Source: a virus
UHGV virus genome: UHGV-1421865
Reading direction: 5' to 3' (one strand)
DNA length: 64,000 bases
Part shown: positions 1 through 64,000 of the stretch, piece after piece
Layout of the letters: each line of letters starts with the position of its first letter
Position numbering within the stretch: the first letter of the stretch is position 1
Notes under the pieces: generated by a model
Told to the model about the DNA's origin: nothing
Seen by the model: the letters and a program-made list of their open reading frames with translations, nothing else
Database searches by the model: none
Program-made: the position numbers and the translations under genes

Positions 1-552
1 TTCGGTAATTTCTTTCGCCAGCTACCACCGTCACAGACTAAGATACATTCTGTAAATTCGAATGTATTCACCATTTGACGTATCGAATTCGTCAGCAACT
101 GCGGTAACTCTGCAAAGACTCGGTTTTGATCGTTTTTGTACTTCGATCGTAAGACGGAAACACGACTCATCAAGAGCCAGTTTCCATCCACGACTAACGT
201 TAGTCTATAATTCATATTTACTGAACTACAGAGTCACAAAGTACGGTATCACATTGTACACTGTCGAGACTGTCGACTTGTACAGTGTCAATAGAATCAA
301 CGTCAGTAGTTTTCTTCGCGGTGCCGTTGCATGCCACGAATGATGATGCCATTACCATAGCAATGGCTGCGATAACTAAACTTTTCATTTTTGTTTTTAT
401 TATAGATTTGTTAAAAATTTTGATACTTACTTGTATATTCTTGAACAGACTGTATAAGACTGTTAAATTTGAAGTAGTTATATATAGATGACTATTAAAG
501 CCTATCGACTAAATTGTGCTTATGAAGACTGTAGTAGTGTGTGTAGACTAGA

Positions 553-924
553 CTATTTCCGACTATTAAAAACGTCGACGAGGATTTTCCCTAATCTAAC
601 CGCCTTGTTAGCGACGTCTCTGTAATACTTTTCGTCGTTCAGTCGATCTTTGTCCGCTAAATTCGTAAATATAGTAGCTGCGACCTGCAGGGGCTTATCT
701 ATATTCGGATTTAAAGATTTAATAGCCTGTACGATTTCTTCTGAACTTGTGTCGGACGTTGTTGTACTGCTTTTATCAGAAGAATCAGTCGAACTTTGTC
801 CTTTTGTGTCGATAGAGCGTACAATGTCGCCTAATTTATTTACCAATTCGTCTAATTTGTCAACTATAGGTGCTATATCGACCGGATCGTGTTGTTGTAT
901 TACTAGTTTGTTTGCTGTCGGCAT
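553..924 (-). CDS. hypothetical protein
   Basis: Intact ORF of 123 aa. Forms a tight head-to-tail run with the next two minus-strand ORFs. No recognisable motifs. Confidence 0.4.
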   Translation of the reverse strand: MPTANKLVIQQHDPVDIAPIVDKLDELVNKLGDIVRSIDTKGQSSTDSSDKSSTTTSDTSSEEIVQAIKSLNPNIDKPLQVAATIFTNLADKDRLNDEKYYRDVANKAVRLGKILVDVFNSRK

Positions 925-1382
925 TTGTTCAGATCATTATATCGACGTATAGAGTCGGCACAAATACGGCAGTATCGGCGGGCGTACAACATCTTCTTTA
1001 GTTTGATAGGGATATTGTACAAGGTATCGTCGACGTAGAAATCGTCGCTCGTTTGTCTCGTTTTTGTACTATATAAGAAAAATCCCCAATCGTTAGTATA
1101 TGTATTATGTCTTTTGAATATACAAAGACTGTCGAAATGACTATTATAATCGTCTTTCTTAGCTTCCAGTTTATATACCAGGCCGTTGATACTTAGATCG
1201 GCGGCATCGTCGTTCACAACCAGTTTGCCGTTATCGTCTGTACTGAAATTTACAAGCGTACTTCCCGTAGATATGACGTCGTTGTGGAACTTGCAATTAG
1301 ACATAAGATGTTTTAGTATATAAATCTCAGGTTTAGAAATATCTATAGCCTGCTTGCGAATCAATTCTATTTTACTTTGCAT
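903..1382 (-). CDS. hypothetical protein
   Basis: 159-aa ORF with a short overlap with its neighbours, suggesting operon packing. Confidence 0.4.
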   Translation of the reverse strand: MQSKIELIRKQAIDISKPEIYILKHLMSNCKFHNDVISTGSTLVNFSTDDNGKLVVNDDAADLSINGLVYKLEAKKDDYNSHFDSLCIFKRHNTYTNDWGFFLYSTKTRQTSDDFYVDDTLYNIPIKLKKMLYARRYCRICADSIRRYNDLNKCRQQTN

Positions 1383-1383
1383 T

Positions 1384-1893
1384 CTAATTAAATAGATCTT
1401 TAGCGTTTTGATATGTTAAATTATACTGCGACGTTAGCTGCTTTAAGATGTAGTTGTCTATCGTCTGTTGTTCTACTTTGTGCGAAAGTTCCTTATATAG
1501 ATATTCCAAACATTCTTTATAAGAGCCAAAACTATATTCCAGACTAGGATATACCTTGTTATACAACCATTTAACTACTTGATCGACATAGTCTAAATTA
1601 GGATTCACACCAATCTGATATAATTTAGAGACTGTATAAATATCTTGTACGTTTAATACAGTCTTCTCTATAACCTGCTCCAGAGAACATACCGTAATAA
1701 CTAATTTAGATCCGGTGTAATTTTGTGCCGAAAATATATTATTGTCCTTTAATAGTTCAATAAACTGTTTTTCGAACAACAGTTCTTCATTACCGTTATA
1801 ATTGTTATCTATATATACAACAGGCGAACCGTCTCTCATCGCAACATTTCCGGGCAATAATACGTTACAAATAAGTATTCGTTTGTCTTTCAT
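1384..1893 (-). CDS. hypothetical protein
   Basis: 169-aa ORF. Its start abuts an AT-rich leader. Confidence 0.45.
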   Translation of the reverse strand: MKDKRILICNVLLPGNVAMRDGSPVVYIDNNYNGNEELLFEKQFIELLKDNNIFSAQNYTGSKLVITVCSLEQVIEKTVLNVQDIYTVSKLYQIGVNPNLDYVDQVVKWLYNKVYPSLEYSFGSYKECLEYLYKELSHKVEQQTIDNYILKQLTSQYNLTYQNAKDLFN

Positions 1894-1980
1894 TTCTGTT
1901 TTAGTTTATTCATATACATATATAGTGTATTTTATGAATAAAATCAGCCAAATAAACGACTATTTCAGTGCTATTTTAGA

Positions 1981-2125
1981 CTGATTTTGTCGGTTTCTGT
2001 TTTGCGTACTGGTATGCTAAACTGTGACGTCCACGTAAAGGCACTTTTTAGCCTCTCTAATGCACTCAAATGTACTGACCTTGGTAATACTAAGGTCCAA
2101 GAAAAATCGTGCGTTACAGGGCAAG
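1981..2125 (+). repeat. modular nested-palindromic intergenic repeat, copy A (5' module 'ctgattttgtcggtttctgttttgcgtactggta…acgtccacgtaaaggcacttt' plus nested hairpin module)
   Basis: Sequence family repeated at about 10 loci; see findings. Outer stem aatgcac/gtgcgtt encloses inner hairpin gacctt-ggtaatact-aaggtc. Predicted ORF 1987..2178 over it is probably spurious. Confidence 0.7.
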
Positions 2126-2192
2126 TTTTTAGATGGTTCTTATATATACAAAATAATAACGTAGTAGACTACAATTAGACTATACCAGAGTA

Positions 2193-5100
2193 TCAAATAG
2201 CCGCGACAGATGCAAACAAACTGGGTTCGTTTTCTGTATCATGGGTATCTGCTACCGACAGTGCCGTATACTTTTTGATGTTCTTATATATAGTATAGTT
2301 CTTTTCGAAGTCGATAGTTTCTTTTGTTTTCAATCGTTCGATACTATTATCGGCGGCTTTAAGCTTGTCGATGGCGTACGTAGTAGGAACAATAGTAGTC
2401 AGTACAGTATCGGGGACATCGGCTACTTTTTCTGCCGGCACATGATAACCCAGTGTACCTTCGATTTCGGCGATTTTGTCCTCTTTATTGTCGTTTTCTA
2501 AGTTAATAAGTTCTCCGATCACGCTATCTAAGAAGAAGTCTTTCGTTACGTCGGTACCCGCGTAGGTGTCTTTTACAAGATGTTTCGAATGCCATTCAAG
2601 TTCTAACTGGCTGAGTGTCACTGTTTTATTGCTACCTTTCTTGATTTCACAGATCACCATAAACATTTCCTTTACATACTCTCTAATCTTTTTAAGGAAC
2701 TTCTTATCGGCCACGGCGATACCTTTAATGCTATTGGCATAGTCGCATGAGAACTGGTCCAGTTTCTTCTTGAACTCGTCGCGGCTCAATTCGATACCTT
2801 CATTTTCTTTAATAAAGCCTTTAATTGCATTGTAGGTTTGCCATACCGGTACATCGAGTTTATTGCTCTTACGGGCCGCTTCGATACGAACCAGTTTAAC
2901 GATTCTATTTAGTTTAGTAAAGTTGATAAGTCCGTTCTTGCCGCAGCTGTGTTTATAAATGTCTTTAATAGTATCGATGGAATACTCTTTATAAAGCTCT
3001 TTTAAGATTTCACCGTTACGGTCGATGATGTCCAGTCTGTTGTTATATAGACCGAGTTGTTCCCGTTCTTTATCGTACTTTTTAAGTTTGAAGATGTCCA
3101 AATCACCCTTCTTCGTCGCAAAATAGTATTCGATATTATCTTCCGTCATGTGATCGAGGAGGGTAAATGTCTCAGATGTCACAGCCAGACGCATTTCGGA
3201 ACGAACACCGGCGATAAATTCGTTGAGCTGGTCGACCTTGTCTTCGGTCATTTGGTTGTTATTATAAGTAATATTCACTTCATAGCCGAAATAACGCATA
3301 TTCGACGCCAGTACAGGGTACTGTTTAGCATATACAGAATAACGTTCTTCGAAGATATTGAGCTTATAACCGGTGATGTTGATATAATAAAGCGATTCCT
3401 GTTCGTTGTATTTGATAAAGTTGTTGGCAGCTACCAAATTACGGATAATAGGATTAAAACGATATTCTTCACCGTTGCGCTTGATCATTTCATTGCACGC
3501 TTGAATAATGTCACGAGCGAACAGCACATCTTCTCTGTCGGCGTCCAGTTTGAGTTTTTGTACTTTATTATAGTCGATAGCAAAACCGTCCGCATCGTGT
3601 CCGGGTAGGAACAGTTTAACATACAAGTCGTTGCCTCTCAGGCGGTTAGCAAACTGTTCGATGTCCTGTGCAATCCACATTTCGTCGAAGTAAACAGAGA
3701 ATTGCCCTTTGTCCTTGATGTCGACACCGACAGAGAGGTAATTGGTACAGAAAATAATGTCGTTATCACCTACGGTTTGTGAGAAGTTGATGTCGTCCAT
3801 CGACTCTTCACCGTAGTTAGATTTCTTATAATAGAACATATTCAATTTACGACCGAATCCGTCGGCTTCCAGACACTGCTGTACCAACGACGTGATAATA
3901 GCCACATGGGTCTCTCCTTTGTTCGTCGGGAACAAGATCTTACGACCTGCTTTAATATCTTCTGCAATGGCTTTGGTGATTTCAATCACCTGTTCGCTCT
4001 TAGAATAGCAAACCGTTGTATCGAATTTCTTAATACGGTTATCCTCCTTTTGTACACGAATATGTTTAATACCTTGAAGGAATGTCATCTCGCCGGTCGG
4101 TGTGCCAGTCATTATTATGACTGGGATCTGCGACATAGTGAGCTTTTCGAGACACGTCGCCATCACCGGACGGTACGACGAAGTGAACAACAAGTGACTT
4201 TCGTCGAGTACGATATAGTCGAAGTTACTGTATTCGATGATATTGTTGCTGACATTAGCAAATTTATCGGGTGTCATCACCATCGACTTACGGGTATCGA
4301 GGAAATCGTCGAAACTCGGTTTCTTAGAACCGTAATAGTACAGCCATTCTTCGGACAATACGGGGTCGGCCTCAATCTTGGACTTGATTGTGGATGTAAA
4401 GGGCAGCACCATCAGGACGCGACCGCCCATTCGTTTTACCATTTCCGTCTTACCGTAACCGGCACCGGCCTCGATAAGTGTGATCTTACCGAGGTTCTTT
4501 ATAATATCGTCTTTAATGTCGGACAAGTATTCGGTAGCACTCAGGCGGAGTTCTACTTTATTGTCTGCCATATTGTCCGTAACGATGCGAGTAGGGTCGG
4601 TAACGGCATCCGCATTATTGATCTTTTCGGCCAATTCCGCCAGTGTCTCGTCAGAGGTAGTATCGTTATAACGAATTTCAAGACCGAATTGGTTGTTCAG
4701 CTCCTTGATCGCCCATTTCGATACCGGCTTGTTGTGTGTTGCAGCCGTCTTCACGTCACCGGCGAGTTCTCCCTTCGGTGTTTGAGGACACAGGGACATC
4801 ATCATAACAAGCGCCTTTTGTGCACCGTACAATGCGGTAAGGGTATTGGCCAGCTGCCAACGTTGTGCGTGTTTATAGTGACGTTTGTTATTTACGATAA
4901 CAGGACAGTCTACATCTGCATCAAATACTACATTTTCGATACTGATGTCGTCGACCGTGTTGTCCTTGCTGAACCATTCGTGTTTCTTAAATACCTCTTC
5001 AAGTACAGGATCGTTCAACCAACAAGCCAGGTACTTGTCGTTCAACGCCGCTGCTACATTATAAGGCAATGGTACGTCCACAAAGTTGGTAGACAAGAGA

Positions 5101-5915
5101 ATATCCTCGTCGTGCGCTAAGAAAATACCTTGTTGAGGCTTGCACATCGCCATGTCCATATATTTCAGAATATCATCTTCAGTATACCCCAGTTCGGTAG
5201 CGAACTCTCTGAGTACCAAATAGATAAACGAATACTTATGACGATAATTGCAAATAAATTCAGGTTCTTTTGAGACAGTGTAGTCGCTGCCTACGTCGAT
5301 TTTAGTCCAGATGTGGAGACCCGCGCCGGACGAAGAAGTCGATACACCCAAGAACCAAGTGTATTTATTCAGTTTATCAAAAAGAATCTGTTTCAGTCGC
5401 TTTGCAATGTCGAAATCTTTGATGTCGAGGTCGAAAATCTGCAGACCGTTCCATGTATTGTACGCCTCTGCCTTTACAGGTCGCAAATTCTGCGACGTAG
5501 AATACACAACTTTACGCAATTTCTTGTCGATACCCGCCGAGCTGTTGTTCATCATGTACTTGAACACACCGCCAAGGGCGATTAAGTCGCCGTTGTGTTG
5601 ATTTACACGATGGATAACGAGTGTAGCCAGGGTTTTATTCAAGAAATTGATCCAGGCCTCACGTTCATATACATTACATTTTGCAAAGTCGACATGACTA
5701 AATTGACTGTTATTGCTAGAACTAGCACTATTTTTATCGGTTGACGAACACATATTAAAGAAACTTAGGGTGTCAACCAGCGTATTTGTGTTATTTTTAT
5801 ACAACTCTAGCGCGGAATTCGCATTCATATTTGAATTGTTATTTTTATACGACTCTAATACGGAATTCGCATTCATAACAGATTTCGTGTCGGGGTTATT
5901 TAATGTGGAAATCAT
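2193..5915 (-). CDS. replicative primase-helicase: N-terminal archaeo-eukaryotic primase (PrimPol) domain fused to SF2-type helicase
   Basis: AEP motif I 'IFDLDIKD' (DxD) and motif II 'SSSGAGLHIWTKI' (sGxGxH). Helicase Walker A 'EAGAGYGKTEM', motif II 'VLDESHLL' and motif III 'MTGTPTGE'. 1240 aa. N-terminus carries a direct 16-aa repeat (MNANSVLESYKNNNSN / MNANSALELYKNNTNT). Confidence 0.75.
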   Translation of the reverse strand: MISTLNNPDTKSVMNANSVLESYKNNNSNMNANSALELYKNNTNTLVDTLSFFNMCSSTDKNSASSSNNSQFSHVDFAKCNVYEREAWINFLNKTLATLVIHRVNQHNGDLIALGGVFKYMMNNSSAGIDKKLRKVVYSTSQNLRPVKAEAYNTWNGLQIFDLDIKDFDIAKRLKQILFDKLNKYTWFLGVSTSSSGAGLHIWTKIDVGSDYTVSKEPEFICNYRHKYSFIYLVLREFATELGYTEDDILKYMDMAMCKPQQGIFLAHDEDILLSTNFVDVPLPYNVAAALNDKYLACWLNDPVLEEVFKKHEWFSKDNTVDDISIENVVFDADVDCPVIVNNKRHYKHAQRWQLANTLTALYGAQKALVMMMSLCPQTPKGELAGDVKTAATHNKPVSKWAIKELNNQFGLEIRYNDTTSDETLAELAEKINNADAVTDPTRIVTDNMADNKVELRLSATEYLSDIKDDIIKNLGKITLIEAGAGYGKTEMVKRMGGRVLMVLPFTSTIKSKIEADPVLSEEWLYYYGSKKPSFDDFLDTRKSMVMTPDKFANVSNNIIEYSNFDYIVLDESHLLFTSSYRPVMATCLEKLTMSQIPVIIMTGTPTGEMTFLQGIKHIRVQKEDNRIKKFDTTVCYSKSEQVIEITKAIAEDIKAGRKILFPTNKGETHVAIITSLVQQCLEADGFGRKLNMFYYKKSNYGEESMDDINFSQTVGDNDIIFCTNYLSVGVDIKDKGQFSVYFDEMWIAQDIEQFANRLRGNDLYVKLFLPGHDADGFAIDYNKVQKLKLDADREDVLFARDIIQACNEMIKRNGEEYRFNPIIRNLVAANNFIKYNEQESLYYINITGYKLNIFEERYSVYAKQYPVLASNMRYFGYEVNITYNNNQMTEDKVDQLNEFIAGVRSEMRLAVTSETFTLLDHMTEDNIEYYFATKKGDLDIFKLKKYDKEREQLGLYNNRLDIIDRNGEILKELYKEYSIDTIKDIYKHSCGKNGLINFTKLNRIVKLVRIEAARKSNKLDVPVWQTYNAIKGFIKENEGIELSRDEFKKKLDQFSCDYANSIKGIAVADKKFLKKIREYVKEMFMVICEIKKGSNKTVTLSQLELEWHSKHLVKDTYAGTDVTKDFFLDSVIGELINLENDNKEDKIAEIEGTLGYHVPAEKVADVPDTVLTTIVPTTYAIDKLKAADNSIERLKTKETIDFEKNYTIYKNIKKYTALSVADTHDTENEPSLFASVAAI
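5771..5866 (-). repeat. ~48-nt tandem direct repeat x2 inside 5' coding region of primase-helicase gene
   Basis: 'attgttatttttatac(a/g)actcta(g/a)(c/t)(g/a)cggaattcgcattcata' occurs twice in tandem. It encodes the duplicated N-terminal peptide. Confidence 0.7.
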
Positions 5916-6330
5916 ATTTGGGTTATATATTTGTTATTTATATAGTCTAAATATGGGAATAAATCATGTTCGGGAGAATGTGATTTATTTTTTTATATAT
6001 TTGACTATATATTTGGTTTTGTTGTTTTGTATATGTATATAAAAATTGCCGATATAATCTTCTGAAACAATAAAATTTCGGTGTTTTTACGATAAAAAAT
6101 CTTAATTAACTGACATACAATGTGTTAGTCTGCATGTGTATTCTGGTTGCATTTATAGAGTGATTTTGTTGATCTTTTTGAAAGAAAGTTATATGATTAT
6201 AGATATACACGGCTTGTCGTGATAACCACAGACAAAGTCTGACAATCACACGACTTGCAGTGATAAACACAAGCGTAGCGAGACAATCACAATCTACCAA
6301 CAAAGAACATACAAAAAAGAATTAGAATAT

Positions 6331-8445
6331 ATGGAAGTTATTAAGCGAGACGGTCGAACACAGGATTTCGACGTTAATAAAATTAAGTTTGCTATAGAAA
6401 AAGCCGGTGTCGTAGACGGTACAAACGAGGTTATCGACGCTATATTAGACGTATTAGTACAGAAATACGGTACGGACGCACAAGTGCCCATCGAAGATCT
6501 CCAAGACATCATCGTAAAGGTACTTCGAAAGAACCATCGTAAACAAGCCAAGTTATATAAGGAATACGCCGACAATAGAACCAAGATACGAGACAGCAAA
6601 ATCAATAATTCGTATTATAATAGAATCTTTGAATTGATCAACGGCGTCTTAAACGATACGAGTACAGAAAATTCGAACAAGGACGCCAAGCAAATGCACG
6701 TTATCCGGGACTTGATCGCCGGTGAATTGTCAAAGAAGATGTATCGCGAACATGTAATGCCGGCCCAACTAATGGACTTGCACGACAAAGGTATCATTCA
6801 CGTTCACGACTGTGACTATCGATTGCAACCGGCGATGTCGAATTGTGGACTCGTTAATTTAGAAGACGTATTGCAGCACGGTACTGTAATGAACGGTAAG
6901 ATGATCGAGAAGCCTCATTCCCTCAGAACAGCCGCCAATATCGCCACACAAGTCGTCGCAGCCGTCGGTTCGAGTCAGTACGGCGGTATCACTTTTACCA
7001 TGACACATCTTGCACCGTTCGTAAAGATTTCTTCCGATAGAATATATAAAAGACTACGCGACCTAAATTTAGACGAGACTACTCTTGCTGCGTTGCACGA
7101 CAAAATGTTGACAGAAGAGATAGAAGAGTCTATCCAAACTATTAACTATCAGCTAAATACGATGTCTACTACAAACGGCCAGTCGCCCTTTATAACTATA
7201 TTCTGTTATGCCGACGAGGATCCCGAGTACAAACAAGAGACCGTACTACTCATCGAAGAACTGTTTAGACAACGTATTAAAGGAATGAAATCGCCGTCTG
7301 GACACGTTATCAATCCTACTTTCCCTAAGATAGTATATGTCCTCACCGAGTCCAATTTGGATCCGAAGTCAGAAGATTTCAAGACAACCTATCTCGCAGC
7401 ACAGTGTACATGTAAGCGAATGGTTCCGGACTATATGAGTGAGAAGAAAGCAAAGGAATACAAAGAAGGTTGTGTTATTCCCCCTATGGGCTGTCGCTCG
7501 TTCTTGTCGCCGTGGAAGAACAAAGACGGACAGTACCAGATCTACGGTCGTATGAACACCGGTGTTATTTCTATCAATCTTCCTTATATAGCACTTTCTT
7601 CCGATAACGTCGACGACTTTTATGAAAAGTTAGAATACCTGGTGGTATACATCTGCGAACAACAAAAGAAGATCCACGACAGTATTGCCAATTCACAAAT
7701 CGATATAGCACCTATCTTATGGAAATACGGTGTCTACGGTCGTGCCGCGGAAGGAACAATCAAACAATGTATCGATAACCTTAAATGTAGTGTTTCTGTG
7801 GGTTACATGGGTATCGCCGAGGCGGTAGAACGATTCGGTGTTCGTTATAATACAGAACAAGGTCACGAACTAGGTCTTGCTATTATAAAAAAACTTTTCG
7901 ATATTGTAACAGAACAAAAACAGAAATTAGGTATCTCGTTAGGACTGTACGGTACCCCTGCCGAGTCGTTGACGACAAAGTTTGCCCGTGCATGTAAGAA
8001 ATTTGATGTTATAGAGCATGTAAACGACAGAGACTATATCACGAATTCTTACCATATACCGGTAGAAACAGAAATCGACGGTTTCTCTAAAATTGATTTC
8101 GAAGCAGAATTCCAACGTTATTCTCATAACGGTGCTATCTCGTATATCGAAATGCCCGACATCAAGAACAACCCCGAGGCTGTCATCGAAGTACTTCGTC
8201 ATATATACGATAAAATAATGTATTGCGAGATCAATACGACCGGGTGTAGTACATGCTATGCGTGCGGCTACGAAGGTGAAATGAAGATGGGCGATCACAA
8301 TCATTTCGAATGTCCTAATTGCGGTAATACGAATCCGGAATTGTTAAATATCATCTATAGAACATGCGGGTACTTGGGAGAGTTCTCTCACGGTACTTCG
8401 AAAGGTCGTTGGGACGATATTAAGAACCGTGTAAAGCACTTTTAA
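6331..8445 (+). CDS. nrdD: anaerobic ribonucleoside-triphosphate reductase (class III RNR)
   Basis: C-terminal glycyl-radical motif 'RTCGYLG' preceded by a Zn-ribbon 'CSTCYACG…CPNCGN'. Length 704 aa and overall similarity to NrdD. Confidence 0.9.
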   Translation: MEVIKRDGRTQDFDVNKIKFAIEKAGVVDGTNEVIDAILDVLVQKYGTDAQVPIEDLQDIIVKVLRKNHRKQAKLYKEYADNRTKIRDSKINNSYYNRIFELINGVLNDTSTENSNKDAKQMHVIRDLIAGELSKKMYREHVMPAQLMDLHDKGIIHVHDCDYRLQPAMSNCGLVNLEDVLQHGTVMNGKMIEKPHSLRTAANIATQVVAAVGSSQYGGITFTMTHLAPFVKISSDRIYKRLRDLNLDETTLAALHDKMLTEEIEESIQTINYQLNTMSTTNGQSPFITIFCYADEDPEYKQETVLLIEELFRQRIKGMKSPSGHVINPTFPKIVYVLTESNLDPKSEDFKTTYLAAQCTCKRMVPDYMSEKKAKEYKEGCVIPPMGCRSFLSPWKNKDGQYQIYGRMNTGVISINLPYIALSSDNVDDFYEKLEYLVVYICEQQKKIHDSIANSQIDIAPILWKYGVYGRAAEGTIKQCIDNLKCSVSVGYMGIAEAVERFGVRYNTEQGHELGLAIIKKLFDIVTEQKQKLGISLGLYGTPAESLTTKFARACKKFDVIEHVNDRDYITNSYHIPVETEIDGFSKIDFEAEFQRYSHNGAISYIEMPDIKNNPEAVIEVLRHIYDKIMYCEINTTGCSTCYACGYEGEMKMGDHNHFECPNCGNTNPELLNIIYRTCGYLGEFSHGTSKGRWDDIKNRVKHF

Positions 8446-8448
8446 TCG

Positions 8449-8697
8449 ATGGATATAGAAGAATTCTTAGACGCCGGCGGACTGGAACTGGAAAAGAAAT
8501 ATACGCTGGAGTTCAATAAAGGCTTCTCCGCTGTCGTCGATGCTATTATAAAAGACTATAATTTAGAAGACGATATATATCATTCCGAAAACGGCCCCGC
8601 GATATTAACAGTATTCAGAGAACTGGCATTAAGTATGTTCAATTGCGGTGCGGAATTTGTCCTCGACAACAATACTGCAATCGACAGTTTTGAGTGA
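8449..8697 (+). CDS. hypothetical protein (not NrdG; no CxxxCxxC cluster)
   Basis: 82-aa ORF immediately after nrdD, followed by a strong hairpin. Confidence 0.4.
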   Translation: MDIEEFLDAGGLELEKKYTLEFNKGFSAVVDAIIKDYNLEDDIYHSENGPAILTVFRELALSMFNCGAEFVLDNNTAIDSFE

Positions 8698-8714
8698 TTT
8701 ATTATATAACATAT

Positions 8715-8760
8715 AAGACACTGTTTTGTAGACGCTGGTAGACTACTAAAACAGTGTCTT
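8715..8760 (+). terminator. stem-loop, putative intrinsic terminator
   Basis: 13-bp inverted repeat aagacactgtttt…aaaacagtgtctt with ~20-nt loop, downstream of the 8449..8697 stop. Confidence 0.45.
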
Positions 8761-8785
8761 TATAGTCTACTTATGAAACTGTGGA

Positions 8786-8872
8786 AAATCTCGCCTGTAT
8801 CGCGTTATTTTTCTTTAGCCTTAGTACTACTAAGGTCAACTAATTTGGACGCGATACGGACCAAATAAACGC
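8786..8872 (-). repeat. nested-palindromic repeat, copy B (hairpin module only, reverse orientation)
   Basis: Outer arms cctgtatcgcg / cgcgatacgg enclose inner hairpin agcctta-gtactac-taaggtc. Matches the reverse complement of module 2 of the other copies. Confidence 0.65.
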
Positions 8873-8968
8873 TGTTTATGACGATTCTAGGATTGTACTG
8901 TAGGTTATGAAAAGTATAAGTCATCGAAATTCAACAAAAATAAGACTAAAATAACAACAAAACAATAT

Positions 8969-11365
8969 ATGAAACAAGAAAATATAGAACGACCTTGGTG
9001 GTTGAACGAAGAGTCGGAAACAATCCTTAAACGGGGTTACTTTTTAGAAGGTGAAGAATTAGAAGACGCGTTGGAACGTATCTGTTCGTCGACAGCTCGT
9101 TATCTCGGCGATGTAAAAGATCCCTTTATAAAAGACAAATTCAAATATATCATTCGTAAAGGTTGGATGTCGTTGTCGTCTCCTGTATGGGCCAATGCCG
9201 GGACAGACAGAGGACTACCTATATCGTGTATGGGTCTGCATGTCGACGATAATATGAAAAGTATTATAGCGAAACACGGAGAAACTGCGATGCACACTAA
9301 ACAAGGTGCCGGTACATCGGGCTATTTCGGTGACTTACGAGGTCGCGGTGCAGCTATCACAAACAACGGCGAATCGTCCGGTGCTGTATCTTTTATGCGC
9401 ATGTGGGACACTATGATGCAGGTTGTGAGTCAGGGATCTTGTTATGTAGAAGGTACAGAGGTACTTACCGACAAAGGCTTCAAAGATTTCAGAGACGTTG
9501 ACCCTACTAAGGACAAGATTGGTCAAATAACAAAAGATAATGAACTAATATATACTACTGTCGGTGGTTATGAATTAACAAAAAAAGAATATAACGGCGA
9601 TGTAATTACATTCAAAGACGTAAACGATTCTTTTGAAATTACAGTGACACCGAATCATAGAATGATGTTTACCGATGACGGCAGCGGATTCAAAGAATGT
9701 AAGGCGGAAGATTTAGACATCGGTGATAATTGGGATTTTCACCTTGTTCCGACAAGACATTTAGGTCTAAAAGACGCTTACTTGAACATTGCACGAGAAT
9801 TAGAATCGTTAGGTGACGGTTATAATGCTTTTATATATGACATTTTACAACTTCCGGACGATGAAAACCTACTGGTAGCGTCTGTAACACGTATACCGAA
9901 TGAACTTGTAGAAAAAATCAATGTTGCTTTTATTAAACAAGGATTTTCTACTGAGTTATATAAACAAGACTCTTATTATAATTTAGTTTACAATGTAAAG
10001 CGCAATACGGTATCGAGTAAGTATATACAAAAGCATTCAAATCCATATAATGGTATGGTATATTGTTGTATTGTTCCAGAAGGTCGTATATTAGTACGTT
10101 ATAAAGGAAAAACATTAGTGTGCGGTAATACACGTCGCGGAAGTTTCGCAGCGTACCTACCTATCGACCACCCCGACATCGACGAGTTTATTCGTATTAG
10201 AAGTATCGGGCATGATATTCAGACCCTGTTCCATGCCGTTTGCGTTCCCGACTACTGGATGCAGGAAATGATCGACGGCGATAGAGATAAACGAAGTATA
10301 TGGGCGAAGGTATTAAAATCGAGACAACAAACGGGTCTTCCTTATATATTCTTTTCCGATAATGTGAACAATAATAAACCGGATATATATAAAGCGACAA
10401 ATTCAGCAATTCGTCATAGCAACCTATGCGCAGAAATCGCCTTACCCGATAACGAAAACGAAACGTTTATTTGTTGTCTTTGTTCTATCAACCTCGCACT
10501 GTACGACGAGTGGATAAAAGAATGTCCCGAGCTACCGGAATTGGCAACTTATTTCTTAGACGGTATCATATCGGAATATATAGACAAAACAAAAGACGAT
10601 CCTTATATGGCGGCGGCACGTAATTTCGCTATTCGTCATCGCGCTATCGGTATCGGTGTAATGGGTTGGCATTCGTATCTACAAAGTAATATGATAGCGT
10701 TCGAGTCGTTACAGGCGAATTTGTTGACAAATAAGATATTCCGTCGTATTTCCGAAGGTACCAAGAAAGCGTCGAAGGAATTAGCCGAACTACTCGGTCC
10801 CGCTCCGATTTTCGACGAGAAAATGCCCGACGGTTCTTTATATAACGGTATTAAATACAGAAACACCACTACCATGGCTATTGCACCAACGACGTCGAGC
10901 AGTGCTATTTTAGGACAGGTATCGCCCGGCATTGAACCGTATATGAGTAATTACTATAAAGTAGGTCTCGCCAAGGGTAACTTTATGCGTCGGAATAAAT
11001 ATCTCCAACGTCTATTAAAAGAAAAAGACCGCGATACAGACGAAGTATGGCGATCTATCATGGAACACCAAGGTTCGGTACAACATCTCGACTTTCTTTC
11101 AGACGACGAAAAAGCGGTATTTAAGACATTTAGAGAAATAAGCCAGCACGATTTAGTCACACAAGCCGGTATACGGCAGAAATATGTCGACCAGGCACAG
11201 TCGTTGAACTTGTGCATTCCACCATCGCTACCGGTAAAAGAAGTAAACGCACTGATAATCTACGCCTGGCAATCTGGTATTAAATCGTTATATTATCAAC
11301 GCAGCGTTTCTGTATCGAAAGAGAACTCGTCACAGGTAACGGTATGCTCGTCTTGTGAGTCTTAA
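8969..11365 (+). CDS. ribonucleotide reductase large (catalytic) subunit, interrupted by an in-frame intein
   Basis: Catalytic 'RHSNLCAEI' motif. Conserved 'VSQGS…RRGSFAAYLPIDHPDIDEF' block is split by a 230-aa insert. C-terminal Cys pair 'CSSCES'. Extein ~568 aa. Class I versus class II cannot be decided from the window, and no NrdB was seen. Confidence 0.8.
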   Translation: MKQENIERPWWLNEESETILKRGYFLEGEELEDALERICSSTARYLGDVKDPFIKDKFKYIIRKGWMSLSSPVWANAGTDRGLPISCMGLHVDDNMKSIIAKHGETAMHTKQGAGTSGYFGDLRGRGAAITNNGESSGAVSFMRMWDTMMQVVSQGSCYVEGTEVLTDKGFKDFRDVDPTKDKIGQITKDNELIYTTVGGYELTKKEYNGDVITFKDVNDSFEITVTPNHRMMFTDDGSGFKECKAEDLDIGDNWDFHLVPTRHLGLKDAYLNIARELESLGDGYNAFIYDILQLPDDENLLVASVTRIPNELVEKINVAFIKQGFSTELYKQDSYYNLVYNVKRNTVSSKYIQKHSNPYNGMVYCCIVPEGRILVRYKGKTLVCGNTRRGSFAAYLPIDHPDIDEFIRIRSIGHDIQTLFHAVCVPDYWMQEMIDGDRDKRSIWAKVLKSRQQTGLPYIFFSDNVNNNKPDIYKATNSAIRHSNLCAEIALPDNENETFICCLCSINLALYDEWIKECPELPELATYFLDGIISEYIDKTKDDPYMAAARNFAIRHRAIGIGVMGWHSYLQSNMIAFESLQANLLTNKIFRRISEGTKKASKELAELLGPAPIFDEKMPDGSLYNGIKYRNTTTMAIAPTTSSSAILGQVSPGIEPYMSNYYKVGLAKGNFMRRNKYLQRLLKEKDRDTDEVWRSIMEHQGSVQHLDFLSDDEKAVFKTFREISQHDLVTQAGIRQKYVDQAQSLNLCIPPSLPVKEVNALIIYAWQSGIKSLYYQRSVSVSKENSSQVTVCSSCES
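9440..10129 (+). mobile_element. intein (230 aa) inserted at the QGG|RRGA hotspot of the RNR
   Basis: Starts with Cys in 'CYVEGTEVLT' (block A). Block B 'ITVTPNHRMMFTDDG' (TxxH). Ends '…LVCGN' with +1 Thr. Insert is AT-richer than flanks. Single LAGLIDADG-like 'LESLGDGYNAF' motif. Penultimate residue is Gly rather than His. Confidence 0.6.
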
Positions 11366-11397
11366 TACGTCGACTAAAATAATAACATCTAAAAATT

Positions 11398-11480
11398 TGC
11401 CCTGTATCGCGCTGTTTTTTGTTAAGGCTTGGAGTACCAAGGTCACTACATTTGGACGCGATACAGGACAAATATGGTAT
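11398..11480 (-). repeat. nested-palindromic repeat, copy C (hairpin module)
   Basis: cctgtatcgcg…cgcgatacagg outer stem of 11 bp. Inner hairpin aaggcttgg-agtac-caaggtc. Confidence 0.65.
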
Positions 11481-11587
11481 GGAACACACAGCGTTCCACT
11501 ACGCTGTTACCAAAGAATCGATTCTAAGTTTATACATGTCAGTATACAAAACATAAACCTGCGAATCGCTAACAAAATAGCCCATTA

Positions 11588-11705
11588 AAGTAACACCGTG
11601 TGGGGCACGTTGTGTGTGCCGTAACACTGTGCGGGACACGTTGTGTGTACCATCTTGATGCTTTGCATCAAATTGTTCACAAAGTGAACATAACTGATTT
11701 AGTCT
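11588..11705 (+). repeat. 'triple-hairpin' module with a tandemly duplicated first hairpin
   Basis: Consecutive triloop hairpins cgtg-tggg-gcacg (x2, ~30-nt tandem duplication), gatgc-ttt-gcatc and gttcac-aaa-gtgaac. Near-identical to 26578..26652. Confidence 0.65.
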
Positions 11706-11761
11706 GTAAAGCGTACTATAATAAGATGTGTAAATGTTGAACTTTTTTATATATAAAAACT

Positions 11762-12673
11762 ATGACAGAAAATTTCGAAGACCTTATCAATGAAATCTAT
11801 CGTGACATCGCAGTGTTGTCGTTCCCGTTTCATATTAAATCGAAGTTTTATAGGACAAACAGAAACATTAACATCGAAGTAAAAACTATCAGTGATGTAA
11901 AAACAGCGTTGTTGCAATTTATTAAAGAAGCAGCTCCGTCTATCGATGATGTATCTGTTAATTTTGAACTTTATAACGATACTTTCAAGAAGACGTACAA
12001 TGTGTACAATCCATATCTCTCAGATACCGACGAGCTTTTCGAGATCACTTTTGCTGAAACTAAGAAAACTGATAAGGAAGAAATTAGCTTGTACGAAGGC
12101 GGCGTTTCTGGGTGGGAAGATATTCTAAAAGAGTTGGAAGATGTTTATAACATCAAGATTACTAAAACATCAGCTTGGGACGATTGTGATTTCTCCGAAA
12201 ATCTTTTTCATCTCGAGTACGATTTCATCACTATACGAGGTGGAGAGTTTACAGATTATGCAACCGTCACAAAATCCGACTTAGTGATTATCGCTACGGT
12301 GTTGTCTTTTCATCGTATCAATCAAATTTTGGTGTTGTCAGAACTGTCTGTCGACGCACAGTCGTTATTGAAGAATCTTTATTATAAAGATAATATCTAT
12401 GTAGTAAGTCCAGATAATCCGATGGCGGCACATATCGCAGGTAAAGCTGATGTTATCATTAGCGACTGCATGGACTATAACCACATCAACATTTGGGATC
12501 TTCATAAGGGCGTTACTATTGTGAATCTCAATCATAACGCTAAGTTCATTAACCCTCTCAAAGAACGTCACTACGATAATGTAGATAAAATCTATTATAT
12601 CGGTGAACGTGAAATGGATGTCGTCGCTTGCAAAACGATGATTAAGTTGTGGAACGAAACAAAAAGTGAATGA
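11762..12673 (+). CDS. hypothetical protein (overlaps folD start by 8 nt)
   Basis: 303-aa ORF, translationally coupled to FolD. No motif recognised. Confidence 0.5.
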   Translation: MTENFEDLINEIYRDIAVLSFPFHIKSKFYRTNRNINIEVKTISDVKTALLQFIKEAAPSIDDVSVNFELYNDTFKKTYNVYNPYLSDTDELFEITFAETKKTDKEEISLYEGGVSGWEDILKELEDVYNIKITKTSAWDDCDFSENLFHLEYDFITIRGGEFTDYATVTKSDLVIIATVLSFHRINQILVLSELSVDAQSLLKNLYYKDNIYVVSPDNPMAAHIAGKADVIISDCMDYNHINIWDLHKGVTIVNLNHNAKFINPLKERHYDNVDKIYYIGEREMDVVACKTMIKLWNETKSE

Positions 12674-13556
12674 TATGGTAAATTTAGACGGTAAATTGTT
12701 AAGTAACAAAATCATCAGCAACATTCGAATTGAATTAGCCGAGTCAGAGTGTGAAAGACAACCTAAACTGGTTATTTTAACAGTCGGTTCAGATCCGGCG
12801 TCGGAAGTATATGTTCGCAATAAGGTAAGGGCTTGTGAGCGCGCCGGTATGCTGGCGGAACATGTTAAGATTGTTGAAGATGTCGATTGGTTAAAGAACT
12901 TGACCGACTACATCAAACAGTACAATATAGACGACAGTACAGACGGTATTATTGTACAACTACCCTTGCCCGACCCAACGCTTACTAATTATGTTGTTGA
13001 CTTGATTGATCCTATTAAAGATGTCGACGGTTTCGGTGTGTACAATATGGGCATGCTGACACAGAATTCTGCACAGTTCCACCACGTACCGGCAACGGTA
13101 GCGGGTATAGTTTCTCTTATAAACGAATACAATATCGAAACAGAAGGTAAAAACGTGGTTGTGTTGGGTCGTTCCAATATCGTCGGTCGTCCCCTAAGCA
13201 TATTACTATCACAAGTACCGTACAATGCGAATGTTACTGTACTGCATTCTAAGTCGGACTTCACTAGCGGGCTTACGAAGGAACTGGTACAAACCGCAGA
13301 CATTCTGGTGTCGGCTACCGGTGATGAAGACGTAATAAATATGCCGTTATATAATAAAGTGTTGATCGACGTCGGTATTCATCGGTCGGAAAGCGGTAAA
13401 CTGTACGGTGACGTACGAGACAAATTTACGACATGTGTAGAGTCGAAAACTCCGGTACCAGGTGGCGTAGGTCCCATGACAGTAGCGTCGCTGATCGAGA
13501 ACACTTACAATGCGTTTGTACACCGTGAACGTAAAGTTGACATAACAAATTGGTAA
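12666..13556 (+). CDS. folD: bifunctional 5,10-methylene-tetrahydrofolate dehydrogenase / cyclohydrolase
   Basis: 'SEVYVRNKVRACERAGM' and 'PVPGGVGPMTVASL' match FolD signature regions. 296 aa. Confidence 0.9.
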   Translation: MNDMVNLDGKLLSNKIISNIRIELAESECERQPKLVILTVGSDPASEVYVRNKVRACERAGMLAEHVKIVEDVDWLKNLTDYIKQYNIDDSTDGIIVQLPLPDPTLTNYVVDLIDPIKDVDGFGVYNMGMLTQNSAQFHHVPATVAGIVSLINEYNIETEGKNVVVLGRSNIVGRPLSILLSQVPYNANVTVLHSKSDFTSGLTKELVQTADILVSATGDEDVINMPLYNKVLIDVGIHRSESGKLYGDVRDKFTTCVESKTPVPGGVGPMTVASLIENTYNAFVHRERKVDITNW

Positions 13557-13656
13557 TCAATGAGTAAAATATCAGTCTAAGTGACACCGAAACGCTGATT
13601 TGGTTACATTTTCTGGCTATTCTTATACATGACAAACAAATTAAATATATAAGAAT

Positions 13657-13803
13657 ATGCACACGAAAACGAAAGTAAATCCGATGTCGGAACCTACGCT
13701 CAGTCCCACACAGCTACGTTATAAGATAGAACGATACAAATCGATGGGATTAGGTGTTCAAGCACAACAGTTAAACAGTCTCCTACGGGCCTTAGAGTCG
13801 TAA
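13657..13803 (+). CDS. small ORF (48 aa), possible leader or regulatory peptide upstream of sigma gene
   Basis: ATG..TAA ORF absent from the >=60-aa track, followed directly by a terminator-like hairpin. Speculative. Confidence 0.2.
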   Translation: MHTKTKVNPMSEPTLSPTQLRYKIERYKSMGLGVQAQQLNSLLRALES

Positions 13804-13820
13804 GAGACTGTTTTGTTTTT
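13773..13820 (+). terminator. putative rho-independent terminator
   Basis: aaacagtctc…gagactgttt 9-10 bp stem followed by tgttttt. Confidence 0.5.
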
Positions 13821-13893
13821 ACAAACATATAAAATAGTGTGATTTATTACATTATGATTACTATATACAAAATATATACAATAAATATAAAAT

Positions 13894-15066
13894 ATGCCGT
13901 TAAAAAGAATAAGTAAAAGAACAAAAGAACAGATTGAAGATCTACGACTTATATACGATAACGACCAAATCGATATTCTAAATGATATAATTATCAACGA
14001 TATTCGTTATATTGCTGAATGTAAAGAGAACGACATTCTGGACTTTTATATTAAATACTACAGGCAGAATGTCGCTGACGATCCAGACTACAAGTTAACC
14101 GACGAGACGATTCCGGAACTACAGCTCGATGTGCGTTCTAAACTGGCGTCTAAATACATCTCTACCGATCCGTTCGAGAATTCTATCGATGCGTATTTCA
14201 ATAGTGTTAGTAAAGAATACATTCTGTGTCCTATAAACACCTCTAACGAACTAGAAGCGTTACCGGAGAATCGTGATATTTTTGTAAAGAACAATCTAAA
14301 AACGGTTATCAACTGTGCGAAACGATATAGGGGCTTGGGTGTACCGTTCGAAGACTTGATTCAAGCCGGTAATTTAGGGCTACTGGAAGCGTACAAAAAG
14401 TTCGACGGCTCGAAAGCACAGCTTAGAAATGCTATCATCGACGACATTAAAAATTCTACACTCGACAAATTTACGTACGACGAAGCCGCAGAACTTGTAA
14501 AGTCCAACCATACTTACGGTACACAAGAAGATAAGGTGGTAAAGAAGATTCCGAAAAGAGGTTTCGACAGTAAAGAAGACTTTATAGACTGGACAGAAAA
14601 AAACATCAAGAAAGCGTTGTTTTCGTCATTAGGATTTATCTGGTGTCGAACATGGGTGACCAACGAGATCACAAATTATGTTAATATAGTAAAAGTCCCT
14701 AATTCAAAGAAGCCCGATACTCGTTTTTATAACTTAGACGATACTAATCCGTATACCGACGATAATTTTAACGACAACATCTTTTATGATCCGGGACTGG
14801 TCGACGAAATGAGCGACATGGAATTGGAAGAACATAACGATCATGTTAAAAAGACCATTAAGACACTGTTAGACGTTCTAAATCCTAGGGAGCGTCGTGT
14901 GGTATCGATGATGTACGGTATCGACTATCCGGGTGAGATGAGTAAAGAAGATATTGCCGAAGTAGAAGGTATTACTGTTCGAGATGTTAAGTTGATATGG
15001 CAATATGCACAAAAGAAATGGCAGCGAACAATTCAACGTCAAGGTCTTAAACTGTACAGTGAATGA
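13894..15066 (+). CDS. sigma-70 family RNA polymerase sigma factor (phage-encoded)
   Basis: Region 2 'VINCAKRYRGLGVPFEDLIQAGNLGLLEAYKKFD'. C-terminal region 4 HTH 'RERRVVSMMYGIDYPGEMSKEDIAEVEGITVRDVKLIWQYAQKK'. Confidence 0.8.
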   Translation: MPLKRISKRTKEQIEDLRLIYDNDQIDILNDIIINDIRYIAECKENDILDFYIKYYRQNVADDPDYKLTDETIPELQLDVRSKLASKYISTDPFENSIDAYFNSVSKEYILCPINTSNELEALPENRDIFVKNNLKTVINCAKRYRGLGVPFEDLIQAGNLGLLEAYKKFDGSKAQLRNAIIDDIKNSTLDKFTYDEAAELVKSNHTYGTQEDKVVKKIPKRGFDSKEDFIDWTEKNIKKALFSSLGFIWCRTWVTNEITNYVNIVKVPNSKKPDTRFYNLDDTNPYTDDNFNDNIFYDPGLVDEMSDMELEEHNDHVKKTIKTLLDVLNPRERRVVSMMYGIDYPGEMSKEDIAEVEGITVRDVKLIWQYAQKKWQRTIQRQGLKLYSE

Positions 15067-15165
15067 TCTTGTATAGTCTTGTGAAGTCTTGTGAATTATA
15101 GAGTAGTGTCTTGTATAGTCTTGTTTGTAGATCGTACTGATCTTGTACTGTCTACGTTGATTTTG
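15064..15165. repeat. cluster of 'TCTTGT(A/G)' heptamer repeats (about 7 copies) just downstream of the sigma gene
   Basis: gatcttgtatagtcttgtgaagtcttgtgaa…gtgtcttgtatagtcttgtttgtag…gatcttgtactgtc. Confidence 0.5.
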
Positions 15166-15229
15166 TTCGTAAACTGTGCTATAATATAAACATAGAAACA
15201 AATCAATAACACCTAAAGCAATACAGACA

Positions 15230-15832
15230 ATGAAATTTAAGTATCAACCTCAAACGAAGGAAGAACTCATCCAAATCATCAAAGACGAAACGCAACGTCA
15301 ACTCGATGAGGCGTACGAAAGATACAATGACTTTGAAGAGAACGATGAGGACGACGAGTCGTTTGATGACGAGTATGAGTTGTATGAACAAGAAGGTCTT
15401 GTAACTATCGATCTTAACTTTATCGATGTGTCTAAGATCACAGACATGTCTTATGTGTTCCACGAAGCACTTTCGTACGAGGATCTTGACATCGAGTTTG
15501 ACGATTTCCAAGGTTTCTATCTGTTGATCGACCGCTGGGACGTTAGCAACGTTACGAACATGGAAGGTATGTTCCAAGAGGTTGAGTTTAGCGCTGATTT
15601 GTACGACTGGAACGTGTCCAATGTGAAGAATATGTCTTATATGTTCGATGAGTGTGGACTATTTGATTCTAATTTGTCTAGTTGGGACACGAGCAAAGTA
15701 GAAAAAATGAAAGGCATGTTTGGTGAAGAAAACTACTGTTTCGATGCAGACACAATCAAAGGTTGGGATGTGTCCGGTCTAAAAGATAAAACAGACTACG
15801 AAAGAATTTTAGAACGTCTTAGTGACTGCTGA
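15230..15832 (+). CDS. DUF285-type repeat protein (divergent acidic N-terminus)
   Basis: Repeats 'WDVSNVTNMEGMFQEVEFSADLYDWNVSNVKNMSYMFDECGLFDSNLSSWDTSKVEKMKGMF'. N-terminal D/E-rich segment. Confidence 0.7.
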   Translation: MKFKYQPQTKEELIQIIKDETQRQLDEAYERYNDFEENDEDDESFDDEYELYEQEGLVTIDLNFIDVSKITDMSYVFHEALSYEDLDIEFDDFQGFYLLIDRWDVSNVTNMEGMFQEVEFSADLYDWNVSNVKNMSYMFDECGLFDSNLSSWDTSKVEKMKGMFGEENYCFDADTIKGWDVSGLKDKTDYERILERLSDC

Positions 15833-15854
15833 TACAACTAACGTAAAAAACAAA

Positions 15855-16037
15855 ATGGCAATTCATATCACTAGCAAAACAATGCCGTATGTCGAACCGA
15901 CACCGGTTGTAGAAAATAAGAACACTTATTTCAGCCCGTTTATGGATCCCCATAGTAATGTCGTATACGATTTGTCCGACTGGGACATTCCTGACCCTGA
16001 TAAAGTGTGGGATTTGTCTAATTGGGATTTTGTATGA
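15855..16037 (+). pseudogene. relic or truncated DUF285-family gene
   Basis: Starts 'MAIHITSKT' (family N-cap short form) and contains degenerate 'DLSDWD…DLSNWD' remnants. Only 61 aa. Confidence 0.3.
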
Positions 16038-16064
16038 CACTTAAAGAAATAAAAGAACAAGTAT

Positions 16065-16412
16065 ATGGAACAAGGAGCACTTAATTGGTTGGAAAGGGAG
16101 ACAAAGTCGATGCTCGGTATCGTCAAGTCGTTGTATCTTGATACTATAGACGAATTTGAAGAAAGTGGTCTACTGAATGACGAAAGGAAAAAGCAACAAT
16201 CTTTCACAGAGGACAGCATCAGAGCACTGGAACGCAAGTATGACGAACTTTTACGGACAATAAACTACTATGATCAAATTGATTGTGTAGAAGGTGCCGA
16301 AAGAACTATTTTAATCCATTGGGGTTCTTTTAGTGAACTATATAATGATGCATTAAATCACCTTGATAAATTAGACGAACATGTTTTCAGAACAACTGAA
16401 GAACAAGATTGA
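16065..16412 (+). CDS. hypothetical protein
   Basis: 115-aa ORF. Confidence 0.4.
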   Translation: MEQGALNWLERETKSMLGIVKSLYLDTIDEFEESGLLNDERKKQQSFTEDSIRALERKYDELLRTINYYDQIDCVEGAERTILIHWGSFSELYNDALNHLDKLDEHVFRTTEEQD

Positions 16413-16920
16413 GAATATCAAGTCGGCTATCGAGGCCGAGAAACAAAGGATGTACGATAAGGCTCGCCACGATTTCTGTACGTTTGAAGACTACGTACGA
16501 GAAATGAAGCCTTATTTCGATACGTTGTTTGCTAATAAAGATGATCTGATTGCTATCGATAAGAAGGTGTTCAGTTTGGATTTTTGTACTATTCATATCG
16601 ATTCGTGTACGGTAGTATTTTCGTCTCGCGACACTGGTTCTTCGGAATGGTTGAAAGTCACTGTACAGTCCAATAATACTGGCGGTCTGTGTTTCGAATA
16701 CAAAGTCACCGATAGTGGTCTAAGTGGTGCACATCTAACTTTCCCGTTCCCTCGCGATGTAGACTATACCGTATCGTCGTTCGATGAGCTAGTTCAGACA
16801 TCTAAACATGACTGTTGGATTAACTTCTTTATAAACGAACTGTCGAAAATAAACAGATGCTTACGAGTAAATGTAGACAGTCCCGATAGTGTTGGTGGTT
16901 GTATTTTGAATTTTTTGTAA
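16381..16920 (+). CDS. hypothetical protein
   Basis: 179-aa ORF. Confidence 0.4.
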   Translation: MFSEQLKNKIENIKSAIEAEKQRMYDKARHDFCTFEDYVREMKPYFDTLFANKDDLIAIDKKVFSLDFCTIHIDSCTVVFSSRDTGSSEWLKVTVQSNNTGGLCFEYKVTDSGLSGAHLTFPFPRDVDYTVSSFDELVQTSKHDCWINFFINELSKINRCLRVNVDSPDSVGGCILNFL

Positions 16921-16928
16921 TATGTAAT

Positions 16929-17366
16929 ATGCCACCAACTATAAAACCATCAATCAAACCGGTGCTCAGAGCTATCATAGAGATAGAGTTGAAACAACAA
17001 GGTCCCGATGCCGACTTGAACCATATTGATACATCGGAGATTACCGACATGAAAGAACTGTTTGTTGGTCTAAAGATTCGAAACATCAAAATCGACAAAT
17101 GGGATGTCTCTAACGTTACGAACATGCAAGGGATGTTCTCCGGTTGTACAGAGTTCAATTGTGATCTGTCGAACTGGAATGTATCCAATGTGGAAAATAT
17201 GAATTGTATGTTTTTTGACGCTAGGTTATTTACTTCGCGTCTCTTCAGTTGGAATCTTTCTAAGATACCGAAGAAAAGGATGATGTTTCACGGTGCATGT
17301 ATGTTTATTAGGACACTTTACTCAATGAATGAATTTACATTAGAAGAACTTTGTGACGCATTTTAG
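16929..17366 (+). CDS. DUF285-repeat paralog family member (short)
   Basis: The ATG at 16929 gives 'MPPTIKPSIKP…ELKQQGPDADLNHIDTSEITDM…NIKIDKWDVSNVTNMQGMF'. The track ORF from 16899 starts at TTG. Confidence 0.6.
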   Translation: MPPTIKPSIKPVLRAIIEIELKQQGPDADLNHIDTSEITDMKELFVGLKIRNIKIDKWDVSNVTNMQGMFSGCTEFNCDLSNWNVSNVENMNCMFFDARLFTSRLFSWNLSKIPKKRMMFHGACMFIRTLYSMNEFTLEELCDAF

Positions 17367-17368
17367 TT

Positions 17369-18136
17369 ATGATCAGTATAAAAAACTACTTTATTTTAGG
17401 TTGTGTACTATGTACCTTGTCGTTTTGTGGTTGTTCTAAAGACGATCCAAAACAAGATACTCAAAAATACGATAACGTAATTGTAGCACAAGCAAGACGT
17501 AATGAGATCGTCGCTGCAGCCGCCGATTCGTTAGATGTTGTCTCAGAAGAGTACAACGAGTTCTTGAAAGAATTTAGGAACACGTATATCGCGAGCGCCG
17601 ACGAAACAGTAGAGGATATTGTCGGTATTAAAAAGCCATATAACATCTCCAGCGCATGCGTCGAGATAATCAAGAAATATGAAGGCTGTGAGTTATTGGC
17701 TTATAAGTACTGTAATAGAAAGACCGGCAAACGAGAAAAGTACTATACTATCGGCTACGGTCATGTGATTTTCCCTGGCGATAAAACACCGATGAGAATT
17801 ACAAAGGCACATGCCGAACGACTACTTATCGAAGACTTGAATAAAACCTATATTCCAAGCGCTCGACGACTACTGAACCAAATCGACGATAATTTCAAAG
17901 TCACACAAGGATTCTTCGACGGTTTTGTAAGTTTGGTTTACAACTGCGGAGAGAAGGGCATTCAGAAATCGGCATTTTGGAAACGTCTTAAAACAGTAAG
18001 ATTCGATAAGAACGGTAAGATTTACAAAGAAGACCGCGATAAAATGCTCCAGGCCATTAAGACAGCACGAGCATCAGAACCCGGTCACTTTATTCGTCGT
18101 CGTCACGAGTATGCGTTGATGGCATCTAATGGCTAA
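17369..18136 (+). CDS. GH24 (T4/lambda-type) lysozyme with N-terminal lipoprotein signal peptide
   Basis: 'KKYEGCELLAYKY…YYTIGYGHV' lysozyme catalytic region. N-terminus 'MISIKNYFILGCVLCTLSFCGCS' (signal plus lipobox-like Cys). Confidence 0.65.
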   Translation: MISIKNYFILGCVLCTLSFCGCSKDDPKQDTQKYDNVIVAQARRNEIVAAAADSLDVVSEEYNEFLKEFRNTYIASADETVEDIVGIKKPYNISSACVEIIKKYEGCELLAYKYCNRKTGKREKYYTIGYGHVIFPGDKTPMRITKAHAERLLIEDLNKTYIPSARRLLNQIDDNFKVTQGFFDGFVSLVYNCGEKGIQKSAFWKRLKTVRFDKNGKIYKEDRDKMLQAIKTARASEPGHFIRRRHEYALMASNG

Positions 18137-18155
18137 CATTTGAACAAATAAATAT

Positions 18156-18680
18156 ATGGATAACGAGAAACTTCAAGATACATTTTTGAACATTTTTGAA
18201 AAATTTACAGGACCGATACTTGCATTATTCGGTACCTTAGTTATTATCATCGGTAGTTTAGTCTATTATTTTTTTATAAGTAACGGTAATGCGCAAGTCC
18301 GTACAGACCCCAATGCTGTGGTAACAGATACCATTAAATGTTCGACTTTCAAATTTGAGTTTGATAATCATAAATATGTCAAGTTCAAAACAGATAAAAA
18401 CGAACATATCATTCACGACCCCGCTTGTAAGTGTATTGCTAATAAATTGAATAACATTACAACAGTTATTGTTAATAACGACAACAAGCACAGTAAAGAA
18501 GTCGACACTAAGTTGACTAAGATGGAAGCACAGATTAAAAATTTCAGTGTTGAGTTAGAGAAAAAACCTAAGGTCATCTATGTGACTAAGCAAGCACCTT
18601 CTAAACCTGCAGCGCCTATGAAGAAAACTATAGTGCCTAACAAACCTGCGCCTCCTAAGCCAGCACCTAAGAAACGTTGA
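18156..18680 (+). CDS. membrane protein with Pro/Lys-rich C-terminus (holin/spanin-like candidate)
   Basis: N-terminal TM 'ILALFGTLVIIIGSLVYYFFI'. C-terminal 'KPAAPMKKTIVPNKPAPPKPAPKKR'. Located immediately after the lysozyme. Confidence 0.4.
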   Translation: MDNEKLQDTFLNIFEKFTGPILALFGTLVIIIGSLVYYFFISNGNAQVRTDPNAVVTDTIKCSTFKFEFDNHKYVKFKTDKNEHIIHDPACKCIANKLNNITTVIVNNDNKHSKEVDTKLTKMEAQIKNFSVELEKKPKVIYVTKQAPSKPAAPMKKTIVPNKPAPPKPAPKKR

Positions 18681-18690
18681 CATACGCATT

Positions 18691-18924
18691 ATGGTAGAAG
18701 AACATTTCAACGTCATTATCACGTTAGACGAATTACAGATGATCTATGATGAAAGAGCATTTGAAGACGGCACAACGTTAAGTGATCTTGTTGATGAGAC
18801 ATATCGGTTATATCGTATTGCTTATCAAACGTCCCCTAACAGTGATGATATTAGGGTAGAGTATAAGGACAATTATAAACATTACCTTATAACCGACTAT
18901 ACAAATTTTAGGCAACCTAACTGA
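18691..18924 (+). CDS. hypothetical protein
   Basis: 77-aa ORF. Confidence 0.35.
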   Translation: MVEEHFNVIITLDELQMIYDERAFEDGTTLSDLVDETYRLYRIAYQTSPNSDDIRVEYKDNYKHYLITDYTNFRQPN

Positions 18925-19023
18925 CGTTGATTTACTAACGTTAAGATACCTCACGGCAGTCTAACTGACGTTAAAAGTGACGTTAAAAGATGTATAATAC
19001 TTGTCTTGTTCAAAATAAATTAC

Positions 19024-19031
19024 TATCTTTG
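19024..19031 (+). promoter_or_regulatory. possible Bacteroidetes-type -7 promoter element TAnnTTTG ('TATCTTTG')
   Basis: Located ~25 nt upstream of the ATG at 19057. An upstream 'cTTG' sits at an appropriate distance for a -33 element. Consensus from the Bacteroides sigma-A promoter literature. Confidence 0.3.
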
Positions 19032-19056
19032 CATTGTAATCAAAAAATGAACCGCA

Positions 19057-19488
19057 ATGAAGAAAATTGTTTTGACACTGCTCCTACTTTGTGCAGCTTT
19101 CAACCTCTCGGCACAAGACTACTACTTTGACATCTTGCACCCAACGGTGTCATACCGGATGTACATGGCAAATTCCGATACGTACGGTGACTGGAAAGAT
19201 GACTGCCCGGATTTCATTAAAGAGGCTATAGCCTACGAAAACGAGGTGTTGTATTTCCAAGACGGCTTCCGTTTGCGTTATATGAAATTCTTTAATGTGC
19301 AATGGATCTATACTAAGATTGACGGGTGGTTTTATCCTACATTCTACGCCGAGACATTGCGCAAGAATAACGACGGTACTAGTTACGTCATCAAAGTACG
19401 GGCTGTGTATACAGACGTTTCAAAGTCTAATTTGAAGTATCTTAAACTCGTGTATCCGTTTTACGAACTGAAAATCGAACCAAAATGA
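19057..19488 (+). CDS. secreted protein (signal peptide)
   Basis: 'MKKIVLTLLLLCAAFNLSAQ' signal peptide. 143 aa. Confidence 0.5.
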   Translation: MKKIVLTLLLLCAAFNLSAQDYYFDILHPTVSYRMYMANSDTYGDWKDDCPDFIKEAIAYENEVLYFQDGFRLRYMKFFNVQWIYTKIDGWFYPTFYAETLRKNNDGTSYVIKVRAVYTDVSKSNLKYLKLVYPFYELKIEPK

Positions 19489-20171
19489 CAGAATTAGTAT
19501 TCAAAAAGGAATGGGATTGTATCACAGAGGACGGCAACCCAAATTTTAAGAAGTTTTATAAAGAGCACTCAACAAATTACGACGATGTTCATGAGCATAT
19601 TGATTTCGAAAAGAGATTCAAAGAACAACAACGTGAGTATTACAAAGTGAATAAAGAATACATCCTAGAACGCCGTAAACGATTTGACAAGGCGTTGTAT
19701 TTTGAATTCAACGACAACGATTTTGCCAAAGAGATTGAGGACATGATGGTACACAACTTCATTCCAGAAATCAATGAGGTACTTAATTGGTGTGAACCCT
19801 GGACGATGGAAAGTGTTATTGAACGAAAACTCGACGAACTTTTTAATGCGGACAATCTTCTTGTCAAGATGAAATACTGGTTCGTCACACAGTCGATGCT
19901 CAACGACCTTATTTGGCGACAACAAGTTAAGGAATACAACACCGAATTGCTGGACAAGGTATATGAACACGCTAAAAAGGACGTCGAGTACATCTTTAGA
20001 GGCCCAACATTGGTTACGGGTACGAACGAAGAGATCAACCAGGCAATTAAATTGTCGTTTGAAGATTGTCAGTTTGAAGAAGAACTGGAAAGGGGTGTCG
20101 AAGAGTACTGGCTCGGTGGAGATGCTTTTGTCCTTCGCATTGTAGATAATAAAGTTGTATATCACTCATGA
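19485..20171 (+). CDS. hypothetical protein
   Basis: 228-aa ORF, overlaps its neighbours by 4 nt. Confidence 0.5.
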   Translation: MTELVFKKEWDCITEDGNPNFKKFYKEHSTNYDDVHEHIDFEKRFKEQQREYYKVNKEYILERRKRFDKALYFEFNDNDFAKEIEDMMVHNFIPEINEVLNWCEPWTMESVIERKLDELFNADNLLVKMKYWFVTQSMLNDLIWRQQVKEYNTELLDKVYEHAKKDVEYIFRGPTLVTGTNEEINQAIKLSFEDCQFEEELERGVEEYWLGGDAFVLRIVDNKVVYHS

Positions 20172-20566
20172 ACACGAACAGTCTTATAAAGAAAGTATTT
20201 GTTGCTTTTGTGGTTTTCATTGGATGTTGTGTTAGCTTGTTTTATAGCTGGAAGGTATTTGTAGAAAACCATCTTGATGTGCCCGGTACTATAATTGCTA
20301 AGTCAGAGGCTGTAACAGGTGAGGGTAGGTCACGAGTAAGAACAGAGTGGTTGTTTGCTGTAAAGCCCGACAATACAACATACAGCGCCTATGATGTTAA
20401 CGTAGATTTTGTAACTTACGCAACACATAATGTTGGCGACCATGTCAGTTTTAAGGTTATAAGTGAAAAGGTAGATCCGAACGGGCACGATGATTTCATG
20501 AGTATAGCATTAGGTGCTATCGGTATGATTGGATTTTTTATATTGCTTGTATATATATTTTCATAG
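20168..20566 (+). CDS. membrane protein (N- and C-terminal TM helices)
   Basis: 'VFVAFVVFIGCCVSLFY' and 'ALGAIGMIGFFILLVYIF'. Confidence 0.45.
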   Translation: MNTNSLIKKVFVAFVVFIGCCVSLFYSWKVFVENHLDVPGTIIAKSEAVTGEGRSRVRTEWLFAVKPDNTTYSAYDVNVDFVTYATHNVGDHVSFKVISEKVDPNGHDDFMSIALGAIGMIGFFILLVYIFS

Positions 20567-20649
20567 TCTTGCACAAACCTATAACGCGAACAACTAATCG
20601 AACAAGAGTAACATCCAAGAGCTAGTAGTATATACAAAATACAAATAAC

Positions 20650-21405
20650 ATGCCTATACACATCACATCTAAGACTAAATCACTAAGGGTACGACCGGCG
20701 TCAAAAGACGAGCTACGGTTCTTGATAAAGGAAGAACTACAATGTCAAGGTCCTGATGCTGATCTAAATTTCATTGATACATCGTTGATTACAGACATGT
20801 CTCATTTGTTTTCTTTCCCATTAGACCTGCATGTACATGTAGGTAACATCAAAATCGACGAGTGGGACACTTCAAAGGTCACAGATATGTCTTATATGTT
20901 TGTAGATTGTCCATGTTTATATTGTGATCCTTCCAGATGGAACGTATCTGGCGTCATTAGTATGGGGTGTATGTTTGGTGGTTGTAGAGAACTTGATTGT
21001 GACTTGTCAAATTGGAATGTCTCTAATGTAGTAGATATATCAAAGATGTTCAAGGACTGTTATCGATTCAGAGGTACAGGATTGCCGGATTGGAATGTAC
21101 AGAGGCTACAGAAGATGGAGAGTGCGTTTAAGCACTGCCATATACTCAATTGTGATTTGTCGGGCTGGGAGTTTTCGAATCCGGTTGATATGTTCTATGC
21201 TTTCGACGGTTGTTATTCATTTCCCGACGATTATAAACCAAAGCAAGTTCATCGTACAGCTACATCTACGCAGTCAATACAGACCGCTATAACAAATCTT
21301 GCGTCATTACAGAACAATGCTATGAGTAGGTGTATTGGTAATAATAGTGCGTTGATTATGAACGAAGAAATGTATAAGGCCTTTATTAGTATTTATTCTG
21401 ATTGA
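20650..21405 (+). CDS. DUF285-repeat paralog family member
   Basis: 'MPIHITSKTKSLRVRPASKDELRFLIKEELQCQGPDADLNFIDTSLITDMSHLF' followed by WxxS.V repeats. Confidence 0.7.
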   Translation: MPIHITSKTKSLRVRPASKDELRFLIKEELQCQGPDADLNFIDTSLITDMSHLFSFPLDLHVHVGNIKIDEWDTSKVTDMSYMFVDCPCLYCDPSRWNVSGVISMGCMFGGCRELDCDLSNWNVSNVVDISKMFKDCYRFRGTGLPDWNVQRLQKMESAFKHCHILNCDLSGWEFSNPVDMFYAFDGCYSFPDDYKPKQVHRTATSTQSIQTAITNLASLQNNAMSRCIGNNSALIMNEEMYKAFISIYSD

Positions 21406-21629
21406 TCTGATTGATTCTTTGTTATTGTATTATTGAAATCATTGCTGTCGGACTGATTTTGTTTGTAAAACTAGCTATATATAATAAAACATGATATACA
21501 AAATTACAGAGCTGTTAAATTCGGTAACTTTCAGTACAAAACAAGTTTGTTCTCTACTGACAGTACCTTTCTCAGAACAAGGTCCAAAGTATGTACCGAA
21601 AGAGCTCTCAATAAAGGATTTCATCAAAT

Positions 21630-21917
21630 ATGAAAAAAGTATATATCGCAGCACCGTTGAATGAAGGTTCTAAAATAGACATCTATAGTACGTTTTATAC
21701 CGTCGTAGAAGACCTACAGAAGGAATATGACGTACTAAACACAGTACCTAGCATTCCAGACGGCACACTACTGTGGTTGGCAAGTCAAGTAGAGCTACTA
21801 CAAGAAGCCGATGTTGTGTACATGGCGTACGGCTGGGAAACTCGTCGTGAATGTCGACTGCTGGAAGAAATTGCAGCGGAATACGATATTCCTATTGTAT
21901 ATGATCAGTGCGGCTGA
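21630..21917 (+). CDS. DUF4406 / nucleoside 2-deoxyribosyltransferase-like small protein
   Basis: 'KVYIAAP' N-terminus and 'ADVVYMAYGWETRRECRLLEEIAAEYDIPIVY' (GWExSxG-type motif) as I recall for this family. Unverified. Confidence 0.4.
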   Translation: MKKVYIAAPLNEGSKIDIYSTFYTVVEDLQKEYDVLNTVPSIPDGTLLWLASQVELLQEADVVYMAYGWETRRECRLLEEIAAEYDIPIVYDQCG

Positions 21918-21966
21918 TTATTATATAAGTTTAAGACTATAAAATAAATAATAAAACTTAAAAATC

Positions 21967-23355
21967 ATGCATGATTTAAGAGATTACGTAAATGGAAACG
22001 TTTCTAACGTTTTCGAAGAAGCCGGTAAGCGCGGCCGTCCCAGAAAGAACCCCGCACCGGAGGAGAGTGAATATGATAAAATTAATGGTAAGTCGGCAGA
22101 ATCTAACGGTTCTGGTGGTGCCTATGCTGTGAATCCTCCTGTATCGGCGAAGATTGAAGGATTTAAGCTTCAAAATGAGGGTAAGAATTTCAGTAAAAAC
22201 AAGCGTGAAGTTGCTCGCGCCCTTGTGACCGAAAGACCCTTCTTCATTCAGGGTCGTGCCGGTTGGGGTAAGACATCTGTTGTTCTTGATGTAGCCGGTA
22301 ATCTCGGATATGAAGTGATTGTCTTCTATCTCGATAAGTGTGACGTAGCCGACCTTGCTGGTCGTATCTATGTCGACGAAAATGGTCGCGAAAAGAATAC
22401 GATTCCTGTATTTATTCAGGAAGTTGCAGAAAATACCGACAAGAATTACTTGTTGTTCTTTGACGAAATGAACCAGGCACAGCCCGAGGTGATGAACGCA
22501 CTCATGCCTATTATCCACGAAAGAACGATTGGTGGTAGACATTATGATAATCTTATTTGCGGTGCCGCCGGTAACTTGATGGATGAAAACCTCGGAGGTG
22601 TATCGGAATTGAGTAAGCCACTTGCTGCCCGTTTGAAGAAGATTAACTGGGAATCACACACTGAAGATGCTTGGAAAGACGCGATAGAGCACCTTGTTAA
22701 GAAGCACAAGTTCCCTCAAGAGTTCTTTGATTTCCTTACAAAGGTGGCTCTTGATTGGTTTGATTCACCCCGTGACATCGAACTAAACATTTTGAATATC
22801 ATTGAGATCCTCATTAAAAAGGGTCAAAGTTGGGAAGTCGAGGAATGGAAAGAAGATATTGAAGATAATGTAGTTAGAGCAGAACTCCTAAAGAAATATA
22901 AGGCAGGTGAAAAAATTACTCCAAAGGATGCTGATATTGATCATGATCTCGACGGTAAAGAAGGCCAAGCCGATATTGAACGTCTATCTCGAATGTGCTA
23001 TGACTTAGTTGCTAACGAAGGAGAACTTACGGCGTCCAGAAAGAGTCGTAAGGTAGGTGCCGGTAAGCAAGTACCGGAGAATTTACGTCAACTTATGAAA
23101 GAAGGTATTAGTAAAGGGTATATCCAACTTGCGAGTGAAGGCGATACGATAAACTCTACAAAATACGCTATTTCTGCAGAGAACATTGTAGAAGTCTTCG
23201 TAAATGACGGTAGTGAATTTAATGCCGAAACAATTCAAAAGGTTGTCGATCACCTTACAGAAACGCTTAACTTTAAGTACAATACCGACGATGAATGGAA
23301 AAAGGAAGCTAAGAAATTAAATTTAGTTGACCCGTTGGCACCTGAGACGAAATAA
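21967..23355 (+). CDS. MoxR-like AAA+ ATPase (AAA_5 type)
   Basis: Walker A 'IQGRAGWGKTSVV'. Walker B/sensor 'LLFFDEMNQAQPEVMNALMPIIHE'. N-terminal 'GKRGRPRKNP' AT-hook-like segment. Confidence 0.7.
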   Translation: MHDLRDYVNGNVSNVFEEAGKRGRPRKNPAPEESEYDKINGKSAESNGSGGAYAVNPPVSAKIEGFKLQNEGKNFSKNKREVARALVTERPFFIQGRAGWGKTSVVLDVAGNLGYEVIVFYLDKCDVADLAGRIYVDENGREKNTIPVFIQEVAENTDKNYLLFFDEMNQAQPEVMNALMPIIHERTIGGRHYDNLICGAAGNLMDENLGGVSELSKPLAARLKKINWESHTEDAWKDAIEHLVKKHKFPQEFFDFLTKVALDWFDSPRDIELNILNIIEILIKKGQSWEVEEWKEDIEDNVVRAELLKKYKAGEKITPKDADIDHDLDGKEGQADIERLSRMCYDLVANEGELTASRKSRKVGAGKQVPENLRQLMKEGISKGYIQLASEGDTINSTKYAISAENIVEVFVNDGSEFNAETIQKVVDHLTETLNFKYNTDDEWKKEAKKLNLVDPLAPETK

Positions 23356-23368
23356 AACAGAGTAGAGT

Positions 23369-23773
23369 ATGGTAAGATTATTAGATTTCTTTAAGAATAA
23401 GAATATAAATAATAACTTTATACAACACCTACGTGATCAAGAGGCTGCTAATAGTGATGACCATAATAGTGACGATGCTGAGCAAACGGCATCGTCACCC
23501 AAGGTCGCAGGTTCGAAGGTGATGTATTTTGAGAATGATGACGAGTTTGCTTCTTTTGTTTTTGAACCGGTACGTAAAATAGTTATCAAAACAAACAATA
23601 GAGGAGATGAGTTTGCAGTTGCAGAACCTGTATTGACAAGTTCGTATAAGGCTGCAGAGGCTACAGGTACTCAGTTCTGTGTTATGGATCCTAAATCACA
23701 TGTTAATAAAGACGGCATGTTAGGTTGGGAAGACGTTACACTGAAAATTAACAATGTAAAACGATATAAATAA
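23369..23773 (+). CDS. hypothetical protein between AAA and VWA genes
   Basis: 134-aa ORF. Confidence 0.45.
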   Translation: MVRLLDFFKNKNINNNFIQHLRDQEAANSDDHNSDDAEQTASSPKVAGSKVMYFENDDEFASFVFEPVRKIVIKTNNRGDEFAVAEPVLTSSYKAAEATGTQFCVMDPKSHVNKDGMLGWEDVTLKINNVKRYK

Positions 23774-23776
23774 GTT

Positions 23777-25639
23777 ATGGTAAATCTTTCAAGAAAAACT
23801 GGTTCAGATACGCTCGACGAATACGATGAGTTTAGATATACCAAAACTTCTTTACTATATGCTGCCGAAGCCGATGGAGACCTGGATAAACGTGTAAAGA
23901 TTTTCGATTATATCGACGATGAAAATAACGAAGGAACATTCTACTATGACATGTTGGAGTTTTTTCGTTTCTTAGACCCGTCGGATCCTGACACAAACGG
24001 CCATATTGCGTACACTACACCGGACCATTTGTTGTATTTCAATGCACCAAATGAATACATCAAGAATCCTAGAGAACTTGCACAATGGGACTTTGTATAT
24101 TGTCATGAGTGTTTGCACCAGATTTGGGACACTTTCGCTGTCGGTGAGAAGATCAAGGCAGACGGTCTGGAATACAACCACCGATTGCTGAATATCGCCG
24201 CTGACTGTATCATTAACGACTTCTTGCGTCGCATTGAAAAGAAAGTACCGTTTGAAGAAGGTATTTTCCCCGAGACTATTGAAGAGCAATTTGGTGGTAT
24301 CAAGTATAATCCGAAGAAGGACACACAGTATTCGCTTTATGTAAAGCTTCAAAAATGGTTGAAAGATAACAATGAAGATCTTAATAAGAAAATCAACCAA
24401 GATGAGAAGTTCAAAAAAGCTGTAGAACAGTCTGAGAAACACGAACGCGGTGATGGTCCTAACGACAAACAACCCACCGACTCTCAAGACGGTCAACAAG
24501 GTCAAGGTAGTGACGGTCAAGGCCAACAAGGTCAGTCTGGTGACTCTCAAGACGGTAGTCAACAAGGACAAGGTGGTGACGGTCAGGGCGACGGTGACGG
24601 TCAAAGTGGCAACCAAGACGGTGATCAGCAAGGTCAGAGTGATGGTCAAGGCAGTGACGGTCAAGGACAAGACAGTCAAGGTCAACAAGGTAACCAAGCC
24701 AACCAAGGTAGCGGTTCTAAGAACAACCAAAGCAAGAACGGTGCTGGTGACGGTCAACAAGGACAAGGCAACGGTGACGGTCAAGGTGGTCAAGGTGGTG
24801 CCGGTAAGGGAAACGGAGCCTTAGGTGACGCTAAAGAAATCAGCGCTGCAGAACAAGCCGCTATTCGTGAAAAGGCTCGTAAGGTAATCAACAAGTACAA
24901 AGACGCCATGAGCGGTAACCTCGGTGACTTTATCAAGAAATGTAAGAGTTCTGTAAAGGGTGAATCGCAAGGTATCGACGTCGGTGTTCGTTCCGGTAAC
25001 CATTCTAATTGGAACAAGACATTGACTACAAATATCATGTCTTATGTGAGCCAACGTGTTAGAACTCGTACACAATATGAATCGTCATGGCGTAGAATCA
25101 GTAGACGACAGAATACAGTGAAGCCCGGTGATCTACTGATGAAGGGTAAGAAACGTAAGAAGGACCAGATTAAGGTAAACATTGCGTTCTATATCGACTG
25201 TTCAGGTTCTATGAGTAGCTGTATTGACAATGTATTTGATTCGGCTATCGCTATCGGTGAAGCACTCAAGAAGAACTTCGGACGAGAAGCGTCTAGTTCT
25301 AACGGTGCTATTTCTGAATTTGAATTTAAGACGTTTGTATTTAACGATTCTATACATCCTGTAGAATGGGGTAAACGTTACGGTGCTAGCGGCGGTACAT
25401 TGCCGTTCGACGGTATTGTCGACTATATCAAGGAGAACACTAACGATTATCTTATCAACGTTATTATTACCGACGCTGAATTCGATATTAAGCGAGATGT
25501 AGTAATGGGTATGCTTAATGAGGTGTACGGACTAATTCAGTTTGTTACGAACTCGTCTAATAAGACTATTGAATCTATGGCTATGGGTTCTAAAGGTAAG
25601 CTACAGTACATTGAGGCAGATTCTAACTTCAGTGTCTGA
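23777..25639 (+). CDS. putative metallopeptidase (HExxH) - von Willebrand A domain protein (DUF2201-like partner of MoxR ATPases) with internal Gly/Gln/Asp low-complexity region
   Basis: 'YCHECLHQIWD' HExxH at nt 24104-24118. MIDAS 'IDCSGSMSS' near nt 25195. ~115-aa 'DGQGQQGQSGDSQDG…' repeat region. Confidence 0.7.
   Translation: MVNLSRKTGSDTLDEYDEFRYTKTSLLYAAEADGDLDKRVKIFDYIDDENNEGTFYYDMLEFFRFLDPSDPDTNGHIAYTTPDHLLYFNAPNEYIKNPRELAQWDFVYCHECLHQIWDTFAVGEKIKADGLEYNHRLLNIAADCIINDFLRRIEKKVPFEEGIFPETIEEQFGGIKYNPKKDTQYSLYVKLQKWLKDNNEDLNKKINQDEKFKKAVEQSEKHERGDGPNDKQPTDSQDGQQGQGSDGQGQQGQSGDSQDGSQQGQGGDGQGDGDGQSGNQDGDQQGQSDGQGSDGQGQDSQGQQGNQANQGSGSKNNQSKNGAGDGQQGQGNGDGQGGQGGAGKGNGALGDAKEISAAEQAAIREKARKVINKYKDAMSGNLGDFIKKCKSSVKGESQGIDVGVRSGNHSNWNKTLTTNIMSYVSQRVRTRTQYESSWRRISRRQNTVKPGDLLMKGKKRKKDQIKVNIAFYIDCSGSMSSCIDNVFDSAIAIGEALKKNFGREASSSNGAISEFEFKTFVFNDSIHPVEWGKRYGASGGTLPFDGIVDYIKENTNDYLINVIITDAEFDIKRDVVMGMLNEVYGLIQFVTNSSNKTIESMAMGSKGKLQYIEADSNFSV
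24470..24830 (+). repeat. coding low-complexity/tandem repeat (ggtgacggtcaagg-type units) inside VWA gene
   Basis: Visible DNA and peptide periodicity. Spurious antisense ORFs 23972..24793 and 24450..24824 arise from it. Confidence 0.7.
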
Positions 25640-25720
25640 CTTTATTGAATAACTAAATATAAAAGACGATCTTAATTTTTTGAGGTCGTCTTTTATGATT
25701 TTTAAGATATAATAACAAAT

Positions 25721-26230
25721 ATGTCGATACACATCACATCAAATACAAAACTTCTTAATCCGAAACCGGTCAATAAAGAACAACTAAGGTCTATTATAAG
25801 TGACGAGTTGAAACAACAAGGTCCAGATGCCGATTTGAACCATATTGACACATCTAAGATCACCGATATGTCTAGTTTGTTTATAGATCTCCGTCCAGAA
25901 AATATCAAGATAGACGAGTGGGACGTTTCTAATGTTACTAATATGCGACAGTTATTTATGAACTGTGGTGACCTTGTTGCTGACCTGTCCGACTGGAATG
26001 TATCAAATGTAACAGACATGTACGGTATGTTTTTTAACTGTTATAATTTCAATTCAGATTTGTCCGGTTGGGACGTCGGCAATGTTAAAAATACAAGGTA
26101 TATGTTTTATAGGTGTTATGGATTAAATACAGATTTATCAAATTGGAAACTTAAAAGCGGTTGCTTTACCAATGACATGTTCACCGAAGCCGATAAACAA
26201 CGAATTCCTAGTTGGTACACACGAAGATAA
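25721..26230 (+). CDS. DUF285-repeat paralog family member
   Basis: 'MSIHITSNTKLLNPKPVNKEQLRSIISDELKQQGPDADLNHIDTSKITDMSSLF' plus repeats. Confidence 0.7.
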   Translation: MSIHITSNTKLLNPKPVNKEQLRSIISDELKQQGPDADLNHIDTSKITDMSSLFIDLRPENIKIDEWDVSNVTNMRQLFMNCGDLVADLSDWNVSNVTDMYGMFFNCYNFNSDLSGWDVGNVKNTRYMFYRCYGLNTDLSNWKLKSGCFTNDMFTEADKQRIPSWYTRR

Positions 26231-26231
26231 G

Positions 26232-26382
26232 CTGATTTTGTGTGGTTTCTGTTTTGCGTACTGGTACGTAAATATGTAACGTCCTCATAAAGGTACTTTA
26301 GAGGCCCTCTGTCGCGTCAAAACTAGTTAGGCTTGGTATGTGTAAGCCTCAACAAAAACAACGCGATACGGGGCAAATTTTT
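26232..26382 (+). repeat. nested-palindromic repeat, copy D (full: 5' module + hairpin module)
   Basis: ctgattttgtgtggtttctgttttgcgtactggta…aaaggtacttt + ctctgtcgcgt…taggcttggtatgtgtaagcct…acgcgatacgg. The inner stem shows compensatory change (gacctt/aaggtc in other copies becomes aggctt/aagcct here). Confidence 0.7.
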
Positions 26383-26479
26383 GGACGTTTTGAATGCAAT
26401 AGATTCTGTTGTAGCATATCTACAAATAAGAACATGCTTTGTACTATTTTGGTCTACTTTCGATAGTTTGTGTTTCGTA

Positions 26480-26668
26480 TAAGTACATACAAATACCTAA
26501 CATCGTCATAGAGGCACCATATCTCGTCTGTATCGCGTCCAAATGTAGTGACCTTAGTAACTCTAAGGCTAAAGAAAAATAACACCGTGTGGGACACGTT
26601 GTGTGTACCATCTTGATGCTTTGCATCAAATTGTTCACAAAGTGAACATAATGCGACACAGGAGAGAT
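26480..26668 (+). repeat. nested-palindromic repeat, copy D' carrying the triple-hairpin module inside its outer stem
   Basis: …acatcgtcatagaggcacc + ctgtatcgcgtcc…gaccttagtaactctaaggct + caccgtgtgggacacg / gatgctttgcatc / gttcacaaagtgaac + …atgcgacacagg. Confidence 0.65.
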
Positions 26669-26698
26669 TTTAATTAATTACAGCTAAACATCAAATAC

Positions 26699-27148
26699 AT
26701 GAACGAACGATTAAAGATTACATCTAATTCTAAATCAGCGGTACTGAGACCTAAATCTAAAAATGAACTAGAACAACTAATACAGCAAGAGTTGGAACGT
26801 CAAGGCCAGGATGCTGACTTGAATCATATCGATACATCACTGATTACAGACATGTCAGCATTGTTTGCTAATTATGGTACTATTACTATTAGAAATATCA
26901 AAATCGACGAATGGGACGTCAGTAATGTGACCGATATGGAGCACATGTTTAGTTTGTGTGAAAAATTCAACTGCGATCTTTCCCATTGGAACACTTCTAA
27001 TGTCACGAATATGAAATACATGTTCTATAGTTGTGAAAATTTTTATTCCGACTTACGAGGTTGGGACGTATCTAATGTGAGAACGTATATAAAATTTGCC
27101 GATTTATGTTCATCGTCATTTGTTAAAAAGATACCGAAGTTCAAATGA
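26699..27148 (+). CDS. DUF285-repeat paralog family member
   Basis: 'ERLKITSNSKSAVLRPKSKNELEQLIQQELERQGQDADLNHIDTSLITDMSALF'. Confidence 0.7.
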   Translation: MNERLKITSNSKSAVLRPKSKNELEQLIQQELERQGQDADLNHIDTSLITDMSALFANYGTITIRNIKIDEWDVSNVTDMEHMFSLCEKFNCDLSHWNTSNVTNMKYMFYSCENFYSDLRGWDVSNVRTYIKFADLCSSSFVKKIPKFK

Positions 27149-27166
27149 CGTGAGTAAATCAACGGA

Positions 27167-27205
27167 AGTGCCTCAACAGATTTGTAATTGATCTGTTGAG
27201 GCACT
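27167..27205. terminator. bidirectional terminator hairpin between convergent genes
   Basis: 15-bp perfect inverted repeat agtgcctcaacagat…atctgttgaggcact. The stem sequence recurs at 34105..34138. Confidence 0.55.
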
Positions 27206-27236
27206 TATATATTTAATATGTAAATTTAATACAATA

Positions 27237-27929
27237 TCATTTGAATTGAGGTTGTAGCTGCGGATTAGATTTCATCTTGGGGCAGTTCTTGAACATATCT
27301 CCATGTGTCCATACTTTTCGTACATCCCAACTGGATAAATCAGACTCAAATTTTTTACAATACATAAACATACCGTACATATCTTTGACCTTTGAAACAT
27401 CCCAAGTAGACAGATCAGACTCGAACTTAAAACAATGGTCAAATGTTTGAGCCATGTTTGTTACTTTCGATACGTTCCACTTAGACAAATCAGATGTAAA
27501 TTTTTTACAATCTAAAAACATGCCGCCCATATTGGTAACGTTACTGACGTCCCACTCAGAAAGGTCACAGTTGAATTTTGAACAACCGTGGAACATACTG
27601 TCCATGCGTCGTACATTCGACACGTCCCAAGTAGAAAGATCAGAATTGAATTTGCCACAGCCCATGAACATCTCAGACATTTCTTGTACATTAGATGTAT
27701 CCCAGTCGTCGATTTTGATATTTCTAATCTCAAGCTGAGAAAACAAAAATGACATGTCTGTCATCAACGATGTATCAATGAAGTTCAAGTCGGCGTCCGG
27801 ACCTTGTCGTTGTAGCTCTTGTTTTATGATAGGTCGTATTTCTTCGTACGTCGTAGGTTTGGGACGGTATAAAGGTCTAGTCTTAGACGTGATCTTTATT
27901 CGTTCTGTGATGTATTGTTGTATACTCAT
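27237..27929 (-). CDS. DUF285-repeat paralog family member
   Basis: N-cap 'MSIQQYITERIKITSKT…QGPDADLNFIDTS'. ~6 repeats. C-tail 'CPKMKSNPQLQPQFK'. Confidence 0.75.
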   Translation of the reverse strand: MSIQQYITERIKITSKTRPLYRPKPTTYEEIRPIIKQELQRQGPDADLNFIDTSLMTDMSFLFSQLEIRNIKIDDWDTSNVQEMSEMFMGCGKFNSDLSTWDVSNVRRMDSMFHGCSKFNCDLSEWDVSNVTNMGGMFLDCKKFTSDLSKWNVSKVTNMAQTFDHCFKFESDLSTWDVSKVKDMYGMFMYCKKFESDLSSWDVRKVWTHGDMFKNCPKMKSNPQLQPQFK

Positions 27930-27946
27930 TTACTAGCTGGTACTTA

Positions 27947-28654
27947 TTAGTTTTTGAATTTTGGTTGTAGCTGTGGATTGGATTCCATCTTAGGACAATG
28001 CTTAAACATTTGTGAATGTGTTAGTACATTCGAAACATCCCAACCGGACAAGTCAGATTCAAAATTAGGACATTCACGGAACATATTGTTCATATTTTCA
28101 ACTTTTGAAACATCCCAACCAGACAAATCAGATTCAAACTTGGAACAACTGTGAAAAGTCTCATTCATCGCGGTTACCTTCGAAACATCCCAACCAGACA
28201 AATCAGAATTGAAATTATCACAATCAGCAAACATTGCTTGCATGTCTTCTAATTTAGAAACGTTCCAATGAGATAGGTCAGTGTTGAAGCTAGAACAGGC
28301 ATAAAACATGCTATTTGTATTCCATACTTTTGAAACATCCCAACGAGATAGATCGCAATTGAAATTATCACAACTAGCAAACATGTCACGCATAGTCATT
28401 ACATTATGTGTGTCCCACTCGTCAATTTGGATGTTTCTTATATCGAGGTCTTCAAATAATGCAGACATGTCATAAATCTTAGATGTATCGATATGGTTCA
28501 AATCGGCATCAGGACCTTGCTCTTCTAACTCTTGTTCTATGATAGACCGCAGCTCATTTTTACTTTTTGGAAACAGTGTACGTTCTGTTTGTTTAAGAGA
28601 TCGTGAATTTGATGTTATCTTTAATCGTTCTGTGATGAAATTTTGTAGACTCAT
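27947..28654 (-). CDS. DUF285-repeat paralog family member
   Basis: N-cap 'MSLQNFITERLKITSNS…'. C-tail 'CPKMESNPQLQPKFKN'. Confidence 0.75.
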   Translation of the reverse strand: MSLQNFITERLKITSNSRSLKQTERTLFPKSKNELRSIIEQELEEQGPDADLNHIDTSKIYDMSALFEDLDIRNIQIDEWDTHNVMTMRDMFASCDNFNCDLSRWDVSKVWNTNSMFYACSSFNTDLSHWNVSKLEDMQAMFADCDNFNSDLSGWDVSKVTAMNETFHSCSKFESDLSGWDVSKVENMNNMFRECPNFESDLSGWDVSNVLTHSQMFKHCPKMESNPQLQPKFKN

Positions 28655-28663
28655 ATTTGTATA

Positions 28664-29482
28664 TTATATAGTATTTGAATTGAAGAAATAGTCCGGCGAA
28701 TGTTGGCTCTTAATCCATTCTTCTATCTTATCTATCTCCGACTCTGCGCGCTGTGCGAAAGCGTCGTGATTAAGCGTAATACTACCAGGTAGTTTGTAAT
28801 CGAACGTGCCCAGTATTGTCGACATGGATCTGAGACCTAAGGCGACACAGTATCTAAAGAAGTAGTGACTTTTATACAAGTCTTGTAGTCTACATCTTAT
28901 GTAACAATGTATAATAAGATTAGAACCGTTTAATTCACCGAGCAACGATAACACATTACTATAGTTATTGTAATCAAAAGTAATAGGGTATTCCAGTACA
29001 CTTTGGTACGTACTAATCTCGTAAAGTGTTGCGATAGAGTCCATTAGGTTATATCCCATCTGTTGATTACCGTTTACCCCGCTACTGTAACCTGACATAC
29101 CGTAACCACCAAACGACGCGTTATTGTTTAGTACCATTCGTTCTAATGAGAAATCTCCTCGCATGTGGTAGTTGCTCTGGTCTGTTTTATATACACCGAA
29201 TACAGATACGATTCGTTCCGGTAGAGTAACTAGCTTGTTAAGTCCACATTTTGTTACCTCGCTGTACGGTAAGAAATAGTAGCGTTCTTCGACGGCATTA
29301 TCGTAGTTTTCATAGAAATAGTCGGCGGCTTGTAGTATTAAACTCGGAATCGCGGCAGCCGGGACCGGTAACGGTAATGCACAAGACTGTGTTAGTTCTT
29401 GCACGATACGTTGAATAAACTTATAGTCTATCTGATCCTCTATGTTCTGTTGTGTTTTATCGCATTCGTTAATAGTGTTCAT
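28664..29482 (-). CDS. hypothetical protein embedded in the paralog array
   Basis: 272-aa ORF, unrelated to the DUF285 family. Confidence 0.45.
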   Translation of the reverse strand: MNTINECDKTQQNIEDQIDYKFIQRIVQELTQSCALPLPVPAAAIPSLILQAADYFYENYDNAVEERYYFLPYSEVTKCGLNKLVTLPERIVSVFGVYKTDQSNYHMRGDFSLERMVLNNNASFGGYGMSGYSSGVNGNQQMGYNLMDSIATLYEISTYQSVLEYPITFDYNNYSNVLSLLGELNGSNLIIHCYIRCRLQDLYKSHYFFRYCVALGLRSMSTILGTFDYKLPGSITLNHDAFAQRAESEIDKIEEWIKSQHSPDYFFNSNTI

Positions 29483-29491
29483 TTCGTTGTG

Positions 29492-30295
29492 TTATATCTT
29501 ATTACGTCTAGCTTTCGGTCTCAACTTAGCGTTATCGTACATTTTAGGACATCCTTTGAATATACTGTTTTTATTTACTTTACCGACATGTAAGTCAGAT
29601 AAGTCCCAACCGGACAGGTCCGACTCGAATACCTTACAACCTTCGAACATACCAGTGATATTAAATGTACCACGCATATCCCATCTAGAAAGGTCTGAAG
29701 TAAATTTATAACAGTTCTTAAATGTTTGTCTAAAATTAGTTGTCTTTGATACATTCCAGTCGGACAGGTCGCTTTCAAAGTTTATGCAGTTATAGAACAT
29801 ATTTTCCATACTTGTAACATTCGATACGTCCCATTTAGATAGATCAGAATTGAATTTGACACAACTAAAAAATGTACCAAATAATCCGGTAACCTTAGAC
29901 ACATCCCATCTTGAAAGATCACTATTGAACTTAATACAATTATAGAACATAAGTTTTATATCTGTTACATTACCAGTGTCCCAACGAGATAGGTCTGCGT
30001 TGAAATTTCTACATTCTTCGAACATACCGAACATATCTGTTACATTACCAGTGTCCCACTCGTCTATTTTGATGTTACCTACATTTTTATAAGCAAACAA
30101 ATTGTTCATATCCGTGACCTTAGATACGTCGATATGGTTTAAGTCAGCATCGGGACCTTGTGCTTCTAATTCGTCTTCTATCATCTCAATAAGTTCTGAC
30201 CTGTCTTGGGGAAACAACGTGCATTCTGTTTGTTTAAGTGATCTTGTCTTAGAAGTTATTTTAAGTCGTTCTGTGATGAATTTTGATAGTGACAT
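29492..30295 (-). CDS. DUF285-repeat paralog family member
   Basis: 'MSLSKFITERLKITSKTRSL…'. 7-8 repeats. C-tail variant 'CPKMYDNAKLRPKARRNKI'. Confidence 0.75.
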   Translation of the reverse strand: MSLSKFITERLKITSKTRSLKQTECTLFPQDRSELIEMIEDELEAQGPDADLNHIDVSKVTDMNNLFAYKNVGNIKIDEWDTGNVTDMFGMFEECRNFNADLSRWDTGNVTDIKLMFYNCIKFNSDLSRWDVSKVTGLFGTFFSCVKFNSDLSKWDVSNVTSMENMFYNCINFESDLSDWNVSKTTNFRQTFKNCYKFTSDLSRWDMRGTFNITGMFEGCKVFESDLSGWDLSDLHVGKVNKNSIFKGCPKMYDNAKLRPKARRNKI

Positions 30296-30333
30296 TTTTG
30301 TTAGTTATATTTTTTGAAACAAATAACTCAACG

Positions 30334-31185
30334 CTATGTGTTGTCAAATTTAGGATGAAGCTCCCGTTCAAATTCCATATTAGGACACTCGGCAAACATA
30401 TTATCATGTTTAATAACATTAGAAACGTCCCACATCGACAAGTCAGACCTAAAATTAGAACATCCTCTGAACATCCAACGCATCTCCGTTACATTCGATA
30501 CGTTCCATCCTGATAAATTGGCGTCGAACACCCTACAAGATACAAACATACCATACATATCCTTTACTTTTGAAACATTCCACTTAGATAGTTCGCTATT
30601 GAAATTTCTACATTCATAGAACATGTGTGACATGTTCGTCACATTTGAAGTGTCCCATATTGAAAGATCTGAATTGAATTTTTTACAGTTATAGAACATA
30701 CTCTTCATTTTAGTCACATTAGAAACGTCCCAACCGGACAAATTAGATTTGAATGAATCACAATTATCAAACATCCAACGCATATCTATTACATTCCGTG
30801 TGTCCCAATGTGATAAATCGCAATTGAACGCTCTACAACCTTCGAACATAGCATACATATTCGTCACATTCCTAACATCCCAACCTGACAAGTCACAATT
30901 GAACTTTCTACATTCTCGAAACATACCCTGCATATTCGTCACATTAGAGACATCCCACTGGTCGATTTTGATATTTCCTACATTAACCTTGACCTGTGGG
31001 AATAAATCTCTCATATTTGTAATACCAGAGACATCTATATGGTTCAAATCAGCATCCGTACCTTGTTGGAATAGTTCTTGTTTTATGATAGTTAGAAGCT
31101 CAGATTTTGTTTTAGGCTTCGGTCTATATAATTGGGTATCAGACGTAATCTTTAGACGTTCTACAATATATCTTTGAAGTGACAT
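30334..31185 (-). CDS. DUF285-repeat paralog family member (longest in the cluster, ~9 repeats)
   Basis: 'MSLQRYIVERLKITSDTQ…'. C-tail 'CPNMEFERELHPKFDNT'. Confidence 0.75.
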   Translation of the reverse strand: MSLQRYIVERLKITSDTQLYRPKPKTKSELLTIIKQELFQQGTDADLNHIDVSGITNMRDLFPQVKVNVGNIKIDQWDVSNVTNMQGMFRECRKFNCDLSGWDVRNVTNMYAMFEGCRAFNCDLSHWDTRNVIDMRWMFDNCDSFKSNLSGWDVSNVTKMKSMFYNCKKFNSDLSIWDTSNVTNMSHMFYECRNFNSELSKWNVSKVKDMYGMFVSCRVFDANLSGWNVSNVTEMRWMFRGCSNFRSDLSMWDVSNVIKHDNMFAECPNMEFERELHPKFDNT

Positions 31186-31191
31186 ATAAAA

Positions 31192-31965
31192 TCATTTGAA
31201 TTTAGGTTGAAGTTGGCGATCAGCACGCATCTTAGGGCAGTTATTAAACATTTGCGAATGTGTTTTTACTTTCGAGACATCCCACCCCGATAAATCAGAC
31301 TCGAAAATTTTACAATCACTAAACATCTCGCTCATATTTGCCACATTTGAAACATCCCAACTAGATAAATCTGATTCGAATTTTATACAACCTTCGAACA
31401 TAGCATACATATTCGTCACATTACTGACATTCCAACTAGATAAGTCTGATGTAAAACTCCTGCAGTAAAGAAACATCTTACTCATATTTTCTACATTGGA
31501 CACTTGTGAAGCCCATTTAGACAGATCAGATTCGAATTTATTACAGCTACTAAACATTCCCCTCATATTTGTAACATTAGAGACATTCCATTTAGAAAGA
31601 TCTGAGTTGAATTTATTACAATTCGAGAACATGCCTTCCATATTTTCAACCCTTGATACGTCCCAACTAGATAAATCGGCAGTGACATAAAAACAGTGCA
31701 TAAACATTCCCTTCATATTTGTAACATTAGAAGTATCCCAATCGTCTATCTTTATGTTCTTTATACCGTCTATACCCTTAAATAGTTCAGACATATCTGT
31801 AATCTCTGATGTATCGATAAAGTTCAAATCAGCATCTGGACCTTGTCGTTCTATTTCGGCCTTTATTATATCTATAAGATCTTCTTTTGTAGTAGGTCTC
31901 AGTACCGCTGATTTAGTATCGGACGTAATCTTTAGACGTTCGTTGACAAAATTTGAAAGTGACAT
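31192..31965 (-). CDS. DUF285-repeat paralog family member
   Basis: 'MSLSNFVNERLKITSDTKSAVLRPTTKEDLIDII…'. C-tail 'CPKMRADRQLQPKFK'. Confidence 0.75.
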   Translation of the reverse strand: MSLSNFVNERLKITSDTKSAVLRPTTKEDLIDIIKAEIERQGPDADLNFIDTSEITDMSELFKGIDGIKNIKIDDWDTSNVTNMKGMFMHCFYVTADLSSWDVSRVENMEGMFSNCNKFNSDLSKWNVSNVTNMRGMFSSCNKFESDLSKWASQVSNVENMSKMFLYCRSFTSDLSSWNVSNVTNMYAMFEGCIKFESDLSSWDVSNVANMSEMFSDCKIFESDLSGWDVSKVKTHSQMFNNCPKMRADRQLQPKFK

Positions 31966-31969
31966 TGTA

Positions 31970-32734
31970 TTATCTAAATTTGTTATAAGCCTGTTCTAAA
32001 CGAGTATCGTACTTATTTTGTTTATAAGACGGTCCGTTGTATCGTTTGGCAAAACCGACCCAATCTTTCTTTTTAAGGCAGTTTATCATTCCTGAATTCT
32101 TAATGAATTCGCCGAACAGATCTAATTGTTTGGTCTCGGAATGACACATTTTGTTATATAGGTCTTCCGGTGACGTACAACCACACAGTTTATAGTTGTT
32201 TCCCATTATTTGAAACAGTCCGTACGATGCGGATGCAAAAGCGGCTTCTCTGTTTATCTCCAACGCACGCACCAGTCGATTGTATTCTATAACACCGCTT
32301 TTATAGTGTTTCGTCGTCCATGTTTTATATAAGATGTCTTGGTTGTCTTTATTAAGACACTTTTCCGGCACTATTTTACGACTTATAAGTTCACGCCAAA
32401 AGACATGTCCTTCGAATAGACTCTTTATTTGTCCGGACGGTAAGAAACCCGAACCTGCCGATTCCACTGTCTTTACCGCTTTAATAACGGCCGGTTCGAC
32501 ACCGATACTTTTAGCAACTCTACTGTATGCAGTGTCTGAAATACCTGTTTTTAGTTTTAGTATAGTCGCAGGCCCTGCAATACCGTCTACAGTAAGTCCA
32601 GAAGCTCGTTGAAACGCCTTGACATATTCTGTTGTCACAATACTGAAATTTCCGTCTATTGTAATAGGATAACCTTTGTCTACTAATAATTCTTGGAGAT
32701 ACTTTACATTGTCTCCTTTATCGCCTACTTTCAT
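31970..32734 (-). CDS. cell-wall hydrolase: N-terminal peptidoglycan-binding domain + C-terminal N-acetylmuramidase (DUF3380-like)
   Basis: PG_binding_1-like 'VKYLQELLVDKGY…DGNFSIVTTEYVKAFQRASGLTVDGIAGPAT'. C-terminal 'ASYGLFQIMGNNYKLCG'. Confidence 0.65.
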   Translation of the reverse strand: MKVGDKGDNVKYLQELLVDKGYPITIDGNFSIVTTEYVKAFQRASGLTVDGIAGPATILKLKTGISDTAYSRVAKSIGVEPAVIKAVKTVESAGSGFLPSGQIKSLFEGHVFWRELISRKIVPEKCLNKDNQDILYKTWTTKHYKSGVIEYNRLVRALEINREAAFASASYGLFQIMGNNYKLCGCTSPEDLYNKMCHSETKQLDLFGEFIKNSGMINCLKKKDWVGFAKRYNGPSYKQNKYDTRLEQAYNKFR

Positions 32735-32758
32735 TGTATTTGCTTTATATAATATCGA

Positions 32759-33460
32759 CTAAAATAGTCTATATACGACCCCGACACCGATAGTTGGCAT
32801 CACCCGACCGTCGTGTCCTATACCGACACCTAAGAACGGTCCTACACCGAATCGTTTTTGCTTAGGTCGAGCCATTTGGAAGCCGTCGATGTTATTTACT
32901 TTTATATAAGGATTGTTTGACGATACATAGATGCGATTGTTCTTGTCCATCACAACATTGTAATCGAAATAGACTTCATTTTTTGTTATTTGTACGTTCA
33001 AAGAATCGTTATAATAACTTGTAGTACCTTCCAGTGTTCTGTATTTGTCGTTAAAACTAAATTGACGACTAAAACCACTCCGTTCCGATTCTTGTATCTT
33101 ATATACGGTATCTATAACGGGAAGATAAACCGTATTTTCTGTTCTGACAGCCGACGTAACACTACTTTGTTTTACTTTCATGTTCTTTATCTCGGTTTTA
33201 AGCTGTTCTAAATAACCTTTTAATTTATTTATGTCTTTTTCTGTAAATCCCTGTTTTGTAGCGACCGATGTACCCGAACGACTCTTGTAGTAGCGAACAG
33301 TGTCCTGTACCGCCGCAAGATTGTTCTTGTATATGCCTTCGTTATTAGAACATGTATTAACCGACATATTAAATGCCGTCAATAGCGTTAGTATAATACT
33401 AATATATATCAAATGATACATTTTAGAAAATCCGGAACGGGTGGTTTTAGTGTCTGTCAT
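32759..33460 (-). CDS. membrane-anchored protein (N-terminal TM, Gly-rich C-terminus)
   Basis: 'MYHLIYISIILTLLTAF' and C-terminal '…FGVGPFLGVGIGHDGRVMPTIGVGVVYRLF'. Lies between two PG hydrolase genes and is a possible lysis accessory. Confidence 0.4.
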   Translation of the reverse strand: MTDTKTTRSGFSKMYHLIYISIILTLLTAFNMSVNTCSNNEGIYKNNLAAVQDTVRYYKSRSGTSVATKQGFTEKDINKLKGYLEQLKTEIKNMKVKQSSVTSAVRTENTVYLPVIDTVYKIQESERSGFSRQFSFNDKYRTLEGTTSYYNDSLNVQITKNEVYFDYNVVMDKNNRIYVSSNNPYIKVNNIDGFQMARPKQKRFGVGPFLGVGIGHDGRVMPTIGVGVVYRLF

Positions 33461-33474
33461 GGTGTGTTTTTAGT

Positions 33475-33954
33475 TTAGATAGTGTCTATCGTCTTCTTTA
33501 GTCTATTGTAGACCTTGCTCAATTCGTGTTCGTACGCTTTATGTCCGGCGTATCTACGACCAGACTTACCGGTATAAGAACGTAATAGATGCTGTGATGT
33601 TTTAGAACCCGTTAAATAGTAGGTTTTTACAACACGAATATAGTCGCATATAGACGCTTCTATACTAGAATATGTCTTATATATACCGAATAAGGAATTT
33701 CTCGAACGACCGATACCTGTTTGACCGTGTTTTGTTTCAAGTTCGGCCTGTGCCAACGCAAGGTAGATGTCGAAGTCGTTTTTAGAACATTCTCTTATAA
33801 GGATATTCCTATATTCTACATTAGTAATTCTCGCATCGTCTTTTCGTATCTTGTTGAGATACTCGAGTAGCGTGGTCGATTTAGATTGTAGTTGAATACA
33901 AAATAAGCATACTACCAAGACGACGATTGTTTTAATTGTGTTTTTTATGTGCAT
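33475..33954 (-). CDS. FlgJ-type glucosaminidase-domain protein with signal/TM anchor
   Basis: 'YLALAQAELETKHGQTGIGRSRNSLFGIYKT' resembles the mannosyl-glycoprotein endo-beta-N-acetylglucosaminidase motif (AQAxLESGWG…NNLFGIK). N-terminus 'TIVVLVVCLFCIQL'. Confidence 0.55.
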   Translation of the reverse strand: MHIKNTIKTIVVLVVCLFCIQLQSKSTTLLEYLNKIRKDDARITNVEYRNILIRECSKNDFDIYLALAQAELETKHGQTGIGRSRNSLFGIYKTYSSIEASICDYIRVVKTYYLTGSKTSQHLLRSYTGKSGRRYAGHKAYEHELSKVYNRLKKTIDTI

Positions 33955-34104
33955 TACAAAAATGGCATACTTCTGTTAAGCACACAGGTACTACAATGTC
34001 GGTATTACATTTAATAATCTGACAGTATATAGTAGACTTGTAAATGTACTTATACTTTATTTGTCAAACTACTAAACTATTTTTTGTAAGTACAATATAA
34101 ACTA

Positions 34105-34138
34105 AAGCCTCAACAGACTTATAAATCTGTTGAGGCTT
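34105..34138 (-). terminator. terminator hairpin
   Basis: aagcctcaacagactt-ataa-atctgttgaggctt. Shares its stem core with 27167..27205. Confidence 0.5.
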
Positions 34139-34153
34139 AGTAATTATTCTGCA

Positions 34154-35023
34154 TTAGTAGTCTTCCTCTTCATCCTCGTCATAAGTTACTTTTGAAAAAT
34201 CAGGCATGTTTTTCTTTTTCATACTCTTACATTTATCAAGCATACCATCAATACTACGTACATCCATTAGATCCCACTTCGATAAGTCAGTATCAAGTTT
34301 TTCACAACCGTAAAACATACTGGTCAATTCTATTGCACTTGCAATATCCCATTTCGATAGATCACAATTGAGGTTCTTACACATATAGAACATATAACCC
34401 ATATAAGCTACCCTTCTAACATTCCATTTGGAAAGATCAGAATTAAAGTTTACGCACCGACTAAACATACCGTGCATATTTTCTACTTTCGACACGTCCC
34501 ATTTAGATAGGTCTGAGTTAAATTTTTGGCAGGAGGCAAATAGACTGTGCATATTTTCTACTTTCGAAACATTCCAAGCTGACAAGTCAGATTCGAATTC
34601 GTGACAAGCAAAGAACATTTCGGTCATTGAAATAACATTCGACACGTCCCATTTCGAAAGGTCTGATTTAAATTTATAACAATTGCAAAACATCTCTTGC
34701 ATATAAGTTACCTTAGAAACGTCCCAACTAGATAAGTCAGCATTGAAATTCTTACAATCTTCAAACATGTATGACATATTAGTGACGTTAGAAGTGTCCC
34801 ACTGGTCGATTTTGATATTTCTTATATTCAATTTATTAAACAACCAAGCCATATCCGTGATCTTAGACGTGTCGATAAAGTTCAAATCGGCGTCAGGACC
34901 TTGTTCTTTTAGTTGCTCTACTATTAGCTTACGAAGTTCTTTTATATTCTTAGGCCTATTCTTATTGCCGAAAAGTGAACCAAAAGATAATTTCTCCACT
35001 ATATAATTTGATAGTACTTCCAT
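34154..35023 (-). CDS. DUF285-repeat paralog family member (long, acidic C-terminus)
   Basis: N-cap 'LRKLIVEQLKEQGPDADLNFIDTSKITDMAWLF'. ~8 repeats. C-terminal 'KCKSMKKKNMPDFSKVTYDEDEEEDY'. Confidence 0.7.
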   Translation of the reverse strand: MEVLSNYIVEKLSFGSLFGNKNRPKNIKELRKLIVEQLKEQGPDADLNFIDTSKITDMAWLFNKLNIRNIKIDQWDTSNVTNMSYMFEDCKNFNADLSSWDVSKVTYMQEMFCNCYKFKSDLSKWDVSNVISMTEMFFACHEFESDLSAWNVSKVENMHSLFASCQKFNSDLSKWDVSKVENMHGMFSRCVNFNSDLSKWNVRRVAYMGYMFYMCKNLNCDLSKWDIASAIELTSMFYGCEKLDTDLSKWDLMDVRSIDGMLDKCKSMKKKNMPDFSKVTYDEDEEEDY

Positions 35024-35046
35024 CTTTTATGTTTTGTGATTATATT

Positions 35047-35162
35047 TTTTATATACGCTTGTTCTAAACGAGTATCGTACTTATTTTTTGTTTATAAGAC
35101 GGTCCGTTGTATCGTTTAGCAAAACCGACCGAATCTTTCTTTTTAAGACAGTTTATCATTCC
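35047..35162. repeat. ~115-bp duplicate of the 3' end of the muramidase gene (31988..32102), 90% identical
   Basis: Direct comparison of the two segments. In both places it lies immediately 'upstream' of a DUF285 gene start. Confidence 0.8.
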
Positions 35163-35235
35163 ACACATCGTTACTACATTTAATAATCTGTAACGAATTC
35201 TATCTACAGTTCCATTTTATACCACCATCGAAACC

Positions 35236-35418
35236 CTTAGAGAATCTCTCCTGTATCGCATTATGATACATACAACGTGCCCCACACGGTGTTATTTTTC
35301 TTAACCTTACACATACTAAGGCTGAATCGTCCGGCCGCGATACAGGACGAATATGGTATCTTTATGGACGTGTTATGATTCTACTGTAGGCTGTATAAAA
35401 CAGAAACGTTGAAAATAG
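35236..35418 (-). repeat. nested-palindromic repeat, copy E (reverse orientation, with single cgtg-tggg-cacg hairpin inserted inside the outer stem)
   Basis: cctgtatcgcat…acaacgtgccccacacggtgtt…ccttacacatactaaggct…gcgatacagg…then the reverse-complemented 5' module. Confidence 0.65.
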
Positions 35419-35576
35419 TATAAAAAATAAGTTGTACCGAATGTCACCACTCAGTACAACTCTTTATTTGTGTACCACTGTACACTTCCCATTCTCATCT
35501 TCTCTCTTATTTAATATAGTCTATTATAACAACAAAATCACATTTTTGCTACACTATAAATGTACGATATTCAAAC

Positions 35577-35729
35577 GTACAAAAATCTGTCCTCTAACGC
35601 ACGATTTTTATTTGACCTTAGAGTACCAAGGTCAGTGCATTTGAGTGCGTCAGAGAGCCTTAAAAGTGCCAAAGAATCGATTCTACGTTTGTACATACCA
35701 GTACACAAAACAGAAACCATCGAAATCAG
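35577..35729 (-). repeat. nested-palindromic repeat, copy F (reverse orientation, full)
   Basis: Reverse complement matches 'ctgatttcgatggtttctgttttgtgtactggta…ggcacttttaaggctctctgacgcactcaaatgcactgaccttggtactctaaggtcaaataaaaatcgtgcgttagagg'. Track ORFs 35560..35814 and 35571..35777 are probably spurious. Confidence 0.7.
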
Positions 35730-35736
35730 TACAAAA

Positions 35737-36402
35737 TCACGGTTTATAACAAACAAATGTTCTCGATTCCATCTCATTTGCCCACGCGGGTATAACCCGT
35801 CCGTGTTGTTCTAACGCATCGCCTTCGTACAGGAATTCACCTACTCTGTATTCTTTTATATCGACAAAACCCATTGTACGCAGCATCTGTATTATCGTAG
35901 GGCAGTCGTATATCGAAAGATGACCCCACATGTGCATGAAATTATTGATGACGACAGATTTCGGTAATGTCTCAGTAGTATTAAAGAATGTATTATAAAT
36001 CCCTCCGTAAAATTTCGAATGAAACTCAATATATCGCCGGTTGTTTTCAGTGTCGGAATTGTTGTATAAATCGATAAGAAATTCCATTGTAGGACAGGTA
36101 AGAACAAAAGTGCCGCCTTGTTTTAAGGTTCTATGGACTTCACAGAGCATATTGATCTGTCTGGGCAAGTCGAGGTGTTCGAACATGTGTTCCGAAAAGA
36201 CAATATCGAAATAATTGTCTATATAAGGGAACTTTTTAGTCGCGTCTAAGAATTCTACACCGTCAAGAGACGGTTCTAAGTCGGTGTTTATCCAACCGTC
36301 AAGCGGTGTCTTACCGCAGCCTATATTTAGCCTATTTTGCATCGAATCTGGGTATTGTTCGTTGGTTGTTGTATTTGGTAGACTGCCCTCGTTTAATAAC
36401 AT
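35737..36402 (-). CDS. class I SAM-dependent methyltransferase
   Basis: 'LNIGCGKTPLDGWINTDLEP' (motif I) and 'FDIVFSEHMFEHL'. The likely true start is the internal Met near 36342. Confidence 0.7.
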   Translation of the reverse strand: MLLNEGSLPNTTTNEQYPDSMQNRLNIGCGKTPLDGWINTDLEPSLDGVEFLDATKKFPYIDNYFDIVFSEHMFEHLDLPRQINMLCEVHRTLKQGGTFVLTCPTMEFLIDLYNNSDTENNRRYIEFHSKFYGGIYNTFFNTTETLPKSVVINNFMHMWGHLSIYDCPTIIQMLRTMGFVDIKEYRVGEFLYEGDALEQHGRVIPAWANEMESRTFVCYKP

Positions 36403-37924
36403 AAATAAATTGTTTTAGGTCGCCGGTTTCGTAGTCGTAAGTGAACTTCATACCTTTAATATAATACAATCCGGAACGAGAAATATCGGGCAATGGGATG
36501 TCTGTGTCTTTAATAGCGTTATTAAGGTCTACTTCGCTGTCGTCGGAGGGTTCTTGTTTATCTGGTTCTACCTTTGGATTCTCTTCGGCGTCTGTGGTTA
36601 AATTAGACGCGTTATGAACGATTTGACGTTTCTTTTCTAAGTCGTATTCGTAAAACATTATATTAACAAGTGTACCGCGTTGTATACCGAAATTGACCGT
36701 ACCCATTTCTAATTCCAGTAGTTCTTTATTCATTTTAGAGAAATAGGAATCGCGAATGGTCTTCAGTCGTTCCATATCCCGTTCTCCTTGTTGTATACTC
36801 ACCACAGGTCGGCTTTGAATATCGTAGTACGACGATAGTTTCTGTTCGTCGACGGAATTAGGACGCTGTGTTATATCTAATAACTTAAATGAATTATTCG
36901 CTTCGGGAGATTGACCGACTTGGTATAACGTCATTATTTGTGTCGAAACACCCTGTTCTGTAACATGACTCATATCCGTAATGGTACGATAGCCGATAAA
37001 CTGTAGGTCGGTAACGGCGCCTAAATTACGGTAATTAGTAAGTGTACGCATCACCTTCTTCATAGAACCTGTTTCTGTATGGTCGTCGTCGTTCTTTATA
37101 CCGACATTTGCGATAATATCATAAAATGTAGCATCGATACCTTCTCGTTCTATAACGGCCTTTGTATTTACCATTACGATATAGCCGTACAGGTCGATCC
37201 AATAGTCGAATATATTGTTCTCGTCGAGTATGGCATAATCTAAATTACGGTATAAGTCGTCTATATAAGATATATTATGTTGTAGTCGGGGCATTCTGTC
37301 TTGTTGTGTCCGACAACCTTCTGTCGATGCGAAGCCCAGTCCTGTCTTATTGGCTACCGTATGTAGGTATTCCCATGTATTAGGTCGCTTGTTCGGAGAG
37401 GGATTACAGTTATGTATCGATTTCTTATTTGTTTTAGAACAGCCGGTGTACGTTATAGTGGACAGTCCTGTATTATCGTAGAGTTTCTTACTGTACCATA
37501 CCGCATTGACCATTATATTGTCCTCCATATCGGTAGTCGACTCTATATAAAAGTTTAATACAAATTTCTTATAAGAACCGTCTTTAACCGGCGTCATTAC
37601 AAGTGTGAGTATATTAACATATCCCGGCACATTGGCGAACTTAATAGAACCGTTCGGGTCGGAGACAATCAACTGCAGTCTCGGAACGAGCCCGTCGTAG
37701 TGTAATGTCAACGACTTTATCTGGTAGTTTTCGAGCATCGCATTGTTATATAATACAAGAGGATAATATATAGCGTCTCGTTTTAATGCTTCTTTTTCGT
37801 GTTCTGTATCTAAATTACGAACAAGACCGGTCGGAATATCCGTAGGATCGTGATGTACAACGGGGTCTGTCGGGTTACGATCACTTTCCGGTTCGTGTAG
37901 TTTTACTTCTTCTGTTACAGCCAT
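36332..37924 (-). CDS. hypothetical protein (530 aa)
   Basis: Long ORF with no recognised motif. May be structural. Confidence 0.5.
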   Translation of the reverse strand: MAVTEEVKLHEPESDRNPTDPVVHHDPTDIPTGLVRNLDTEHEKEALKRDAIYYPLVLYNNAMLENYQIKSLTLHYDGLVPRLQLIVSDPNGSIKFANVPGYVNILTLVMTPVKDGSYKKFVLNFYIESTTDMEDNIMVNAVWYSKKLYDNTGLSTITYTGCSKTNKKSIHNCNPSPNKRPNTWEYLHTVANKTGLGFASTEGCRTQQDRMPRLQHNISYIDDLYRNLDYAILDENNIFDYWIDLYGYIVMVNTKAVIEREGIDATFYDIIANVGIKNDDDHTETGSMKKVMRTLTNYRNLGAVTDLQFIGYRTITDMSHVTEQGVSTQIMTLYQVGQSPEANNSFKLLDITQRPNSVDEQKLSSYYDIQSRPVVSIQQGERDMERLKTIRDSYFSKMNKELLELEMGTVNFGIQRGTLVNIMFYEYDLEKKRQIVHNASNLTTDAEENPKVEPDKQEPSDDSEVDLNNAIKDTDIPLPDISRSGLYYIKGMKFTYDYETGDLKQFIYVIKRGQSTKYNNQRTIPRFDAK

Positions 37925-38022
37925 ATTTTATTGAATAGCTTTATATAAGAAAAATCATGTTACTGTGTGATTTATTTTCGTTTTTCGTCCTATAATAAAG
38001 ATATACATTAAACTAACAAAAT

Positions 38023-39066
38023 ATGATTAACAAACAATTGTACGTCGGCATCTCGGGGCTTGCCGGTTCGGGTAAAGACACTGTCGGTCACATGCTTGTT
38101 TATATTCTAAATAACATGAACAAGCCGATGAACGAGGTAAAACGAAAGTTCTTTAACGCCTATTCCGAAGAGACACGAAACATTACACGTCACCCACGAA
38201 ACAGTAAGGTCTACTCTGTAGCATTCGCAGACACATTAAAAAACATTTGCGCCAGTTTGTTCGGAATACCCATTGACTATTTTTATAACCATAAAGACGA
38301 CGGGTATGTAAATATCTCCGGTTCGTTCGAATACACTACTGACCTTTCCGGCACCGAAGATGCAGAAATTGTGTCAGCACGTGGGTACGATGTAGTTGTC
38401 CGTTCTGACGACAGATATAATCCCAATTACTGGATGTCTTTTCGAGAACTACTGGTATATATCGGGACGTATATTTCTCAAGAGCGAATCAACTATAATA
38501 CTTACGTTAATAACGTTAGAAATAGCTTAAAAAACAATATAGACGAAGGTACGGAATATGTACTGTTCACCGATGTTCGTTTCGACCATGAGATTGATTT
38601 TGTTCGTCGACAAAATTGCGGTGTTACTATATATGTACAACGTCACCTGTCGGCCGCTATCGACACACGTGGTATGAACGAAGGTGAGATAAAAGCCGCC
38701 GATGTTATTATTTCCGAAGACTATGCCGACTACGACTTTGTTGTGGACAATTTCGGTACAATGGAAGACTTATTTGAACAGGTTTACGACTTAGTACATT
38801 CAGAAACTGTCTTTAAGAACGAAACTATCGAACTATCTGAGGATATGTATCTTCGAATGACAGACGAAGATACCTACGACTTTGTTTTTGATAGAGGCTC
38901 GCTGATAGCGCCGTACAACAACCTGAACGACTACGATGAGGCTACATTCTTCAGCGTAAAAAATAGTGTCATCAGAGTAGGTGAGACGGTACAAACAAAA
39001 ACAGGACCTGCGAAGGTAGAACGGTTGTATTATACGGATAACAAATATAAAGTAGATTTAGAATGA
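38023..39066 (+). CDS. deoxynucleoside monophosphate kinase (T4 gp1-like) with ~100-aa C-terminal extension
   Basis: 'LYVGISGLAGSGKDTVGHML' resembles the T4 gp1 P-loop 'FLSGVKRSGKDTTADFI'. 'YVLFTDVRFDHEIDFVRRQNCGVTIYVQR' resembles 'YYIVPDTRQDHEMDAARAMGATVIHVVRP' (recalled T4 sequence). Confidence 0.65.
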   Translation: MINKQLYVGISGLAGSGKDTVGHMLVYILNNMNKPMNEVKRKFFNAYSEETRNITRHPRNSKVYSVAFADTLKNICASLFGIPIDYFYNHKDDGYVNISGSFEYTTDLSGTEDAEIVSARGYDVVVRSDDRYNPNYWMSFRELLVYIGTYISQERINYNTYVNNVRNSLKNNIDEGTEYVLFTDVRFDHEIDFVRRQNCGVTIYVQRHLSAAIDTRGMNEGEIKAADVIISEDYADYDFVVDNFGTMEDLFEQVYDLVHSETVFKNETIELSEDMYLRMTDEDTYDFVFDRGSLIAPYNNLNDYDEATFFSVKNSVIRVGETVQTKTGPAKVERLYYTDNKYKVDLE

Positions 39067-39392
39067 TAAGCTTATCGGAAATTTCATTACTTGTGATGAA
39101 CAAAATCGACGGTACAGATAAGTCTATTATATTGGGCAATACGATATACTCTGCTAATTATATCTGTAACCAAATAGAAATGTTCTTGTCCGGAACACCG
39201 GTGATGTCTACTCACTATTTAATGTTAATACAGAAAATGTGCACGTTCTGTGTTAGTGATAAGATGAAAGATTACAGTACAGAACAAGACGGTACCGTAG
39301 AAGTAAAACGAGGCCTGTTGTATAACAGGTTATCACCACAGGAAATAGAGGTTATTCAGAATAAGATAGCCGCAAACAAAATTACGTTATAA
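39063..39392 (+). CDS. hypothetical protein
   Basis: 109-aa ORF, 4-nt overlap with upstream gene. Confidence 0.4.
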   Translation: MISLSEISLLVMNKIDGTDKSIILGNTIYSANYICNQIEMFLSGTPVMSTHYLMLIQKMCTFCVSDKMKDYSTEQDGTVEVKRGLLYNRLSPQEIEVIQNKIAANKITL

Positions 39393-39393
39393 T

Positions 39394-39792
39394 ATGACTT
39401 ATAAATTTGTAAATTGTACCGACATCGAAGAGTTGGTATTGGGTAAAGTAGAATATAGTAAAGCGACTACCAAGCAAAGCATGGAAGAGTTCATTAAGTC
39501 GACAATGAAACTGGATAAGATATATTGTAGACTAACTGGTACAGAAGAAGGCGAACCAGACACTGTTAGTATCGCATTCGGTACAACAAAAACACCGGAG
39601 ATAACCTTTGTATGGTGGTCTGGTGATGTGTCTCTGGAAGACTACAAGAATGATATAGTGTCTTATATAGAAGAACCGATTGAAATTCCGCAGCCCGACC
39701 TTATAGAATATACGATGGAAATTCAGAGCGGCGACAGAGAACTGCTTACGTTCGTTACCGATTCTACAGCCAATGTTTCTTATATCTTGTAA
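39394..39792 (+). CDS. hypothetical protein
   Basis: 132-aa ORF. Confidence 0.4.
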   Translation: MTYKFVNCTDIEELVLGKVEYSKATTKQSMEEFIKSTMKLDKIYCRLTGTEEGEPDTVSIAFGTTKTPEITFVWWSGDVSLEDYKNDIVSYIEEPIEIPQPDLIEYTMEIQSGDRELLTFVTDSTANVSYIL

Positions 39793-39985
39793 TCTAGTAC
39801 AGTCTACTTTGGTCAACTGGTATAGTCTGCCAGTTTGTTCAAAGTAGACTACCGATTTTAGATTACCTACAATGACCAACCAGTACGGTCTATGTTAGTC
39901 TAATTTAGATAGATTATTCCGTTGTCTACAACGTTCGAATCAGCTATGCTGATTATTATGTATATAAACAATTTATAAGAAATAA

Positions 39986-41251
39986 ATGATTAAGGTTTTA
40001 GAACAACTTGGCTTTAGTGACATCGTCGACGGTGCCGAGCCACTGAGCGAAGCCGGTAAGGAGCTAATCCGTAACTACCGTAGCTTCCTCTTTAACAACG
40101 ACGCAACATGTAATGTTGTTAATCAGTTCGTTTCCGAAGCGTCGAAGTATGCTTACGACCCCGGTGTCGCACAGACTCTGGAGAAGGTAACAGACTATCT
40201 TTCGGAGAATCGTATCTCGTGGCAGTTGGCGAGTGCATGTGAGAATTTCAACACACAAAACAACGCATTCGGTTATGTTGCGAAGACGGGTATAGAGAAG
40301 GTTCGTACACTTCTCGAAATGGGAGAATACGATGTTATCTCTTATATTAAGAGCGGGGCGTTGAAGGGTGTCCAGTACATTCCTGAATTTCGTAGTATCT
40401 GTCGTCAAGTGATCAATGAACAGGTCGCCGAAAAGAATTGTTACAACTATTCCCTCAGTCACCCTGTATCGTACGTCATCACCAATGAGTCAGGTGACAT
40501 CTTTTTCCAAGTAAATCATAATAATTATAAGATTTGTGAAGGTCGTGTAGAAAAGATTGGTCATATTGACAACGAAACGTACAACTATATCAATGCTATT
40601 ATCGAAAACTTCAAGCGTGAAGGTAATACGTTGGTCTACGAGTACAAGAACAGTTTCGGTGAACAGGTACGGTACGAAATCCTCGACGAGTCAATCACCA
40701 TTACGAAAGGACTCAAAAAGTCACAAACTTTCGAAAGCCGTGTCGATATGATGGAATTCGTTAATATGTTGTCTAAGACAATGCCGACGAACGAAAAGCT
40801 CGATTTCTTGAATAAGGCCGCCGCCGTAGCGACGGTGTTTGAGAATTCTGCAAATATCGCTGTCCTCGACAATGTTCGTGTTATCCAAACGCAACAAGGT
40901 TTCGCCGGTGCCATTATCGAAGGTGCCGACAATGTTAACTTGACGGTATATCGTTCTAAGGCGGGTAAGGCATCGAAGAACTTTGACTTTATCATTGAAG
41001 CTATCCAAGAAGTCACCTCGCTGAGTGGTGTCGACCTCACCTACGAGTACAATAAACGAATCTCCGAAGACTGTGCTAAGCAAAATGATACAGAGGCACA
41101 ACAGATGTACGAACAAGTAGCGGCTACAAAGAAAGCCGAAATGGACGTTCGTAAGAAGAAGATTGCGATGTTGGCAGAGTCTTATAAGAACGACCCCGTT
41201 AAATTGGCGTTGCTCAATAGCATTTCTCGCGACATCAAAGCATTAGAATAA
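39986..41251 (+). CDS. hypothetical protein (421 aa)
   Basis: Long ORF. A terminator follows it. Confidence 0.5.
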   Translation: MIKVLEQLGFSDIVDGAEPLSEAGKELIRNYRSFLFNNDATCNVVNQFVSEASKYAYDPGVAQTLEKVTDYLSENRISWQLASACENFNTQNNAFGYVAKTGIEKVRTLLEMGEYDVISYIKSGALKGVQYIPEFRSICRQVINEQVAEKNCYNYSLSHPVSYVITNESGDIFFQVNHNNYKICEGRVEKIGHIDNETYNYINAIIENFKREGNTLVYEYKNSFGEQVRYEILDESITITKGLKKSQTFESRVDMMEFVNMLSKTMPTNEKLDFLNKAAAVATVFENSANIAVLDNVRVIQTQQGFAGAIIEGADNVNLTVYRSKAGKASKNFDFIIEAIQEVTSLSGVDLTYEYNKRISEDCAKQNDTEAQQMYEQVAATKKAEMDVRKKKIAMLAESYKNDPVKLALLNSISRDIKALE

Positions 41252-41285
41252 GATTTTGCGATTCATATTTTGTTTTATATAATCG

Positions 41286-41319
41286 GAGACTGTACAGTTA
41301 CTTGTACAGTCTCTTTTTT
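41286..41319 (+). terminator. rho-independent terminator
   Basis: gagactgtacag-ttact-tgtacagtctc (11-12 bp stem) followed by TTTTTT. Confidence 0.7.
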
Positions 41320-41341
41320 GTAGTATTTTAGTGTGATTTCT

Positions 41342-41488
41342 ACAGTTTCCGTTTCGCGCACTGGTATGTTGAATCCTAACATCGTCATAAAGGCACTTTT
41401 AAGGCCCTCTAACGCACTCAAATGCACTGACCTTATACATACTAAGGTCAAAGAAAAATCGTGCGTTATAGAGCAAATTTTCTAAGGT
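41342..41488 (+). repeat. nested-palindromic repeat, copy G (full)
   Basis: agtttccgtttcgcgcactggta…acatcgtcataaaggcacttttaag + ccctctaacgcac…gaccttatacatactaaggtc…gtgcgttatagag. Track ORF 41461..41658 is probably spurious. Confidence 0.7.
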
Positions 41489-41640
41489 TTTCACAAGTAC
41501 GTCAAAATACGAAAAAGACGCACCCTATTCGCATAGAGTACGTCTATATAGATCTACAAAAGTTTTCAAGTTCAACTATATATTATATTGTTATTTTGCA
41601 AGTTGTTAAATTTGAAAACTCTCACGTCTTAATTTGTGTC

Positions 41641-41979
41641 TCAATTTATAAAAAGTAGTTTAATTAGGTCTAGTCCGATAGTTCTGATATTCTCTTCTGT
41701 GATTCTATCCATAGCGTCCATGAGATATTCGTTGAACTCCGATACAGTCATCCGTTTCAGTACTTTGTCATTTGCATTATAAGCATCTGGATAGTATATC
41801 CAAGAATAGTCGTCACGGATACCTTCTTTTACGTCGTCAAAAAACTCGTAATCATAATTGTCTATCATATATTTTATAATAGACTTGTACGTCTTACTGT
41901 CCATACCTTCCAGTTCTCTGTTGTATGTCTTGTCCATCCAAACAATATGGTCGACGTATACTTTTAATTTCTGTTTCAT
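41641..41979 (-). CDS. hypothetical protein
   Basis: 112-aa ORF. Confidence 0.4.
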   Translation of the reverse strand: MKQKLKVYVDHIVWMDKTYNRELEGMDSKTYKSIIKYMIDNYDYEFFDDVKEGIRDDYSWIYYPDAYNANDKVLKRMTVSEFNEYLMDAMDRITEENIRTIGLDLIKLLFIN

Positions 41980-42033
41980 ATACTATATAGTACGTGTTAT
42001 ATACACAAATCAATTCAGATTGAGCCTAATTTC

Positions 42034-42200
42034 GACGGTTTCTGTTTTGCGTACTGGTAGACACAAACCTATTTGACCTCATTACCTCGGTAACGTCCTC
42101 ATAAAGGCACTTTAGAACTCCTCTGTCGCGTCCAAATACACTGACCTTGGTACTATCAAGGCTAGAAGATTTTAACGCGATACAGGCGAGATTTTCTTTG
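42034..42200 (+). repeat. nested-palindromic repeat, copy H (full)
   Basis: gacggtttctgttttgcgtactggta…acgtcctcataaaggcactttag + ctctgtcgcgtcc…gaccttggtactatcaaggct…acgcgatacagg. Confidence 0.7.
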
Positions 42201-42210
42201 GTTTTACAAC

Positions 42211-42681
42211 TCAACGCAGCTGTAATCGGAATTCGATTGGCATACAGTCGCAACCGTCGAAGGTAACCCAACTTATATGTTTTGCACAAGGCTTCCACTC
42301 ACTCAGATCACATTTTAATTTCGAACAGCCGTGGAACGCAAAATCAAGATTTTCTACATTTCTAACATCCCAATTGGATAAGTCACAGTTGAAGTGCATT
42401 TGACCGGAAAACATTCTATACATGTTTGTTACGTTGCTAACGTCCCACTGGTCGATTTTGATGTCTCTAATATAGAACACAACACTATCACCGACATAGA
42501 CTTTATGGTAAGACCTCCTGAACAAATACGACATGTCAGTAATTTTCGACGTGTCAATGAAGTTCAAATCAGCATCCGGACCTTGACGTTTTATTTCTTG
42601 TTCTATAATAGATCTGAGTTCGTCTTTCGACGTCGGTTGTATGCTGAGACTTTTACTATTTGATGTGATATGTAGTACCAT
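42211..42681 (-). CDS. DUF285-repeat paralog family member (short)
   Basis: 'MVLHITSNSKSLSIQPTSKDELRSIIEQEIKRQGPDADLNFIDTSKITDMSYLF'. ~3 repeats. Confidence 0.65.
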   Translation of the reverse strand: MVLHITSNSKSLSIQPTSKDELRSIIEQEIKRQGPDADLNFIDTSKITDMSYLFRRSYHKVYVGDSVVFYIRDIKIDQWDVSNVTNMYRMFSGQMHFNCDLSNWDVRNVENLDFAFHGCSKLKCDLSEWKPCAKHISWVTFDGCDCMPIEFRLQLR

Positions 42682-42682
42682 A

Positions 42683-43138
42683 TCATTTTGACATTGATAG
42701 ATAAAACGTTTCGAGTTCAGTCATGAACTGCTTATTGAACTCACCAAATTCTCGCATGTTTGTTATGAGATCTACTACATCTTCATCATCACCTTTAATG
42801 TTAAATAATTTGATGTAGTCAATGTAGTTGTCAAATGCAATAGATATATTAAACAAACAATCAACTATCTCTTTATCAATTTGTGATTCATGTAGATTGT
42901 AGTTGTACCGACCAACATTATTTGTCTCTAGTTTATAGAGACCGTCCCAGTTATTCTCTAATTCATGATATAGTAGATTAAGGTAACATGTTTCGTCTTG
43001 GTCTGTTTCGACATATATTACATCATAAACTTGTGAGTAACCACAGTGGACTCTACAAATGGTACGAATATCTGATATGTATGATTTAATTTTACGAAGA
43101 TACTCAACTACCGTCTTTGGAAATGCTGAATTATTCAT
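42683..43138 (-). CDS. hypothetical protein
   Basis: 151-aa ORF. Confidence 0.4.
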   Translation of the reverse strand: MNNSAFPKTVVEYLRKIKSYISDIRTICRVHCGYSQVYDVIYVETDQDETCYLNLLYHELENNWDGLYKLETNNVGRYNYNLHESQIDKEIVDCLFNISIAFDNYIDYIKLFNIKGDDEDVVDLITNMREFGEFNKQFMTELETFYLSMSK

Positions 43139-43373
43139 TTTCTGCCAATTTAGTTTCTAGTTCACGAACTCGTTTTTCTAACACCTGTACCAGTTCAGTA
43201 AGTTCTAGAGTATAAGATACAAGAGTATCTACTGATTCATTGTAATCCTCATTGTCTTGATTCTGACAAGTACAAAACTTCCACAATGATGTTTTTAGTT
43301 CCAATATCTTCTTAACAAGCAACTTATTCATATCTTTATTGGTTTGATTTGTATATGTATATATAGCACACAT
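43131..43373 (-). CDS. hypothetical small protein
   Basis: 80-aa ORF. Coiled-coil-like C-terminus 'LELTELVQVLEKRVRELETKLAENE'. Confidence 0.35.
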   Translation of the reverse strand: MCAIYTYTNQTNKDMNKLLVKKILELKTSLWKFCTCQNQDNEDYNESVDTLVSYTLELTELVQVLEKRVRELETKLAENE

Positions 43374-43462
43374 TGTGTGGTGAATCAGCGAGGTTTACGA
43401 ACAAAATCAGCAACAATATAGATATAAATAAAAACGACCATGAAATTAATCACAGTCGTTAT

Positions 43463-43518
43463 AATGTCAATAAATCGACATCGTTGATTCAATGTCAATA
43501 AATCGACATCGTTGATTC
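43463..43518. repeat. 28-bp perfect tandem direct repeat x2 (iteron/operator-like) upstream of the 43131..43373 gene
   Basis: 'aatgtcaataaatcgacatcgttgattc' occurs twice back-to-back. Each unit contains the near-palindrome atcgacatcgttgat. Confidence 0.75.
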
Positions 43519-43526
43519 AATATATT

Positions 43527-44027
43527 TTATAAAGCCTCCATAAGTGACTTTGTTAACTCGTATATAACCGTTGAGTCATCTCGAATATCATCAACTAAAT
43601 CTATCAGTTCATTTGCTGCACCAGAGCCAATCTCTATACCCGTAGTTACATTCTTCAAATCTTTCTTGCAAGCATCTTCTAGGCTACCATCAAATCCGAA
43701 AAATACTATGTTACGGTTACGAGGTTTTTCATCTAAAGAATAGTAAATACCTTCATAATCAAATTGTTTTGTATCGGTTTTTGATACAAACCCAATAAAA
43801 AGTTCTTTGCCTCGAACAGCAAGTATATAACCTGAATACTTGTCAAGTGCATACCAACCGGCAGCCGATGCCCTGCTAGAAAATCTAGCGGTGAGGGGCT
43901 TAGTAATGTGTTCATCAAAGTCAACGCGACGAGGCAACCTAGCTAAAAGAACCTTAGAAAGTTCATTTGCTTCATTAACCTGCTTGTCGTTCAATGCTTC
44001 TGAGAGCATCGTAACTAAAGTTTTCAT
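43527..44027 (-). CDS. hypothetical protein
   Basis: 166-aa ORF. Confidence 0.4.
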   Translation of the reverse strand: MKTLVTMLSEALNDKQVNEANELSKVLLARLPRRVDFDEHITKPLTARFSSRASAAGWYALDKYSGYILAVRGKELFIGFVSKTDTKQFDYEGIYYSLDEKPRNRNIVFFGFDGSLEDACKKDLKNVTTGIEIGSGAANELIDLVDDIRDDSTVIYELTKSLMEAL

Positions 44028-44077
44028 ATTGTTTTTTTTGTGATCTTACGATCTAATAACCTATATATAAAAATCGT

Positions 44078-44368
44078 TTATATACTAAGTTCAAGATCAT
44101 AAACTAATTTATTGAGTGCTTCGACAGACTTATTGATCTGTTTCTTGAACTCTTTAACATCTTTATCCACCATTGCACTCATCGCTTTCTTATAACCTGA
44201 TATAACACTAACATAGTCCTTATGAGACGTTATTGTTTGTTTCGAGAACAGGTCGTAAGCGTCCAGTATGTATCGTTTTAGTATTTTAAGGTGGTCCTCC
44301 CAAAAGAACGGGTCTTTCTGAGGACTACCTTCAAATGACAAACAATATCTTTCTTCAAAAATTGGCAT
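44078..44368 (-). CDS. hypothetical protein
   Basis: 96-aa ORF. Confidence 0.35.
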   Translation of the reverse strand: MPIFEERYCLSFEGSPQKDPFFWEDHLKILKRYILDAYDLFSKQTITSHKDYVSVISGYKKAMSAMVDKDVKEFKKQINKSVEALNKLVYDLELSI

Positions 44369-44384
44369 CTTAAATTATAATCTA

Positions 44385-44663
44385 TTATTTCAAACTACCC
44401 ATAGAAGGCATCTTAAACGACGACATGGTATTGGTCATAGAATGCTGCATCTGCCGCATTTGTTTACTCATATCACCCATACCGGAACCAGATTCTTGCT
44501 CGTCGGCTCGTTTCTGTTCTTCGTCTTGGATTTCTTTGATGTCTTCTAACATGTATTCGTAATTAAAATACTCCATTTTGTCGATCTCCGACGGTTGGAT
44601 ATGGTAGTTCTTACAAATATATAGTTTATTTTTGACCAAATTTCTTAAATCGATGCTGTACAT
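44385..44663 (-). CDS. hypothetical protein
   Basis: 92-aa ORF. Confidence 0.35.
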   Translation of the reverse strand: MYSIDLRNLVKNKLYICKNYHIQPSEIDKMEYFNYEYMLEDIKEIQDEEQKRADEQESGSGMGDMSKQMRQMQHSMTNTMSSFKMPSMGSLK

Positions 44664-45699
44664 TGAATAGACTGCTGATGCTACCGGGAAATCGGATGTC
44701 AGAAGTCACCTCCTCACCACAGTATTCACAATTCTTTGTCAGTTTATTCGACGGGGTTACAATGATGTTCTTGAGTACAGAATCCATAAACGAGAACATA
44801 TCAACATCCCAACTCTTGAACTGAATGTGTGCATTCTTGATTTGGTTATCGGCCACTGTTGTGTCCTTGCTGATCTTAGGCAACATCCAATTAACAAACA
44901 TAAGGAACGACTTATCGAATTTGTAGTTCTTGTCTTGTTGGAGCTTAGAAATCATCCAAGCCTTCAGGTTAGCATCTTTCTCCAACGTCGGAATGAACAA
45001 CTGTACAGGGGGTTCATGGATGTCGTAATCAGCGGGGATAATGTACCACAGTCGCTGTGCTTGGTTGTACATGGGAAGAACATCGTCACCAGGGAAATCG
45101 TACATCAACGACGACGAATTAAGTTCGAAACGGACGTCTTCGTGTTCACAGTTAGGACAGTAACCGTCGTAAGCGATCTTTTGTTCACCGTTTACAAAGG
45201 TGTATTCTCGAATGAGGAGCAAGAAAAAGAATCTGTCCCACGATGCGATATTCCCCCAATGCTTAGGACCGGTCGGTGTTTTAATCGTCAAACAAGACTT
45301 CAAAATCTCGTTGAAGACGTCGTCGACATTACTTGTGTTCTCTTCGTCGATAGTACTCCAATTTCGAATAGCGTCGACTGTCGCTGGACGGATCATAAAT
45401 TCCCAGTCTTCGGGATAGTACAGTGCGCGTTCGCCGAGTAACGACTTGTCGACATAGATCCAGCCGTCGCGGACTTCTACATTTTTGTTGATATTATCGC
45501 CTACTTTCGAAAGTCCTACAGTAGCTGCAAGGTTCTTATCTGCTGCACGGTCTTCTTCAGTACGCCCTCTACTGTCGCGCGTAAGCTTTGTACCGATATA
45601 ACTACCGGCACTAGGCTGCTCTGGTTCCGATACTGTCTCAACTACGGTGTCATTAGCCCCGGACTCTAATGTAGCGTTAATAAGTTCATCTTCTGTCAT
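44626..45699 (-). CDS. hypothetical protein with two Cys pairs (possible Zn-ribbon)
   Basis: 'CPNCEHED' … 'CEYCGEE'. 357 aa. Confidence 0.45.
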   Translation of the reverse strand: MTEDELINATLESGANDTVVETVSEPEQPSAGSYIGTKLTRDSRGRTEEDRAADKNLAATVGLSKVGDNINKNVEVRDGWIYVDKSLLGERALYYPEDWEFMIRPATVDAIRNWSTIDEENTSNVDDVFNEILKSCLTIKTPTGPKHWGNIASWDRFFFLLLIREYTFVNGEQKIAYDGYCPNCEHEDVRFELNSSSLMYDFPGDDVLPMYNQAQRLWYIIPADYDIHEPPVQLFIPTLEKDANLKAWMISKLQQDKNYKFDKSFLMFVNWMLPKISKDTTVADNQIKNAHIQFKSWDVDMFSFMDSVLKNIIVTPSNKLTKNCEYCGEEVTSDIRFPGSISSLFNVQHRFKKFGQK

Positions 45700-45719
45700 A
45701 TATTAAGTTATTTCTCTTT

Positions 45720-46607
45720 TTATATCTTTTTTGACTTCATAATGCCCGTAAAGGTATCGAAGTCAATGTACGCACCGGCCGCCGAAGGATGCCCTCCACC
45801 ACCGTAGTGCCTCTTTAGATAATCACCACAATTAAAGTCTACAAACACATCGGGGTCCTTATAAACAGACATTTTTACACCGTCTGGACTAATGCCGTTA
45901 AAAACAACCCATAACTGCTCTCTATTTTTGACACTATCGAATACAGCGCTACCGATAGGTCCTACTATTGCCGACGCAGGCTTTCCGTCGACCTGTACTT
46001 CAAATGCCGACTTGACGAGTTTCTTATTTTCTTCCTGTTGGTGCCACCATAATAGATCACCCTCAGAATAAATAAGACTGTTTTTAACACCGTCGACTGC
46101 CATATTAAGTAACCAATCTAGTTCATCGACAAGTTTATCGATACCGCAGTTAAGGTATTTATATTTTAGACCCAACTGTACGACCTGTGTATCATGCCAT
46201 TCGTCGTATCCTACTTTACGGTGAATGTCCCAGTTACCGACATACTTTATAATAGCCGGTTCTTGTAGTGGAAATACACTAGACTGTTTATATAAATAAG
46301 CATAAACAAGTTCACATGCGGCATAGTTTTCATCTCTGATACCCAAGATGTCGTCGTAACCGTATTTCTTAGAATCTTCGATAGCCGTTCTGTGATGGTC
46401 TATCCATACCATCTTACCGGCGTATTTTTGCATCTGGTGTACAGGCAACGAGAAATCGACTAGATAGATAATACCTGCTGCGTCTAATACAGTGTCTTCA
46501 ATCGTCTCGTTGTAGTCGATACCGTACAGCGTTTCATCTTTATATATCGACTTTACAAGTGCACCGGAAAAATAACCGTCGAGATCTGCTTTATGATATA
46601 TAATCAT
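45720..46607 (-). CDS. DHH/DHHA1-family phosphoesterase (NrnA-like nanoRNase / pAp or cyclic-dinucleotide phosphodiesterase family)
   Basis: DHH motifs 'HKADLDG', 'IDHH' and DHHA1 'GGGGHPSAAGA'. 295 aa. Confidence 0.7.
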   Translation of the reverse strand: MIIYHKADLDGYFSGALVKSIYKDETLYGIDYNETIEDTVLDAAGIIYLVDFSLPVHQMQKYAGKMVWIDHHRTAIEDSKKYGYDDILGIRDENYAACELVYAYLYKQSSVFPLQEPAIIKYVGNWDIHRKVGYDEWHDTQVVQLGLKYKYLNCGIDKLVDELDWLLNMAVDGVKNSLIYSEGDLLWWHQQEENKKLVKSAFEVQVDGKPASAIVGPIGSAVFDSVKNREQLWVVFNGISPDGVKMSVYKDPDVFVDFNCGDYLKRHYGGGGHPSAAGAYIDFDTFTGIMKSKKI

Positions 46608-46630
46608 GTTTTATGTTTCTATATATAGGA

Positions 46631-47137
46631 CTATACAAGTCCTGTGGACCCAAAACCGTTTGTACCACGGTCGGAATTGGTATCAATGTCTTCTACTTCT
46701 GTCCAAGGTGAAGTATAATAACGTTGTTCGATAAGCTGTACGATTTTCTGACCGTATTTGAACGTTACTGGTTCATTACTTGTGTTAATAAGACTAATGT
46801 AAATCTCACCGTGGTAATCAGCGTCGACAACACAAGCACCGAGAACAAGCCCGAGACGAGTTGCAATGCCTGATTTGTTCTCTCCTTTAAGATAAGTTTG
46901 TTTATCTTCGATGTCAACTTGAATACCTGAAGGAATCACGACACGCTCGCCAGGTTGTAGTACAAACCCATCTTTGTCGATCTTACTTACCGAACCGTTA
47001 TTCTTTTCAGTTAACTCCACAATAGACTTTGCAAGTTCGCTACTATACTCTGGAATGAAGAGGTCAATTCCCGCGTCATGAACATGTGCGCGATTCGGCG
47101 TCTTTACTGCTCTAAGTTTCTTAAATTTGATTGCCAT
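46631..47137 (-). CDS. dut: dUTP diphosphatase
   Basis: Motifs 'AGIDL', 'GACVVDADYHGEI', 'RGTNGFGSTG'. 168 aa. Confidence 0.9.
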   Translation of the reverse strand: MAIKFKKLRAVKTPNRAHVHDAGIDLFIPEYSSELAKSIVELTEKNNGSVSKIDKDGFVLQPGERVVIPSGIQVDIEDKQTYLKGENKSGIATRLGLVLGACVVDADYHGEIYISLINTSNEPVTFKYGQKIVQLIEQRYYTSPWTEVEDIDTNSDRGTNGFGSTGLV

Positions 47138-47147
47138 TTATTTTGTT

Positions 47148-47462
47148 TTAATTATTAAATTCGAATGTTACGGTATTTCCTTCGACTGTAACGGTACCAT
47201 CTTCGATTTTATAGACTACTTTATTACGCTTTGCATCGTTGCTTACTTGCTTTATAATAGTATACGATTGTGCAAAACCATCGCGTTCCATCAAGATAAT
47301 TTCTTGTTTTGTAATCTTGATTTTATACTCTGTTCTGTTGTTAGTGTATACTTCCGATTGTTTGTTGACCTTAAAATAGGTCACAGTCTGCGTCATATCG
47401 TTTGCCATCAGCGTACCGACCGACGAAAGTCCGAATAAAAGTGTAAATAGTACTTTTCGCAT
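47148..47462 (-). CDS. small secreted protein (signal peptide)
   Basis: 'MRKVLFTLLFGLSSVGTLMA'. Confidence 0.45.
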   Translation of the reverse strand: MRKVLFTLLFGLSSVGTLMANDMTQTVTYFKVNKQSEVYTNNRTEYKIKITKQEIILMERDGFAQSYTIIKQVSNDAKRNKVVYKIEDGTVTVEGNTVTFEFNN

Positions 47463-47570
47463 TGTTGTTTATTTTCTTGTTCGTTATTATTTTCAGTATA
47501 TTATATAGTGTGTTTTATAGAACAAATCAGTACGAAACAACTATTTTGCACGCATTTTAGTCCAGATTTT

Positions 47571-47715
47571 GACGGTTTCTGTTTCTGGTACTGACGTGTA
47601 AATATCTGACGTCCTCGTAAAGGCACTTTTAAGGCTCTCTAACGCACTCAAATGTAGTGACCTTACCAACACCAAGGTCAAAGAAAAATCGTGCGTTATA
47701 GAGCAAATTTTTAGT
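47571..47715 (+). repeat. nested-palindromic repeat, copy I (full)
   Basis: gacggtttctgtttctggtactgacg…acgtcctcgtaaaggcacttttaag + ctctctaacgcac…gaccttaccaacaccaaggtc…gtgcgttatagagcaa. Track ORF 47541..47762 is probably spurious. Confidence 0.7.
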
Positions 47716-47808
47716 AGTTTTGATATACACAGTAGGTAGACATAAAAAGACAGTCGAGACACTGTAATAAAACAATATCTCGACTGTTGAAATATGAGTA
47801 TGTAAAGA

Positions 47809-48387
47809 TCAACCCATATCGTCGTCCCATGTATCGGCCACCATGTTTACCGTAAGCATACGAGCATCAGAAGAACCGTAGTTGAGTTCGTCCATACCGG
47901 CTACACCAGTAAGCATTAAATTGTGGAAGATATAAGAACGCCAGATTTCTCCGTTTCGGTTGGCTTCGGCCACACGAAGTACATCGGAAGTATAGTCTAC
48001 CTTGATACCGCGGGTACCGTCGGACAGGTCGTAAGAGAGATTCTCCCAGGCTCGGAAGATCTTGAACACGAAGTTGTCTGTTACATTACGCAAGTTGAGG
48101 TTGAACGTCATCGTGAGTTCCGCACGAGTCGATTCCAACATAGGATTCAGGTACGAAACGTCTACACCGTTGAACTTCTGGACACCGGAAGGTGTGGTAC
48201 GCTGCAACGCATCGAGTCCCGTGATAGACACTACTTGTTCCGTTAACAACGCGGCATCTTCGCCGAACTGTTGCTGTAAGGGTTCCGGAAGTTGGAAGTA
48301 AACCTCGAACACACAAGAGTGAACAGGGTCGTAATGGTTGACACCAGACTTAATGTTCTTAAAGTGAGGCAAATGTGTAAGTGCCAT
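47809..48387 (-). CDS. tail tube protein (T4 gp19-like)
   Basis: Size 192 aa. Position immediately after the sheath gene. Recalled gp19-like N-terminal 'VFEVYFQLP' and C-terminal 'LTVNMVADTWDD' (compare T4 'FEVTLALDYWE'). Confidence 0.5.
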   Translation of the reverse strand: MALTHLPHFKNIKSGVNHYDPVHSCVFEVYFQLPEPLQQQFGEDAALLTEQVVSITGLDALQRTTPSGVQKFNGVDVSYLNPMLESTRAELTMTFNLNLRNVTDNFVFKIFRAWENLSYDLSDGTRGIKVDYTSDVLRVAEANRNGEIWRSYIFHNLMLTGVAGMDELNYGSSDARMLTVNMVADTWDDDMG

Positions 48388-48408
48388 ATATTATGTATTG
48401 ATGTCTAT

Positions 48409-51400
48409 TTATTTATCCTTAACAGACGCGCTGAGTACACCGCGACGATGGATAGTGAGTTCTTGTACCATCTTACCGCAACCGAAGCCGGGTTCAATTT
48501 CAGTAGAGATAATAGCAAACTCATTCTCTATCAGTTCATTAGTGTTATTCGACTCGTCCATCACGTTACGGAAGGCTTCGATACCGCCGTTACTTTGTGT
48601 AACAGAGCAAATTTGGTTCGCCCTGTCGAGAATGGCATTGCGTGTAATGGTGTTGTTGAATTCCCACTGGTACGACTGCAGCACCTTTTCGATTTCGTCT
48701 TGGAGATAAATAACCAATTCTCGAACATTGACACGAGAAAGTGCGCTCAACGGGGTCTGTTTCGCCGTTTGGTTGGCATTGATAAACGTACCGAAGTTCG
48801 GTTTGTATACCATGCAGTTCACACCGTAAGGTTCGATGATCTGTAATTCGTCGTTAGAATAACGATAATCGGGACCGGTGAGTCCTGGGGCAGAAATATG
48901 ACCATAATTAGGACCGGCGACGATGAAGTACGGCTGTCTCGATGTGTATTTATCGATAAATAAGTTCGATACAAGACCTGCACTGGGGATTACGTCGTCG
49001 ATATAACCGTCCGAGAACTTCAGCGGCGAATAGAAAGCGACGAAAGAAGCACCTTCGTTATCGGCAGGCAAGCTGAATTTGATACTTGACGGCTTACGCT
49101 TATTGTTACCTTCTACGACGTATTTAACATTAAATATACCATTTTGGTCGGTAAACGACGCATAAGGACATTTAACAAAGTCGCGAACCGCCGGGAAGTT
49201 ACCGATACAAAACGCACTCTGTTTTTCACGACACAGATAACTTAGTACACTCTTCAGCGACGACGTCGGATAACTTTGGAACGTGTCTACAACATAACGG
49301 TAGTCGATTTCACTCTTATTAAGTAATCCGGTACGCAGTCCCTTGTAATCCGTAAGCGCGGAAAGAATGAAATTCTGCCATTGTAGCTTAGCGAACATAT
49401 TGGTACTCGTCGGGCGATCGTTCTTATAAGTATAACCTTCAAGATACTGTGGTGTCATCGTACCAATTTCCTGGTTGAGAGGATTGTCAATACGAATAAG
49501 GCAACCGTTGTTCTTTAACGATTTAGGACCGTCGACGGGACTATCTATATTAAATAAAGTCACCTTACCGTCATCGTCGTTCTTGTTCGTCTCAGTATCT
49601 GCAACGGCACCGCTCATCGGTTGTCCGGAGAACATGATGTAGTTTCGGCCGTCGTCGGTAACACCAATTTCTGTAACATACACGTTATCGTAGTAGTTAT
49701 CGGTGTCCTTTTCGTCGTAGTCACCGTCGTGGCTATTGTCCAACGCACCGTCGAGACCGAGGAAACAATCGCCTTCTTTAATAACTTGAATAAGTGTATC
49801 GTCGATAACGTCGTGCTTGTTAACCCAAGCGTACTGTTTGAGTCCGTTGATTTCTACCTTGGCATATTCCCATGCGTCGTCGGCATAGTCGATAAACGAT
49901 ACAGAGGCACCGTAAACACTGTTCTTGAACTTGTCTTCGTTGACGTACTGTGTGATTACATCGGGGCGAACCTTTACAAAACTAACGCGAATATCATTAA
50001 CATCGTCGATAAGATAGTCTACTAACGTGCTGTCTGTATTTTGTAGTTTAAGATTGGTAATAGCACTAATTACAGATGTTGGGCCGTGGAACGGATTGTT
50101 AATATCGGCATAAGGATCCTTTCCGGAAGGGAAATACGTCGTATTCTTCTTCCGTTCGAGATTCACACTATGATAAACGATATTACCGTCTTTGTCATAC
50201 AGCGCAATATCCGTATTGTCGACCGGAGCGGCACCGGGATTGGTATCTTTATCGTATTTGACATTTACATACTTCACAGGAACACCGAATGCCTTTGCTG
50301 CTTTTAGAAGCTCTTGTTTCGTCTTAAATGCAAACTTTGCCTTTACTCTGTGTGCGGCATCGAGACCGATTTGTGATAGTTCTACAACGAATGTACCTTC
50401 CTTTGCATCGTAAGGTACACTGGCGTCACCACCTTCGACCTTACTAACATAAAGTGAACCGTAGATACCGCGGCGGTCGGTAGAGAATGCTTGTTTTGCA
50501 CTGATAGTATATAGCTTATGACCGTCGCTAGATTCTGTATCGGGAACAAACTTAACGTCGATAACATTGGGATAGAACGATACCTTGTCTGCGATAACAG
50601 GGGCATTTGTATTACCCAACACACTGGTCACCGCGGTACCCCCGTAGATGTTACCAAGTGTTAATTTATGTTGCTTATCACCTTTATCAGTCGGATCGAG
50701 AACAGGAATCTTTGAACGTCCGCTAAGGTCGATATTCGCAGTCCCGTCGTCTAACATGTCTACATTAAACGACATCATCATATTATGAATATGCTGGTCG
50801 GCGTTAAATACGGCATCTAAGGACATATAAGAACCTTGTTTGTTCTTAAAGAAAGGAATCAAACAACCGACATAGTGTCCAAGTGCATTACTCGTACCGT
50901 CGTTGAACATGGCATCCAACGTATCGACAGGCTCACCGAAAGCGTCGAGAACAAACGGGCGAACGTTTAATACGGCCTCTTTCTCTGCATCGTCGGTAGA
51001 GACACTAAAATAGTTCTTCAACGTCTGCGACGCCAGTACCTGTTTCGCCGTAAAACGACCGGAGAATACGTACACCTCTGCAAAAAAGTCACTCAGAAGC
51101 GAATTCTTGAACGGTTCGAGATATTCGGGCATATCGTCTTGACGATCGCTATACCAGTCGTTTACGGTTATATTATACTGTGATACCTTCGACCCTGAAG
51201 CCTTTCGGATAAAATAGGTCGCCGATGTACTTTTTGTACCTGTCGTCGCGATATTGATGTAACCGTCCATCGCACGGTTTTTGGTATCTGGCAGGTTATT
51301 GAGTTTGTCGGCATTGAGCTCCCAGAAACGAGTAGTATCGTAAACATCTTCGACGCGGAGCTTAACAGTTCTAATCGGGTCGAATTTGCTGTTAAAATCT

Positions 51401-51723
51401 GTCGAGATAGTAGAAGCACCGACTGTTTCGCCGTCGAACTTCTTGAGATTCAAACAAATAATAGGGGACTTCGTCAACATCTGAAGTGCAAGACGGTGGA
51501 AATAAATGCCCCGGCGCTCCAACTTCTTCGAAACATCACCGAACAGTTGACGGAAGACTTGAGGATCCTTTACGTATACCGGTATATTGAAAGGGCCCTT
51601 CTCAGAATAACCTACAACAAGACGGAGAATCTGTGTGTCTTGGTTCAATATAGTAGACTTATCGAACACAACACGGTAGATACCTGCAGCCTTAAACTGT
51701 TGTAAATAAATAGGTATTGCCAT
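48409..51723 (-). CDS. tail sheath protein (T4 gp18-like, enlarged to 1104 aa)
   Basis: N-terminal 'GYSEKGPFNIPVYVKDPQVFRQLFG' resembles gp18 'GKFQWGPAFQIKQVTNEVDLVNTFG'. C-terminal 'NEFAIISTEIEPGF' resembles gp18 'NEFVATFYIQPAR'. Followed by a tube-like gene. Confidence 0.55.
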   Translation of the reverse strand: MAIPIYLQQFKAAGIYRVVFDKSTILNQDTQILRLVVGYSEKGPFNIPVYVKDPQVFRQLFGDVSKKLERRGIYFHRLALQMLTKSPIICLNLKKFDGETVGASTISTDFNSKFDPIRTVKLRVEDVYDTTRFWELNADKLNNLPDTKNRAMDGYINIATTGTKSTSATYFIRKASGSKVSQYNITVNDWYSDRQDDMPEYLEPFKNSLLSDFFAEVYVFSGRFTAKQVLASQTLKNYFSVSTDDAEKEAVLNVRPFVLDAFGEPVDTLDAMFNDGTSNALGHYVGCLIPFFKNKQGSYMSLDAVFNADQHIHNMMMSFNVDMLDDGTANIDLSGRSKIPVLDPTDKGDKQHKLTLGNIYGGTAVTSVLGNTNAPVIADKVSFYPNVIDVKFVPDTESSDGHKLYTISAKQAFSTDRRGIYGSLYVSKVEGGDASVPYDAKEGTFVVELSQIGLDAAHRVKAKFAFKTKQELLKAAKAFGVPVKYVNVKYDKDTNPGAAPVDNTDIALYDKDGNIVYHSVNLERKKNTTYFPSGKDPYADINNPFHGPTSVISAITNLKLQNTDSTLVDYLIDDVNDIRVSFVKVRPDVITQYVNEDKFKNSVYGASVSFIDYADDAWEYAKVEINGLKQYAWVNKHDVIDDTLIQVIKEGDCFLGLDGALDNSHDGDYDEKDTDNYYDNVYVTEIGVTDDGRNYIMFSGQPMSGAVADTETNKNDDDGKVTLFNIDSPVDGPKSLKNNGCLIRIDNPLNQEIGTMTPQYLEGYTYKNDRPTSTNMFAKLQWQNFILSALTDYKGLRTGLLNKSEIDYRYVVDTFQSYPTSSLKSVLSYLCREKQSAFCIGNFPAVRDFVKCPYASFTDQNGIFNVKYVVEGNNKRKPSSIKFSLPADNEGASFVAFYSPLKFSDGYIDDVIPSAGLVSNLFIDKYTSRQPYFIVAGPNYGHISAPGLTGPDYRYSNDELQIIEPYGVNCMVYKPNFGTFINANQTAKQTPLSALSRVNVRELVIYLQDEIEKVLQSYQWEFNNTITRNAILDRANQICSVTQSNGGIEAFRNVMDESNNTNELIENEFAIISTEIEPGFGCGKMVQELTIHRRGVLSASVKDK

Positions 51724-51871
51724 ATATATGGGTTTTATATATAAAATTTCAAATCACACACAATACACAATTGTGTCTTTATACTTAATAATCTGCGCGG
51801 AACGTCAGACACTATTTTATGTACGTAAAATCAATCTGTTGTACATGTAGGCTACTGTATACTTATGAAGA

Positions 51872-52849
51872 TTAGTCTACAGCAAGCATGTCTTTTTCGA
51901 ATTCGTACGTTATCATTTTAGATACAATGCCTTTCGAATTCGTATGCAGTAATTTGTTATTATCTATTATAACAAAACGCATCAGCTTATCGTTCGTATT
52001 ATTCTTCAGCAGTTTATCAAACGTACCGTCATTTTTAGAATTAGTTATGACACTATTGGCAATGTTTACAGTACCGGAATTGTATTCGAGTGTCGAGTCT
52101 TTAACAAAACAAGCGGTATATGTATCGTTTTTTAGTTCTGAGTCGATAATCATCGAATTCAATACAATACACTTCTCAATTTCCGAGTCGCTGATTGTAA
52201 CAAACTTAAACTCTGTGTCGACACCCTTACTTCCATAATATGTTACATCTTTTAACGTACTGTTTTTAATCCACGAACGAGTAGTCTTCTTTGTTGTAAA
52301 GTGTGTTTCGTACAACGACGAATTGTCGATAATAAATGTAGCGTTCGGACTAACAATGCTAGAATCTTCAAGATAAACATTCTGCCCCAGAACTACTTTA
52401 CCGATAACCTCTCCTTGATGGATCCATACACGAATTTTACCGTCTTTCCCGACAGTGAACCCGTTCAGGTTATCGACCTGCCCGCCCCATGTTCCTTTCT
52501 TGATTTTCACATCACCGACAGTGAAATCTTCTGTAGCGTACAGCCTATACAACTTCGATCCAGACTTTGACTTTTTATTTTCGTCCATGAATGCAATGTT
52601 ATACTGCGAGGGTATCTCTTCTCCAGATGTAAACACTAAATCTTCAGGTTTTACACCCGTTTCATAGATGTATTTGTAGTTAAATCTAAAGTCGGTGAAA
52701 GAGATAGTCGATCGAATACTATTTTCTATCTTTTTAACTTTGGCTTCTTTCTCTTTTTTAGAAAAACCAAACACTTCGTCGACACGTTCTTCAGTAGTCT
52801 GCGCCTCCCCATTAAAGGATTCGTAAATGTAGTCTTTTAATGTTAACAT
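51872..52849 (-). CDS. hypothetical virion-module protein
   Basis: 325-aa ORF between the capsid and sheath genes. Confidence 0.4.
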   Translation of the reverse strand: MLTLKDYIYESFNGEAQTTEERVDEVFGFSKKEKEAKVKKIENSIRSTISFTDFRFNYKYIYETGVKPEDLVFTSGEEIPSQYNIAFMDENKKSKSGSKLYRLYATEDFTVGDVKIKKGTWGGQVDNLNGFTVGKDGKIRVWIHQGEVIGKVVLGQNVYLEDSSIVSPNATFIIDNSSLYETHFTTKKTTRSWIKNSTLKDVTYYGSKGVDTEFKFVTISDSEIEKCIVLNSMIIDSELKNDTYTACFVKDSTLEYNSGTVNIANSVITNSKNDGTFDKLLKNNTNDKLMRFVIIDNNKLLHTNSKGIVSKMITYEFEKDMLAVD

Positions 52850-52987
52850 ACTAGTATGATTTAATTTATATTGTACATATAAAAATCAACTTCTATAAGC
52901 TGATTTCACATTTCAATTTATTTAAATCAAAAATTGGACAGGCCTATACAAGACCTGCCCAAATTATTTTGTAATTAAAACGTTAGA

Positions 52988-54784
52988 TTATACAAAACCG
53001 AAGTCGGAATGTACACAGAACGTATAGTATTGTTGTTCGGGATAGAATCCAGCCTCAACAAGTGCGTAACGCGAGTTAACGAGCACCTTGGGAGCCATCG
53101 TACCTTCGGCGGTAACGGTTACGGTATCTGCCAAGATATAAGGCATGAATACCAAACCAGGAGAGTTACCGTCACCCTTACGACCTACGCAAACACGAGT
53201 ATCTTCCCATGCCATGTAGGGGTCTACATAAACTTCGAGACCGAACAGCGTACCAGCGTGGTAGAGACCGTTTTGGTTGTCCTGTGCCAATGTATTGGTA
53301 GTAGGAGCGATGATGTAACCTGCAACGTCTTGGAGAGCAGTAGCGATGAGGGGGTTAGTAACAACCCAAGTTGCACGACCGCGACGACCGGTTACCTGGA
53401 TAAGGTTAGCAGCTGCCAAGATACGCGAACTGATACGACGTTGGCGGGTGTGCATGTTTTCGGCCGATGTATTGGCTTCGGCATTCTTAATATCACCCCA
53501 GTTTGCCTTCTGGTCTACGCCGTAGATGTCTACATAAGTGCAACCGTCGTACGTGGCAAGCGCCTTAGTAGCAGTACCTGCACCGATATAGAGGTTCAAG
53601 TCTACACCCTGGAACATACGTTGCTGAGCGGCATTCGTTACACCGAGAGCAAATACACGTTCGAGAATGCGAGCGTTGATACTCTGGATGATTTCGTTCT
53701 GCATCGTTTCGGTAATCTTACCCAAGGCGTCGACACCGTAAAGGGGAAGGTCTTGCAATTGCTGACGGGTTACCGTACCGGTTACTTCGTAAGAACCAGC
53801 CTGTACCCACTTACCGAAGATACGAAGACCGATAGTGTTACCGGTACCCGTTTCGTTTTGAGCACGCGTCATGGCTTCCTTAGCGCCGGTAGCGAAGTTA
53901 GCGAAACCGTCGACGAAGTCGGCCTGAGCAGTTACGAAGTCGGCCTTAGCACCAACAAGTTCAACGGGAGCAGCCAGCTTGTGAGTAACACCCGCAGTAG
54001 TGAAACCTTCGAGACTAACCTTGTTATCGGTATTCGTAAATACCTCGGTGATAGCAGCCTGGTTCTTAGTGAAGTCGGTACCGACAGGATAAGCAACTTC
54101 GATAGTCTTAAAGATAAGACCGCCGTCGTTACGACCGAAGCCCTTGAATTCACCCTTGAACGTAGCCTTACCGAGTGCGCCGGCAACGGTATTTTCGATA
54201 GTATAAACATGACCTACTTCAAGTCCGTCCTTCAACTTCTTACGAAGGTCGTTAGTGAAAGTAGCAAGTACCTTAATATAGATAGGCTTGTTTTCTGCAC
54301 CGGCACCCTTACCGTCAAACGACGTTTCGTTGATACGACCGAGCTTACCGCCTGCGTAGGGGAAGTCCATATAAGAAAGGTAGGTAAGAGGACCGTTCAT
54401 AGGAATAGTAGGAACAAGTTCGAGACCTACAGTAATCAACGCGATGTTAAGTGCCATGGGGAGCGTCGACGTGGGAACATCACCGGAACCAGGAGTTTGG
54501 TTGAAGAGGTTGCCTACGGCACCCGGAGCTGTGCTCATGGGGTTAGGATTACCGGGAGCCGCAGGGTTACCCATACCGGTAGTATTAAGAGGCGTAGCAT
54601 AAACAGGACCTACACCGCCAGTGCCTACGTACGCGCCGTTAGCGACACCGAGCTGCGATTCGTATACTTCGTGGTTAGCAGCGTACTGTGCCATCCAAGA
54701 AAGTTTGGTCTTGTCTGAAATGTTAAAGTTTTCGGTTAACATCTTTTGCCATTGATGTACACCGGATTGTTCAGTTATAAACAT
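52988..54784 (-). CDS. major capsid protein (T4 gp23-like)
   Basis: 598 aa. Gly/Ala/Thr/Val-rich. Lies downstream of the gp21-like protease-scaffold gene. The segment 'ALITVGLELVPTIPMNGPLTYLSYMDF' resembles gp23 'AFDICGVQPMNSPTGQVFALRAVY' (recalled). Confidence 0.6.
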   Translation of the reverse strand: MFITEQSGVHQWQKMLTENFNISDKTKLSWMAQYAANHEVYESQLGVANGAYVGTGGVGPVYATPLNTTGMGNPAAPGNPNPMSTAPGAVGNLFNQTPGSGDVPTSTLPMALNIALITVGLELVPTIPMNGPLTYLSYMDFPYAGGKLGRINETSFDGKGAGAENKPIYIKVLATFTNDLRKKLKDGLEVGHVYTIENTVAGALGKATFKGEFKGFGRNDGGLIFKTIEVAYPVGTDFTKNQAAITEVFTNTDNKVSLEGFTTAGVTHKLAAPVELVGAKADFVTAQADFVDGFANFATGAKEAMTRAQNETGTGNTIGLRIFGKWVQAGSYEVTGTVTRQQLQDLPLYGVDALGKITETMQNEIIQSINARILERVFALGVTNAAQQRMFQGVDLNLYIGAGTATKALATYDGCTYVDIYGVDQKANWGDIKNAEANTSAENMHTRQRRISSRILAAANLIQVTGRRGRATWVVTNPLIATALQDVAGYIIAPTTNTLAQDNQNGLYHAGTLFGLEVYVDPYMAWEDTRVCVGRKGDGNSPGLVFMPYILADTVTVTAEGTMAPKVLVNSRYALVEAGFYPEQQYYTFCVHSDFGFV

Positions 54785-54805
54785 AATTTTATATAATTAT
54801 ATAAA

Positions 54806-55441
54806 TCAAAGTGTCTTGTTAAGTCTGTCCTCAAATACCTTGTTCGTGTCTCTCAACATTTCAGCCATGTGACCTACTGTATGAAAGGTGATGTCTGTAT
54901 ACCCGTAGTCCTTTTGAAGAACCATAAACGGATACATCACCGCTCGTTTTAGACCCAATTTATTAAGGACGCCGTCTGCGACATCTGAGTGTAGTTCGAA
55001 TTTGTAATTTAATAGTTTGTCGTAACAATTGTTATAAACAACTATAAAATGTGTCGCCCAACACCATGTTATGTCCCATAGACCTTCTTTATCGGTATTT
55101 CTATTCGGATTAGAAGTACCGTATATACCACCGTGGAGAATATCATAACCGGCAGATTCGCAGTAGTTTACATATTGTAAGAATGTATTCTCATTATAAT
55201 AATCAGTAAAATATGCGTCATCTTCGACGAGTATGCACTTCTCGTAGCCGTTTTTCTTTGCATCGGCTATACAATTCATCATCGATAGCCACAAACCGTA
55301 ACGCCGATTGTCATCCAAAAAGACACACTGTGTCATTTGTACATCAAATTCCGACTTGTTACTGAACTGCCTTACAACGTCAGCGTACCTGTCCGGACGA
55401 CGATCTTTGTTACTTATAATGTATGTTTTAATTCCGTTCAT
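54806..55441 (-). CDS. glycosyltransferase family 25-like protein
   Basis: 'KTYIISNKDRRPDRYADV' resembles the GT25 N-terminal motif (I(I/V)NLxxxxxRR). 211 aa. Lies between the scaffold and capsid genes. Confidence 0.4.
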   Translation of the reverse strand: MNGIKTYIISNKDRRPDRYADVVRQFSNKSEFDVQMTQCVFLDDNRRYGLWLSMMNCIADAKKNGYEKCILVEDDAYFTDYYNENTFLQYVNYCESAGYDILHGGIYGTSNPNRNTDKEGLWDITWCWATHFIVVYNNCYDKLLNYKFELHSDVADGVLNKLGLKRAVMYPFMVLQKDYGYTDITFHTVGHMAEMLRDTNKVFEDRLNKTL

Positions 55442-57351
55442 GCTAAAGAAGCGTTGCCAAGACTGCGCATACGGTTCATGATGTTAGAATAATAGGATTC
55501 CACTACCGTTTGCTTTACAGGTTCTGCAGATTCTACTACGTCTTCGAAATTAACATTGTTCCAGAAAGACTCTGCGGTACCCTTCTTAGAAAAGTCGTAC
55601 ATCTGTGCACTACGGATGATTTCATCCTTTCGGGCTTCACTGAGTAGGTTAAACGACGCTTCGTACTTTGCAGGCATTTGTTCGATACATGCGACACCGG
55701 CATACTTGTTATTCAACTTGTTTTCTTCGATAACATTCTGTAACGGGGTATTGTTTTGGTGCTCTATCATCGCGTCGAGCATGTTGTCGATATTTTCAAG
55801 ACGAACCTTATTGGTGTTCTCCATAAACTCTTGAACGTCGCCCATCACAGACTCACGAACCTTCGGTGCAAACTCGCTATTGAGGTAGCTGTCGAGTACA
55901 TTAGAGTATTCGTTGGTTACCCATTTCTTAATGGTCTCGTTGATAGTCGGAGCAAACTCGCTCTTAAGATAATTTTCTAGTCCCGTAGAGTATTCTTCGG
56001 TCACCCATTCTTGGATTGTTTCTCCGATAGTCGGTGCAAACTGTTCCTTGAGATACTTTTCGAGATTATCGGAATACTCTTCTGTTACCCACGACTGGAT
56101 TTTCTCACCAATCATCGGGGCGAAATGCTCATGTAGGTATTGGTCTAGATTATCGGAATACTCTTCAGTCACCCATTTCTCGACAGCTTCACCGATAGTA
56201 GGAGCAAACTGTTCTTTTAGGTAATCTTCAAGAACTGTAGAGTATTCATTAGATACCCATGTCTGGATTGTTTCACCGATAGTGGTGGCGAAATGCTCTT
56301 TGAGGTATTCGTCTAACGTACTCGAGTATTCAGTAGCTACCCATTTCTTAACGTTTTCGCTAATAAGCGCTTCAATACGACTTTCGTCGACCATAGGTTG
56401 CTCAATGTCTTCTAACATATCTGAGAATCGCGCTTCCATTTTGGTACCGAATTCCTTGGTCACCCAATTTTCAATCGCGTCATAGTCTGTAGGACGAACT
56501 GCAGCAAGCGATTCTTTCGCCACATGGAGTTGTGCTTCGAGACTGTCGACTTTATCAACTAATGTTTCTATCGTCTTTTTAAGATCTTCCATTTCTTCTG
56601 ATTGTTTTGATTCTTCGTCTTCTGTAGGTTCTTCTTCAGTATGTTCAGGCTCGGGTGCAGGTTCAGGCACAGGAGCCTCTGTAGGTTCAGGCCCATCGGC
56701 ACCGCTAACAATAGCGCCTGCAACGACATCTTTCACTGCGTCTTTAATGACCTTTCCGACGGCGACATCAGAAGCATCTTCTTCGTAAATAGCCCAAATG
56801 TTGGTCTGGTCGTCGGAAAGTGACTCGTTCAAGTTAGCAACACACTGTCCTTCGGCGAGGTTGAGGCGCGCCTGTGAGAAACCGGGTGTTCCGACAAGGT
56901 CGTAGGTTTTAATCATCGACAACATTACATGACCGTTGTTATCGACACTTCCAGAACCGCGCGATGAAATGTAAAGAGGAAGACCTCCTTCTACGATGGC
57001 ACGAGCCGTACGACCTTTCGGTGTATCTAACAAACAGATTGTACCGGTAACTGTACCGTCACTGTTCATACTGATTGATTCAATCTTGTGCGATACATTA
57101 TTAAGGTCGATATTCATTGAATTAGGATGTTCTAATTCACCAGGACAACCTCCGGAGGCAATCTGTGCCTTAATTCCTTCTACCATCGAAGCATAATTGT
57201 CGTGATCGTAGATTCTGTTATTTTCATTCTTAATCCCGACGACACCGAACACACCGGTAAGACGCATAAGGTTGTCTTTAGGACTAGATTCAACAACGAG
57301 ATTATTTACCTTTCCTAAGGTTTCATAAATAATACAACGTTTTTTGCTCAT
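55438..57351 (-). CDS. prohead protease (T4 gp21-like, Peptidase U9/S77) fused to a repeat-containing scaffold/prohead-core domain
   Basis: N-terminal 'GVFGVVGIKNENNRIY', 'GELEHPNSMNIDL' and 'YISSRGSGSVDNNGHV' resemble T4 gp21 'GIFMQAEVVNRNKRLY', 'GELNHPPRANVDP' and 'GVSSRGLGSLTDTNEGY'. Followed by an acidic/Pro-rich linker and 6-7 tandem 28-aa repeats 'WVTEEYSDNL(D/E)(Q/K)YLKEQFAPTIGE'. Confidence 0.7.
   Translation of the reverse strand: MSKKRCIIYETLGKVNNLVVESSPKDNLMRLTGVFGVVGIKNENNRIYDHDNYASMVEGIKAQIASGGCPGELEHPNSMNIDLNNVSHKIESISMNSDGTVTGTICLLDTPKGRTARAIVEGGLPLYISSRGSGSVDNNGHVMLSMIKTYDLVGTPGFSQARLNLAEGQCVANLNESLSDDQTNIWAIYEEDASDVAVGKVIKDAVKDVVAGAIVSGADGPEPTEAPVPEPAPEPEHTEEEPTEDEESKQSEEMEDLKKTIETLVDKVDSLEAQLHVAKESLAAVRPTDYDAIENWVTKEFGTKMEARFSDMLEDIEQPMVDESRIEALISENVKKWVATEYSSTLDEYLKEHFATTIGETIQTWVSNEYSTVLEDYLKEQFAPTIGEAVEKWVTEEYSDNLDQYLHEHFAPMIGEKIQSWVTEEYSDNLEKYLKEQFAPTIGETIQEWVTEEYSTGLENYLKSEFAPTINETIKKWVTNEYSNVLDSYLNSEFAPKVRESVMGDVQEFMENTNKVRLENIDNMLDAMIEHQNNTPLQNVIEENKLNNKYAGVACIEQMPAKYEASFNLLSEARKDEIIRSAQMYDFSKKGTAESFWNNVNFEDVVESAEPVKQTVVESYYSNIMNRMRSLGNASLA
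55840..56470 (-). repeat. in-frame 84-nt tandem coding repeats (6-7 units) in scaffold domain
   Basis: Peptide periodicity listed above. Coordinates approximate. Confidence 0.65.
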
Positions 57352-57424
57352 ATTGTATATAATATCTAGATATATCGTACATATATGTACAAATAATAAT
57401 CAGCTGTATTTATGCACTTGCTAC

Positions 57425-58195
57425 TCAAGCAAATTTAGGTTTCATTTTTGGCTTCATCTTAGGGCATTTATAAAACATTCGTGACTTGTCTGTCACATTC
57501 GATACGTCCCAACCGGATAAGTCAGTATCTAGACTAATACAATTGTAAAACATATAGCTCATATTTTCTGCATTGGACGTGTTCCAGGTGGACAAATCAG
57601 TATCTAAACTACTACAGCCATAAAACATGTGTGACAAGTTTATTGCATTGCTGATGTCCCATTTTGATAGATTAGAATTGAATTTTGTACAATCACTGAA
57701 CATCCTGACTGTGTTTGTCACACTACTAACATCCCAATCAGATAAGTCACTGTTAAAACTTCGACAACCATAAAAAATATAAGTCATGGTTTCGACATTT
57801 GATGTATTCCAATTTTCTAACCCTTTACCTTCAAAATTCATACAATTATTGAACATACCACGCATGTTTTTCACATTGGACACTCGTGTCCCCCAATCAG
57901 ACAAATCGACATTGAATTCTTTCTGCTCCATAAACATGTAAGACATGTCTACAACATTACTAACGTCCCATTGGTCTATTTTGATATTTTCGATATGATA
58001 AACTCTAAACAAGTACGACATGTCCGTAATAAGAGACGTGTCGATATGGTTCAAATCGGCATCGGGACCTTGACGTTTCAATTCTTCTTCTATGATAGCT
58101 TTGAGTTCGTCTTTTGTTGTCGGCCGTATTAGTTCAAGTGGTTTAGACTTAGATGTAATCTTTAACCGTTCGTTCACGAAATTTGATAGTGACAT
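57425..58195 (-). CDS. DUF285-repeat paralog family member
   Basis: 'MSLSNFVNERLKITSKSKPLELIRPTTKDELKAIIEEELKRQGPDADLNHIDTS'. C-tail 'CPKMKPKMKPKFA'. Confidence 0.75.
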   Translation of the reverse strand: MSLSNFVNERLKITSKSKPLELIRPTTKDELKAIIEEELKRQGPDADLNHIDTSLITDMSYLFRVYHIENIKIDQWDVSNVVDMSYMFMEQKEFNVDLSDWGTRVSNVKNMRGMFNNCMNFEGKGLENWNTSNVETMTYIFYGCRSFNSDLSDWDVSSVTNTVRMFSDCTKFNSNLSKWDISNAINLSHMFYGCSSLDTDLSTWNTSNAENMSYMFYNCISLDTDLSGWDVSNVTDKSRMFYKCPKMKPKMKPKFA

Positions 58196-58200
58196 TTTTG

Positions 58201-58905
58201 TTAACTGAATTTTGGTTTTAGTTTCTTACTTCTATTCATATTAGGGCAATTTTTGAACATAAAAGTATTGGTTACAACTTTCGAAACGTCCCAACCAGAC
58301 AAATCTGACTTGAATTTATTACATCCATAAAACATGTTGAACATAGTAGTAACGTTGGAGACGTCCCAAGCTGACAAGTCACTATTGAATTCGCCACAAC
58401 TTTGAAACATAGCGTCCATTTTAGTCACATTTGATACATCCCAATTTGATAAATCAGAATTGAATTTATGACAGTTATAAAACATATAAGACATACTTGT
58501 TACATTAGATACGTTCCATTTAGATAAATCAGATTCAAAAAAGTTACAATAATAAAACATATTGTGCATATTTGTTACATTAGATACGTTCCAACGTGAC
58601 AGATCGCAATTGAACTCATAACAGTTATGGAACATATTGTCCATATTTGTAACATTTGATACATCCCAACTGTCTATCTTGATGTTTTTAATTTTTAGAT
58701 TAACAAACAACGTAGACATATCGGTGATCTTAGAAACATCTATGTGATTCAAATCAGCATCCGGACCTTGACGTTCTAGTTCTTCTTTTATTACATCTAT
58801 AAGTTCATCTTTTGATTTCGGCGTTAGTGTGGATGATTTAGTATTGGATGTAATCTTTAATCGTTCTGTGATTAAACTATTGTGAATAAATGTTGAAAGT
58901 GTCAT
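58201..58905 (-). CDS. DUF285-repeat paralog family member
   Basis: N-cap with 'ITERLKITSNTKSSTLTPKSKDELIDVIKEELERQGPDADLNHIDVS'. C-tail 'CPNMNRSKKLKPKFS'. Confidence 0.75.
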   Translation of the reverse strand: MTLSTFIHNSLITERLKITSNTKSSTLTPKSKDELIDVIKEELERQGPDADLNHIDVSKITDMSTLFVNLKIKNIKIDSWDVSNVTNMDNMFHNCYEFNCDLSRWNVSNVTNMHNMFYYCNFFESDLSKWNVSNVTSMSYMFYNCHKFNSDLSNWDVSNVTKMDAMFQSCGEFNSDLSAWDVSNVTTMFNMFYGCNKFKSDLSGWDVSKVVTNTFMFKNCPNMNRSKKLKPKFS

Positions 58906-58909
58906 TTTA

Positions 58910-59599
58910 TCAGATATTGAATTTAGGTTTCATTTTAGGTTTCATCTTAGGACATTTATAAAACATGCGTGGCATGTATGTTACCTTGTCTACATTCCAG
59001 CCGGATAAGTCGCTGCTAAAATTACTACATTCATAGAACATGTACTTCATATCTGTGACCTTTGAAGTGTCCCATTTTGATAGGTCGCTATTGAAATTAC
59101 TACATTCATAGAACATTTCTGCCATGTCCGTCACATTACTGACATCCCAACTAGATAAATCATTATCTAAAGCACTACACCCATGAAACATCCCTTCCAT
59201 AGTTGTCACATTAGAAGTGTTCCATTTTGATAGGTCGCTATTGAAACTATTACAACCATCGAACATGTACCTCATATTAGTGACTTTTGAAGTGTTCCAA
59301 CGAGAAAGGTCACAATTGAATTTTATTTGACTCATAAACATGCCGGCCATGTTCGTCACATTGCTGACGTCCCAATCGTAGATTTTGATGTTTCCAATAA
59401 AAACACTATTAAACAAATACGACATGTCGGTTATCTTCGACGTATCGATAAAGTTCAAGTCAGCATCTTGACCTTGTCGTTCTAATTCCTCCTTTATTAT
59501 GCCTTTTAGTTCGTCTTTCGTTTTGGGTACTAGTTTTTCCAAAGGTTTAGAATTAGACGCAATCTTTAATCGTTCTGTGATGAAATTTGAAAGTAACAT
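58910..59599 (-). CDS. DUF285-repeat paralog family member
   Basis: 'MLLSNFITERLKIASNSKPLEKLVPKTKDELKGII…'. C-tail 'CPKMKPKMKPKFNI'. Confidence 0.75.
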   Translation of the reverse strand: MLLSNFITERLKIASNSKPLEKLVPKTKDELKGIIKEELERQGQDADLNFIDTSKITDMSYLFNSVFIGNIKIYDWDVSNVTNMAGMFMSQIKFNCDLSRWNTSKVTNMRYMFDGCNSFNSDLSKWNTSNVTTMEGMFHGCSALDNDLSSWDVSNVTDMAEMFYECSNFNSDLSKWDTSKVTDMKYMFYECSNFSSDLSGWNVDKVTYMPRMFYKCPKMKPKMKPKFNI

Positions 59600-59638
59600 A
59601 TAAATTTAACTATATTTGTTGAAACAAATAACTCAACG

Positions 59639-60397
59639 CTATGCGTTGTCAAATTTAGGCAATAGTGCAGGTGTCATTTTAGGACATCTGCCGAATGCTT
59701 TATCTGCTGCAACGAAATCAGGCAGTTTCCAATTAGACAAGTCACAGTGCAAGTTTTTACATTTATAAAATGCGTACGACATATTCGATACATTATGAAC
59801 TCGTGAAGCCCAAATAGACAAGTCGCAATCAAGCGATTCACACCCATTAAACGCATATTGCATGTATGCTACATTGCTGACGTCCCAGTACGAGAAGTCG
59901 CAATCAAGTGATTTACATCCACTGAATGCGTGACTTATATCGTTTATGTTCGATACGTCCCAATTCTCTAAACCTGTGCCTATAAAATTACTACATTTAT
60001 AAAACGTCAAATATAATCTTGTTATTTTTGGTAATTTCCAAGTCGATAGGTCACCGTTGAAGTTCTTACAATAGGCGAACATATTGCTTATATCTTGTAC
60101 ATTAGAAACTCGTGAACCCCACTTGTCCAAACCGATACCATTGAATTTTCTACAATATGCGAACATACTGGTCATATTGGTGACTTTTGAAGTGTCCCAC
60201 TCGTCTATTTCAATGTTTCGTATATCAAAATCCTTAAATAACTCACTCATGTCAGTGATCAACGATGTGTCAATGAAATTTAGATCCGCATCGGGACCTT
60301 GTTCTTTTAGTTCACGTTCTATAATAGACATCAGTTGTTCTTTCGATTTTGGCTTCAGCCGAAGTGATTTTGTCTTCGAAGTGATCTTTAGTGCCAT
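59639..60397 (-). CDS. DUF285-repeat paralog family member (short-form N-cap 'MALKITSKTKSL')
   Basis: Repeats plus C-tail 'CPKMTPALLPKFDNA'. Confidence 0.7.
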   Translation of the reverse strand: MALKITSKTKSLRLKPKSKEQLMSIIERELKEQGPDADLNFIDTSLITDMSELFKDFDIRNIEIDEWDTSKVTNMTSMFAYCRKFNGIGLDKWGSRVSNVQDISNMFAYCKNFNGDLSTWKLPKITRLYLTFYKCSNFIGTGLENWDVSNINDISHAFSGCKSLDCDFSYWDVSNVAYMQYAFNGCESLDCDLSIWASRVHNVSNMSYAFYKCKNLHCDLSNWKLPDFVAADKAFGRCPKMTPALLPKFDNA

Positions 60398-60404
60398 TTA
60401 TCAG

Positions 60405-61127
60405 TTATTTGAATTTCGGTTGTAAATCGTCTGTCATTATATTCTTTTTACCGAAGAAATTTTGGTGTAGTCTAACACGGGCAACATTCCACCCAGACAA
60501 GTCTTGTTTGAATTCCCAGCATCCTAAAAACATACCCTCCATGTCCGTCACATTAGAGACGTCCCATGAAGATATAGGCGCGTTAAATTTCTTACAATTA
60601 TGGAACATGTACTTCATGCTTGTTACGTTAGATGTGTCCCAATTTTCTAAACCTGTTCCTTTGAATTTTCTACATCCAGAAAACATCCCATACATATCGT
60701 CTACTTTACTAGTGTCCCAACCAGACAAATCTCCGACAAAATTTTTACACCCTTCAAACATGTATACCATGCGTGTTACGTTAGATGTGTTCCAATTTTC
60801 TAAACCTTCACCTTTGAAGTTCTCTTGTCCTGCAAACATGTTTTGCATAGTAGTGACCTTTGATGTATTCCACTGGTCGATTTTGATATTTCCTATTTCA
60901 AGCCAGTTGAACAAACTAGACATGTCGGTTATTTTTGATGTGTCGATATGGTTTAGATCCGCATCGGGACCTTGATGTCTTAGTTCTTTTTCTATCAACG
61001 AACATAACTCCTCTCTTGATTCAGGTACCAGTATTAATGATCTACTATTAGAAGTAATCTTTAATCGTTCTGTGATGAATGTTGAAAGTGACATTGAAAT
61101 TCTTTTATTCTTATATGTAAAAATCAA
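60405..61127 (-). CDS. DUF285-repeat paralog family member
   Basis: 'MSLSTFITERLKITSNSRSL…'. C-terminal '…DDLQPKFK'. Confidence 0.7.
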   Translation of the reverse strand: MIFTYKNKRISMSLSTFITERLKITSNSRSLILVPESREELCSLIEKELRHQGPDADLNHIDTSKITDMSSLFNWLEIGNIKIDQWNTSKVTTMQNMFAGQENFKGEGLENWNTSNVTRMVYMFEGCKNFVGDLSGWDTSKVDDMYGMFSGCRKFKGTGLENWDTSNVTSMKYMFHNCKKFNAPISSWDVSNVTDMEGMFLGCWEFKQDLSGWNVARVRLHQNFFGKKNIMTDDLQPKFK

Positions 61128-61130
61128 AAA

Positions 61131-61170
61131 ACAGACTATATCTACACAGGTAGACCTAGTCTGTTTTGTT
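61131..61170 (-). terminator. putative terminator hairpin (for 61202..61708 transcript)
   Basis: aaacagactat…agtctgttt stem. T-run on the minus strand. Confidence 0.45.
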
Positions 61171-61201
61171 TCACTGTTTGTGTTTTTCTAGTACGTTATA
61201 A

Positions 61202-61708
61202 TTAAACCAAGTTCAGTTTTTGTTTACAGTACTCGAAAAACTCTTCTGTCAAGATGAATGTTACTATTTTTGATACTGTTTCGTTTATACTAACAAAGTC
61301 TAGTTTAGTAAAGTCGATTGCAGACGGTGTATCAAAACTAAATTGCTCATCGATACCGTCGTTCAAATTCCTAAACAGTTCTACAAATGTATGCGGTAAA
61401 TAAGGATTGTCATCACAGACCAAGTTATCTTGAATCCAATCTACAAAATCCTTATTCTGTACCATCGGAATTCTGATGTTTTCCAAATTAACGTACGGAA
61501 TTTGTGTATAATTTACAATACTACGGCAGTACGTTTTAACTGTATCAATTTCTTGCTCTGGTGTTCCAGTGAGTTGAATCAAGTCTGTAATATGTGGATA
61601 TGCTAGTACGCAACACAATGTTACAAGACATGTAGCCGGGTCGTATTTACGAAACGAATCGTCTACCACCGATGCAAACTCTTCTGTACACTTAAAATTT
61701 AGGTCCAT
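61202..61708 (-). CDS. hypothetical protein interrupting the paralog array
   Basis: 168-aa ORF, unrelated to DUF285. Confidence 0.45.
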   Translation of the reverse strand: MDLNFKCTEEFASVVDDSFRKYDPATCLVTLCCVLAYPHITDLIQLTGTPEQEIDTVKTYCRSIVNYTQIPYVNLENIRIPMVQNKDFVDWIQDNLVCDDNPYLPHTFVELFRNLNDGIDEQFSFDTPSAIDFTKLDFVSINETVSKIVTFILTEEFFEYCKQKLNLV

Positions 61709-61898
61709 ACATTGATTATATTGGTTTGTATGTACATATTATAGCGTAGTCTCCGAGCAAAATCAACGAATTAGTGAGTTGATTCAGTCTACAAAGTGAA
61801 CAAAATCAGCACACATTGTAAGGTAAATCAGTACGGACTACGTCTACAAACAAGTCAACCAACAAGACAGCACAGTCTCCAAGCAAAATCAACACAGA

Positions 61899-62594
61899 CT
61901 ATTTTTTAACAGTAGGTTTCATTTTCATCTTCATCTTAGGACAGTCTTTGAACATCCACTTTCTATAGGCTGCTGCTTTCTGAATATCCCAACCAGACAA
62001 GTCTTGTTCAAGAGATGTACATCCCCTAAACATAGATGTCATGTCTCTAACCTTACTAGTATTCCATCTCGAAATATCAGCATTGAAATCTGAACAATGT
62101 ACAAACATCGTCGACATCCATGCAACATTCGACACATTCCAATTTTCTAAACCGGTACCTTCAAATTTCTTACATCCAGAAAACATAGAGATCATATCTG
62201 TAACATTGGTTACGTCCCACTCAGACAAGTCTGGGTTTAATTTCTTACACCCAGCAAACATAGAAACCATATTAGTAACATTTGAAATGTCCCATGTCTC
62301 AAATCCACTACCGACAAATTCAGAACAATGCAAAAATGTACCGTGCATGTTTGTTACCTTAAACGTGTTCCATTTGTTTATTTTAATGTTTCTAATAGTA
62401 AGATTTTCGAACAAATACGACATATCGGTAATTTCAGATGTGTCGATAAAGTTCAGGTCGGCATCCGGACCTTGACGTTCCAGTTCTTGTTCTATCAGTA
62501 CACGTAGCTCTTTTCTCGTATTAGGTCTTATTGTTGCCGATTTCGTATTCGATGTGATCTTTAGTCGTTCACTAACAAAATTTTGTAGACTCAT
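61899..62594 (-). CDS. DUF285-repeat paralog family member
   Basis: 'MSLQNFVSERLKITSNTKSATIRPNTRKELRVLIEQELERQGPDADLNFIDTS'. C-tail 'CPKMKMKMKPTVKK'. Confidence 0.75.
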   Translation of the reverse strand: MSLQNFVSERLKITSNTKSATIRPNTRKELRVLIEQELERQGPDADLNFIDTSEITDMSYLFENLTIRNIKINKWNTFKVTNMHGTFLHCSEFVGSGFETWDISNVTNMVSMFAGCKKLNPDLSEWDVTNVTDMISMFSGCKKFEGTGLENWNVSNVAWMSTMFVHCSDFNADISRWNTSKVRDMTSMFRGCTSLEQDLSGWDIQKAAAYRKWMFKDCPKMKMKMKPTVKK

Positions 62595-62598
62595 ATTA

Positions 62599-63189
62599 TC
62601 AGTTTTTGAAATTAGGTTGTAGCTGTGGATTCTTTCTCATCTTAGGACAACTAACAAACATTCCCGCTTTATATATAACATTTGAAACATCCCACCCAGA
62701 CAAATCTGACTTGAATTTTGTACACTTATTAAACATATTCTCCATATTTGTCACATTTGATACATCCCAATCAGAAAGATCACAATTGAAATTTGGACAA
62801 TCATAGAACATGTAAGCTGTAATTTTTAAGTTCCTAACGTTCCAACTAGACAAGTCACAATTGAGTTTTCTACATGATATAAACATGTAAGACATATTTT
62901 TGACATTTGATACGTCCCACTGATCGATTTTGATGTTTCCAATAGAAAATCCACCCACACCAAACAAATAAGACATGTCCGTAATCAACGATGTATCAAT
63001 AAAATTGAGATCAGCGTCAGGACCTTGTTTATTAACCTCTTCTTTTATTAGTACCGCAAGTTCTACTTTTGTTGCAGGTCTTATTAGTTCAAGTGGTTTA
63101 GACTTAGATGTAATCTTTATACGTTCTGCGACATGACAACGCTGTGCGTTGAGTTGTTCACACAAGTGAACATACTTTTGTAGACTCAT
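62599..63189 (-). CDS. DUF285-repeat paralog family member with a 16-aa insertion in the N-cap
   Basis: 'MSLQKYVHLCEQLNAQRCHVAERIKITS…'. The insertion corresponds to two DNA hairpins (see findings). C-tail 'CPKMRKNPQLQPNFKN'. Confidence 0.7.
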   Translation of the reverse strand: MSLQKYVHLCEQLNAQRCHVAERIKITSKSKPLELIRPATKVELAVLIKEEVNKQGPDADLNFIDTSLITDMSYLFGVGGFSIGNIKIDQWDVSNVKNMSYMFISCRKLNCDLSSWNVRNLKITAYMFYDCPNFNCDLSDWDVSNVTNMENMFNKCTKFKSDLSGWDVSNVIYKAGMFVSCPKMRKNPQLQPNFKN

Positions 63190-63193
63190 ATTG

Positions 63194-63784
63194 TTAGTTG
63201 AATTTCGGTTGAAGTTGTGTATTATCTAACATATTAGGACACTCGTCAAATATATTTTCATGCTCTTCAACATTATATACATTCCACCTGGACAAATTTG
63301 ACTTGAATTTTGTACAGTCGTAAAACATCTCACTCATGTCTTTAACGTTAGATGTGTCCCAGTGACACAAGTCACCATTGAAGTTTCTGCATCCATAGAA
63401 CATATAATTCATGTTTATTACATTGGACACGTCCCACCAATCTAAACCGGTACCTTTGAAATCTTTACAACCATAGAACATACTAGGCATTTCAACAACA
63501 TTAGACACATTCCAATCAGACAAGTCAGTATCGAACTCTTTACAACCTTCAAACATGCTAGTCATGTACATCACATTGGACACGTCCCATTCGTCGATTT
63601 TGATGTTTCGAATATCAAGATCATAAAACAAATACGACATGTCTGTAATCAACGACGCATCGATAAAGTTCAAGTCAGCATCGGTACCTTGAATTTCTAG
63701 CTCCTCTTTTATCAGTGAATGCAGTTCTTTTTTCGAAGACGGTGTCAACACAAGCGATTTCGTATTAGATGTAATTTTTAGCAT
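63194..63784 (-). CDS. DUF285-repeat paralog family member (short-form N-cap 'MLKITSNTKSL')
   Basis: Repeats. C-tail 'CPNMLDNTQLQPKFN'. Confidence 0.7.
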   Translation of the reverse strand: MLKITSNTKSLVLTPSSKKELHSLIKEELEIQGTDADLNFIDASLITDMSYLFYDLDIRNIKIDEWDVSNVMYMTSMFEGCKEFDTDLSDWNVSNVVEMPSMFYGCKDFKGTGLDWWDVSNVINMNYMFYGCRNFNGDLCHWDTSNVKDMSEMFYDCTKFKSNLSRWNVYNVEEHENIFDECPNMLDNTQLQPKFN

Positions 63785-63791
63785 TATTTTA

Positions 63792-64000
63792 TCAGTGCTT
63801 GAATTTCGGCTGTAGCTGAGGATTGTTTGACATATTATTACACATATTAAATATGTTATTATAATAAATTACATTAGACGTGTCCCAAACAGACAGGTCA
63901 CATTTGAAATCAAAACAACAACCGAACATTCTATTCATTCTCCTCACATTCTTTGTGTTCCAAGTAGATATATCAGTCATAAGCATATCACAACCCATAA
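63792..64000 (-). CDS. DUF285-repeat paralog family member, 5' part beyond window edge (partial)
   Basis: '…DLSVWDTSNVIYYNNIFNMCNNMSNNPQLQPKFKH' C-terminal portion only. Confidence 0.55.
   Translation of the reverse strand, partial: MGCDMLMTDISTWNTKNVRRMNRMFGCCFDFKCDLSVWDTSNVIYYNNIFNMCNNMSNNPQLQPKFKH

What the first reader, a model, noticed from the sequence alone, without database searches (positions are those of the whole stretch)
31988..35162. Recent segmental duplication: 3' end of the muramidase gene copied next to another paralog
The last ~115 nt of the PG-binding/muramidase gene (31988..32102, encoding the C-terminal '…NGPSYKQNKYDTRLEQAYNKFR') recur at 35047..35162 as a non-coding remnant with ~90% identity. 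In both places the segment directly abuts the start codon of a DUF285 paralog (31192..31965 and 34154..35023). This indicates that at least one paralog was generated by duplication of a gene plus flanking DNA. The homologous 5' ends of the paralogs (…cgttctgtgatgaaatttgaaagtgacat, seen 9 or more times) provide recombination substrates. This is direct evidence that the family expands by ongoing recombination.
Basis: seen in the sequence. Interest (0 to 1): 0.55.

Follow-up and report, generated by a model that had tools for sequence, protein, structure and literature searches.

The report
Dead endolysin fragment marking a recombination scar
A 106-base non-coding leftover of the phage's cell-wall-cutting (endolysin) gene lies in front of a DUF285 repeat-protein gene; it is a scar of recombination in a fast-rearranging part of a ~200-kb gut phage, not evidence that this DUF285 gene was recently duplicated.

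Summary
The repeat is real. Window 31989..32092 (3' end of the N-acetylmuramidase gene) matches 35057..35162 at 100/104 bases, with one 2-nt insertion that breaks the frame. The second copy is non-coding.

The "gene plus flank was duplicated" reading fails.
- The two adjoining DUF285 genes are about 69% identical in DNA and at most 50% in protein. They are not sister paralogs.
- Identity falls from 97% to under 65% within about 10 nt at the 3' edge of the copy.
- DUF285-B has orthologues (85-86% aa) at the same position in all eight in-group relatives, and none of them has the long copy.

New anatomy: the copy is fused on its left to a 28-nt fragment of the lysis cassette's upstream region. 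That fragment sits where outgroup phages begin their only lysis cassette. The copy's right end runs into an older muramidase-like tail, shared in full by the four D_x-carrying lineages and at its 3' end by all in-group relatives.

Dating with dS (0.20-0.39 to relatives) makes the 104-nt core 3-6 times younger than the split from those relatives.

Best reading: an old relic of a gutted lysis-cassette copy whose muramidase part was later renewed by ectopic recombination or gene conversion. This is an ordinary kind of scar, with modest interest.

Side finding: a 95-nt structured intergenic repeat, 10 copies in the window.

The parts
35057..35162 (-). Copy B: non-coding relic of the muramidase 3' end (core). 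It has a 2-nt insertion at 35088-35089 and a W-to-S change.
   Evidence: It matches 100/104 to 31989..32092. Among 11 sampled lineages it is found only in the window and L017. The RNA fold z-score is -0.28 and there is no Rfam hit.
31989..32092 (-). Copy A: the matching stretch inside the functional muramidase gene (codons G215 to about A249).
35024..35056 (-). Older muramidase-like tail plus the leader of DUF285-B. The four D_x-carrying lineages share it in full and all in-group relatives share its 3' part.
   Evidence: window versus L018/L022 shows 2 mismatches and 1 indel in about 33 nt. L018/L022 keep a further 15-22 nt of muramidase-like sequence to the left. Position 102 carries the outgroup state.
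35163..35190 (-). Fragment of the lysis cassette's upstream region (P_G), CAGATTATTAAATGTAGTAACGATGTGTG, fused directly to the relic.
   Evidence: The 16-mer is exact and 21/23 bases match the window's own P_G (shuffle p<0.002). Its left flank is collinear with the outgroup intergenic region.
33955..34021 (-). Intact P_G upstream of the glucosaminidase-like gene (16-mer at 34006..34021). It is the left edge of the conserved block P_G-G-S-M in all in-group relatives.
34154..35023 (-). DUF285-B (289 aa).
   Evidence: Pfam PF03382, E = 1e-91. Orthologues at 85-86% aa occupy the same slot in L022/L025/L031.
34105..34138 (.). Terminator-like hairpin after DUF285-B.
33475..33954 (-). Glucosaminidase-like gene (G), the first gene of the lysis cassette.
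   Evidence: PF01832.
32759..33460 (-). DUF6549/DUF6808 protein (S), the middle gene of the cassette.
31970..32734 (-). PG-binding/N-acetylmuramidase gene (M, 254 aa).
   Evidence: PF11860, E = 1e-62, and PF01471.
31192..31965 (-). DUF285-A (257 aa), starting 4 nt after the M stop codon.
   Evidence: Its 5' ~380 nt continue the muramidase alignment to relatives (M plus this stretch 82-84%, 89% over G-S-M plus this stretch).
35191..35736 (-). Intergenic region U between the methyltransferase gene and the P_G fragment. It is collinear with the outgroup. It holds two copies of a 95-nt structured repeat (35575..35668, 35268..35358) and a terminator hairpin (35429..35462).
35737..36402 (-). Methyltransferase gene bounding the variable slot.

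Best explanation
The 106-nt segment is a dead fragment of the endolysin (N-acetylmuramidase) gene. It has no function of its own and is a scar of recombination.

**Layout.** Reading in the coding direction (minus strand), the order is:
1. methyltransferase gene
2. intergenic region U
3. a 28-nt fragment of the lysis-cassette leader (P_G)
4. the last ~106 nt of a muramidase gene
5. an older muramidase-like tail
6. DUF285-B and its terminator
7. the complete cassette P_G-glucosaminidase-DUF6549-muramidase
8. DUF285-A

Items 3 and 4 are the two ends of a lysis cassette whose ~1.9-kb interior is missing. Item 3 sits where outgroup phages start their single cassette.

**Inferred history.**
- Old step: an ancestor of the in-group carried muramidase sequence in front of DUF285-B. 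A second cassette then supplied the function and the first was gutted.
- Young step: in the window's lineage the muramidase-derived part was overwritten or re-copied from a functional muramidase allele of the same clade, most simply the gene 3 kb downstream. The likely mechanism is gene conversion or unequal homologous recombination. The right end of the transferred tract falls in the residual homology around TCGTTTAGAA.

**Status of each step.**
- Shown: the anatomy, the lineage distribution, the breakpoints and the relative ages.
- Inferred: the order of events and the recombination mechanism.
For: **Repeat and loss of coding capacity**
-.

**Sharp edges**
- On the left there is no muramidase homology beyond 35162 at DNA or protein level.
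- On the right, identity is 97% up to about position 101, then at most 65%.

**P_G fragment**
- It contains an exact 16-mer. In the window that 16-mer occurs otherwise only upstream of the glucosaminidase gene. About 0.13 matches are expected by chance even at up to 2 mismatches.
- It matches 21/23 to the window's own P_G, with no shuffle out of 500 scoring as high.
- Every relative has a single copy at the cassette edge.
- The U-to-P_G continuity matches outgroups L020 and L037, whose slot is empty.

**DUF285-B is an old resident**
- It has orthologues at 85-86% aa in the same slot. The best paralog within the window is only 50% aa identical.

**Distribution of tail and core**
- The tail is shared with L018, L022, L025, L027 and L031.
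- L018/L022 keep 15-22 further nt of an intermediate-type muramidase end.
- The long core is found only in the window lineage among 11 lineages.

**Dating**
- dS between the window's lysis genes and in-group relatives is 0.20-0.39.
- A neutral 104-nt copy as old as that split should differ from M at 12-24 sites. Four are seen, P = 6e-3 to 6e-7.
- The core carries in-group-type states. It differs from the outgroups at 23-27 sites, from the window's own M at 4, and from other in-group alleles at 6-8.

**A parallel case**
- A second short high-identity patch occurs at another paralog junction, about 30300-30346 versus 59600-59650. It is 95% identical against 50-70% in the gene bodies. Patchy exchange at gene boundaries therefore recurs in this array.
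Against: - The left homology available for a conversion tract is at most about 15 nt, which is short.
- The donor cannot be pinned down: 4 differences from the window's own M versus 6-8 from other in-group alleles is not significant on 104 nt.
- The old full-length relic is inferred, not observed. No sampled genome carries an intact second cassette or an undecayed intermediate.
- The short muramidase-like stretch in L018/L022 is only marginally significant on its own (E = 0.002-0.005). Its weight comes from its position.
- Phage lineages recombine with each other. For example, the D_x cassette is 94-97% identical across lineages whose DUF285-B differ by 23%. 'Shared by relatives' therefore need not mean 'inherited from their common ancestor'.
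Confidence: 0.6

Rival explanations
1. A recent segmental duplication copied the muramidase 3' end together with the adjacent DUF285 gene and so created one of the two paralogs.
For: The two copies are collinear with a DUF285 gene in the same orientation. BLAST joins the flank and gene into one 635-nt alignment.
Against: - The genes are 69% identical in DNA and at most 50% in protein, and are not sister paralogs.
- Both genes have positional orthologues in relatives.
- Identity steps from 97% to under 65% at the edge of the core.
- The relatives that carry DUF285-B lack the core.
Confidence: 0.05
2. An entirely recent, lineage-specific origin with no older full-length relic. One route is unequal crossover between the muramidase 3' end and the short muramidase-like tail upstream of DUF285-B. 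That would give a tandem duplication of DUF285-B plus the lysis cassette, followed by deletions of the redundant parts. The other route is a single replication template-switch that copied 28 nt of P_G and 104 nt of M.
For: - The core and the extra P_G piece occur only in the window lineage.
- The core is young.
- The two templated pieces lie in cassette order and orientation.
- Short homology exists at the right junction.
Against: - This route needs three events, or a complex switch.
- The left edge of the P_G piece coincides with the natural U/P_G boundary seen in the outgroups. That would be a coincidence under a deletion model.
- The P_G piece has 2-3 mismatches in 23-27 nt plus an indel, so it looks older than the core.
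- L025-type lineages also carry a decayed upstream P_G-like piece.
Confidence: 0.25
3. The segment is functional. It could be a promoter or 5' leader that drives or regulates DUF285-B, possibly capturing the lysis-cassette promoter. It could instead be the 34-codon ORF (35064..35168) or a structured RNA.
For: - The P_G fragment retains the conserved start of the cassette leader.
- The best sigma-70-like match in the region (10/12) lies at 35068..35039, just upstream of DUF285-B.
Against: - Promoter-like hits are fewer than in shuffles (9 against 14.9), and the host is probably Bacteroidota-like with different promoters.
- The segment is absent from all relatives, which express the same gene without it.
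- The frameshift and substitutions look neutral.
- The fold z-score is -0.28 and there is no Rfam hit.
Confidence: 0.07
4. Assembly artefact: a chimeric join caused by repeats.
For: The source is metagenomic and the region is rich in repeats.
Against: - An identical structure appears in a second assembly, with 1 difference in 20.7 kb.
- Seven contigs carry the same muramidase with the same neighbours.
- A 104-nt repeat at 96% identity is too short and too divergent to mislead assemblers with long k-mers.
Confidence: 0.02

Closest known systems
Gene fragments ('relics') at module junctions in mosaic tailed-phage genomes. This is the illegitimate and homologous recombination model of phage mosaicism, cited from general knowledge.
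   Same: A truncated, frame-broken piece of a neighbouring functional gene sits at a boundary between exchangeable modules. Its edges are sharp and its presence is lineage-specific.
   Different: Here both ends of one cassette (leader plus last gene) survive side by side. The relic also shows two age layers, which suggests a later homogenisation event.
Gene conversion between a pseudogene fragment and its functional paralog (concerted evolution).
   Same: A short tract is far more similar to the functional gene than neutral divergence allows. It is flanked by older sequence, and the likely donor lies 3 kb away in the same orientation.
   Different: The left flanking homology is almost nil. The direction and the donor are not proven.
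Hyperplastic regions and polymorphic internal-protein loci of T4-like phages. PMC3012670 describes diverse internal proteins that share only a capsid targeting sequence. PMC9026906 describes the L/I-X-E cleavage motif of gp21.
   Same: The phage is T4-like (gp13 and gp2 homologues). It carries an array of variable genes with a conserved N-terminal ~15 aa that contains [FY]-[IV]-x-E. Gene content changes quickly between relatives.
   Different: No evidence here shows that the DUF285 proteins are packaged or cleaved. The family is LRR-like (BspA/DUF285), not T4 internal-protein homologues. The resemblance of the N-terminus is a lead, not a test.
Multi-copy DUF285/BspA-like families in jumbo phages (Sphingomonas phage PAU, Aeromonas phages D3/LAh10, Lak phages).
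   Same: tblastn of DUF285-B finds 15 places in PAU and 24 in D3. The gp13-like protein's nearest cultured relatives include PAU, the Tenacibaculum phages pT24 and PTm1/PTm5, and the Chryseobacterium phages MA9V-1/MA9V-2.
   Different: Identity is only 25-40% aa. The window's phage group is uncultivated, from gut-type metagenomes, and is absent from INPHARED and IMG/VR at the DNA level.

Membership tests
Segmental duplication of a gene plus its flank | Two copies of the flank with high identity. | tested here: met
   100/104 identical plus a 2-nt indel.
Segmental duplication of a gene plus its flank | The adjoining genes show identity comparable to that of the flank. | tested here: not met
   About 69% in DNA over the collinear alignment. 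At most 50% in protein.
Segmental duplication of a gene plus its flank | The two genes are each other's closest paralogs, and the new copy is absent from relatives that lack the duplicated flank. | tested here: not met
   The best hits of DUF285-B are slot orthologues in relatives (85-86% aa). Relatives have the gene but not the core.
Pseudogene fragment / recombination relic | Clear homology to part of a functional gene, truncated, with a disrupted reading frame. | tested here: met
   It covers codons 215-249 only, has a +2 frameshift and has no ORF of 40 aa or more.
Pseudogene fragment / recombination relic | Not conserved in related genomes. | tested here: met
   Present in 1 of 11 sampled lineages.
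Gene-conversion tract | The tract is much more similar to the donor than neutral divergence of the surrounding homologous sequence allows. | tested here: met
   Four differences are seen against 12-24 expected, P = 6e-3 to 6e-7. The tail and P_G piece look older.
Gene-conversion tract | Pre-existing homologous recipient on both sides of the tract. | tested here: inconclusive
   A right-hand tail homology exists. The left side offers at most 15 nt before homology ends.
Gene-conversion tract | The donor is identified within the same genome. | tested here: inconclusive
   The window's own M is nearest (4 differences), but other in-group alleles are at 6-8.
Pfam PF11860 N-acetylmuramidase with PF01471 PG_binding_1 (source gene) | Profile match above the curated cut-off. 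| tested here: met
   211.7 bits against a cut-off of 22.3, and 55.5 bits against 23.
Pfam PF03382 DUF285 (flanking paralogs) | Profile match above the curated cut-off. | tested here: met
   303 and 217 bits against a cut-off of 25. There are 21 family ORFs in the window.
Known structured RNA (Rfam) or tRNA | Covariance-model or ARAGORN hit at the relic. | tested here: not met
   No hits in the window. The fold z-score is -0.28.
T4-type capsid-targeted internal proteins (considered for the DUF285 paralogs) | N-terminal propeptide cleaved after L/I-X-E by the prohead protease, with the protein packaged in the head. | not testable with these tools
   Only a motif resemblance: [FY]-[IV]-x-E at residues 6-9 in about 12 of the 21 window paralogs. 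The motif definition comes from PMC9026906.

The most novel reading that the evidence does not exclude
The relic could be one footprint of a cassette-shuffling regime. In that regime, conserved paralog 5' ends, gene-boundary patches and a 95-nt structured intergenic repeat would serve as recombination substrates. Together they would continually re-assort a family of 21 or more DUF285 (BspA-like LRR) genes. The conserved N-terminus ([FY]-[IV]-x-E-[RK]-L-K-I-T-S) resembles a T4-type capsid-targeting/cleavage signal, so the family might be packaged, injected effectors that diversify under host pressure.
Probability: 0.15. Interest if true: 0.7.

Novelty: new member of a known kind. Interest (0 to 1): 0.25.

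Why it matters
On its own the segment is a neutral scar. Its value is as a dated marker.
- It shows that short ectopic transfers between gene boundaries occurred in this phage lineage more recently than its split from all sampled relatives.
- It shows that the slot between the methyltransferase gene and the lysis cassette has been rebuilt repeatedly.
- It also corrects a tempting inference. High-identity flanks beside paralogs do not mean that the paralogs themselves are recent duplicates.

The wider context deserves more attention than the scar: a large, fast-turning-over DUF285 family in an uncultivated ~200-kb T4-like phage, plus an undescribed structured repeat.

Tried and rejected
- **Close relatives in public phage collections.** Megablast of the region against INPHARED phages found nothing. 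IMG/VR scans by protein and by exact 28-mer found no close relative.
- **DUF285-B orthologues.** The homologue search was swamped by repeat-containing proteins and returned no orthologues. I could not look for genomes with a muramidase directly upstream of a DUF285-B orthologue.
- **Extending homology leftward.** I tried to extend muramidase homology left of 35162 with tblastn and relaxed Smith-Waterman. There was nothing beyond noise.
- **Source of the sequence left of the P_G fragment.** I searched for a source of the 21-70 nt there and found none.
- **L025-type lineages.** I tested whether they retain the same P_G|M junction. The alignments were at noise level. Only their decayed x/P_G piece is significant.
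- **Tail allele typing.** I tested whether the tail is more outgroup-like or more in-group-like. The result was equivocal, 20 against 18.
- **Structured RNA or tRNA.** Rejected.
- **Sigma-70 promoter.** Not above the shuffled background.
- **PHROGs.** Gave no function for the DUF285 proteins.
Full report
**1. Observation**

The minus strand carries, in coding order:
- a methyltransferase gene (35737..36402)
- a 713-nt non-coding stretch
- DUF285-B (34154..35023)
- a terminator hairpin (34105..34138)
- a glucosaminidase-like gene G (33475..33954)
- a DUF6549/DUF6808 gene S (32759..33460)
- a PG-binding/N-acetylmuramidase gene M (31970..32734)
- DUF285-A (31192..31965), followed by more DUF285 genes

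The last part of M (31989..32092) recurs at 35057..35162. The match is 100/104 bases, with a 2-nt insertion in the second copy.

The second copy is non-coding. It is frameshifted, has a W-to-S change, has no ORF of 40 aa or more, and contains only a 34-codon ORF. It has no Rfam or tRNA hit and no unusual fold, z = -0.28.

A second assembly, L017, differs from the window by 1 base in 20,765 and has the same structure. Seven contigs carry the same muramidase with the same neighbours.

**2. The adjoining genes are not a duplicated pair**

- Along the collinear alignment, identity is 97% in the core. It drops to 65% or less within about 10 nt of the core's 3' edge and stays at about 69% through the DUF285 genes.
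- The closest proteins to DUF285-B are genes in the same slot of related phages (85-86% aa). The best paralog inside the window is only 50% identical, and DUF285-A is not among the top hits.
- The 5' ~380 nt of DUF285-A are orthologous to the gene that follows the muramidase in relatives.
- Both genes are therefore old residents of their positions.

**3. Relatives**

The phage is an uncultivated genome with contigs of roughly 190-230 kb. It is absent from INPHARED and IMG/VR at the DNA level. By its gp13-like protein it is distantly related to Tenacibaculum, Chryseobacterium and Sphingomonas PAU jumbo phages.

Muramidase cluster members let me fetch ten related lineages. The slot between the methyltransferase gene and G differs among them:

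| Lineage(s) | Slot content |
|---|---|
| Outgroups L020, L037 | empty |
| L018, L022, L034, L042 | an extra DUF285 gene (D_x) plus the DUF285-B orthologue |
| L025, L031 | non-coding DNA plus a full-length (290-aa) DUF285-B orthologue |
| L027 | non-coding DNA plus a truncated (213-aa) DUF285-B orthologue |
| window, L017 | non-coding DNA, the relic and DUF285-B |

- A sensitive BLAST with each lineage's own muramidase 3' end finds the long copy only in the window lineage.
- The 33 nt between the core and the DUF285-B start codon (the tail) is shared with the relatives.
- L018/L022 keep a further 15-22 nt of muramidase-like sequence (…ACATTCGTTTAGAAGAAGC…) with its own stop codon.
- Some muramidase sequence in front of DUF285-B therefore predates, or has been exchanged among, these lineages.

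**4. Left junction**

- Immediately left of the core lie 28 nt, CAGATTATTAAATGTAGTAACGATGTGTG.
- Their first 16 nt are identical to the start of the conserved leader (P_G), which lies 67 nt upstream of G. About 0.13 matches are expected by chance even at up to 2 mismatches. Overall, 21/23 bases match the window's own P_G, with no shuffle out of 500 as good.
- Every in-group relative has this 16-mer, exact or with one mismatch, once, at the left edge of the conserved block P_G-G-S-M. The outgroups have only a diverged homologue there.
- The window's region U is collinear with the outgroup's methyltransferase-to-G intergenic region right up to this fragment.
- The fragment therefore sits where an outgroup-type genome starts its only lysis cassette.
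- The relic thus consists of the first ~28-41 nt and the last ~106+ nt of a lysis cassette with about 1.9 kb missing between them.
- L025-type lineages carry a more decayed upstream copy of the x/P_G junction.

**5. Age**

- dS between the window's G, S and M genes and their in-group orthologues is 0.20-0.39.
- A neutral 104-nt copy made at that split should now differ from M at 12-24 sites. It differs at 4, P = 6e-3 to 6e-7. That places the core at roughly 0.17-0.33 of the depth of the split.
- The core carries in-group states: 23-27 differences from the outgroups, 4 from the window's own M, and 6-8 from other in-group M alleles.
- Of the 4 differences, one is a derived change in the functional gene (position 45). 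One is unique to the relic (position 32). One is polymorphic among lineages (position 15). One lies at the tail boundary and carries the outgroup state (position 102).
- The flanks look older. The P_G piece has 2-3 mismatches in 23-27 nt plus an indel, and the tail is shared with relatives. This gives a two-layer picture of an old junction with a young core.

**6. Mechanism (inferred)**

- Old layer: a cassette copy in front of DUF285-B lost its interior once a second copy supplied the function.
- Young layer: an ectopic, non-reciprocal transfer from a functional muramidase allele, most simply the gene 3 kb downstream. Its right end falls in the residual homology at TCGTTTAGAA. It could be gene conversion, or an unequal crossover followed by loss of redundant DNA.
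- The main rival is that everything is recent (crossover plus deletions, or template switching). It fits the lineage distribution. It needs more events, and it needs a coincidence at the natural U/P_G boundary.

**7. Support for 'ongoing recombination'**

Support comes from the comparison with relatives, not from the relic itself:
- The number and size of DUF285 genes after M differ in almost every lineage.
- L027/L028 invert the 267aa-gp13-230aa block.
- D_x is 94-97% identical across lineages whose DUF285-B differ by 23%.
- L031 and L042 show fragmented paralogs.
- A second short 95%-identical patch sits at another paralog boundary, about 30300-30346 versus 59600-59650, between genes that are otherwise 50-70% identical.

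**8. Comparison with known systems, and verdict**

The feature belongs to a known kind: a pseudogene fragment or recombination scar at a module boundary of a mosaic phage genome, with a probable conversion overlay. It fails the defining tests of a gene-plus-flank segmental duplication (see the membership table).

It is a new member of a known kind, with an interest of about 0.25.

The surrounding biology is more unusual:
- 21 DUF285 ORFs lie in 64 kb.
- Their conserved N-terminus is reminiscent of T4 capsid-targeting/cleavage signals (motif from PMC9026906; concept from PMC3012670).
- There is an undescribed structured repeat. Details are in the noticed-in-passing list.

Noticed in passing
window 2042-2136(+), 8778-8871(-), 11385-11479(-), 26294-26388(+), 26515-26606(+), 35268-35358(-), 35575-35668(-), 41394-41488(+), 42108-42202(+), 47624-47718(+): A ~95-nt intergenic repeat embedded in a ~170-nt conserved unit. 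Its predicted fold is a 13-bp outer helix enclosing an 8-bp hairpin, followed by AAATTTTT. There are 10 copies in the window and 45 in the window plus 9 related loci. In those copies 89% of cells are paired, against 26-44% when partners are slid, and 8 pairs show compensatory changes. The alignment is fitted to the model. The repeat is not in Rfam. Its orientation relative to flanking genes is mixed. Two copies lie in the intergenic region next to the relic.
   Followed up: partly
5' ends of the DUF285 ORFs, e.g. 27237..27929, 27947..28654, 29492..30295, 30334..31185, 31192..31965, 34154..35023, 57425..58195, 58910..59599, 60405..61094, 61899..62594 (all on the minus strand): About 12 of the 21 DUF285 ORFs start with M-S-L-x-x-[FY]-[IV]-x-E-[RK]-[LI]-K-I-T-S or a close variant; DUF285-B has MEVLSNYIVEKLSF. 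Six shorter paralogs begin just after this segment. The [IV]-x-E motif at residues 7-9 resembles the gp21 cleavage motif L/I-X-E and the ~10-aa capsid targeting sequence of T4 internal proteins (PMC9026906, PMC3012670). The phage has T4-like gp13 and gp2. This is only a lead.
   Followed up: partly
window ~30300-30346 versus ~59600-59650: A second short high-identity patch (95% in a 40-nt window) covers the 3' end of one DUF285 gene plus the spacer upstream of the next. It lies between paralog pairs whose bodies are 50-70% identical. This is the same mosaic pattern as the main finding.
   Followed up: partly
L027 11948-14376 and L028 5596-7929, compared with window 27135-30295: The block 267aa-gp13-like-230aa is inverted in these relatives compared with the window and the other lineages. 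This is consistent with recombination between inverted DUF285 paralogs.
   Followed up: no
L018 7118-7813, L022 7003-7731, L034 6998-7735; L042 7002-7729 (split into 143 + 79 aa): An extra DUF285 gene (D_x) lies in the slot. It is 94-97% aa identical across lineages whose neighbouring DUF285-B differ by about 23%. That suggests recent horizontal spread of a cassette. It is already fragmented in L042.
   Followed up: partly
window 31966-31990 (muramidase C-terminus): The window's muramidase is 254 aa, ends in ...AYNKFR*, and has a 4-nt spacer before DUF285-A. All relatives have 255-256 aa (one 253-aa variant with an internal deletion), and all sequenced relatives end in ...AYNNYKLK* or ...AYSKYSTK* with an ATGA stop/start overlap. 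The M/DUF285-A junction has therefore also been remodelled in this lineage.
   Followed up: no
L031 10768-12642: Where other lineages have intact DUF285 genes after the muramidase, L031 has a run of short ORFs (68, 97, 191, 56 and 122 aa). These are apparently decaying paralogs.
   Followed up: no
window 26580-26651 versus 11622-11693: This is the highest-identity repeat in the window (72 nt, 97%). It is intergenic and adjoins copies of the structured repeat.
   Followed up: no
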